Shown here in pieces: positions 1 through 32,000 of a stretch of 32,000 nt of DNA. This DNA comes from Cylindrospermopsis raciborskii Cr2010 (lineage in GTDB: Bacteria; Cyanobacteriota; Cyanobacteriia; Cyanobacteriales; Nostocaceae): assembly GCF_003367075.2 (NCBI RefSeq), contig NZ_CP065936.1, positions 1,860,001 through 1,892,000 on the forward strand. Reading direction: 5' to 3'. Every line of letters begins with the position of its first letter. The stretch's first letter is position 1. A program made the translations under genes and the position numbers. Under the pieces are notes generated by a model that did no database searches, was not told the DNA's origin, and worked only from the letters and a program-made list of their open reading frames with translations.

Positions 1-233
1 TTTTTCAATTCTTCCCAAAACTTTTCCAACCCCTTTACCTGTGCTTTTGGGTTGCCAGGATCTTTAATCTCGACAAACACGATGCGCGTTTCAAACTCAA
101 CCACGAAATCAACACGGTACATTTCGGCTACACCATGATAGTCTGGGAGTGTTTTATCCTTCATTTGATCAAAAATTAGTGCCTCTATTGCATCAGTAAA
201 GTCAATTTCCAAATCTCCCTCTCTCACTTTCAT
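1..233 (-). CDS. 5' part (77 codons, open at the window edge) of a small protein with a PD-(D/E)xK-like motif; putative nuclease partner of the adjacent ATPase
   Basis: Absent from the ORF track because it runs off the window. The ATG at 233-231 overlaps the ATPase stop TGA (232-230) as ATGA. My translation: MKVREGDLEIDFTDAIEALIFDQMKDKTLPDYHGVAEMYRVDFVVEFETRIVFVEIKDPGNPKAQVKGLEKFWEELK. The pattern VDFVV, then 12 residues, then VFVEIK fits the D...ExK restriction-endonuclease-fold signature. The fold call rests on this motif only. Confidence 0.55.
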   Translation of the reverse strand, partial: MKVREGDLEIDFTDAIEALIFDQMKDKTLPDYHGVAEMYRVDFVVEFETRIVFVEIKDPGNPKAQVKGLEKFWEELK

Positions 234-1312
234 TTGCCTAAATCCCCCATTTTTAGGTTTGCCTGTTGTTTGATAAGGTCGCTAAAGGTGTCGGCAATGG
301 CATTTGGTGACATGCCTATGTAGTTATCTACACTATCTAGTTTGATGGTTCCAGATTCATCGTCACGGTAAAGAGTATGAAACAGAATATGATCCCCTTT
401 ACTCTTGTCCATAAGTAAGTCAAACCACTTAAGTAGGACGTAATCATGGGTTGCCAGAATAATTTGCTGTCCATTGCGTGATAGCTCTAGCAAAATGGTA
501 ACGAGACTTTTCATTAGTTTAGGATTCATGTTTGATTCGGGCTCATCCCACAACAGCAAACCACTAACACCGGGTTGAAGCGCTCCCGTTTCTAACAGAC
601 GGTAAAGCATTCCAACTTTGCAAATACCCTCAGCTATAGAGTTAGCGGAGTATTCAGAATCCTCGGTTCTGAAGGTGACTTTGCCTCCTCCATAAAAAAT
701 GAATCGACCACCGCAGATGGCTTTCAGCTCTTCCATGGCCCATTTGGATTTTTCGTGCAGGTTTTCTGGACGAATTTGGGGAAGGTCTAACAACAGGCAA
801 ATATCTTGATAGGTCTGGTCAAAGGAGACTTGGTACATCTGGTACAAACTGTTAAATCCTTCCATAAAGGAGAGGACTTCTTTGGTGGGAAAGAAAACTG
901 GTTTGGATTGGTATTGTTCCCAGCTATTTCTATCCTTGATCTTGATTTCCAAGGATTTAGATCTGGTGCTAAAGCTAACAGCTATCTGTTGATCATGGGC
1001 AAAGTGGGCTTCTAATGTGGCTTTTGCACCTCCACCGTGGTGACGCATTTTGTTTAACTTAGCATCTAAAGGCAAAAATAGGCGTAAAAGCTCAGGGGTA
1101 AGGGCGGAAGCAAGTTCCTTAACAAGTTCTTTGTCACTAATATGGGAATTGTTTTTGAATAGGGGAGCCACACCACTGAGGAAATAAGCAGCTTTGAGCA
1201 GATGGGTTTTTCCTGTGCCATTTTTCCCGATGATCACGTTGATCTTAGGAGAAAAATCAATTTTCACTTCGGTGAAGGCCATGAAGTTTTTCAGTTCTAA
1301 ATGTGTTATCAT
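230..1312 (-). CDS. ABC/SMC-like (AAA_21/AAA_15-type) ATPase, 360 aa
   Basis: ATG start at 1312. Walker A GKNGTGKT is encoded at 1205-1228. A signature-like SIAEGICKVGMLYRLL, Walker B plus D-loop LLLWDEPESNMNP and an H-loop ATHD are present. The stop overlaps the start of the downstream ORF. Confidence 0.88.
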   Translation of the reverse strand: MITHLELKNFMAFTEVKIDFSPKINVIIGKNGTGKTHLLKAAYFLSGVAPLFKNNSHISDKELVKELASALTPELLRLFLPLDAKLNKMRHHGGGAKATLEAHFAHDQQIAVSFSTRSKSLEIKIKDRNSWEQYQSKPVFFPTKEVLSFMEGFNSLYQMYQVSFDQTYQDICLLLDLPQIRPENLHEKSKWAMEELKAICGGRFIFYGGGKVTFRTEDSEYSANSIAEGICKVGMLYRLLETGALQPGVSGLLLWDEPESNMNPKLMKSLVTILLELSRNGQQIILATHDYVLLKWFDLLMDKSKGDHILFHTLYRDDESGTIKLDSVDNYIGMSPNAIADTFSDLIKQQANLKMGDLGK

Positions 1313-1398
1313 ATTTATGTTATTTTGTACCCATATCTCTTAGTTTTTTCTCGACTCAGTGCTTTGATTTAGGCATGTGATGTACCACTTGGAATACA

Positions 1399-1502
1399 CT
1401 TATGTATTTGTCTACACTATCTAGTTCGATGGTTCCAGATTCAGCCTTATTGTGTAGGCTATGAAACTGTGTATAGTCCCTTTTACTGTTGTCTATAAGT
1501 AA
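1399..1502 (-). pseudogene. 3'-terminal remnant of a paralog of the 230-1312 ATPase gene
   Basis: Direct-orientation nucleotide similarity to 316-418, roughly three quarters identical by eye. A 33-nt core, tctacactatctagtt[t/c]gatggttccagattca, differs at one base. The remnant translates to LLIDNSKRDYTQFHSLHNKAESGTIELDSVDKYI versus LLMDKSKGDHILFHTLYRDDESGTIKLDSVDNYI in the intact gene. A TAA stop lies immediately upstream in frame and there is no N-terminal part. Confidence 0.65.
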
Positions 1503-1570
1503 TTAAATGGAGAATTGGTACTTCTTGTCAATACCTCAGCCCAAAAAAGATTATGAAATGCTAGGACTGA

Positions 1571-1697
1571 CCATTTAAAAAAAAAGATTTATTGGAAAGA
1601 CTAGTATTATGGACCGGGGCTTATTTTGTAGCTAGTTGTGGAGGTGTCAGACCAACTTAAAAAATATGTAGAGAATCAAGATTCCCTTGAACATTAG
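1571..1697 (+). mobile_element. tnpA: Frameshifted C-terminal remnant of an IS200/IS605-family tnpA (Y1 transposase)
   Basis: Frame 1 (1571-1660) reads PFKKKDLLERLVLWTGAYFVASCGGVRPT*. The +1 frame (1650-1697) reads DQLKKYVENQDSLEH*. Together these resemble the conserved TnpA C-terminus (LW.P.YF..SCGGAP...L.QYIENQ). No N-terminal HUH/Y1 portion is present. Confidence 0.55.
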
Positions 1698-1746
1698 TTG
1701 TGCTTGTCTTATAGCGTTATAATGGATCGCTCTAGCATTCGGCGCA

Positions 1747-2142
1747 TTACGGGATGAAAATGCGTCTTGCGCCTTGATACTCTTCAATATCAACTACAAT
1801 ATCAACCAAACGATTAACGCAGCGATTGCGATAATCTGGCTCGGAAAGTAGTCGATCAATATTACCGATTGTAACGACGGGTAATGATGTGGGGGTATTT
1901 TCCTCCCGCATCACTTGCTCCAGGGAATCTTTGCCTTTCATGCTTCGGTTACCGGTGATCAGGATCATCTGATTGGCTTGAGCATACCGCCAAACAACGC
2001 GATCATCGCTCGTGACAGCTAAACCGACTTCTTCAAAGAGAATAAAACGAATCGATATCAAGTCAAGCCAACCACTCGCAGTAAAGCTCCCAGCGAGGAC
2101 AACAGAATGCCCTCGTAGGTTATGATCAACTAAAAAATTCAT
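1747..2142 (-). CDS. DUF5615-like (PIN/Mut7-C-like) protein, toxin-type partner of the DUF433 gene
   Basis: 131 aa with ATG at 2142. The N-terminus MNFLVDHNL and the stretch SDDRVVWRYAQANQMILITGN match the DUF5615 pattern as I recall it. The start overlaps the upstream stop as ATGA (2139-2142). Confidence 0.75.
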   Translation of the reverse strand: MNFLVDHNLRGHSVVLAGSFTASGWLDLISIRFILFEEVGLAVTSDDRVVWRYAQANQMILITGNRSMKGKDSLEQVMREENTPTSLPVVTIGNIDRLLSEPDYRNRCVNRLVDIVVDIEEYQGARRIFIP

Positions 2143-2513
2143 ACTCGTGATGCAAACTTGGCTTTTTCTGCTTGGAGTTTTGCCCGAATGGCTTCTGTAC
2201 CTGGTTTTGGGGGCTTAGCCGCAATACGGGCAACTCGCTCACGATTTTGTTCTTCGTAATACTGTCTCAGTTCTTCGCCTTCCTTCAGGACAAGCTGATA
2301 CTCTGCATCAACTTCTTCACGGTATGTTTCAATATAAGATAGTGCAGCATTTACCTGTCCATGGGTAAGATCGAGCATAGCACGGATAAACTTTGGTGGA
2401 TAGTTTTCCGTTACGTAATCCATCACATCGTACAGGGTAATGCGAGTACCTGCGATCGTTAATCCTCGCTCTGTACGAATGATATCAGTTTTTCTATTAG
2501 ATGCTGGGGTCAT
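2139..2513 (-). CDS. DUF433-domain protein (antitoxin-like, HTH) with a C-terminal charged helical extension
   Basis: The ORF track starts at TTG 2519; the first ATG is at 2513 (MTPASNRK...). The core GLTIAGTRITLYDVMDYV...LTHGQVNAALSYI matches the DUF433 pattern (G.R. ... aal.y). It begins about 43 nt downstream of the brxC stop. Confidence 0.78.
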   Translation of the reverse strand: MTPASNRKTDIIRTERGLTIAGTRITLYDVMDYVTENYPPKFIRAMLDLTHGQVNAALSYIETYREEVDAEYQLVLKEGEELRQYYEEQNRERVARIAAKPPKPGTEAIRAKLQAEKAKFASRV

Positions 2514-2556
2514 GGTCAAAGCCTCTTAATATGTGTGTTTACTAACTTGTATTTTA

Positions 2557-5500
2557 TCATAGTTGTACTCTTCTCCCACTGCGAACTTCTGCCAATAATG
2601 CCTCCCGCATAACAGCTACATACTGCTCTACATCCGTTTCATCTGCCAGCCACTCTTTGTCGAAACTAAACTGGATGGAACGATGACTTACATACAGACT
2701 TTGTGTCTCTTGCCAATTCCCCACTAATCTTTTTTCTTGATTAGTATGGTATTGATTTGCCTTCTCTGCTACCACACCAGGCTGGGTACAAAAAACTATT
2801 TGCCGTAGCCTTTCGTATTCCTCTTGCTCAAAGTAGCTCTTTCTGTCACGGATTACAGCGATGAGCTTCTGGTTCTTGATAACCTTTATATATTCATCAA
2901 ATGAGCTAGCAATCTCAGTTTGCTGACCAGAGCTAAGGACATGAAACTCAGCCGTAGCAACTAGTTTGCTTCGTAGTGATTCTATTATAGCTACAGCATC
3001 CTCAATTTCTCTATTTAACCGAGTAGTAATCTCTTCCCTCAGTTTAGTCACCAATTCCTTTAACTGCTGCATGCGATCGCCTCGGAAACAGTGAGGGTCA
3101 GCGAGTATTTCCCGCACCTTTTTCTCTTGAAGAGCATTCACTATCAAAAAGTTCGCTTCCTGCTCTTCAATAAACGCCTGGGCACAATCGAATATGTTTC
3201 GCTGTAAACCATTCAGAAATGTGCGAATCGGTTCAATAGTTTGTTCTTTCAGGTCAAGCAGCTCATCTTTTTGTTTGAGAAGGTCTGTAACATACCAGGC
3301 ATAAGGTTTGCCCTTGATGTTTCTTAGTCTGGCGATCGCACTACTAAGTTTTTCTTTAAAGGGATAGTGTGAAGTAGAAAGGGCTTCAAGCCTATCAATT
3401 AAGTCGGAAATGGCGGTTGCGGTTTTTTGTCCCAGTAGTTTGGCATCTCCGCTGGGAGCTGGTTCGTTAAAAAAGTCAGTATATAGTTTCTTTAATGCCC
3501 GTACCTGGGAAGCAGTGAAATCTATTTGCGGTTCAAGAATGATGTTCATGTGGTCACGGGTGTTGGTTAGTGCTTTGAGTAGCTCATTACCATCCAATAG
3601 ATTGCTGTCCCAGCGTACTTCCAGCTTACCTCGGGCACAAAGACTCGCTACATTGTGCAATAGGGCTGCATGATGCCAGCCATAAGGTTTACGTTCAAAT
3701 TTGTCTATTAGCGTTTTTAGGGTTGTCCTTACTCCAAGATCTTTATTGCGCTGAATGGAAGCAAGCACCTCCTGCTCTGGTTCGGTGTCTTCACGAAGCT
3801 GTTCAGGTTTGTTTAGTGCCTCGGACAGATCTTTTTCCGTATAAACCATACCGCGCAGCATTTGTAAATTGGGATAGGTTTTGAGGATCAGATCCTCAAA
3901 TCCCTTGAGGATGCGATTCTGGGGGTCATCTCCCCCTACTTCAATATAGCTGCCATTAAGGATGAGTTTTGATTTACTCAATAATGTGTGTACCCGTTGC
4001 TGGAGATCTGTGTAGCGTTGCCTATTCTGGGAATTCTTATCGGTGAGTATGCTTTTAACTGAATCCTTTTGGGTAATGGACACATTCTGGCTAATATATT
4101 TATCTGTCTGTTTGTACATGATAAGGTCGCGCATGAGTCTTTCCTCTGGTGGTATAATCACTACCAGTTCATCACGTCCCATGGACTGGGCGCGCAGGTT
4201 ATCTTCATTCTCAGCATTTTCATTGAACGGGGAGATGATGTGTATTGTCAATTCACATTCCCGACTATAGAGACGATCATCTATCTTTTTACAAAAGGGA
4301 TAATCCTGTGAGTTGGAGCGAATCTTTTTCAGCTTGAGGGTGTGATCGAAGACTAGCTTTTCTAACTCTTCAGCAACAGCTCTTTTGTCTACCTCCGTAT
4401 TCTTAATCTCCTGTTCCACGTCTTTTTCTTCATCCGTTAGATACTCGTAGAGTTCCCCGTGGCGCTGGATGTAGGTTTCTTGCTCTAATAGGTTTAGTCC
4501 TTCCTCTACTCTCTTACGCAAGTCCGTGATATGGCAATTGAACCGATCAAACATCAACACACAGAGGTTGCGCTGTGTTGCCTTAAATTCTCTTACATAT
4601 TTGACCAGGAACAGGGCTTTTAACAGCTGGATAGCAAAAGTGTTACGCAGGTGTCGCTCCGCCTGTAAAATGGCTTGCTGGATGCTGGATTTTAGTGCTG
4701 AACGGATACCTTCAAACATGAGGTCGAAGGTGGCAAGTTGACCTTCCTCATATTCACTAATCTGTATAGCAACTTGCTGAAAAACACCTAACATGGAACG
4801 CTCTCCAACAGAGCTGTGCTTGCCTTCAAACGCATTGTGAGCTGATAGATTTTGAATGGCAGCTTGGAAAAGGGGAAACTGGTAAGGTATAAAAGGATAG
4901 CTCTGGATAAAGTGATCCCGATCCTGAAAATTACGGTAGGTCTGGGATCCATCAACGAAATCAAAAAGGGTCTTAAAGTTATTCGCTTGGTCATCATATA
5001 ATTTTGAGAGCACATTCTTGCCAATTTCATTTTTCATGAGCAGTCGCTTTTGAATGACTTCAGCAACATCTTGGCTGGTAAGTTTCATCCGGTTGGCAAA
5101 CCGAGCTTGAATCTTGGAAAAATCGTTGGTTTGTTGGCGACTATCTTCTCCTAGTACTGAGTCCATATCTTCTTGGGCGGTAACCATAATCCAAGCGCGT
5201 CCCCTACACTTGGTAGCCAGGCTTTCTGCAACGGTTTGCAGGTTGGTCATTAATTTTACATTGTCGGCGATGTATTGCCCTACCTCATCTACGAAGAAGT
5301 TTAAGCGGAAGTTTTTCCCTTGTTGCTCCACATAGTCAAAAACCGCTTTAGCAAAGTCCTCAATAGAAACCTTGTATTGACTGCGATACTTGTCGAGAAT
5401 TCCTTGACCTGCGATCGCATCGCCACCTACGGTTTGGCCATAGGCGATGGCAATGTTTTTGGACTCTAACAGGGCCTGCTCCCGACCTTCTTCCCAGGGT

Positions 5501-6057
5501 CGATGGGCCACTTCTTTGTATGCTGATTTAAAGCTTTCATATTGACCACGGCTATCTAAGTCCCGCTCAAATTGGGCAATGTAGCCATGTTTACCATAAT
5601 AGCCGCACATCTCGTCAAATACTTTGACAAAGACAGCTAGGAGGGCATCTATTTCAGTCTTGCTAATTACATCAGCCTTTTGGTCAATGTTAAAGAGAAT
5701 ACTTTTTGATGGGATGGAGACAGCCTTTTTGAGGTCACCCCGGAGCATTTCATTTTCACCGCACTTGGGTAGGAAGGAATGTAGTACCGGTATCCCATCC
5801 ACAGATCTATTTTCCAGTAGCAGTGCTAACATCTTGAGCAGGTGAGATTTACCAGAACCAAAGAAACCTGACACCCACACCCCATTGGCACCCTGGTAAT
5901 TGTTGTAAGCATGAAGAAATTCCTCCAGTCGCTTCTCTATCTCGTTAGTGAGTACATATTCTTCAATTTCAATCCGTAGGCTTGCTTCGTCATCTGCTTT
6001 GATGACTCCTTCAATGGGGCGGTCAATTGGCTTCTGAAAAATAGTCTTTAAGGTCAT
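2557..6057 (-). CDS. brxC: BREX system P-loop ATPase BrxC/PglY, 1166 aa
   Basis: The N-terminus IFQKPIDRPIEGVIKADD, then NGVWVSGFFGSGKSHLLKMLALLLEN (Walker A), a Walker B-like FFVDEVGQY, the ~1200 aa size and the position directly after brxB are all typical of BrxC. Confidence 0.9.
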   Translation of the reverse strand: MTLKTIFQKPIDRPIEGVIKADDEASLRIEIEEYVLTNEIEKRLEEFLHAYNNYQGANGVWVSGFFGSGKSHLLKMLALLLENRSVDGIPVLHSFLPKCGENEMLRGDLKKAVSIPSKSILFNIDQKADVISKTEIDALLAVFVKVFDEMCGYYGKHGYIAQFERDLDSRGQYESFKSAYKEVAHRPWEEGREQALLESKNIAIAYGQTVGGDAIAGQGILDKYRSQYKVSIEDFAKAVFDYVEQQGKNFRLNFFVDEVGQYIADNVKLMTNLQTVAESLATKCRGRAWIMVTAQEDMDSVLGEDSRQQTNDFSKIQARFANRMKLTSQDVAEVIQKRLLMKNEIGKNVLSKLYDDQANNFKTLFDFVDGSQTYRNFQDRDHFIQSYPFIPYQFPLFQAAIQNLSAHNAFEGKHSSVGERSMLGVFQQVAIQISEYEEGQLATFDLMFEGIRSALKSSIQQAILQAERHLRNTFAIQLLKALFLVKYVREFKATQRNLCVLMFDRFNCHITDLRKRVEEGLNLLEQETYIQRHGELYEYLTDEEKDVEQEIKNTEVDKRAVAEELEKLVFDHTLKLKKIRSNSQDYPFCKKIDDRLYSRECELTIHIISPFNENAENEDNLRAQSMGRDELVVIIPPEERLMRDLIMYKQTDKYISQNVSITQKDSVKSILTDKNSQNRQRYTDLQQRVHTLLSKSKLILNGSYIEVGGDDPQNRILKGFEDLILKTYPNLQMLRGMVYTEKDLSEALNKPEQLREDTEPEQEVLASIQRNKDLGVRTTLKTLIDKFERKPYGWHHAALLHNVASLCARGKLEVRWDSNLLDGNELLKALTNTRDHMNIILEPQIDFTASQVRALKKLYTDFFNEPAPSGDAKLLGQKTATAISDLIDRLEALSTSHYPFKEKLSSAIARLRNIKGKPYAWYVTDLLKQKDELLDLKEQTIEPIRTFLNGLQRNIFDCAQAFIEEQEANFLIVNALQEKKVREILADPHCFRGDRMQQLKELVTKLREEITTRLNREIEDAVAIIESLRSKLVATAEFHVLSSGQQTEIASSFDEYIKVIKNQKLIAVIRDRKSYFEQEEYERLRQIVFCTQPGVVAEKANQYHTNQEKRLVGNWQETQSLYVSHRSIQFSFDKEWLADETDVEQYVAVMREALLAEVRSGRRVQL

Positions 6058-6066
6058 GGTGTGGTC

Positions 6067-6678
6067 CTATGGTTCGTAATGGAAGATATTAAATGCTCGG
6101 TAGTATTTGTCATCCCGCAATCGCCCAAAGAGATCCAGGGATGCACCGGTTTCGAGGGAATGGGTGTAGGCCCCTGGGAAGAACATTACCGTGGGGCGGT
6201 CCTTGGCAGTGCTTTGGAGGTTGTTGAGAACGTTATGGGAGCGAATGTAAGGAAATACCTCACCCACCCCGGAAATAAACATAACGGCGAATTCCCTCTG
6301 GTCCATTTTTTCCGCAATAGCTGGTACAAGATGCTTTTCGGGATCAAGAACCCCTTGCAGTAGCTCCTTGAGTTGCTCTTTGGAAACTGAAGGCTCAATA
6401 TCCAGAATTTGCTCCCACACTCCTCGCTTTTGTAAAAGCTCAATGGAAAGATTATACAAGTTAATTTCCAGCACGCCAAGCCCAGCTTGATTGAGGCTCT
6501 TGGTAAGTTGTTGCTGAATGTATTCCATTTCTACTGACTCTTCTGGTCTATAGGGACAGATAAAAAATGGCACTTCGTTTCCTAAACCCTGCTTTTTCAG
6601 AAAGCGATCGCCAGAAATAACTTTTAGCAGGTGCTGAAATCTCTCTTGTATTGGTTGTGTTTCTATATCTAGTGCCAT
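6067..6678 (-). CDS. brxB: BREX protein BrxB (DUF1788), 203 aa
   Basis: Motifs match the DUF1788/BrxB pattern as I recall it: FLKKQGLGNEVPFFICPYRPEESVEMEYI, ISGVGEVFPYIRSHNVLNNLQ and RPTVMFFPGAY. The gene ends 9 nt before the brxC start. Confidence 0.85.
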   Translation of the reverse strand: MALDIETQPIQERFQHLLKVISGDRFLKKQGLGNEVPFFICPYRPEESVEMEYIQQQLTKSLNQAGLGVLEINLYNLSIELLQKRGVWEQILDIEPSVSKEQLKELLQGVLDPEKHLVPAIAEKMDQREFAVMFISGVGEVFPYIRSHNVLNNLQSTAKDRPTVMFFPGAYTHSLETGASLDLFGRLRDDKYYRAFNIFHYEP

Positions 6679-7006
6679 AAACTTTATTCTCTTCTATATC
6701 TTTATTTCCAAACAAGGATGTGTTTAGGATTTTTTAAAAACTATTTCAACTGTGAGATCCTGCTTTTTGGGGAAGAAATTGCTAATTTTTTCCCCCGGTT
6801 TGATAAGCTGTTTGTAGGTGCAACACAAAAGTATGGACAATATTTGGACTAGCTCTAGATGGAGTCAGTAAGGCGACTTTGACTGCGCCAATTAGAGTAC
6901 GCTTGTGGAACTTTCGGCATAACGAACCTCCGCACAAAAACGGTTCTAATGAATCCCCGTCTCTTTAGGGCGGGGAGAAGTCAACACATATCATGAATTA
7001 AGGAAC

Positions 7007-8335
7007 ATGGGTCCTGCAAACTTTTCCCACGATACACAAGCTGAACAGCTGCTGGAACTAGCCTTAAAATCCGGGGCCGAGGCCGCAGAAGTATATCAGT
7101 CCCGTTCACTTTCTCGTCCCGTGTTTTTTGAGGCTAATCGTCTTAAACAATTAGAAACTAGTCAATCCGAAGGTGCTGCACTCCGACTGTGGAAAAATGG
7201 GCGTCCAGGACTTACTGTGGCCTACGGTCCTTTAGACCCCCCAGGGATGGTAGAACGGGCCCTGGCCCTGAGTCAACTAAATGAACCAGAATCAGTAGAA
7301 CTGGGAACCCATTCTCCCCAATCTTACCTTGATATAGGTATTTCCGTATCCGTAGAACAACTGATAAATTGGGGCAAAACTGCGATCGCTCAGGTACGTG
7401 ATATCTATCCCGATGTTGTCTGTAATGGTGACTGGGAATGCGATGTGGAAAGTATTAGGTTAATTAATAGTCAGGGTCTAAACTGTGATTACAGTGACAC
7501 TACTCTCAGTTGCTATATGTCCGCCGAATGGGTTAGAGGTGATGATTTTTTAAGCGTTGCTGATGGACAAACTCAACGCGGTCAACTTGACCCCCTAAAA
7601 GTGGCACATCAAATCCTTCAGCGATTAACCTGGGCTGAACAAAATGTTCCTACCCCCACCCGGCGATCGCCTATTTTGTTTACCTCTAAAGCTGCTGATA
7701 TGCTTTGGGGAACTGTGCAGGCTGCCCTAAATGCTAAACAAGTGTGGGAAGGAGCTTCTCCCTGGTCTGATAGATTGGGCCAGTCAATTATGACACCTAA
7801 TCTTACTATATATCAGGATCCTCAAGCAGGTCCCTATAGCTGTCCTTTTGATGATGAAGGCACCCCTACCCGATCTTTGATATTTGTTGATCAGGGGGTT
7901 TTACGCAACTTCTACAGCGATCGCACTACTGGTGGTCTCCTAGGTATGGGAACTACGGGTAATGGCTTTCGTCCAGGTCTAGGTAGCTACCCCGCTCCTG
8001 GTATGTTTAATTTTCTCATCCAACCCGGTGGAGAATCCCTGCTGGAGTTAATTAAATCTATGGATACGGGTTTAATTGTGGATCAAATGCTGGGTGGGAG
8101 CGGGGGAATTTCTGGAGATTTTGCTATTAATGTTGATTTGGGATATGTAGTGGAAAAAGGAGAAGTTATAGGTCGAGTTAAGGATACTATGGTTGCTGGT
8201 AATGTTTATACCGCACTCAAGCAGGTAGTTAAGATCGGTAGTGATGCTGATTGGAATGGTTCTTGTTATACTCCTTCTCTTGTAGTAGAAGGCCTTTCCA
8301 TTATCGGTAAAAATGGAATAAATACAACCTATTAA
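7007..8335 (+). CDS. pmbA: TldD/PmbA-family metalloprotease-like protein (PmbA/TldE type; no HExxxH seen)
   Basis: 442 aa. The N-terminal region (LLELALKSGAEAAEVY, then RLWKNGRPGLTVAYGP) and the C-terminal GDFAINVDLGYVVEKGE are typical of the family. Confidence 0.8.
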   Translation: MGPANFSHDTQAEQLLELALKSGAEAAEVYQSRSLSRPVFFEANRLKQLETSQSEGAALRLWKNGRPGLTVAYGPLDPPGMVERALALSQLNEPESVELGTHSPQSYLDIGISVSVEQLINWGKTAIAQVRDIYPDVVCNGDWECDVESIRLINSQGLNCDYSDTTLSCYMSAEWVRGDDFLSVADGQTQRGQLDPLKVAHQILQRLTWAEQNVPTPTRRSPILFTSKAADMLWGTVQAALNAKQVWEGASPWSDRLGQSIMTPNLTIYQDPQAGPYSCPFDDEGTPTRSLIFVDQGVLRNFYSDRTTGGLLGMGTTGNGFRPGLGSYPAPGMFNFLIQPGGESLLELIKSMDTGLIVDQMLGGSGGISGDFAINVDLGYVVEKGEVIGRVKDTMVAGNVYTALKQVVKIGSDADWNGSCYTPSLVVEGLSIIGKNGINTTY

Positions 8336-8354
8336 AAAGTCTATATGTTGCTAT

Positions 8355-10958
8355 ATGTTGATTGTTGATCAACTCACTCAAAAGTTTCGTCAAATCTGGC
8401 GACCCAGAAAGGGTTTGGCGATCGCGGAGGCTTCTATTATTGGTATTGTAGCTGCTTTATCAGCTGTTTTACTCAAACAGAGTTCGGGATGGTTAGGAAC
8501 ATGGCGTATTCATAGTACCCATATTTTACCAGCTTGGTTAGTATTACCGTTGATTGGCATGGGGTTCGGGTTTTTTGCAGGTTGGTTAATCCAACGATTT
8601 GCTCCGGAAGCTGCTGGTAGTGGTATCCCCCAAGTGAAAGCCAGTTTAGGTAATGTTCCTATCAGGTTATCTTGGCAAGTGGCGGGGATTAAGTTAATTA
8701 GTACTATTTTTACCTTGGGATCGGGTTTAATCTTGGGGAGACAGGGACCGACTATACAGGTTGGTGCGGGTTTGGCTGCGGGGATGAGCCGTTTAGTACC
8801 CACATCTCCTGAACATCGTCGCCAAATGATTGCTGCAGGTGCGGGTGCGGGGTTATCTGCTGCTTTTAATGCTCCCATTACTGGAGTATTATTTATTATT
8901 GAGGAACTACTGAAGGACCTGTCGGAATTAACTCTGGGAACTGCTATTATTGCCTGTTTTATTGGGGGGGTAATTTCTAGATTGTTGGGTGGTGGAACTT
9001 TACAACTTAATCGAGAACTGGTTAACTATTCTGCTCAGTTTTACCTCCCAGAAATTCCCATTTTTCTGCTTTTAGGGGTAATTATTGGCCTATTCAGTGC
9101 TGTATTCCGTCATGGGCTAAGACTTAGTCTCAAAATTTATCAAAGATTCCATATCACTTTACCTTTACGGGTAGCTCTAGCAGGTCTACTTTCTGGGTTG
9201 ATTGTGGCTTTGCTACCAGAATACTATCGAGATAATGCTGGTTTGAGAGAATACATGATTGCTAGTGAGCCTAATTTGCTATTAGCTACTATTACTTTCA
9301 TTAGTCAGTTTATTCTCACCCTAATTGCTTTTGGTTCGGGTGCACCTGGGGGATTATTTGGCCCTAGCTTGATTTTAGGTTCTTGTTTGGGTCATATTAT
9401 TGGTGTTTTTGAGGTGCAATTCTTGGGTTTTGGTTCCCTTAATACTTACGCTTTAGCAGGAATGGGTGGTTTCTTTAGTGCAGTTTCTAAGGTTCCTATT
9501 ACTGCTATTGTCATTGTTTTTGAACTAACTACGGATTTTAATCTGGTATTGCCTTTAATGATTGTTGCTGTAACAGCCTATTTGGTTGCAGACTACTTTG
9601 TACCAGGTTCACTCTATGATGAATTACTGAAATTGAATGGGATTACCATTGAAAAAAATAGTCCTATTGAAGGTGTTTTAACTAAATTAAAAGCTGAAGA
9701 TGTAATGCAAAAACGAGTAGAAACCTTAGATGTCCAGATGTCTATAAAAGAGGCTATTCAAGCTTTTTCTCGTTCTCATCATCGAGGGTTTCCAGTGGTA
9801 GATCAGAGTCAGTTAGTGGGAATTATTACCCAGTCAGATATTAAAAACATTTACCCGTTTCAGCATACTACTTTACGGGAAATTATGACACCGGGACCTA
9901 TTACCGTGCAACCAGACCAAGGCTTAACGGAAGTTTTATACCTACTAAACCGTCACCAAATTAGTCGCTTACCGGTGGTAGAAAAACAAAAAATTCTTGG
10001 TATTATTACTCGTGGCGATATTATTAGAGCAGAAGCAGATAGCATTAACTGTAAAAATATCGCCTCTGGACCTCAACCAGAACCATCATATCTGGTATAT
10101 CAAACGCGATCGCCTAGTACTGGAAGAGGTAGACTATTAGTTACCCTATCTAATCCAGATACAGCGGAAACTCTATTACAAATGGCTGCTACAATTGCTC
10201 AAGAACGCCATTATGAATTAGAATGCTTACAGATTATTTTAGTATCTCGTCATAGTTCTCCTTCTGAAACTAAGGTCAGAACAACAAAAAGCAGAAGAAT
10301 ACTTAGACAAGCCGAATCCCTAGCCAAAAAATGGCAAATTCCCATCCACACCCAAATACGGGTTGCTCATGATGTGGCCCAGGCCATTTTAGAAACCATT
10401 AAGGAACGACATATAGATTTAATTTTTATGGGTTGGAAGGGAAACACCTCCACACCAGGAAGAATTTTTGGTACGGTGGTAGACACGATTATTCGTCAAG
10501 CCACCTGTGATGTTGTTTTGGTCAAATTAAGTAGCTTGCATAATAAATCATACCTTGCTAATTTTCATCGATGGTTAGTACCCATGGCTGGAGGACCAAA
10601 TGCACCCGTAGCTATTAAGTTATTACCAGCTTTAGTAAGCTTAGTAGAAAATCCAGAAATTCGCCTTACCCAGGTGGTCAAACCCTGGGAAAAGGAACCG
10701 GATATGCACGTTTTAGAGGAGTCTACTCGCCAACTAATTCGTAACCGAAACATCCATGGTCAAGTAATTGCTGCGTCTTTACAAGGTGAGTCGGTTAGTC
10801 AAGCAGTAATTGAACTGGTTAACACAGAAGGTTTCGACGTGGTGATTTTAGGTGCTTCCCGGGAGGGACTATTACAACAGGCAATCCACGGTAATATTCC
10901 TGAAACTATTGCCTCCGGTGTTAATAGTACAGTTATACTAGTTAGGGGAGAAATTTAG
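8355..10958 (+). CDS. ClC-family chloride channel fused to a CBS pair and two universal-stress-protein (USP) domains, 867 aa
   Basis: ClC selectivity motifs are present: GSGIPQ, GRQGP (GREGP-like) and GAPGGLFGPS. Two CBS-like repeats (GFPVVD...LVGIITQSDI; ISRLPVV...ILGIITRGDI) are followed by two USP-like halves (DLIFMGWKG; VVILGASREG). Confidence 0.9.
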   Translation: MLIVDQLTQKFRQIWRPRKGLAIAEASIIGIVAALSAVLLKQSSGWLGTWRIHSTHILPAWLVLPLIGMGFGFFAGWLIQRFAPEAAGSGIPQVKASLGNVPIRLSWQVAGIKLISTIFTLGSGLILGRQGPTIQVGAGLAAGMSRLVPTSPEHRRQMIAAGAGAGLSAAFNAPITGVLFIIEELLKDLSELTLGTAIIACFIGGVISRLLGGGTLQLNRELVNYSAQFYLPEIPIFLLLGVIIGLFSAVFRHGLRLSLKIYQRFHITLPLRVALAGLLSGLIVALLPEYYRDNAGLREYMIASEPNLLLATITFISQFILTLIAFGSGAPGGLFGPSLILGSCLGHIIGVFEVQFLGFGSLNTYALAGMGGFFSAVSKVPITAIVIVFELTTDFNLVLPLMIVAVTAYLVADYFVPGSLYDELLKLNGITIEKNSPIEGVLTKLKAEDVMQKRVETLDVQMSIKEAIQAFSRSHHRGFPVVDQSQLVGIITQSDIKNIYPFQHTTLREIMTPGPITVQPDQGLTEVLYLLNRHQISRLPVVEKQKILGIITRGDIIRAEADSINCKNIASGPQPEPSYLVYQTRSPSTGRGRLLVTLSNPDTAETLLQMAATIAQERHYELECLQIILVSRHSSPSETKVRTTKSRRILRQAESLAKKWQIPIHTQIRVAHDVAQAILETIKERHIDLIFMGWKGNTSTPGRIFGTVVDTIIRQATCDVVLVKLSSLHNKSYLANFHRWLVPMAGGPNAPVAIKLLPALVSLVENPEIRLTQVVKPWEKEPDMHVLEESTRQLIRNRNIHGQVIAASLQGESVSQAVIELVNTEGFDVVILGASREGLLQQAIHGNIPETIASGVNSTVILVRGEI

Positions 10959-10969
10959 AGGTCACAGAA

Positions 10970-11191
10970 TCAACGGTCATTGGTGTTAATTTTAGCCAAC
11001 AGTTGGTTAGAAAGGAAAATTATCACTGCTAATAACACTAACTGAAGTTGCCAGGATGCTAAAAACAGGCTCACCACCAGGGTAACAGCTGTTAATATAC
11101 CAGCAATATAAGCAATCTCCAGATTTTTTTTACTGAAAAAATAACCAGTTATACAAGCGGTAAGTACTGGAACTAGAAAAAACAAGGGCAT
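10970..11191 (-). CDS. Small hydrophobic (2-3 TM) hypothetical protein
   Basis: The ORF track gives 10970-11200 with a GTG start; the first ATG is at 11191. Composition is strongly hydrophobic. No recognisable family, so coding status is uncertain. Confidence 0.4.
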   Translation of the reverse strand: MPLFFLVPVLTACITGYFFSKKNLEIAYIAGILTAVTLVVSLFLASWQLQLVLLAVIIFLSNQLLAKINTNDR

Positions 11192-11344
11192 TTTAATCAC
11201 ATCCTGAACTAAAACGCGAGGTTGAAATTGAAAAAATCAACCCGCACTGGAAATAAGAAGAAATTATATAATTGATTAACTTTCCTTTACAATAGCTGGG
11301 AACCTAAATATCTTAATTAGTTGACATTTGAATGATTTGTCAAT

Positions 11345-11648
11345 AATTACCCGTTATTGTTTAAATTAATCCACATCTGGTCCGTGGGGGAGACTCAAAG
11401 CCCAAGTCGGTCAAACCCGACTGGTTAAGGTAGCTCCACAAGCTAGTCACGCCAACTGGTAATTCAGGGGAGGTTATGAGTATTCTGGTAAGACACATTG
11501 TGATTAATTAGTTTCTTTGCTAACTCGTGGGTCTTCCCATGAGTTATGGAGGTTTTTTGTGGGTGGAAAACACAACTGAGACCGGGAATCAATTCCCGGT
11601 CTCCCCCATGGACCAAGTGTGGATTAATTCAAGCAATAACGGGTAGTT
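11345..11648. mobile_element. MITE-like element (or long-stem structured RNA) with 50-bp terminal inverted repeats
   Basis: The left arm 11345-11394 and the reverse complement of 11599-11648 match at 44/50 positions, and all 6 differences are transitions. Internal hairpins lie at 11402-11424 and 11578-11603 (12-bp perfect stem gagaccgggaat/attcccggtctc). There is no ORF of significant length inside. Confidence 0.5.
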
Positions 11649-11706
11649 GGCGAGATCCCGTGGGTTTGTTGAGTTTAATAACTCAACCTACAAATAATTG
11701 TATCTC

Positions 11707-13110
<1,404 letters not shown>

Positions 13111-13140
13111 TTAATTTTTCTCTCCTTTATTTATATTTAT

Positions 13141-13674
13141 TTAATTTTCGGGGAAGAGACGGGCCATTTCCGAACCATCAAAAACCCTGGGAGGTAGTTC
13201 CTCGCCATTTCCAGAAGAATCTCCGCCCCAAACGTCAGAAACCAACTCACCCGTCTCATGGGATTGGTTGAAATCATCGAATTCATCATCATCCGGTAAA
13301 TTCAACCCTAGAGACCTATTCACCAGTGAAGGATTTTCTCCCACCACACTAGGTGCATCGGAATATACTTTCCCATCATCCAGATTACGTGCTTGACCTG
13401 CAATAGCAAGGTCGGGGTCAAAATTTAATCCCAGAACCTCAATTAAAATATCGGGGTCAGGATTCAACTTAGCAAAAGGAAACATCAACTGAGCAAGTTT
13501 AGGTTCCAAAGCGTTGACCACACCCAGGATCAGGTAAGAAGAAGGACGTTTACCTCCATCAGGGGTAGACATTGATTGTGCAGCCATCTGCACCACAATC
13601 CACTCACGATTAACCTCAAAAAAATGTAACCACTTTTGTTTAATTGCATCAGTAAAACTATCGAAGAAAGCCAT
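13141..13674 (-). CDS. Conserved cyanobacterial hypothetical protein between chlL and chlN (DUF5331-like as I recall), with an acidic C-terminus
   Basis: 177 aa with ATG at 13674, on the same strand as chlL and chlN and between them. The family name is from memory and was not verified. Confidence 0.75.
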   Translation of the reverse strand: MAFFDSFTDAIKQKWLHFFEVNREWIVVQMAAQSMSTPDGGKRPSSYLILGVVNALEPKLAQLMFPFAKLNPDPDILIEVLGLNFDPDLAIAGQARNLDDGKVYSDAPSVVGENPSLVNRSLGLNLPDDDEFDDFNQSHETGELVSDVWGGDSSGNGEELPPRVFDGSEMARLFPEN

Positions 13675-13884
13675 ATTTCCCCTATCCGGTAAAAACTAAA
13701 TTGTTGGGTGAAAAAACCAAGCAGAAAAATCAGGTTTTCAAGAACTGCTGTGTTTTATGTGTAATATAACAGCAACTGACCATGATACGGGAGACTAAAG
13801 GACAATTGTAGATAAGATGAAACTGTTTTTCGATAGCTATTTTGCTGCAACTGGGTTCCTAATCTTCACCCCTAATTAAACACC

Positions 13885-14751
13885 TCAGACCATCATCAGT
13901 TTCAATTCTTGTTCCTGGTTATTAGTCTGTGGTTTAGTGGGATTTAAATAGAAATCTGACAACAGGGAAAACAGTTCCCGGTCAGGAGCATCACTGGGAA
14001 CAACCCCCTCTGGTTGAGCTAAAATTTGGTCAGCAATACTCAAATAATAGTCACAAACATAATTGAGTGAGGGGTCTGATTCTGCCATTTCAAACAGGGT
14101 TTTACCCTTAACACGAGAAACACGAATATCTTCAATCAATGGCAATACCTCTAATACAGGCATTGGCACTGCTTCTACATACTTCTCAATTAAATCCCGT
14201 TTCGCGGTGCGATTACCAATTAAACCTGCTAAACGTAAGGGGTGAGTTCTGGCTTTTTCACGGACAGAAGCAGCAATGCGATTAGCAGCAAAGAGTGCAT
14301 CAAAACCGTTATCAGTGACAATTAAACAGTAATCAGCATAGTTTAGAGGTGCAGCAAAACCACCACAAACCACATCACCTAAAACATCAAACAGAATCAC
14401 ATCATACTCATCAAAAGCATTGAGTTCCTTTAAGAGTTTGACAGTTTCACCTACCACATAACCACCACATCCTGCACCTGCGGGTGGTCCACCAGCTTCT
14501 ACACAGTCAACACCACCATATCCAGGGTAAATGACATCCTCTGGCCACACATCTTCATAGTGATAGTCTTTTTCTTGCAGGGTGTCAATGATGGTGGGAA
14601 TCAAAAACCCGGTTAGGGTAAAAGTGCTGTCATGTTTTGGGTCACAGCCAATTTGTAGTACCTTTTTACCCCGTTTGGCAAGGGCCACGGATATGTTACA
14701 GCTGGTTGTAGATTTACCAATACCACCCTTTCCATAAACTGCTAATTTCAT
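13885..14751 (-). CDS. chlL: DPOR ATP-binding iron-sulfur protein subunit L
   Basis: [46 protein letters not shown] is a NifH-like P-loop with the 4Fe-4S cysteines; 288 aa. Confidence 0.97.
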
Positions 14752-15198
14752 AATTTCTCATCTCTCAATAGTTTTTCTTTTCGGTTCCACAGAGATCCTG
14801 GGTTTTTACCAGGTAATTTCTCAAGGTCTGTGATTGTCATTATTATCCAAGTTCCCCATAAAGCAAAGGGCAATCAACTACGAAATTCTGCTCTAAATGT
14901 AGAATTTACAAGCAAAACTGATTTTTTATGGGTTAAATGTCCCTTAAATCTTAAAAAATCTCTATATTTAGCTCTAAATCAATTTTTTATTACTTTTACA
15001 CTAAAAATAGTTACAAAAAACAAATTAGCCATTATGGGGGGTAATCCAGGTAGGTGCTAGGATAGGAAGACGGAAATATGGGGATTGGGGAGATTTAATA
15101 CTAGGTTGAGCTTTTATGTAAATTATTATTAAAATAGAATAGCGTTCCCCTATAATCCCCGAAAAAGGATTATGGATAAAGGCGATCGCTAAGTGATA

Positions 15199-15441
15199 CT
15201 ACGTCTTATTGTTGATTTCTACTAAAGATTGCCAACCCGGATGCCATTGGGAATTGTCCTGTAATAGTTTAGCATTTATCCAAAAACGCACTTTTGGATC
15301 ACATGCTGCTACCATTTCCGCATATACCCAATTACCTTGATTTTTACGATTAACAACTTGAAAGTGTCTCCAACCATCCACTTTTTGTTGAGCTGTCCAC
15401 TTAGAACCAAGTAAATAAGGAAACTTTTGTTTTTTAGCCAT
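15199..15441 (-). CDS. Trp-rich small conserved protein (TIGR02450-like)
   Basis: The likely start is ATG 15441 (MAKKQKFPYLLGSKWTA...GWRHFQV...). The ORF-track start at 15477 adds 12 hydrophobic codons that are unlikely to be real. Confidence 0.65.
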   Translation of the reverse strand: MAKKQKFPYLLGSKWTAQQKVDGWRHFQVVNRKNQGNWVYAEMVAACDPKVRFWINAKLLQDNSQWHPGWQSLVEINNKT

Positions 15442-15600
15442 CGGAAATAATATAAGTATACGGAGAGATATACACAATTAATTATCATCTAATTATCATC
15501 TTCCGCGCAAACACTGCTCCGCTCCCAGTTGTTCTACGCGTTCTTTTCTCCTATAATCGGTCTGTTGTTAGTTATCTTTACCCATTCCATTTTGACCAAC

Positions 15601-16134
15601 ATGAAACATACTCTTTCAGTTCTTGTAGAAGATGAAGCGGGAGTCTTGTCTCGCATTGCCAGTTTATTTGCGCGTCGTGGCTTTAACATTGAAAGCTTAG
15701 CTGTTGGTCCTGCTGAACAGGAGGGAATATCCCGCATTACTATGGTTGTACCTGGAGATGACCGCGTACTTGAACAAATAACTAAGCAATTATATAAATT
15801 GATTAATGTATTAAAGGTACAAGACGTTACAGAAACTCCCTGTGTAGAGCGGGAATTGATGCTCTTAAAGGTAAATGCCAATAGCACCAACAGATCCCAA
15901 GTGGTGGAACTGGCTCAGATTTTCCGTGCTAGGGTAGTTGATGTAGCGGAAGATTCTCTGACCATAGAAGTGGTAGGAGACCCTGGGAAAATGGTAGCAA
16001 TTGTTCAGGTTTTACAAAAATTCGGTTTGAAGGAAATTGCCCGCACAGGCAAAATTTCTCTCACTCGCGAATCCGGTGTCAATACTGAACTTTTGAAATC
16101 AATTCCCAGAGAAGTACTAGCACAAAAATACTAG
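15601..16134 (+). CDS. ilvH: Acetolactate synthase small (regulatory) subunit
   Basis: [37 protein letters not shown] is an ACT domain. The ATG is at 15601. The ORF-track TTG start at 15529 adds a non-homologous extension. Confidence 0.9.
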
Positions 16135-16136
16135 AT

Positions 16137-17621
16137 TTAATCGCTTTCAACCCAACTCACCAAGGTTCTTACACCAAAACCAGTTGCTCCAGCACTATTG
16201 TAGCCACTTTCTTTATCAGCCCAAACAGGTCCAGCTATATCCAAATGTGCCCATGGTGTAGTTTTAACAAACTGCTTTAGAAATAGAGCAGCTGTAATAG
16301 AACCACCATAGCGGGGTCCAGTGTTTTTCATATCAGCAATACCTGATTTTAACCCTTCAAAATATTTTTCTTCCATTGGCATCCGCCAAATCTTTTCTCC
16401 AGAAGACTCAGCAGCGGTTTGCAATTGAGATGCTATATTATCATTAGGGGTAAATAAGCCAGCAATATTATCGCCTAAAGCTACTACGCAAGCGCCTGTG
16501 AGGGTTGCTAGATCCACCATGGCATCCAGACCTAACTGATCGGTGTACACCAGAGCATCAGCTAGGGTTAAACGCCCTTCCGCATCAGTGTTATTTACTT
16601 CGATAGTTTTGCCATTAGATGCTTTAAGGATATCTCCTGGGTGCATAGCTTTACCGCTAATCATATTTTCAGTAACTGCGGATATGAAGTGAACTTCTAC
16701 ATCTGGTTTAATCTGACCTATAGCCTTAGCAGCACCAAGAGTAGCAGCAGCTCCACCCATGTCAATTTTCATAGTTTCAATTCCGCTACCAGCTCCTTTA
16801 ATATTCAAACCACCAGAATCAAAGGTGAGACCTTTACCAATAATAGCTAGTTTACGTTTAGGGGTGGTTGCGGGTTTATAGATGAGGTGAATAAACTTGG
16901 GTGGAAGGTCGGAAGCTTGTGCTACGCCTAAATATGCTCCCATACCAAGTTTTTCACAGTCTTCTTGTTCCAGAATTTTTAGTTCCAAACCATGTTCCTG
17001 GGCGATCGCTTGAGCAGTTTGTGCCATAGTAATAGGTGTGACCGCATTAGCTGGAGCTGCTACCAACTCTCGAGCTAAAATAACTCCGGAAACAATTTGT
17101 TCTGCGCGGGTGATAGCGGGTTGTTGTCCCGATAAATTTAATAGGTCAATGGTCTCAATAGGGGGATTTTTATCTTCTGGTTCTGATTTGAACCGAATAT
17201 CTTGATAAAGTGCTAATTGGGCCCCTTCTGTAATCGCTTGGGCGGTAGCTGCTGGTTGATTATTGTATATTGGAAAACTAATAGCCAGGGTTTTGGTTTT
17301 TTGCTTTTTAGCAGTCCTAGCAAGGGTTGCAGCTGCTATACGCAAAGTTTCTAATTTCAGTGTATCTACTTTTCCTAAACCGATAAAAATTACCTTACGA
17401 ATGGGGGAGTTGGCTCCCACACGAATGACCACTGTAGTATTAGCTTTACCGGTGAACTCTTCTTCAGCGATGACTTCTGAGAAAACTCCCCCGTATTTCT
17501 GGTTGAGAGTTGCTAAGTCGTCTTTTAGCTCTACTGCATCTTCAAACAGTCCAATACCCAGGGTATCACCAGTCCAATTTAATAATTCTGTGTCACTAGT
17601 CCGAGTTATCATTTCTGTCAT
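16137..17621 (-). CDS. pepA: Leucyl aminopeptidase (M17)
   Basis: 494 aa with the M17 signature [14 protein letters not shown] and the metal-ligand region [10 protein letters not shown]. Confidence 0.93.
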
Positions 17622-17653
17622 TTTTTCTTGTTTTTACCTGCTTCCAGTATGGC

Positions 17654-18472
17654 CTAAAATTTTCTATTGAGGGAGACTTTCTCGTAAAATCCCTGGTCTT
17701 GGAGAATTTTATATAGATTTATCTCTTCCTCCACTAGACAAGCGTGACCACTATCAGGTAAAATCACGATCTTACTATTTGGCAACATCCTTCCTAATCT
17801 TTCTACCTCTGTAAGGGATGGTAACAGGCGATCGCTTCCCCCAGCGATTAACAGTGTCTCTTGTTTGAGTTGTTGCATTTTCTCATGATCCAGGTGAAAG
17901 TGACGCAATAAGGACAATCGCCAATTAATAGTTTCTGCAGGGAGGGAGGTCATACTTTGGAGTAGTTGACGACGGAGGGGAGTGGATATGCGAGGTAAAG
18001 ATGCTAAAAAGGGTAGCAACCCCCAAGCACCTACCGGATAAAACCATGATGGTACTAAATTTGTCATTTGGGATGAAAAGCTGATCCAAGGATTTAGTTT
18101 AAAAGAAGAAGCGGGATTAATTAGAATAATACGTTTAAACAAACTTGGTGACTGAATAGCTATTTTCATAGCCAAACAAGCACCGAAAGACTCACCACAC
18201 AAATAAACCAAGCGATTTCCTCTCTTGAAGGATCCTGTAGTCAATTCCATATCAATTAAGTCGAGGACATTTGTGGTTAATAGGTTCCAATCTCTCATAT
18301 CCGTTTTAGGAATTGCTAAACAACGAATGTCAAACCCCCGCCCTAAATCGCTAATTTGTGACTGTAGCATTTCACCGGTTCCATCCATTCCTGGTAAATA
18401 AATAAACAATGGATATTCTGGTTGTAGGGGTTTGGGAGTTAAAAACCGGAGTTTGAGTTCCACATCTATCAT
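17654..18472 (-). CDS. Alpha/beta-fold hydrolase
   Basis: 272 aa with a nucleophile elbow GESFG and a C-terminal SGHACLVEE (catalytic His region). Confidence 0.8.
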   Translation of the reverse strand: MIDVELKLRFLTPKPLQPEYPLFIYLPGMDGTGEMLQSQISDLGRGFDIRCLAIPKTDMRDWNLLTTNVLDLIDMELTTGSFKRGNRLVYLCGESFGACLAMKIAIQSPSLFKRIILINPASSFKLNPWISFSSQMTNLVPSWFYPVGAWGLLPFLASLPRISTPLRRQLLQSMTSLPAETINWRLSLLRHFHLDHEKMQQLKQETLLIAGGSDRLLPSLTEVERLGRMLPNSKIVILPDSGHACLVEEEINLYKILQDQGFYEKVSLNRKF

Positions 18473-19126
18473 CTTGGTATTTTTCGGGGAATAGAGTCAT
18501 TAAAAGCTAACTACATCAAGCTTTCTATATAAAAATCAATTCAGTCTGAAACTATAATTACAGATTTTAACGAAGTTTGAATGAATTATATATAAATAGG
18601 TGAAATCGCTGAATAAATCCTTGACGCAGTTAATCCATCTCAATGGTTGGTAGTTGAAGTATGGATATGAGATTGTATTTGACGAAGCACAATCTGTCCA
18701 TACTGAAAACTGAAATTTTCCTACCTATTTACCGATTAATTCGTGTATGTTGCGCAAAAATTTGGCATTTTTCTTAATTAATATTTTACATTTCTGTACT
18801 TAAACCTGAACGGGATCAGATGGGACTGTAGAAATTAGAGATTAGGCCTGATTTTCCGTTGGTTTGCCCAGTTTTTTGATCTGAGTACACTCTCTGACTA
18901 CAGTAATCAAAATCCAGGCAAAATCCGGGAATGTGATTGTTGACTAATTGTCTCCTAATCCCAGGGAACAATCATTAGTGTTTATAGAATGGAAAAAATT
19001 GTGAGGTTATTAACTTGTCATGATCAAAACACAGTTGGAAAAAATAGGTGTAATGTTATATAATTACCTAGCTTTACAAAACTAACTAGCTGGTAAAACT
19101 GTTTAATAATTTCTTTTTTATTATCT

Positions 19127-20716
19127 ATGAATCTAACAAATAAAACTTCAAAAACCTTTGCCCTGACCACACCGCTATACTATGTAAACGATGTTCCCCA
19201 TATTGGTAGTGCTTATACCACAATAGCTGCAGATACTATAGCCAGATTTCAGCGTTTATTGGGTAATGAAGTGATATTTATTACTGGAACAGACGAACAT
19301 GGACAAAAGATCCAAAGATCAGCACAAAGTCAAGGAAAATCACCCCAAGAGTTTTGTGATCAAATTGTCCCTAGTTTTATTGATTTATGGCAAATTTTGA
19401 ACATTCAATATGATCGATTTAGTCGTACTACTGATTTAAAGCATCAGGTAATTGTCAAAGAATTTTTTAATAGAGTTTGGGAACAGGGTGATATATACCG
19501 AGGAGAGCAGAAGGGATGGTACTGCGTATCCTGTGAAGAGTTTAAGGAAGAAAGGGAGCTGATAGAAGGTAAGCGCTGTCCTATCCATACCACCAAGGAA
19601 GTGGAATGGCGCGATGAACAAAATTACTTTTTTCGTCTATCTAAGTATCAAAAACCACTAGAGGAGTTTTATCAATCCCATCCAAACTTTATTCAACCTG
19701 CTAGTCGGCGAAATGAAGTTCTTAGCTTTGTTAGTCAAGGTTTACAAGATTTTTCAATTTCACGGGTCAATTTAGATTGGGGCTTTCCTGTACCTGTGGA
19801 TACCCAACATACTCTTTATGTTTGGTTTGATGCACTTTTAGGCTACATAACAGCACTATTAGAACCAGGAACAGAACCAACTTTAGAAAATGCCGTGTCT
19901 AAATGGTGGCCAATTAACTTACATTTAATTGGTAAAGATATATTAAGATTTCATGCCGTATATTGGCCAGCTATGCTGATGTCAGCTAATTTGCCCTTGC
20001 CAAAACAAGTATTCGGACATGGATTTTTGACTAAAGATGGTCAAAAAATGGGGAAGACTCTGGGTAATACTGTTGATCCTGTAGCGCTGGTGAAAAAATA
20101 TGGTAGTGATGCTGTTCGTTATTACTTCCTTAAGGAAATCGAATTTGGTAAGGATGGCGATTTTAATGAAATTAGGTTCATTCATGTTCTAAATGCAGAT
20201 TTAGCCAATGACCTAGGTAATTTGTTAAATCGTACTTTGAACATGGTGAAAAAATACTGCGCTGGGGAAATTCCCTCCATTGCTCCACAAGATATTCCCC
20301 CTGAGAATACCTTAAAGACAATTGGTGGGCAATTAGGGGAGAAAGTTAAACAAGCTTATTCAGTTTTAGCTTTCAATGAGGTAGCTCAAGCTGTGATGTT
20401 ATTAGTTCAAGCCAGTAACAAGTTTATAGATGAACAAGCTCCTTGGTCATTATATAAACAAGGAAAACAGAATGAGGTAGCAACAGTGTTGTACACCGTT
20501 CTGGAATCGGTGAGACTAACAGCTTATTTACTATCGCCAATTATTCCTAATATCAGTAGCGATATTTATCAGCAATTAGGATGGGGAATCAATTTTAACA
20601 ATCCAGAAGAAACCTCCACCGTTGCACCTTTTACAACCCATGCAACATGGGGCGTACTATCGAATAAACAACAGTTAGGCACACCTCAGCCAATTTTCAA
20701 ACGGATAGAACTTTAA
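19127..20716 (+). CDS. metG: Methionine--tRNA ligase
   Basis: HIGH-type motif PHIGSAYT, KMSKS-type motif QKMGKTLGN and a zinc knuckle CVSCEEF...CPIH; 529 aa. Confidence 0.95.
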   Translation: MNLTNKTSKTFALTTPLYYVNDVPHIGSAYTTIAADTIARFQRLLGNEVIFITGTDEHGQKIQRSAQSQGKSPQEFCDQIVPSFIDLWQILNIQYDRFSRTTDLKHQVIVKEFFNRVWEQGDIYRGEQKGWYCVSCEEFKEERELIEGKRCPIHTTKEVEWRDEQNYFFRLSKYQKPLEEFYQSHPNFIQPASRRNEVLSFVSQGLQDFSISRVNLDWGFPVPVDTQHTLYVWFDALLGYITALLEPGTEPTLENAVSKWWPINLHLIGKDILRFHAVYWPAMLMSANLPLPKQVFGHGFLTKDGQKMGKTLGNTVDPVALVKKYGSDAVRYYFLKEIEFGKDGDFNEIRFIHVLNADLANDLGNLLNRTLNMVKKYCAGEIPSIAPQDIPPENTLKTIGGQLGEKVKQAYSVLAFNEVAQAVMLLVQASNKFIDEQAPWSLYKQGKQNEVATVLYTVLESVRLTAYLLSPIIPNISSDIYQQLGWGINFNNPEETSTVAPFTTHATWGVLSNKQQLGTPQPIFKRIEL

Positions 20717-20850
20717 AACCGGAACCCTCTCAACATTTGTCTTTTCATGGCAAAGGTTACTTCTAGAGGTGTTTGCTACCGTGGGGAGGTGCAATAAAAC
20801 TGACATTTTTTTTGAGTCAATTAACCCAATCTAATAAGGGCGTAAATTTA

Positions 20851-21528
20851 ATGATTTCTATCGCAGACGACATGGATAACAACCGAGGTCTAACAATGAT
20901 GTTGAATAATTTAGAAAATGACTCGATTTTTACGCCAGAACAGGTTTTGGAAAATCGGGGTCGAGTGGCAATATTTATTGATGGCTCAAATTTATTTTAT
21001 GCAGCTTTGCAATTAGGTATCGAAATTGATTACACTAAACTATTATGTCGGTTGACTGGTGGATCAAGGCTATTACGGGCTTTTTTCTATACTGGTGTAG
21101 ACCGGACTAATGAGAAGCAACAGGGATTTTTGTTGTGGATGCGTCGCAATGGTTATCGAGTCATAGCTAAGGATTTGGTACAATTGCCAGACGGTTCCAA
21201 AAAAGCTAACCTAGATGTGGAAATAGCTGTGGATATGATGGCTTTAGTGGACTCCTATGACACCGCAGTTTTGGTCAGCGGTGATGGCGACTTGGCCTAT
21301 GCTGTTAACTCGGTCAGTTATCGTGGCGTTAGGGTGGAAGTTGTTAGTCTACGCTCCATGACCAGTGACAGCTTAATTAATGTGAGCGATCGCTATATTG
21401 ATTTGGAAGCGATTAGGGAGGATATCCAAAAGACACCTCGTCAGGGTTATCCCTACAGGCCATTATCCAGTATGGGATTCTTGGACGACCATCAAGATAG
21501 TGAAGGACATTTACAGATTCCAGAATAA
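20851..21528 (+). CDS. NYN-domain (LabA/DUF88-like) protein
   Basis: RVAIFIDGSNLFYAA...NLDVEIAVDMM...AVLVSGDGDLAYAV is the NYN/LabA pattern. The start is uncertain: ATG at 20851, or ATGATG at 20896 which has a better GAGG Shine-Dalgarno. The ORF-track TTG at 20773 is unlikely. Confidence 0.8.
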   Translation: MISIADDMDNNRGLTMMLNNLENDSIFTPEQVLENRGRVAIFIDGSNLFYAALQLGIEIDYTKLLCRLTGGSRLLRAFFYTGVDRTNEKQQGFLLWMRRNGYRVIAKDLVQLPDGSKKANLDVEIAVDMMALVDSYDTAVLVSGDGDLAYAVNSVSYRGVRVEVVSLRSMTSDSLINVSDRYIDLEAIREDIQKTPRQGYPYRPLSSMGFLDDHQDSEGHLQIPE

Positions 21529-21627
21529 TGCAAAAACAACTAAGCGGGAATTATGGGAGCGTTAATACGCAACTTCTAGAGGGGAAGTAAATCCAATTCC
21601 TCCCGCTACAGTTTTATGTGATTTTAT

Positions 21628-22800
21628 ATGTTAAATATGCCTAAAAATTTTAGTTATTGGTCAGTGATTTTATTATTGTTAACGGGATTATTTGGTTGCT
21701 CGGGTTCATCTACTATTTCTCCAGTGGAGAATAGTTCTGATTCTGATAAGTTGAGGAGTGATAGTCAGTTGACTTTTTTTGGTGTTAGTCTGGAGCAATT
21801 TGACCAAGATGGTAAACCATTTTGGAAGGTGCAAGCTCGTCAGGCTAAGTATACCAAAGAAAAGGAAATTGGTCAAGCCAAAAATCCCCAGGGTGAACTA
21901 TATCAAGATGGTAAAGTAGTTTATACAATTAAAGCAGAAACGGCGGATATTCAGCAAGATGGTAAACAACTTGTGCTCAAGGGTAAGATTGTGGCTACAG
22001 ATCCTCGTAATGGAGTAGTATTGGAAGGGAATGAATTGGAATGGCGACCCCAGGAAGATTTATTAATAGTCCGTAATCAGTTTCATGGTCATCATCGTCA
22101 ATTGAAAGCTACCGCCCAGGAAGCTAGAGTTAAAACTCGTCAACAACAGGTGGAGTTTACAGGCCAGGTGTTTGCCGTTTCTAATGACCCTAAATTACAA
22201 ATCAAAACTGAACGCTTACTTTGGCAAGTTCAATCAGAAAAGTTGGTGGGCGATCGCCCTGTGGAAATTCAACGTTATCAAAACAATCAATTTACTGATC
22301 GCGCTCAAGGAAAGGGTATAGAGGTTAATTTGAACACGAAAATTACCACCCTAGGACCGGAAGCCAAACTCCAGTTAATTAACCCACCAATGCAAATTAA
22401 TAGCAATGCGATCGCCTGGGATATTAATCAAGAAATTGTCAAAAGTAATGTTCCCGTAAAGGTAATTCATCAAGGGGAGAATATAACAGTATCTGGCAAT
22501 GCAGCGGAAATGAAATTGCTAAAGAAAACGGTTTATTTAACGGGTGATGTTCAGGCAATTGGGCAACGTAATCAGTTTTTAAAATCAGAGCGACTCACTT
22601 GGTATTTAGAGCGAAAATTAGTGGAAGCTCAAGGAAAGGTGATTTATCGTCAGATGGAACCACCTCTGACTTTCCAAGGGTCAACTGCAATTGGCAATTT
22701 GGCAACGGAAAATATTACCGTTAAGGGTGGTAGTTCTGGTCGGGTGGTGACAGAAGTTATTCCTCAGCAGGTTCTTACCCCATCCCTGGGAGAAAGATAA
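21628..22800 (+). CDS. Periplasmic lipoprotein with LptC/OstA-like repeats (cyanobacterial LptC-like)
   Basis: 390 aa with a signal peptide and lipobox (LLLLTGLFGCSG). The beta-rich repetitive sequence is typical of long cyanobacterial LptC homologs. The family call is from memory. Confidence 0.6.
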   Translation: MLNMPKNFSYWSVILLLLTGLFGCSGSSTISPVENSSDSDKLRSDSQLTFFGVSLEQFDQDGKPFWKVQARQAKYTKEKEIGQAKNPQGELYQDGKVVYTIKAETADIQQDGKQLVLKGKIVATDPRNGVVLEGNELEWRPQEDLLIVRNQFHGHHRQLKATAQEARVKTRQQQVEFTGQVFAVSNDPKLQIKTERLLWQVQSEKLVGDRPVEIQRYQNNQFTDRAQGKGIEVNLNTKITTLGPEAKLQLINPPMQINSNAIAWDINQEIVKSNVPVKVIHQGENITVSGNAAEMKLLKKTVYLTGDVQAIGQRNQFLKSERLTWYLERKLVEAQGKVIYRQMEPPLTFQGSTAIGNLATENITVKGGSSGRVVTEVIPQQVLTPSLGER

Positions 22801-22955
22801 CGATTTGTAACATTTGGTTCATATTCGTTGTCAAATTCGATTTTTGGATAGAAACTAAATAGTATGGCACTTTAGGTAGTCAGCAATTTTCCCAACCTGA
22901 TTCTAATCGTGTTCCCAAACAACGTAATTAAAAGAATTACAGCAATCATAGTTTT

Positions 22956-23459
22956 ATGAACAATATTTCTAACCTTCAATTTAAGAGATCCGGTTGGCAA
23001 ACAACCGTAATCTTTACCCTGGGTTTTTGGCTCAGCGCTACCATGGTATTAGATGGGTTAATCATGCCCAGTCTTTACATTACTGGTATGATGAAAGAAG
23101 CAAATTTTACCATGGCTGGCTACAGCATTTTTTGGAATTTTAACCGTGTGGAGTTAGTAGCTGCTGCGGTAGTATTGACCGCCATATTGGCTATGGGTAA
23201 AGCCAAGTCAAAATGGAACTTGAGTTCTATATGTTGGTCGGTTTTATTGCTCATGGTGGCCCTGTTAGATACCTATCTGCTCACCCCCCAAATGTCCGCT
23301 CTGGGTAGTAATTTGAGTTTGATGGTTACACCTGGTACAGTGCCAGAAACCATGAATTTACTACATGGTGGTTATTTTATCCTAGAAGTTATTAAGTTAG
23401 TAGGAGCTGGTTGGCTATTTAATCGCTGTTGGAATGATAGAGAAATCATGGCAATCTAG
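22956..23459 (+). CDS. Integral membrane protein (4 predicted TM; DUF4149-like guess)
   Basis: 167 aa with ATG at 22956 and four hydrophobic segments. Confidence 0.65.
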   Translation: MNNISNLQFKRSGWQTTVIFTLGFWLSATMVLDGLIMPSLYITGMMKEANFTMAGYSIFWNFNRVELVAAAVVLTAILAMGKAKSKWNLSSICWSVLLLMVALLDTYLLTPQMSALGSNLSLMVTPGTVPETMNLLHGGYFILEVIKLVGAGWLFNRCWNDREIMAI

Positions 23460-23493
23460 TTTGACTAGGTTTGACCATATAAGGCGATCGCTT

Positions 23494-23784
23494 TTAGGAA
23501 GCGCGATCGTCTTCATTCTCAGGTAGTAAAAGACGAATAGCCAAAACAGCAAAACCAATAGCTGCAATTGTCTTTAAAATTCTGGTGGGCAATAATTGTG
23601 CCACCGCTCCCCCAGCTAACACACCCAGCAAACTAGTGAACACCAGCGCAGCTGCGGTGCCAAAAAATATAGCCTTTCTAGATTTTCCTTGACCAGACAA
23701 TGCGATCGCAGCTAGTTGACTCTTATCACCCAGTTCGGAAAGAAACACGGTAATAAAGCTAATTCCCAGAAGATTCCAATCCAT
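23494..23784 (-). CDS. UPF0016 (GDT1/TMEM165/Mnx) half-size membrane protein
   Basis: 96 aa carrying one copy of the family signature E-x-G-D-K-[ST] (ELGDKSQL). Confidence 0.85.
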   Translation of the reverse strand: MDWNLLGISFITVFLSELGDKSQLAAIALSGQGKSRKAIFFGTAAALVFTSLLGVLAGGAVAQLLPTRILKTIAAIGFAVLAIRLLLPENEDDRAS

Positions 23785-23804
23785 ATCTATATCTATTTAA
23801 TAAC

Positions 23805-24179
23805 TTAACCGTGAATCACATCCCAAAATAACATCGAAGAAACTAACAATAATACCAGTCCTGCTGATTTTTCTACCGTTTTAGGACTAAGTCTACTAGC
23901 AATAAAACCACCAAGCAGTACACCCAGTAAACTAGTGGTGACCAAAGCAGCTCCTGCTCCCAGGAATACCAACCAAGGCGCATGGGACTGGGCACTCATT
24001 AATAATGTTGATAATTGAGTCTTATCACCAATTTCCGCCAAAAAAATGGTAATAAAGGTTGTCCCAAATACTACCCAAACCGAGTCAGACTTTTTTGTCT
24101 TGGGTGGTGATTGGTCAGCAGGTGCAGTAATGGTTAAATCCAAAGTATCAAGTTTCACGGTGCTAACGGAGTTTTTCAT
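23805..24179 (-). CDS. UPF0016 (GDT1/TMEM165/Mnx) half-size membrane protein with an N-terminal extension
   Basis: 124 aa carrying one copy of the signature (EIGDKTQL). It lies 20 nt upstream of the other half-gene on the same strand. Confidence 0.85.
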   Translation of the reverse strand: MKNSVSTVKLDTLDLTITAPADQSPPKTKKSDSVWVVFGTTFITIFLAEIGDKTQLSTLLMSAQSHAPWLVFLGAGAALVTTSLLGVLLGGFIASRLSPKTVEKSAGLVLLLVSSMLFWDVIHG

Positions 24180-24248
24180 ATTTTTATCATTATCTCATAA
24201 TGTAATGACCAATGACAAGTTTTTAAAAAAAGATCCTTTGTCCCTACT

Positions 24249-24605
24249 TCACAACTCAAAACCCAGGGTCTGATTAAATCGAATCATTTCTAAACTGCGA
24301 TCGCCATATACAGAATCTATCTGTTGATGACAACAGTCAATAGCGAAGTCATTTAACTCCTCTGGTTTGATACCATACATCTTTTCAAAGGTTTTAGACT
24401 CTACCCGACAAAATGAAGGACGATCCCTATAAATAGTACATTCTCGTGTTTGATGATCAAAATTAACACACCAACCGTCCTCACCTACCAAACGGAGATA
24501 GAGTGAGAGTTCTGTAGGTGAGAGATAATCGGATAAATAGGGGCGATCGCTAGGATCCAGATGACAGCAAGCACCACACTGCTTAACACATTGCCAAGTA
24601 GCCAT
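24249..24605 (-). CDS. YkgJ-family (UPF0153) cysteine-cluster protein
   Basis: 118 aa with the N-terminal CxxCxxCC motif (CVKQCGACCH) and downstream Cys residues. Confidence 0.8.
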   Translation of the reverse strand: MATWQCVKQCGACCHLDPSDRPYLSDYLSPTELSLYLRLVGEDGWCVNFDHQTRECTIYRDRPSFCRVESKTFEKMYGIKPEELNDFAIDCCHQQIDSVYGDRSLEMIRFNQTLGFEL

Positions 24606-24737
24606 AAATTACCTCCATAATAGATGAAACAAAAAGAGACATGAACTGATCCTGTTTTTTGGTATATTGATATAGTAGGAAAAATTGCCATTTAGCAATT
24701 TGAATTATTTAATTTTTTAAAACCCTTGGGAGGAAAA

Positions 24738-24857
24738 ATGGAAGCTCTAGCTAATATCAACTGGGAAGTCGCGTTTCAATTGACCTGTGTAGCATTAATT
24801 GTCCTTGCTGGACCCGCTGTAATTTTTGTACTCGCTTTTCGTAACGGGGATCTTTAA
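24738..24857 (+). CDS. psb30: Photosystem II reaction-centre protein Psb30 (Ycf12), 39 aa
   Basis: Not in the ORF track because it is too short. A GGAGG-like Shine-Dalgarno (gggaggaaaaATG) precedes the start. Translation: [39 protein letters not shown], which matches the Psb30 pattern (...QL..VALI..AGP.VIF.LA.R.G.L). Confidence 0.85.
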
Positions 24858-24933
24858 TTGGTGAAATGGGAAGTGGGTGTGAGCAAGCCATACTTTGCCA
24901 AAATACTACAAAATTAAGCCCAAACTGAGTCAA

Positions 24934-26757
24934 CTAGTTTCCGTCAAAGCTGTAATTGCAGCTTTGATGATACTGTTGAGGTAACCTAACACCGACTAAC
25001 TCCAACTCAATATCATTCGCACCATTAAAGTTATTTTCCCGTAACTTGTAAGCAATATCAATAGTGAAGGGTAAAGGGAAATAATCACCCCATCGCCAAG
25101 CCAAAGCTTTAATTTCATATCTTGTATTATCTATGATTTGAGCCAAAGTTAACTTAATACTACCCTTACCAATCATTTGCTGTTCTACCACTCGTACTTG
25201 GGGAGTCCAAAAGATAGGGTCAGGGTTTTCAATTCCACAGGGATGAAGAATATTCAACTGTTGGAATAAATCCCGATTGATCTGACAAAAGTTGATTTGA
25301 CCATCTATTCTTAATAGTGGTTTGAGATGTTGAACTTCCAGACATTGATTAGCAAACTCTGATAAACGCAATCGAAAATTTTCTAGATTAGCTGCGGGTA
25401 AAGAAAATCCAGCAGCAGCTTTATGTCCACCATATTTATATAGTAAATCGCTGCTAAACTCCAAAGCATCAAACACATTAAATTCAGGTATTCCCCTTGC
25501 GGAACCACGAACCAGGTGATTATTTTCGTAAGTACCGATAAAGACAGGAACTCCATAACGTTCTACCAGACGAGAAGCGACAATGCCAATTACACCATGA
25601 TGCCAATTATCTTTGACTACGACCAGAACTCGGTCTTGATGCAAATTTTGTGCATATAAATCTTCAACCAACAATATTGCCTCTCCTTGGATTTCCTCAC
25701 AGATTTTTTGACGTTCAGCATTTATTTGCTCACATTGCATTGCTCGTTCTAAAGCAATTCCCATATCATCAGTAGTTAGTAATTCGATCACAATTTGAGG
25801 ATTGCCAATTCTACCCACAGCATTGATTCTTGGTCCTAGACGAAATCCAATATCTTCTGGTTTTAAAGACTTAGAATTTTGTGCCTTAGATACTTGCTGA
25901 TTTTCTCCCATACTTGGTTGTACACCAGAGACTTGAATTAAAGCCTGAACACCCGGTAAATTGGACTTATATAATGATTTTAAGCCCCGTTTTATCCAAC
26001 GACGATTAACACCGGTTAAAGGAGCTAGGTCAGCAATAGTTCCCAAGGTAAATAAATCCAACATAGGTTGAACCAGACCTGTGATTTTTTGCAAATGTTG
26101 AGCTAAACATACAGCTAAAACATAGGCTACACCCACACCAGCAAGACCTCTATAAGGGGAAGATAGAGATATTAATTTGGGGTTAAGAATTGCATCAGCA
26201 ACTGGTAATTGGGGAGGTAAATCATGGTGATCCGTAATAATCACTTTCAAACCCAACTCTTTTGCTCTTGCAATAGGTTCAAGAGCAGCAATACCATTAT
26301 CTACGGTTAGAATTAAACTGACCCCTTCACTGTGAAATTCTTCCACAATTCGTTTATTAATTCCATACCCCTCGTGCATTCTACTGGGAATAGCATAGTC
26401 AATGTTTGCACCTAAAGATCCAAGACTACGTAACAGCAAGGCTGTACTAGTCATGCCATCAGCATCATAATCGCCGCAGATAGCAATTTTCTCATGGTTC
26501 CTAATAGCACTTGCCAATAATTCCACACTGGGAACTAAATCGGGGAACTCGTCCAAGGGAGAGGGTAAATTTATACATTCAGGATTGATAAATCTAGTAG
26601 CTATTTCTGGTGTTTCCATACCTCTATTAATTAACAACTGACCTATAATAGGAGAAACATTATTGACACTTGCTAACTTTTCAGCTAATTCTTCATTTTG
26701 CTTTGCTATGTGCCAGCGTTGATATGGTAATTTTATATTATTTTTCTGTGGAGTCAT
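24934..26757 (-). CDS. recJ: Single-stranded-DNA-specific exonuclease RecJ
   Basis: 607 aa with DHH-family motifs (ICGDYDADGMTS, TVDNG, IITDHHDLP) and a DHHA1 region (GGHKAAAGFS). Confidence 0.93.
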   Translation of the reverse strand: MTPQKNNIKLPYQRWHIAKQNEELAEKLASVNNVSPIIGQLLINRGMETPEIATRFINPECINLPSPLDEFPDLVPSVELLASAIRNHEKIAICGDYDADGMTSTALLLRSLGSLGANIDYAIPSRMHEGYGINKRIVEEFHSEGVSLILTVDNGIAALEPIARAKELGLKVIITDHHDLPPQLPVADAILNPKLISLSSPYRGLAGVGVAYVLAVCLAQHLQKITGLVQPMLDLFTLGTIADLAPLTGVNRRWIKRGLKSLYKSNLPGVQALIQVSGVQPSMGENQQVSKAQNSKSLKPEDIGFRLGPRINAVGRIGNPQIVIELLTTDDMGIALERAMQCEQINAERQKICEEIQGEAILLVEDLYAQNLHQDRVLVVVKDNWHHGVIGIVASRLVERYGVPVFIGTYENNHLVRGSARGIPEFNVFDALEFSSDLLYKYGGHKAAAGFSLPAANLENFRLRLSEFANQCLEVQHLKPLLRIDGQINFCQINRDLFQQLNILHPCGIENPDPIFWTPQVRVVEQQMIGKGSIKLTLAQIIDNTRYEIKALAWRWGDYFPLPFTIDIAYKLRENNFNGANDIELELVGVRLPQQYHQSCNYSFDGN

Positions 26758-27079
26758 GGTTGGTTATAATCAGCAAAAATATGAAATTTCAAATCCAGTA
26801 GATGTATAAATAATAATCTATAATGTTAGCAGCAAACACAATTTTTTGATAAAATCTCAAGTAAGTGCCAACTTGGCAACCAGAGACTCTAGAAGGGAGT
26901 TACATTGAACTAGACAAACAAGAGTTAGTCTCTTACAGTTTGTTAAACGAGTGAACAAAATGACCATTTGCTGCAATAGGAATGATCAATGAATACAAAC
27001 CTAATCGATTACAAATTACCCCCCTAATTAACGATTAGGTTTGTCAGTGATATTCCCTAAACGCTTCAGCAGCAAATAA

Positions 27080-27130
27080 GAGAGTGGGAGTGAATGGCGC
27101 TTGGTAATGCCTCCTCCCACTCTCTTTTTT
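27080..27130. terminator. Bidirectional rho-independent terminator-like hairpin just downstream of sbcD
   Basis: An 11-bp perfect stem, GAGAGTGGGAG (27080-27090) with CTCCCACTCTC (27114-27124). On the + strand it is followed by TTTTTT (27125-27130). On the - strand it is followed by TTATTTG. It lies 29 nt past the sbcD stop. Confidence 0.65.
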
Positions 27131-27158
27131 ATGGGTACTACCAAAAAACAATATGTCA

Positions 27159-28403
27159 CTATCTGTCTACCAAAATCATAGTCTCATCATCTCCTAATAA
27201 CTCTTGTGCTGCTTCTAACATATATGTGGCAATATCTTTTAAATCTTCACGATTGTTTAAGTAGGTTCTTAATGCCTCTATGGGATCAATACTACTACTA
27301 GCATTTAATTCGGGAATTCGCGGTCTGGCTAATTGACTCACTAGTTCTGGGTGAATCGTATAATGATGTGCATCCCCCAGCGCCTTATGAATAACAGCGT
27401 TTTCTATTACATCTAATTGTTCCGAACGCAGTTTATAAACTAGTCTGACTACATTCCCTGTTAGGTCATGTTTGGCGATCGCCTGCAATAATGTTTGTTG
27501 AGGATTGTCTCTGGGGGATAAATCCACCTCGATGGTGCGGAAAATGCGAGCAGGTAGTGGGCAAAACTGCCAATTGGCCTTACCTTTTTCCAACTCTACC
27601 ATGACATAACCCTTTTGTTCTTTTTCTTCACTAAAATCCACTCGCTCAATACTACCAGGATAAACCACAGGTGGGTCGTTGGATTTATTCAGATTTTGAT
27701 GGCAGTGGACATGACCTAATGCCACATAATCAAAACATGGTCTAATAAGTAAAGAAGCTGGCAGAGTAAAACCCTTACCTACAGCTAATAAACGTTCCGC
27801 ACCCAACATAGCATTATCAGCCATCAAATGGGCTAAAAGTATGGTGGGCAGATTTGGGTCTAAATTTCTCACCTCTCCTTCTAAAACCACTTGTAATTTT
27901 TCAATCAAAAGTTGATTAACCTCAGCCATAGACATTCCCGTAGTTTCCTTGCGGGTCATTAACATAGACCTAGTCAACCAAGGTAGAGTAATTACTTGTA
28001 CCTTACCATTGGGGGTTTGAATATGATGGGTAGTCAAACTATCACCCACCACAAAACCGGGTACTCCCAAAGTTCGGTAAATATTAAGACTTGCTCCTCC
28101 TATACCCTGGGAATGTAAATCATGATTGCCAACTAATAAAACCGTTGGAATATGGGCATCAACCAACCTACGAAACTGACTGGCAAATGCTTCTTGTACG
28201 TAAGGTGGAGGGGTAGCATCCGGAAAGGCATCACCACCAAATATAACCATATCTACTGGTTCAGACAGGGCCCGATCAATACATAAAGATAGGGTATTAA
28301 CAAAATCCTCCAAGCGGGAGTTTAATCCAGTGTTGGGGTTAATACGTCCGTGGGAAAAACCGCTTCCTATATGAATATCTGAAAGGTGTAGAACTTTGAT
28401 CAT
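27159..28403 (-). CDS. sbcD: SbcD/Mre11-family DNA repair exonuclease (metallophosphoesterase)
   Basis: 414 aa with calcineurin-like motifs LHLSDIHIG, GGDAF, GNHD and GHVH. Confidence 0.88.
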   Translation of the reverse strand: MIKVLHLSDIHIGSGFSHGRINPNTGLNSRLEDFVNTLSLCIDRALSEPVDMVIFGGDAFPDATPPPYVQEAFASQFRRLVDAHIPTVLLVGNHDLHSQGIGGASLNIYRTLGVPGFVVGDSLTTHHIQTPNGKVQVITLPWLTRSMLMTRKETTGMSMAEVNQLLIEKLQVVLEGEVRNLDPNLPTILLAHLMADNAMLGAERLLAVGKGFTLPASLLIRPCFDYVALGHVHCHQNLNKSNDPPVVYPGSIERVDFSEEKEQKGYVMVELEKGKANWQFCPLPARIFRTIEVDLSPRDNPQQTLLQAIAKHDLTGNVVRLVYKLRSEQLDVIENAVIHKALGDAHHYTIHPELVSQLARPRIPELNASSSIDPIEALRTYLNNREDLKDIATYMLEAAQELLGDDETMILVDR

Positions 28404-28476
28404 GGATTTACGGCAATCTTTTTTTCATGATACGCTCCCACACTCACAGTGTGGGATTTATATCTAGATTTAAATC

Positions 28477-29181
28477 TTAAATGTGAATACCACACTCAGT
28501 CTTCCCAGTACCGCGCCAACGTCCAGCTCTTTCATCTTCTCCATCACCTACCCTGGTAGTAATGGGTTCATCACCAATACTTGGGTATCCTTGATCATGT
28601 AGGGGATTATAAATTACCTTGTATTCAGCTACATACTCCCAGCTTTCTTTTCTTGTCCAGGTAGCCAAGGGATTAATTTTTAAGCGCCCTTGATTATCCA
28701 ACTCAAACACGGGCATATTCGCACGGGTAACCGCCTGATCCCGACGACGACCAGTAATCCAAGCTACTGTATTTAATTCATCCAATCCACGCTGCAAAGG
28801 TTCAATTTTAGTAATTTGATGAAATTTACTAATATCAGTATCCCACAACGCCTCTCCATACTTAGCGGCAAATTCCTCACGACTATAGACATTGGGTACT
28901 TTATAGGTCTTTAAGTCTAAGCCATAAACTGTTTTAGCTTTAGCAACCAAGTCTAAAGTTTGTTCAAAGTGATGAAGGGTATCAAGGAAAATCACTGGTG
29001 TTGGGTGATCCAGTACTTCATAAAGAATATGGGTAATAATCAAGTCATCAACATTGAAAGCACTGGTTTGGACTAAACCCGTAGGTACGTTTTCCACCGA
29101 CCATGCCAAGATTTCCGTGGGAGTGGCGGTTTCAAATTGTTCATTTAAACTTTCTAAGTCAAAAGCTGTTGCAACTGTCAT
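28477..29181 (-). CDS. cysH: Phosphoadenosine phosphosulfate (PAPS) reductase family protein
   Basis: C-terminal ECGIH motif. I saw no CC...CxxC iron-sulfur cysteines. The likely start is ATG 29181 (MTVATAFDLESL...). The ORF-track TTG start at 29214 adds 11 codons. Confidence 0.88.
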   Translation of the reverse strand: MTVATAFDLESLNEQFETATPTEILAWSVENVPTGLVQTSAFNVDDLIITHILYEVLDHPTPVIFLDTLHHFEQTLDLVAKAKTVYGLDLKTYKVPNVYSREEFAAKYGEALWDTDISKFHQITKIEPLQRGLDELNTVAWITGRRRDQAVTRANMPVFELDNQGRLKINPLATWTRKESWEYVAEYKVIYNPLHDQGYPSIGDEPITTRVGDGEDERAGRWRGTGKTECGIHI

Positions 29182-29280
29182 GGTAGTTCTCTTGTCAACG
29201 TTTAAATATCTCAAAGTATTTTACCGGAAAATTGACCCACCTGACTTAAAAGTTGCTGGAAAACTCTTTCCATCCATTTA

Positions 29281-29544
29281 TCAAGCGCGATTAATTCCAC
29301 TGCCAACTACGTAGTCCGCGCGTCTGCACTCCCCTTTGGTCCCATTAAAGATATCCTCGGGAGACCGAAACTGATCCACTTTTATCACCAGAGCATCCAA
29401 AGGTAAGTCACGTATCTTTACCATGGAATCCGGGGATTGAGGTTCATCGAGTATAGCATATAACTTCCCGTTCTCCTCTTTAAGCTCAACCTGTGCGGTT
29501 TTCTTAATTAGTTCGGCAAGAATTTCCATGTCCCTACTCATCAT
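29281..29544 (-). CDS. Small partner ORF of the second ATPase; possibly a truncated or decayed homolog of the 1-233 PD-(D/E)xK-like gene
   Basis: ATG candidates lie at 29544, 29541 (both overlapping the ATPase stop at 29534-29536) and 29529. A gap-free 24-residue match to the 1-233 product, DQFRSPEDIFNGTKGECRRADYVV versus DQMKDKTLPDYHGVAEMYRVDFVV, gives 7 identities with identical spacing. The ORF stops 8 codons after the D, so no ExK is present. Confidence 0.5.
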   Translation of the reverse strand: MMSRDMEILAELIKKTAQVELKEENGKLYAILDEPQSPDSMVKIRDLPLDALVIKVDQFRSPEDIFNGTKGECRRADYVVGSGINRA

Positions 29545-30922
29545 CCCCCCAAACAATTTCTTCCTGAATGCGATTCATCTCTTCAATTGTTTTATCGAAG
29601 CTAGAAGCTTCAATTCCCATTTTGGCATCTATGGGAGCAGGAACTAGTGTTTGGCAATAAGTCTTTTTCTTTAAGCTGTCTAGCTTAATCAATTCCTCTT
29701 TTGCAATAAAAACGCTAACCTTATCAGCTTTGAGCAACTCTTCTTTGCGGTATCCTTCACGCTCTGCTATTTCACTTAGCCTTTTTCCTCCCTGATTTAA
29801 CATAATGAGAGTGTTAAGCTCTTTAATAATATAATCACTGTGAGTAGTTATAAATACTTTTACTCCAACATTTACCAACCTCGAAAACAAACGAGCTACG
29901 CGTCTCTGGTTCTCCGGGTGCAAATTAAGCTCAGGTTCATCAACCATGAGTAAGTCGCCAGGAGCAGCAACATGTCGCAGATAAAATCCTATATCCAGTA
30001 GTGAACGAACAGCGCTTGAACTTTCATCCATGGTCAATTTTACGCGTTTTCCTTTAGGGCTATAGTATAATTCATCATTCTTCGTGACAAGATACTCACC
30101 ACCAATAATGTCTGAGAAGTCATTTGTAATCTCTGGATGATTCTTTGCTATGAAGCTATCTTTTTTTGAAAGCTCTTCTAACTGTCTTGTGAAATCAACG
30201 TTTGACTTAATGGGTAGGGCATAATCCGCATATACTTTGGAAAGTAATTCAAGTGGATTTATTTCCTTTTCCATTGAGCTCATTTCCTCCAGGAGACGGT
30301 TTCGGGCAAAATTAAGCTCTCTTCTGAATATTGCCACACCAGTTCGTTCGGCGCTGGCAATAAAAAGACGGGGGAAAAGGTCCCCAAAAATAATGTCTTT
30401 TAGAGCATCTCCGATAATTCGACTAATTATTTCTTGAGGTATCCTTACCTGCTCTTTCTCAACGAGCAAAGAAATTGAAACTAGGGAAGAGTCGGCTTTT
30501 TTCGATATGAAGAATAGCTGGGTTTTAGCTGCACCCATAGTCCGTTCGAAGGTTGAAAGAGGGTGTATATCACTAGAATCCAGGTTTACCAAAAACTGAC
30601 TCCCGGCAAAATGTTTTTCGGAGGAAGCGAAGAAGTGAGGTAATTGTTGTGTAAATGCCTTACAACCTTTCTCAAGGATATTTGGTGCATTGCGGATGTA
30701 TTCTTCAATATTTAACTCAATTAAACCTTCATTTAACAATTGCCACACATCTCCGTCGGAAATATCTATGGAGAAAGCATCACGCCAAAATGAGATAAAG
30801 CCAAACAATGCATAGGTGGCATAGGTTTTACCGGTATTGTTCCCACCACATATAATAGTTAGTTCGTTAAGTGTAAACTCTGCCTGCTTGATAGGTCCGA
30901 GATTCTTTATGGAAATTTTCAT
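29534..30922 (-). CDS. ABC/SMC-like (AAA_15/AAA_21-type) ATPase, 462 aa
   Basis: ATG at 30922. Walker A GGNNTGKT, a signature-like SSSAVRSLLDIGFYL, Walker B plus D-loop LLMVDEPELNLHP and an H-loop TTHS are present. The motif order matches the 230-1312 ATPase, with a longer insert between Walker A and the signature. Confidence 0.88.
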   Translation of the reverse strand: MKISIKNLGPIKQAEFTLNELTIICGGNNTGKTYATYALFGFISFWRDAFSIDISDGDVWQLLNEGLIELNIEEYIRNAPNILEKGCKAFTQQLPHFFASSEKHFAGSQFLVNLDSSDIHPLSTFERTMGAAKTQLFFISKKADSSLVSISLLVEKEQVRIPQEIISRIIGDALKDIIFGDLFPRLFIASAERTGVAIFRRELNFARNRLLEEMSSMEKEINPLELLSKVYADYALPIKSNVDFTRQLEELSKKDSFIAKNHPEITNDFSDIIGGEYLVTKNDELYYSPKGKRVKLTMDESSSAVRSLLDIGFYLRHVAAPGDLLMVDEPELNLHPENQRRVARLFSRLVNVGVKVFITTHSDYIIKELNTLIMLNQGGKRLSEIAEREGYRKEELLKADKVSVFIAKEELIKLDSLKKKTYCQTLVPAPIDAKMGIEASSFDKTIEEMNRIQEEIVWGDDE

Positions 30923-31368
30923 TCGCTTTTACATTTAGCTGATTTAAATATATAGCCTTGGCCAGAACCACCTTGCAAATAGGTACGAGTAGTTGATTTT
31001 TTAAGAGAGATAACATACACCTATCTTAATGTAACAGATATCAAGTTATATGTCAACTCCGTCAACTCATCTTGTCTTGGGAGGATATGTTTAGGTAGAG
31101 CTTAGTTATAGGATGAGATTAAACAAATATACACTTTGAAATAGCCCTAAAAATTATGACTTGAGTTATAAAAATATAGATAGGAATGAGTAGCAACAGT
31201 TTGTGTTAGCTAGTATTTAATCTTAGTATAATAAATACTAATACTTTACCTATATTTTGAATCCCAAAATTTTCTACCCCAGCCTATTGACTTTTATTCT
31301 CAAAAGTTCTACATTAACTTTTGGGATTAGTTGAAACTAATTCGCAAAAATACTGAGAATTATTACTA

Positions 31369-32000
31369 ATGAACCTTAACCAATTCCTGAAAAGAAAGTT
31401 CTTGATTGCCGGTACATTGGCAACACTGACAAGTTTATTTGTCAGCAATGTAGTCAAAACCCAACCCACGGTGGCTAACTCCAATCCTCCCCCAGTAGCA
31501 CCACTGTTACTTACAAAAAATCTCAAAAATTTGACCATAGTCTTTCCTAGTCGAAAGGATGCTCCTAACCTGCAAGAACAAGTGGGGAAAGTAGCTAACT
31601 TCTTGTCCCGGGAGTTAGGAATACCCGTAAAGGCACAAATTAGCGATGATACTGCTGCTGTAGAAGCCCTAAGAGCTAATAGAGCCGATGTGGCTTTTTT
31701 AAGCAGTCGTCCAGCCTTAAAAGCGGAGGGACTAGCAAATTCTCGTTTATATCTAGCAGAGGTGAGATCTAACTACTCCGGTAGATACACTTATAATTCC
31801 ATATTTGTAGTTGCCAAAAACAGTCCTCTAACTCCTAAAGCTTCTACTAAAGCGACGCTGGAACAGCTCAGAGGCAAAAAAATTGCCTTTACCTCCCCCA
31901 CCTCTGGATCAGGGTTTATTTTCCCAGTTAGTGAGTTGGTGAAGAACGGATTTGTCCCCGACAAAGATCGGATGGAAGGTTTCTTCGGTCAAATTACTTA
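31369..32000 (+). CDS. PhnD-like phosphate/phosphonate ABC transporter substrate-binding protein (5' part, runs off the window)
   Basis: Not in the ORF track because it is open at the window end. ATG at 31369. Translation: MNLNQFLKRKFLIAGTLATLTSLF (signal)...LTIVFPSRKDAP...AAVEALRANRADVAFLSS...LRGKKIAFTSPTSGSGFIFP, which is the PhnD family pattern. Confidence 0.8.
   Translation, partial: MNLNQFLKRKFLIAGTLATLTSLFVSNVVKTQPTVANSNPPPVAPLLLTKNLKNLTIVFPSRKDAPNLQEQVGKVANFLSRELGIPVKAQISDDTAAVEALRANRADVAFLSSRPALKAEGLANSRLYLAEVRSNYSGRYTYNSIFVVAKNSPLTPKASTKATLEQLRGKKIAFTSPTSGSGFIFPVSELVKNGFVPDKDRMEGFFGQIT

Follow-up and report, generated by a model that had tools for sequence, protein, structure and literature searches.

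Two adjacent genes at the beginning of the analysed stretch of DNA (hereafter the window; 32,000 nucleotides of the Cylindrospermopsis raciborskii Cr2010 genome) very probably form a member of the anti-phage system HEC-02 of PADLOC-DB, carried as a passenger in a BREX operon of probable type 1, with brxC on one side and pglX on the other. The pair is an ordinary member of an already catalogued system, not a new one, and couples an OLD/Septu-like ABC ATPase to a small putative nuclease of ~175 aa. The definition and the testing of HEC-02, which comprises an ABC ATPase and a NERD-like PD-(D/E)xK protein, are the work of Payne, Hughes, Fineran & Jackson (bioRxiv 10.1101/2024.01.29.577857). The genes and motifs of the pair are located as follows.

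230–1312, minus strand: ABC-type ATPase assigned to HEC-02, 360 aa, intact (ORF list, Pfam, PADLOC, AF2 with Foldseek)
1205–1228, minus strand: Walker A / P-loop GKNGTGKT, residues 29–36, the lysine being K35 (read from the sequence)
626–640, minus strand: ABC signature-like motif SIAEG, residues 225–229 (read from the sequence)
521–547, minus strand: Walker B/D-loop LLLWDEPESNMNP, DEPESNMNP being residues 256–264 (read from the sequence)
443–451, minus strand: H-loop THD, residues 288–290 (read from the sequence)
230–233, minus strand: ATGA overlap of ATPase stop and partner start (read from the sequence)
1–233, minus strand: small HEC-02 partner, putative PD-(D/E)xK-type nuclease, first 77 codons, cut by the window edge
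63–110, minus strand: putative catalytic core of the partner, D42 ... E55-x-K57 (conservation and AF2 model)

We assigned the pair to HEC-02 because both proteins match PADLOC models of this system end to end. The ATPase matches PDLC04213 with an E-value of 8.2e-115 (residues 1–356 on profile positions 1–335 of 337) and the full-length partner matches PDLC04229 with 1.5e-69 (residues 1–170 on positions 1–169 of 171); the 77-residue fragment in the window already reaches 3.6e-26 with the latter model. In addition, the partner matches 8 more HEC-02 small-protein models, and the ATPase matches the Dickeya-type model PDLC04146 (E 7e-61). The ATPase carries the label 'HEC-02A' in PDLC04213/04214, while the original Dickeya-type models PDLC04145/04146 use A and B the other way round. 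An earlier note, made from the letters of the sequence, had described a two-gene module of an ABC ATPase and a PD-(D/E)xK-type protein inside a BREX locus, a description that our analysis supports, and had taken it for a candidate 'uncharacterised' module, not recognised as a named system, a view that the two PADLOC matches overturn. Our literature search found no later renaming of HEC-02.

The 360-aa reading frame and its Walker A, DEPESNMNP and THD motifs are as the earlier note had them, with SIAEG missing from its list; we assign SIAEG as the ABC signature motif from its position before Walker B. Across 53 homologues, invariant residues are G29, N31, T33, G34 and K35 in Walker A, A227, E228 and G229 in SIAEG, W255, D256, P258, E259, N261 and N263 in Walker B/D-loop, and D290 in the H-loop, where conservation of T288 and H289 reaches at least 90%. 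The protein matches the Pfam families AAA_21 (the best), AAA_15, AAA_23 and SMC_N. Its AF2 model (pLDDT 69.7, pTM 0.74) aligns with the heads of Rad50, SMC and PtuA at Foldseek E-values of 1e-13 to 1e-10 and a probability of 1.00, and the predicted fold is that of an ABC ATPase, not of an AAA+ protein.

Since the solved proteins closest to the ATPase in sequence and in structure are the heads of Rad50 and SMC, and the description of AAA_21 reads 'putative AbiEii toxin', the pair might be read as a housekeeping module for DNA repair or chromosome maintenance (SbcCD-like) or as a type IV toxin-antitoxin pair. We regard this as very improbable. The likeness to Rad50 and SMC is the generic ABC head similarity common to all defence ABC ATPases, the 360-aa protein is compact, and coiled-coil arms are not predicted in its AF2 model. 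Furthermore, in the loci examined the pair never lies beside housekeeping partners and is instead nested in BREX or RM operons. Its phyletic spread is patchy with 60–70% identity between cyanobacteria and proteobacteria, which argues against a housekeeping role and points to horizontal transfer.

For the small partner, the window stops mid-gene, and the integrity of the gene in the Cr2010 genome is therefore inferred from near-identical genomes, in which the protein has 178 aa (for example L001:11080–11616, with residues 1–77 identical to the window fragment). The putative catalytic residues D42 (108–110), E55 (69–71) and K57 (63–65) are arranged as D42-x12-E55-I-K57. The earlier note had identified the D...ExK residues within the visible 77 correctly, but its spacing 'VDFVV-x12-VFVEIK' was loose, since the two blocks lie 6 residues apart and the 12-residue spacing is that between D42 and E55. 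None of the three residues varies among 64 database homologues, and of 65 genomic homologues with identities down to 30%, 63 have D42, 64 have E55 and 64 have K57; such conservation is not chance. In the AF2 model, which is of moderate quality (pLDDT 68.5), D42 opens the strand 43–47 and E55-x-K57 closes the strand 51–57, an arrangement that fits the PD-(D/E)xK hairpin. A Foldseek search of the PDB with this model returned nothing at E ≤ 0.001 (best 0.06, TM about 0.3), and the sub-threshold matches are mostly PD-(D/E)xK nucleases (MUS81, R.BspD6I, Bax1, Shedu, Can2, HincII and RecU). Pfam searches with the fragment, the full-length protein and 64 family members gave no family above threshold and did not detect NERD; sub-threshold matches again fall mostly into the PD-(D/E)xK clan (SfsA, Tox-REase-9, SduA_C and UPF0102). 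A partner-family profile search of PDB sequences yielded no credible relative. Taken together, conservation and model suggest a putative nuclease with a PD-(D/E)xK (NERD-like) fold.

The experimental basis of HEC-02 comes from Dickeya dianthicola NCPPB 3534, whose two genes were picked as a cassette lying within Hma systems; cloned alone, they protected E. coli, both genes were needed, and plaquing of at least two phages dropped by orders of magnitude (bioRxiv 10.1101/2024.01.29.577857). Table S8 of the same study marks a two-gene cassette that occurs within BREX, DISARM or type I RM with 'Incorporate into HEC-02 model', and it is from such cassettes that PADLOC added the subfamily to which the window pair belongs. 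The Dickeya and window ATPases align over their full length with 32% identity (E 2e-47), and the Dickeya ATPase matches PDLC04213 with an E-value of 2e-83. The small Dickeya protein matches PDLC04229, the best model of the window partner, at 7e-7 in its N-terminal catalytic half, and reading its sequence by eye reveals the same D-x12-ExKD spacing; a direct BLASTP comparison with the window partner found no significant similarity (E 1.2). As far as sequence comparison goes, the effectors of the two subfamilies are related only at the profile level. Anti-phage activity of the window subfamily would be carried over by analogy from a distant member, and the BREX-embedded subfamily stands far from the sole tested representative, with an ATPase at 32% identity and a remote effector.

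The surrounding locus adds four features.

1401–1507, minus strand: 3'-terminal relic of another, diverged ATPase gene copy, within the spacer upstream of the intact gene
1747–2519, minus strand: overlapping DUF433 (2139–2519) and DUF5615 (1747–2142) genes between brxC and the ATPase gene
2557–6057, minus strand: brxC, 1166 aa (PADLOC BrxC PDLC02479, 1711.8 bits, end to end; Pfam BrxC domains)
6067–6678, minus strand: brxB, 203 aa (Pfam BrxB E 1.7e-41; PADLOC BrxB E 2e-70)

Within the type-1 BREX gene set, brxB and brxC lie in the window, and pglX, pglZ and brxL are supplied by near-identical genomes; brxA was not found by tblastn, with only 329 bp available upstream of brxB. In relatives the order is brxB-brxC-[DUF433/DUF5615]-[HEC-02]-pglX-[DUF1016]-pglZ-brxL. 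Beyond the window edge, the pair in six near-identical genomes is followed directly by pglX, the DUF1016 gene, pglZ and brxL, apart from one genome (L003) in which an IS1 transposase replaces the DUF1016 gene. The earlier note had placed the pair downstream of brxB-brxC, where pglX would normally follow, and had proposed to recover the complete partner and the genes beyond it; brxB, brxC and the following pglX bear out this placement, which had overlooked the intervening DUF433/DUF5615 genes. The latter match PF04255 (E 5e-6) and PF18480 (E 1e-5), both above the gathering cut-offs, have no PADLOC match, and constitute a second small embedded module resembling a toxin-antitoxin pair. GC content is 0.41–0.45 in the BREX part versus 0.36–0.42 elsewhere, an excess too weak to call an island, and a scan of positions 1–2700 for promoters and terminators found no more of them than shuffled sequence contains.

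Some parts of the locus show signs of erosion. The relic shares 79% nucleotide identity with positions 317–423 and translates to LLIDNSKRDYTQFHSLHNKAESGTIELDSVDKYIS, bounded by stop codons, its counterpart being ATPase residues about 298–333. The DUF1016/YhcG gene is cut down to its N-domain in 4 of the 6 near-identical genomes, and in L003 pglX/pglZ are disrupted by the IS1 transposase. These observations, together with the missing brxA, could suggest that the defence island is degenerating and that the pair, as a passenger in it, is in decay and without function. We consider this improbable, because the reading frames of both genes are intact, all catalytic motifs are present, and the ATGA overlap, which indicates translational coupling as the earlier note had stated from the same four bases, is kept. 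The ATPase is moreover 100% identical across the six near-identical genomes, and the same protein occurs in at least 23 contigs despite differing neighbour genes. PglX shows 84–87% identity in 4 of the 5 other genomes and is disrupted in the fifth, L003; that the ATPase stays identical while PglX differs argues that it is maintained.

Homologous loci place the pair among defence genes; a check for co-occurrence in defence islands had been proposed in the earlier note for cyanobacteria. In all but one of the 65 loci examined, the two genes lie next to each other. Type-1-like BREX flanks occur in 38 of 55 homologous loci from other phyla and are absent in 17. The order brxC, pair, pglX is found in 21 of the 55, and 10 were scored as insertions inside a split pglX, although one of these (L030) is followed immediately by an intact pglX and fits the order brxC, pair, pglX better; in a further 5 pglX lies directly downstream and the upstream flank is cut off. 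Other sites include a type I RM system, a BREX type 3 system and a position beside a mad3-like ATPase.

A rival reading is that the pair does not act autonomously. It might instead be a BREX-integrated backup, which guards BREX by sensing phage anti-BREX proteins or acts on DNA already marked or nicked by BREX, and whose activity would require the neighbouring BREX genes or be adjusted to them. A guard of this kind has a parallel in PARIS, which senses Ocr. The position at the brxC/pglX junction or in a split pglX is strikingly fixed across the 55 loci of many phyla, and the junctions are tight (0–44 nt from brxC stop to ATPase start in 13 loci; 7–75 nt from partner stop to pglX start). However, canonical BREX systems function without the pair, and the fixed position could also result from co-transfer with BREX or from recombination through brxC and pglX as homology arms. 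A comparative-genomics survey that reports pairs of an OLD-type ABC ATPase and a PD-(D/E)xK REase within BREX loci proposes exactly such a backup-effector role for OLD-ABC and nuclease dyads (PMC12839542; NAR 2026), but the Dickeya cassette defended E. coli when cloned alone (bioRxiv 10.1101/2024.01.29.577857), and the RM, BREX type 3 and mad3-like contexts, as well as the 17 loci lacking a type-1 BREX flank, speak for independence. We therefore hold a BREX-dependent role to be rather unlikely, although it overlaps with the assignment to HEC-02 and does not exclude it.

Sequence divergence within the pair bears on its possible role. The effector remains 63–67% identical where the ATPase has diverged to 41–43%, in keeping with a sensor that varies and an effector that stays constant. 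A more specific and slightly more doubtful proposal is that the subfamily is a position-specific companion of BREX, residing at the brxC/pglX junction or in a split pglX, in which a fast-diverging ATPase guards against phage anti-BREX factors and recombination exchanges alleles among BREX loci. The relic at 1401–1507 would then be the footprint of an allele swap, and the pair would offer an experimental handle on BREX backup under phage inhibition.

Returning to the pair as a HEC-02 member, we outline a mechanism modelled on PARIS (AriA/AriB) and on Septu (PtuA/PtuB) that also draws on the discussion of Payne et al. The ATPase may oligomerise and keep the nuclease in an inactive complex until the variable inserts of the ATPase detect a phage-derived trigger, which could be a protein or a nucleic-acid structure. 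ATP binding or hydrolysis would then release or activate the nuclease, which would cut nucleic acid with the D42/E55/K57 metal site and stop the infection. Complex formation, trigger, nuclease substrate and abortive-infection outcome are all inferred for this pair from those systems.

A routine PADLOC run would label the pair HEC-02, and the embedding of ABC ATPase and nuclease pairs in BREX has already been published. The residual value of the locus is that of a clean cyanobacterial example of embedding in several layers, in which a single BREX operon houses three small modules.

Among other known systems, the non-HEC runners-up in PADLOC match the ATPase only partially (AriA 6.5e-23, AbiLi 1e-16, PtuA 5.6e-13, GajA 1e-11). 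PARIS shares the design of an ABC ATPase sensor (AriA) and a separate nuclease effector (the Toprim protein AriB) encoded by two genes; we rejected it since the HEC-02 match is about 90 orders of magnitude better than that of AriA and the partner matches neither AriB nor Toprim/DUF4435 in PADLOC or Pfam. Septu and PtuAB-type retron effectors likewise combine the ABC ATPase PtuA with a separate small nuclease, PtuB, which is of HNH type, whereas the window effector is putatively of PD-(D/E)xK type. By Foldseek, PtuA structures (8sux, 8ee4 and 8eea, E about 1e-11) rank among those closest to the ATPase model, but PtuA HMMs cover only residues 2–45 at the N-terminal P-loop and the partner has no PtuB or HNH match. 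The view of the earlier note, a Septu- or PARIS-like logic with a different effector, agrees with the lack of AriB and PtuB model matches in the partner. Gabija and class 1–2 OLD were dismissed because the 360-aa ATPase has no C-terminal Toprim and GajA and Old HMMs touch only the P-loop or Walker B region, and AbiL as a family because its HMM matches, like those of PARIS, Septu and Gabija/OLD, are partial and at least 90 orders of magnitude weaker than HEC-02, with the defining effector missing in each case. HEC-01, HEC-03 and HEC-04 follow the same design of ABC ATPase plus effector and came from the same embedding approach (bioRxiv 10.1101/2024.01.29.577857), but their effectors are Toprim, PIN or fused Toprim proteins, and HEC-01A models match the ATPase weakly (E 3e-15 or worse in PADLOC). 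By description, the dyads of PMC12839542 resemble the window pair in joining an ABC ATPase with a non-Toprim nuclease in the BREX core locus. HEC-02 shares with the window pair the following design: two co-oriented genes for an ABC ATPase of ~340–380 aa and a ~170-aa protein with a (D/E/Q)xK motif of PD-(D/E)xK/NERD-like type, in a family that was itself discovered by its embedding in other defence systems.

The ABC ATPase and its small partner make up a system that is already in the catalogue, HEC-02, and embedding in BREX is a kind of context that has been described before. The ATPase matches the PADLOC-DB HEC-02 model PDLC04213 end to end (E 8e-115), and the full-length partner matches PDLC04229 end to end (E 1.5e-69) together with eight further HEC-02 small-protein models. 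Matches of the ATPase to other defence ATPase families in PADLOC are partial and far weaker (AriA 6.5e-23, AbiLi 1e-16, PtuA 6e-13, GajA 1e-11), and no AriB, PtuB, Toprim or HNH model matched the partner. HEC-02 membership, as PADLOC defines HEC-02, is solid. An earlier note on this sequence had interpreted the two-gene ATPase and nuclease architecture rightly; its claim that the pair belongs to no named system falls, since both proteins match one, a result the note itself regarded as refuting.

HEC-02 goes back to Payne et al. (10.1101/2024.01.29.577857), who defined it as the combination of an ABC ATPase with a NERD-like PD-(D/E)xK protein, embedded in Hma systems. In their Table S8 a two-gene cassette is marked 'Incorporate into HEC-02 model', which is plausibly why dedicated HMMs exist for the subfamily of the window pair. 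OLD-type ABC ATPases with PD-(D/E)xK REases, HNH or PIN nucleases were described within BREX across 594 taxa in a 2026 NAR survey (PMC12839542). The HEC-02 A/B labels are reversed within PADLOC: PDLC04145 names the small protein 'HEC-02A' and PDLC04146 the ATPase 'HEC-02B', whereas in the later-added models (PDLC04213-04229) A is the ATPase and B the small protein, which could confuse automated annotation.

Features of the window at and upstream of the pair
230-1312, minus: intact ATPase ORF, 360 aa
443-451, minus: H-loop, THD
521-547, minus: DEPESNMNP part of the Walker B/D-loop, LLLWDEPESNMNP
ATPase residues 225-229: signature-like SIAEG
1205-1228, minus: Walker A, GKNGTGKT (residues 29-36; lysine K35)
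1747-2519, minus: overlapping DUF433 (126 aa) and DUF5615 (131 aa) genes, between brxC and the ATPase gene
2557-6057, same strand as the pair: brxC, upstream of the pair
6067-6678, same strand as the pair: brxB, upstream of the pair

All ATPase motifs proposed from the sequence (Walker A, Walker B/D-loop and H-loop) were thus read in the 360-aa ORF. Foldseek aligns its AF2 model (pLDDT 69.7, pTM 0.74) with the heads of Rad50 and SMC, with Septu PtuA and with retron ATPases of the PtuA type (E 1e-13 to 1e-10); these matches confirm an ABC fold, and a long coiled coil is not predicted. The spacer immediately before the live gene contains a 107-nt relic (1401-1507, minus strand) of a second ATPase gene copy, diverged and represented by its 3' end. 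The relic is 79% identical to 317-423, yields ~35 homologous residues on translation and has stop codons on both sides; it may be the footprint of an allele or cassette replacement.

The ATPase stop overlaps the partner ATG (ATGA, 230-233, minus strand), in line with the proposed coupling. The partner ORF leaves the window after 77 codons and bears D42 and E55-I-K57; in six near-identical genomes (L001-L006) the full protein has 178 aa, of which residues 1-77 are identical to those of the window. The signature had been written VDFVV-x12-VFVEIK: its D...ExK residues are present, while x12 is the D-to-E distance and not the gap between the quoted peptides. D42, E46, E55, K57, K88, D91, Y95, W97 and E99 show little or no variation in 65 homologues, whose identity goes down to 30%. 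In a mediocre AF2 model (pLDDT 68.5), D42 opens strand 43-47, E55-x-K57 closes strand 51-57, and helices and one more strand follow, the predicted order of strands being that of a PD-(D/E)xK core. Foldseek with this model gave no match at E <= 0.001; the best sub-threshold matches are almost all PD-(D/E)xK nucleases (MUS81, R.BspD6I, Bax1, Shedu, Can2, HincII, RecU, Hjc), and sub-threshold Pfam matches in 64 family members fall in the same clan (SfsA, Tox-REase-9, SduA_C, UPF0102, DUF4143). The NERD Pfam family was detected neither in the partner nor among these 64 members. A PD-(D/E)xK fold is probable, not demonstrated.

At least 23 public contigs encode this very ATPase protein, and six long ones among them (L001-L006), presumably from Raphidiopsis/Cylindrospermopsis-type cyanobacteria, keep the neighbourhood; in the closest, L004, 21 of 11,312 compared positions differ from the window. 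The pair lies downstream of brxB-brxC, as the earlier note had stated; beyond the partner, these relatives carry pglX, a DUF1016 gene (replaced in L003 by an IS1 transposase), pglZ and brxL. Window and relatives together give brxB-brxC-[DUF433/DUF5615]-[ATPase+partner]-pglX-[DUF1016]-pglZ-brxL, probably a BREX locus of type 1, into which three modules are embedded and from which brxA is missing. A tblastn search of the window with a BrxA sequence gave no match, and 329 bp (6679-7006) separate brxB from a divergent gene (PmbA/TldD by Pfam in the near-identical loci). The DUF433/DUF5615 pair, absent from the earlier description of the brxC-ATPase interval, resembles a toxin-antitoxin module and matches no PADLOC model.

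The DUF1016/YhcG PD-(D/E)xK gene (PADLOC candidate PDC-S02; L001:15110-15556, L005:15098-16147) is intact in L005 (349 aa) and reduced to a 148-aa N-domain in L001, L002, L004 and L006. PglX (about 11622-15160) is 84-87% identical to that of L001 in four of the near-identical genomes, compared with 98-100% for BrxC and 100% for the ATPase across the same set, a contrast which suggests that the methyltransferase, or the part of it that recognises the target, varies rapidly or is exchanged. In L003 (11622-15474) pglX is broken into three ORFs and pglZ is shortened, with the IS1-family transposase between the two; the HEC-02 pair is still intact.

Partner homologues occur in many phyla, one tier having 54-72% identity and a second 30-45%. 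In 64 of the 65 loci the gene directly upstream encodes an ATPase homologue.

Genomic contexts of 55 loci from a species-level genome collection
brxC / pair / pglX: 21
Scored inside pglX split into two ~600-aa ORFs, often with SIR2-HerA: 10 (in one of them, L030, an intact pglX lies 29 nt past the pair, and the locus is better read as brxC/pair/pglX)
pglX next downstream, upstream flank truncated: 5
BrxC-like on the upstream side only: 2
No type-1 BREX flank: 17 (for several of them the contig is too short for a judgement)

In most of the other loci the ATPase gene follows brxC directly (0-44 nt in 13 loci). Two loci of the brxC/pair/pglX type carry an extra 1.7-2.5 kb there (L021:7212-8949 and L030:6435-8943), and in L030 the ATPase gene is also closely preceded by a short fragment resembling PglX-N; the extra sequence may represent further embedded genes or relics. 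Three unflanked loci are defence contexts: in L027 a type I RM, in L049 PglXI/pair/BrxHI of BREX type 3, and in L032 a mad3-like ATPase as neighbour. No housekeeping synteny, which the earlier note held would speak against its proposal, was seen among the examined loci.

In Stutzerimonas, Bordetella parapertussis, Pseudomonas, Massilia, Azonexus and others (L007-L019 except L011, plus L043), pglX forms two ~600-aa ORFs with the pair inserted in the split, usually followed by SIR2 and then HerA/DUF87; in L011 the pair lies upstream of pglX-N and SIR2-HerA alone occupies the split. Among the proteobacterial loci the PglX-N/pair/SIR2/HerA block is 70-93% identical, as against 45-61% for BrxA, BrxB, BrxC and PglZ; by this measure, cassettes therefore appear to move between BREX loci. 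Between the cyanobacterial and split-pglX types the effector is 63-67% and the ATPase 41-43% identical, consistent with a sensor that varies and an effector that is conserved.

The best-supported model, drawn by analogy with PARIS and Septu and from the discussion of Payne et al., is that the ABC ATPase would act as sensor and regulator, keeping the nuclease in check. A phage trigger, perceived through variable inserts of the ATPase, together with ATP binding or hydrolysis, would free or activate the nuclease, which would then cut nucleic acid. Such pairs have also been interpreted as backup effectors of BREX (PMC12839542), and the positional conservation seen here favours some coupling; given the non-BREX contexts and the stand-alone activity of the Dickeya system, we nevertheless consider it rather unlikely that the pair works as a BREX backup or guard and not autonomously. 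The anti-phage role of the window's subfamily is putative, and so is a functional coupling to BREX.

The HEC-02 representative that was tested comes from Dickeya dianthicola NCPPB 3534: in E. coli it lowered the plaquing of at least two phages by orders of magnitude, and both of its genes were needed (10.1101/2024.01.29.577857). Judged by similarity, transfer of this function to the window pair would span a considerable distance: the small proteins share no significant BLASTP similarity (E 1.2), and the ATPases are 32% identical over their full length (E 2e-47). The Dickeya ATPase nevertheless matches the same model as that of the window, PDLC04213 (2e-83), its small protein matches PDLC04229 over the N-terminal catalytic half (7e-7), and D-x12-ExKD spacing, read by eye, is common to both small proteins.

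What the first reader, a model, noticed from the sequence alone, without database searches (positions are those of the whole stretch)
29215..30922. Second ATPase + small-partner cassette of the same architecture, between cysH and a phnD-like gene
A 462-aa ATPase has the same motif order as the 230-1312 protein (GGNNTGKT ... SSSAVRSLL ... LLMVDEPELNLHP ... TTHS). A small ORF follows whose possible ATG starts (29544/29541) overlap the ATPase stop. The cassette lies between two housekeeping genes, cysH and phnD-like, with 445 bp of AT-rich spacer upstream, so it looks like a small insertion. Two cassettes of one architecture within 30 kb, one of them inside a BREX island, is what a mobile and diversifying defence-gene family would look like.
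Basis: partly seen in the sequence, partly recalled or inferred. Interest (0 to 1): 0.7.

Follow-up and report, generated by a model that had tools for sequence, protein, structure and literature searches.

The report
Phage-defence cassette with truncated nuclease
Between two housekeeping genes of a Raphidiopsis-like cyanobacterium sits a horizontally acquired copy of a known two-gene candidate anti-phage system (ABC-type ATPase plus small nuclease), but its nuclease gene has lost the half that carries the catalytic residues, so it is most likely a decayed remnant and not a working system.

Summary
ORF 29534-30922 (-) is an intact 462-aa ABC-type ATPase with the stated motifs. A small ORF overlaps its stop, and 446 bp of AT-rich spacer separates it from a divergent phnD-like gene.

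The ATPase is a full-length match to PADLOC PDC-M47A (E 8.5e-236) and PD-T4-4_A (2.7e-161). The small ORF is not a complete partner. It matches only positions 2-81 of the ~180-aa PDC-M47B, a PD-(D/E)xK nuclease with invariant E..D..ExK..Q. It keeps the D but lacks ExK and everything after it. Its last codons and stop come from a 41-bp scrap of a different resident gene. No C-terminal half exists anywhere in the window.

None of 80 Nostocales cysH loci has the cassette. R. brookii D9 (cysH 97%) has a different 205-aa PD_DExK ORF in that gap. The cassette is therefore an accessory insertion of about 1.9 kb (≈29309-31199).

The closest ATPase homologues (82%) lie in proteobacterial BREX systems between brxC and pglX. 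Others are stand-alone or on a cyanobacterial plasmid. All have an intact ~180-aa B.

The 230-1312 cassette is a different system (HEC-02). It shares the architecture but only 30% identity over 91 aa.

Verdict: a degraded member of a known candidate defence family. Low interest.

The parts
29534..30922 (-). Intact ABC-type (AAA_15/AAA_21, OLD/PtuA-like) ATPase, 462 aa; PDC-M47A / PD-T4-4_A family
   Evidence: PADLOC PDC-M47A E 8.5e-236 (1-460 of 461) and PD-T4-4_A 2.7e-161. Pfam AAA_15 4.6e-27 and AAA_21 2.9e-16. 82-83% identical to thousands of homologues. All nucleotide-binding motifs present. Model pLDDT 78.7; nearest solved folds are PtuA / retron I-A / Eco8 ATPases, E ~1e-9.
29305..29544 (-). 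N-terminal 80 codons of a PDC-M47B-type PD-(D/E)xK nuclease gene (start ATG 29544 or 29541, overlapping the ATPase stop). It retains GECRRAD, the D-bearing strand, and ends before the ExK motif.
   Evidence: PADLOC PDC-M47B 2.4e-26, profile 2-81 of 186. Aligns to residues 1-80 of 177-184-aa homologues. HMM of 60 full-length B matches positions 2-80 of 181 only. Family invariants are E71, D76, E91, K93, Q105.
29281..29304 (-). Tail of the small ORF (GSGINRA + stop). It is not B-derived; it is read out of frame from the remnant of a resident gene.
   Evidence: Homology to B ends at residue 80. blastn matches window 29308-29268 to L001 7634-7674 inside the D9 205-aa ORF.
29268..29308 (-). 41-bp remnant of a D9-type 205-aa PD_DExK gene that occupies the phnD-cysH gap in R. 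brookii D9; right-hand junction of the insert at about 29305-29310
   Evidence: The D9 ORF matches PADLOC PD_DExK at 5.3e-28.
30923..31199 (-). 277-bp non-coding leader that belongs to the inserted DNA. It has no counterpart in D9 or in the proteobacterial loci and contains a promoter-like site at 31056-31028 (TTGACA-17-TACATT with TG).
   Evidence: blastn finds only the window itself and the conspecific metagenome contigs L081-L083. Promoter scan: 7 sites found against 6.4 expected, so this is a candidate only.
31200..31368 (.). Native phnD upstream region; left-hand junction of the insert at 31199/31200
   Evidence: Window 32000-31200 matches L001 6424-7211 at 89%.
28477..29181 (-). cysH (PAPS reductase), native downstream flank, same strand as the cassette
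   Evidence: Pfam PAPS_reduct 4.4e-47; 97% identical to R. brookii D9.
31369..32000 (+). phnD-like periplasmic binding protein gene (5' part), native upstream flank, divergent from the cassette
   Evidence: Translation; 92% identical to the D9 gene.
230..1312 (-). Comparison cassette: HEC-02A ABC ATPase embedded in the window's BREX island (brxC 2557-6057, brxB 6067-6678)
   Evidence: PADLOC HEC-02A 8.2e-115; BrxC E 0 and BrxB 2e-70.
3..233 (-). Comparison cassette: first 77 codons of its HEC-02B (NERD-like PD-(D/E)xK) nuclease, running off the window; has RVDFVV...VFVEIKD
   Evidence: Sequence; PADLOC HEC-02B 3.6e-26, profile 1-76 of 171.

Best explanation
This is a horizontally acquired copy of a two-gene candidate anti-phage system: PADLOC PDC-M47, whose ATPase is of the same family as E. 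coli PD-T4-4_A, in the broader class that includes V. cholerae WonAB. In intact copies a dimeric ABC-type ATPase (A) is paired with a ~180-aa PD-(D/E)xK nuclease (B) encoded by an overlapping downstream gene. By analogy with WonAB, A acts as sensor and regulator and holds or stabilises B, and B is the nucleic-acid-cutting effector that stops the infection. In this genome about 1.9 kb of foreign DNA (leader + A + the first 80 codons of B) lies in the phnD-cysH gap, where it replaces the 5' two-thirds of a resident small PD_DExK gene. The B gene is cut off between its catalytic D and its ExK motif. The ORF closes after 7 out-of-frame codons supplied by the remnant of the resident gene. The effector is therefore gone, and the cassette is most likely a non-functional remnant: an orphan, still intact ATPase gene plus a nuclease stub. 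Shown here: family assignment, the truncation, the junctions, accessory status, and the contexts of homologues. Inferred: the sensor/effector mechanism (from the literature on relatives) and the loss of defence function.
For: - Family: the PADLOC, Pfam and fold-search values are given under 'parts'.
- Truncation: profile coverage 2-81 of 186. Alignment to intact 177-184-aa B proteins stops at residue 80. A full-length B HMM searched with filters off against all six frames finds positions 2-80 only and nothing for 81-181.
- Nuclease nature of B: 60 homologues have invariant E71, D76, E91, K93 and Q105. The model has pLDDT 88.8. The top Foldseek hits are PD-(D/E)xK nucleases, though weak (best E 0.07). 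Hjc aligns with D..ExK in register (E 0.11). PMC12137116 models PD-T4-4_B and WonB as PD-(D/E)xK nucleases.
- Requirement for B: in WonAB both genes and the ExK lysine of WonB (K71A) are needed for defence. In HEC-02 both genes are needed.
- Accessory insertion: absent from 80/80 Nostocales cysH loci. Junctions were mapped against R. brookii D9.
- Intact pairs elsewhere always have a ~177-185-aa B: BREX-embedded, stand-alone, and on the Annamia dubia plasmid.
Against: - The ATPase ORF is fully intact, with every catalytic motif. The 80-codon stub has no internal stop or frameshift. The same truncated arrangement is present in at least three metagenome contigs from different samples. The truncation is therefore either recent or tolerated or kept.
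- The ATPase deviates at 8 of 199 highly conserved columns (family median 1, maximum 9). This may reflect relaxed constraint or only its phylogenetic position.
- No expression or phenotype data exist.
- PDC-M47 itself is an untested candidate. Purified PD-T4-4 showed no DNA cleavage in vitro, so the substrate and trigger of the family are unknown.
- The fold evidence for B is sub-threshold and rests mainly on conserved residues.
Confidence: 0.8

Rival explanations
1. Orphan ATPase retained for a function of its own. After loss of the nuclease, the intact ATPase (possibly with the 80-residue N-terminal stub of B as an adaptor) is kept. It might work in trans with another nuclease such as the HEC-02B of the BREX island, or act as a sensor, decoy or regulator.
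For: The ATPase ORF and motifs are intact. The stub ORF is uninterrupted and identical in protein sequence in the diverged metagenome copies. The truncated arrangement is shared by several samples. A second ABC ATPase + PD-(D/E)xK system is present in the same genome.
Against: The two ATPases share only 30% identity over 91 aa, and the partners are not significantly similar (E 0.76), so cross-talk is unlikely. Every other copy examined keeps a full-length B. Between strains the ATPase shows 2 non-synonymous and 2 synonymous changes, too few to show constraint. It has an excess of unusual substitutions at conserved columns.
Confidence: 0.12
2. One reading: a complete, working two-gene defence cassette whose partner is naturally small (~87 aa).
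For: Overlapping start and stop as in intact operons. The partner hits PDC-M47B models.
Against: The partner covers only 43% of the profile and lacks the invariant ExK and Q. Its last 7 codons derive from an unrelated gene remnant. Apart from two shorter entries on very short contigs (479 and 1002 bp), the 120 B homologues listed are 175-200 aa. In WonAB the ExK lysine is essential.
Confidence: 0.05
3. A housekeeping ABC-transporter ATPase functionally linked to the neighbouring phnD-like binding protein or to sulfate assimilation (cysH).
For: Proximity to a phnD-like gene. Weak NCBIfam hits to transporter NBDs over the Walker B region.
Against: Those hits score 15-34 bits against cut-offs of 200-480. 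The gene is absent from all 80 related loci. It matches defence-system models over its full length. No permease gene is adjacent.
Confidence: 0.01

Closest known systems
PDC-M47 (PADLOC phage-defence candidate from the 'guilt-by-embedding' screen of BREX/DISARM/type I RM systems; Payne et al., bioRxiv 10.1101/2024.01.29.577857)
   Same: The ATPase matches PDC-M47A end to end (E 8.5e-236). The partner hits only PDC-M47B models. Gene order and overlap are as in intact pairs. Close homologues (74-82% identical) are embedded between brxC and pglX.
   Different: B is truncated to profile positions 2-81 of 186. The copy here is not embedded in a defence system but sits between cysH and phnD. PDC-M47 itself is experimentally untested.
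PD-T4-4 (E. coli; Vassallo et al. 2022, PMC9519451)
   Same: ATPase of the same family (PD-T4-4_A E 2.7e-161, full length). Two-gene ABC ATPase + PD-(D/E)xK nuclease logic.
   Different: Neither the B fragment nor a full-length homologue matches any PD-T4-4_B model. [quoted passage not shown]
WonAB (V. cholerae WASA-1 prophage; PMC12137116)
   Same: OLD-type ABC ATPase dimer + small variant PD-(D/E)xK nuclease. Both genes and the nuclease lysine are required. It acts by abortive infection. This is the best experimental model for how intact relatives work.
   Different: Sequence relation was not tested here because no WonAB sequence was available to the tools. WonA differs in its inserts and C-terminal extension according to the paper. 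The window copy lacks the nuclease core.
HEC-02 (ABC ATPase + NERD nuclease), the window's own BREX-embedded cassette at 3-1312
   Same: Same architecture: an ABC ATPase followed by an overlapping PD-(D/E)xK-superfamily nuclease gene. Experimentally protective, with both genes needed.
   Different: A different family: the ATPases are 30% identical over 91 aa only, and the nuclease profiles are not significantly similar.
Septu PtuA / retron I-A and Eco8 effector ATPases; OLD, Gabija GajA, PARIS AriA
   Same: Nearest solved folds (Foldseek E ~1e-9). Same AAA_15/AAA_21 ABC ATPase clade.
   Different: Sequence similarity is low (12-16% in the structural alignments). The effectors differ (HNH or Toprim), and so do the inserts.

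Membership tests
PDC-M47 (PADLOC candidate system) | Protein A matches the PDC-M47A profile over its full length | tested here: met
   E 8.5e-236, residues 1-460 on profile positions 1-460 of 461.
PDC-M47 (PADLOC candidate system) | Protein B matches a PDC-M47B profile over its full length (~180 aa) | tested here: not met
   Only profile positions 2-81 of 186 (E 2.4e-26). The HMM of 60 homologues matches positions 2-80 of 181, and nothing in any of the six frames matches 81-181.
PDC-M47 (PADLOC candidate system) | A and B adjacent, on the same strand, B start overlapping or abutting the A stop | tested here: met
   ATG 29544/29541 against stop 29534-29536. Intact pairs have the same arrangement.
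PD-T4-4 (E. coli) | ATPase of the PD-T4-4_A family | tested here: met
   PDLC04033 E 2.7e-161 over the full length; PDLC04032 1.7e-76.
PD-T4-4 (E. coli) | Partner of the PD-T4-4_B family | tested here: not met
   No PD-T4-4_B model among the hits of the fragment (E<=0.01) or of a full-length homologue (E<=0.001).
PD-T4-4 / WonAB-type systems | Protection against phage that requires both genes | not testable with these tools
   Literature only: WonAB and HEC-02.
ABC ATPase, OLD/PtuA-like clade (AAA_15/AAA_21) | Walker A, signature-like motif, Walker B + D-loop and H-loop in order; ABC ATPase fold | tested here: met
   GGNNTGKT at 26, SSSAVRSLL at 301, LLMVDEPELNLHP at 324, TTHS at 359. These residues are invariant in 38 homologues. 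Foldseek finds PtuA and Eco8 ATPases at E ~1e-9. The motif-to-function labels are my inference from ABC ATPase knowledge.
PD-(D/E)xK nuclease superfamily (partner B) | Catalytic D ... (D/E)xK on adjacent strands, restriction-endonuclease-like fold | tested here: not met
   The full-length family has invariant D76, E91, K93, and its weak fold and profile hits are all to PD-(D/E)xK enzymes. The window product keeps D (GECRRAD) but lacks ExK and the rest of the core.
HEC-02 (for the 230-1312 cassette) | HEC-02A ATPase followed by HEC-02B NERD-like nuclease | tested here: met
   A 8.2e-115. The first 77 aa of the partner match HEC-02B at 3.6e-26, profile 1-76 of 171. The rest is off the window.
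ABC transporter nucleotide-binding subunit (housekeeping) | Score above the NCBIfam/TIGRFAM cut-off for a transporter NBD; adjacent permease | tested here: not met
   The transporter-family hits score 15-30 bits against cut-offs of 191-1959. No permease ORF is adjacent.

The most novel reading that the evidence does not exclude
The orphan ATPase and the 80-residue N-terminal stub of the nuclease are not junk but a selected 'disarmed' module. One possibility is a sensor-only or decoy complex that titrates a phage trigger or inhibitor. Another is an ATPase that has been re-wired to another effector in the genome. In either case, loss of the toxic nuclease would be an adaptive step and not simple decay.
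Probability: 0.06. Interest if true: 0.5.

Novelty: new member of a known kind. Interest (0 to 1): 0.22.

Why it matters
It matters mainly as a correction. A motif-level reading suggests a second working defence cassette, but the effector gene is half missing. Defence-system censuses that count ATPase hits would over-call this locus.

It also documents three smaller points:
- PDC-M47/PD-T4-4-like ATPases, which are BREX-embedded in Proteobacteria, also reach bloom-forming Nostocales.
- The phnD-cysH gap in the Raphidiopsis/Cylindrospermopsis lineage is a small variable spot that has held two different PD-(D/E)xK-type genes.
- Loss of the nuclease with retention of the ATPase is a decay route for this class of system.

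None of this changes current understanding of the family.

Tried and rejected
- Searched for the missing half of B elsewhere in the window (tblastn with five full-length homologues; full-length HMM against all six frames, filters off). Nothing was found.
- Looked for an intact close relative of the B fragment. The metagenome-contig scan gave only two distant loci at 46-47%. The word-based protein search returned only the fragment itself.
- A viral-contig scan with the ATPase found no relatives. The phage collection gave only a 29% Vibrio phage homologue.
- Looked for signs of a mobile element at the junctions (direct or inverted repeats, tRNA, Rfam). The repeats are at chance level, there is no tRNA, and no RNA family matched.
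- Composition: the cassette GC (0.39; GC3 0.36) is close to the host's, so composition gives no signal of recent import.
- Tried to read selection from the strain variants. There are only 4 differences in the ATPase (2 non-synonymous, 2 synonymous), which is uninformative, and the pattern is mosaic.
- Considered a functional in-frame hybrid between B and the resident PD_DExK gene. Rejected: the remnant is 41 bp, is read in another frame, and is followed by a further 226-bp deletion.
- Considered a link to the phnD-type transporter. Rejected.

Full report
**Observation.** The ORF at 29534-30922 (-) encodes a 462-aa protein. A small ORF follows on the same strand. Its ATG codons at 29544 and 29541 overlap the ATPase stop codon (29534-29536), and it ends at 29281. 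cysH (PAPS_reduct, E 4.4e-47) follows on the same strand, with its likely ATG at 29181. A phnD-like gene starts divergently at 31369. This leaves a 446-bp spacer of GC 0.26-0.32.

**What the two ORFs are.** The ATPase is a full-length match to the PADLOC models PDC-M47A (E 8.5e-236, residues 1-460 on profile 1-460 of 461) and PD-T4-4_A (2.7e-161). Its Pfam hits are AAA_15 and AAA_21. NCBIfam gives only far-sub-threshold hits to retron, Septu and transporter ATPases.

The small ORF hits only PDC-M47B models, and only over profile positions 2-81 of 186. Full-length partners taken from homologous loci are 177-184 aa. The window product aligns to their first 80 residues and then stops. An HMM built from 60 full-length B proteins was run with filters off against all six reading frames of the window. 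It matches positions 2-80 of 181 at this site and nothing for positions 81-181 anywhere. The 'small partner' is therefore a truncated gene.

**What B is.** The 60-sequence alignment has invariant E71, D76, E91, K93 and Q105. This is the E..D..ExK..Q pattern of PD-(D/E)xK nucleases.
- An AlphaFold model of the closest full-length homologue (P0182) is confident (pLDDT 88.8).
- Foldseek against PDB gives no significant match (best E 0.07). The top of the list is nevertheless made of PD-(D/E)xK enzymes: the DdmD nuclease domain, Bse634I, a hantavirus cap-snatching endonuclease, Hjc, MunI, PfoI, FAN1 and Vsr.
- A profile search of PDB sequences aligns Hjc with D and ExK in register (E 0.11).
- PMC12137116 independently models PD-T4-4_B and WonB as variant PD-(D/E)xK nucleases.

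The window fragment retains 'GECRRAD' (E and D) but ends before ExK, so the catalytic core is missing.

**Origin of the truncation and status of the locus.** A scan with the window's cysH returned 80 Nostocales loci, the best being Raphidiopsis brookii D9 at 97%. None of the 80 contains the ATPase or the B fragment.

In D9, phnD and cysH are 945 bp apart. blastn maps the following segments:
- window 32000-31200 to L001 6424-7211;
- window 29308-29268 to L001 7634-7674;
- window 29269-27143 to L001 7901-10037.

The foreign segment is therefore about 29309-31199 (~1.9 kb). It consists of a 277-bp leader with no homologue outside conspecific metagenome contigs, the ATPase gene, and 80 codons of B.

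D9 carries a 205-aa ORF in the gap (L001 7225-7842). It matches PADLOC PD_DExK at 5.3e-28 and is unique to D9 among the 80 loci. The window keeps only 41 bp of that ORF. The last seven codons and the stop of the small ORF are this remnant read in another frame.

Either a deletion removed the 3' half of B together with the 5' two-thirds of the resident gene, or a single illegitimate replacement produced the same junction. The junction has about 4 nt of microhomology at 29305-29308. A further 226 bp present in D9 is also absent from the window. No repeats, tRNA or RNA family mark the boundaries.

**Relatives.** The ATPase has thousands of homologues, and the best non-identical ones are 82-83% identical. 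Their contexts are as follows:
- In Proteobacteria they lie between brxC and pglX of type 1 BREX systems, followed by a 177-180-aa B (L084-L087; L097/L098).
- Others are stand-alone pairs among unrelated genes: L088, Phormidium sp. ETS-05 L089, and Legionella L090/91.
- One is on a cyanobacterial plasmid, Annamia dubia pANN4383.03.

Every intact example has a ~177-185-aa B that overlaps or abuts A. [quoted passage not shown] In intact pairs B diverges much faster than A (for example A 90% against B about 50%). The 62% best identity of the window's stub is therefore unremarkable.

**State of the ATPase.** All catalytic motifs are intact. The protein deviates from the family at 8 of 199 columns that are at least 97% conserved (family median 1, maximum 9). 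This could reflect relaxed constraint or only its phylogenetic position.

Three metagenome contigs (L081-L083) carry the same truncated arrangement. Compared with the window, their ATPase has four nucleotide differences, two non-synonymous (T22N, I54V) and two synonymous. All four lie in the first 380 bp. The leader differs by 4%, phnD by 6.6% and cysH by 1.5%. This is a mosaic pattern that says little about selection.

The ATPase model (pLDDT 78.7) is closest to PtuA, retron I-A and Eco8 ABC ATPases (E ~1e-9). No close relative has a solved structure.

**Mechanism.** For intact members the best experimental model is WonAB. It has an OLD-type ABC ATPase dimer and a small PD-(D/E)xK nuclease predicted to dock on the ATPase's C-terminal extensions. 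Both genes, the ATPase motifs and the nuclease ExK lysine (K71A) are required, and it acts by abortive infection. HEC-02 likewise needs both genes. PD-T4-4 forms higher-order complexes but showed no DNA cleavage in vitro, so trigger and substrate are open.

By inference, the window's cassette lacks its effector and cannot defend. An orphan role for the ATPase cannot be excluded, but nothing found here supports one.

**Comparison of the two cassettes.** The 230-1312 protein is HEC-02A (8.2e-115). Its downstream gene starts at 233 and runs off the window. It carries RVDFVV...VFVEIKD and matches HEC-02B (3.6e-26). This cassette lies in a BREX island (brxC, brxB), next to a DUF433/DUF5615 pair.

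Both cassettes share the architecture ABC ATPase followed by an overlapping PD-(D/E)xK nuclease gene. However, the ATPases align only around Walker A and Walker B (30% over 91 aa), and the partners are not significantly similar (E 0.76). About 23 kb of housekeeping genes separates the two cassettes. They are two different systems of one broad class and not one locally diversifying family.

**Verdict.** The key fact was missed: the partner is a stub that lacks the catalytic half. The locus is a decayed member of a known, experimentally untested candidate family with a PD-T4-4-like ATPase. Interest is low.

Noticed in passing
L085, L088, L094, L097, L089, L090 (A and B genes as listed): In intact PDC-M47-type pairs the ATPase is much more conserved than the nuclease. 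For example, L085 against L088 gives A 90% and B 46-52%; L085 against L094 gives A 91% and B 46-61%. This suggests rapid diversification or shuffling of the effector relative to the sensor.
   Followed up: partly
window 23534-32000 against L081, L082, L083: Divergence between the window and conspecific metagenome contigs is mosaic: phnD 6.6%, the 277-bp leader 4%, the ATPase 0.3% (all differences in its first 380 bp), cysH 1.5%, sbcD 0.16% and recJ 0. This suggests homologous recombination between strains around the cassette.
   Followed up: partly
L001 7225-7842 (R. brookii D9); L003 4796-7803: The phnD-cysH gap is variable in this lineage. D9 holds a 205-aa PD_DExK-type ORF (PADLOC 5.3e-28) found in none of the other 79 loci. 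A related MAG holds a 795-aa ORF I took by eye for a phosphoketolase (not scanned against any family library) and a DUF29 gene there.
   Followed up: partly
window 1-6678: A BREX island is cut by the window start: brxB 6067-6678, brxC 2557-6057, a DUF433 (2139-2519) / DUF5615 (1747-2142) pair, then HEC-02A (230-1312) and the start of HEC-02B (233 to off-window). Proteobacterial homologues of the cysH-side ATPase occupy exactly this brxC-pglX slot.
   Followed up: partly
window 20773-21528 (+): A 251-aa NYN-domain (predicted RNase) ORF (Pfam E 2.3e-35) lies between metG and an lptC-like gene.
   Followed up: no
window 29534-30922, residues 193-234 of the product: The ATPase model has a 42-residue low-confidence segment (pLDDT <50) in the insert region that contains invariant residues (E192, R193, T194, G195, R207-R209). 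It may be a flexible element or one that becomes ordered on dimerisation or partner binding.
   Followed up: no
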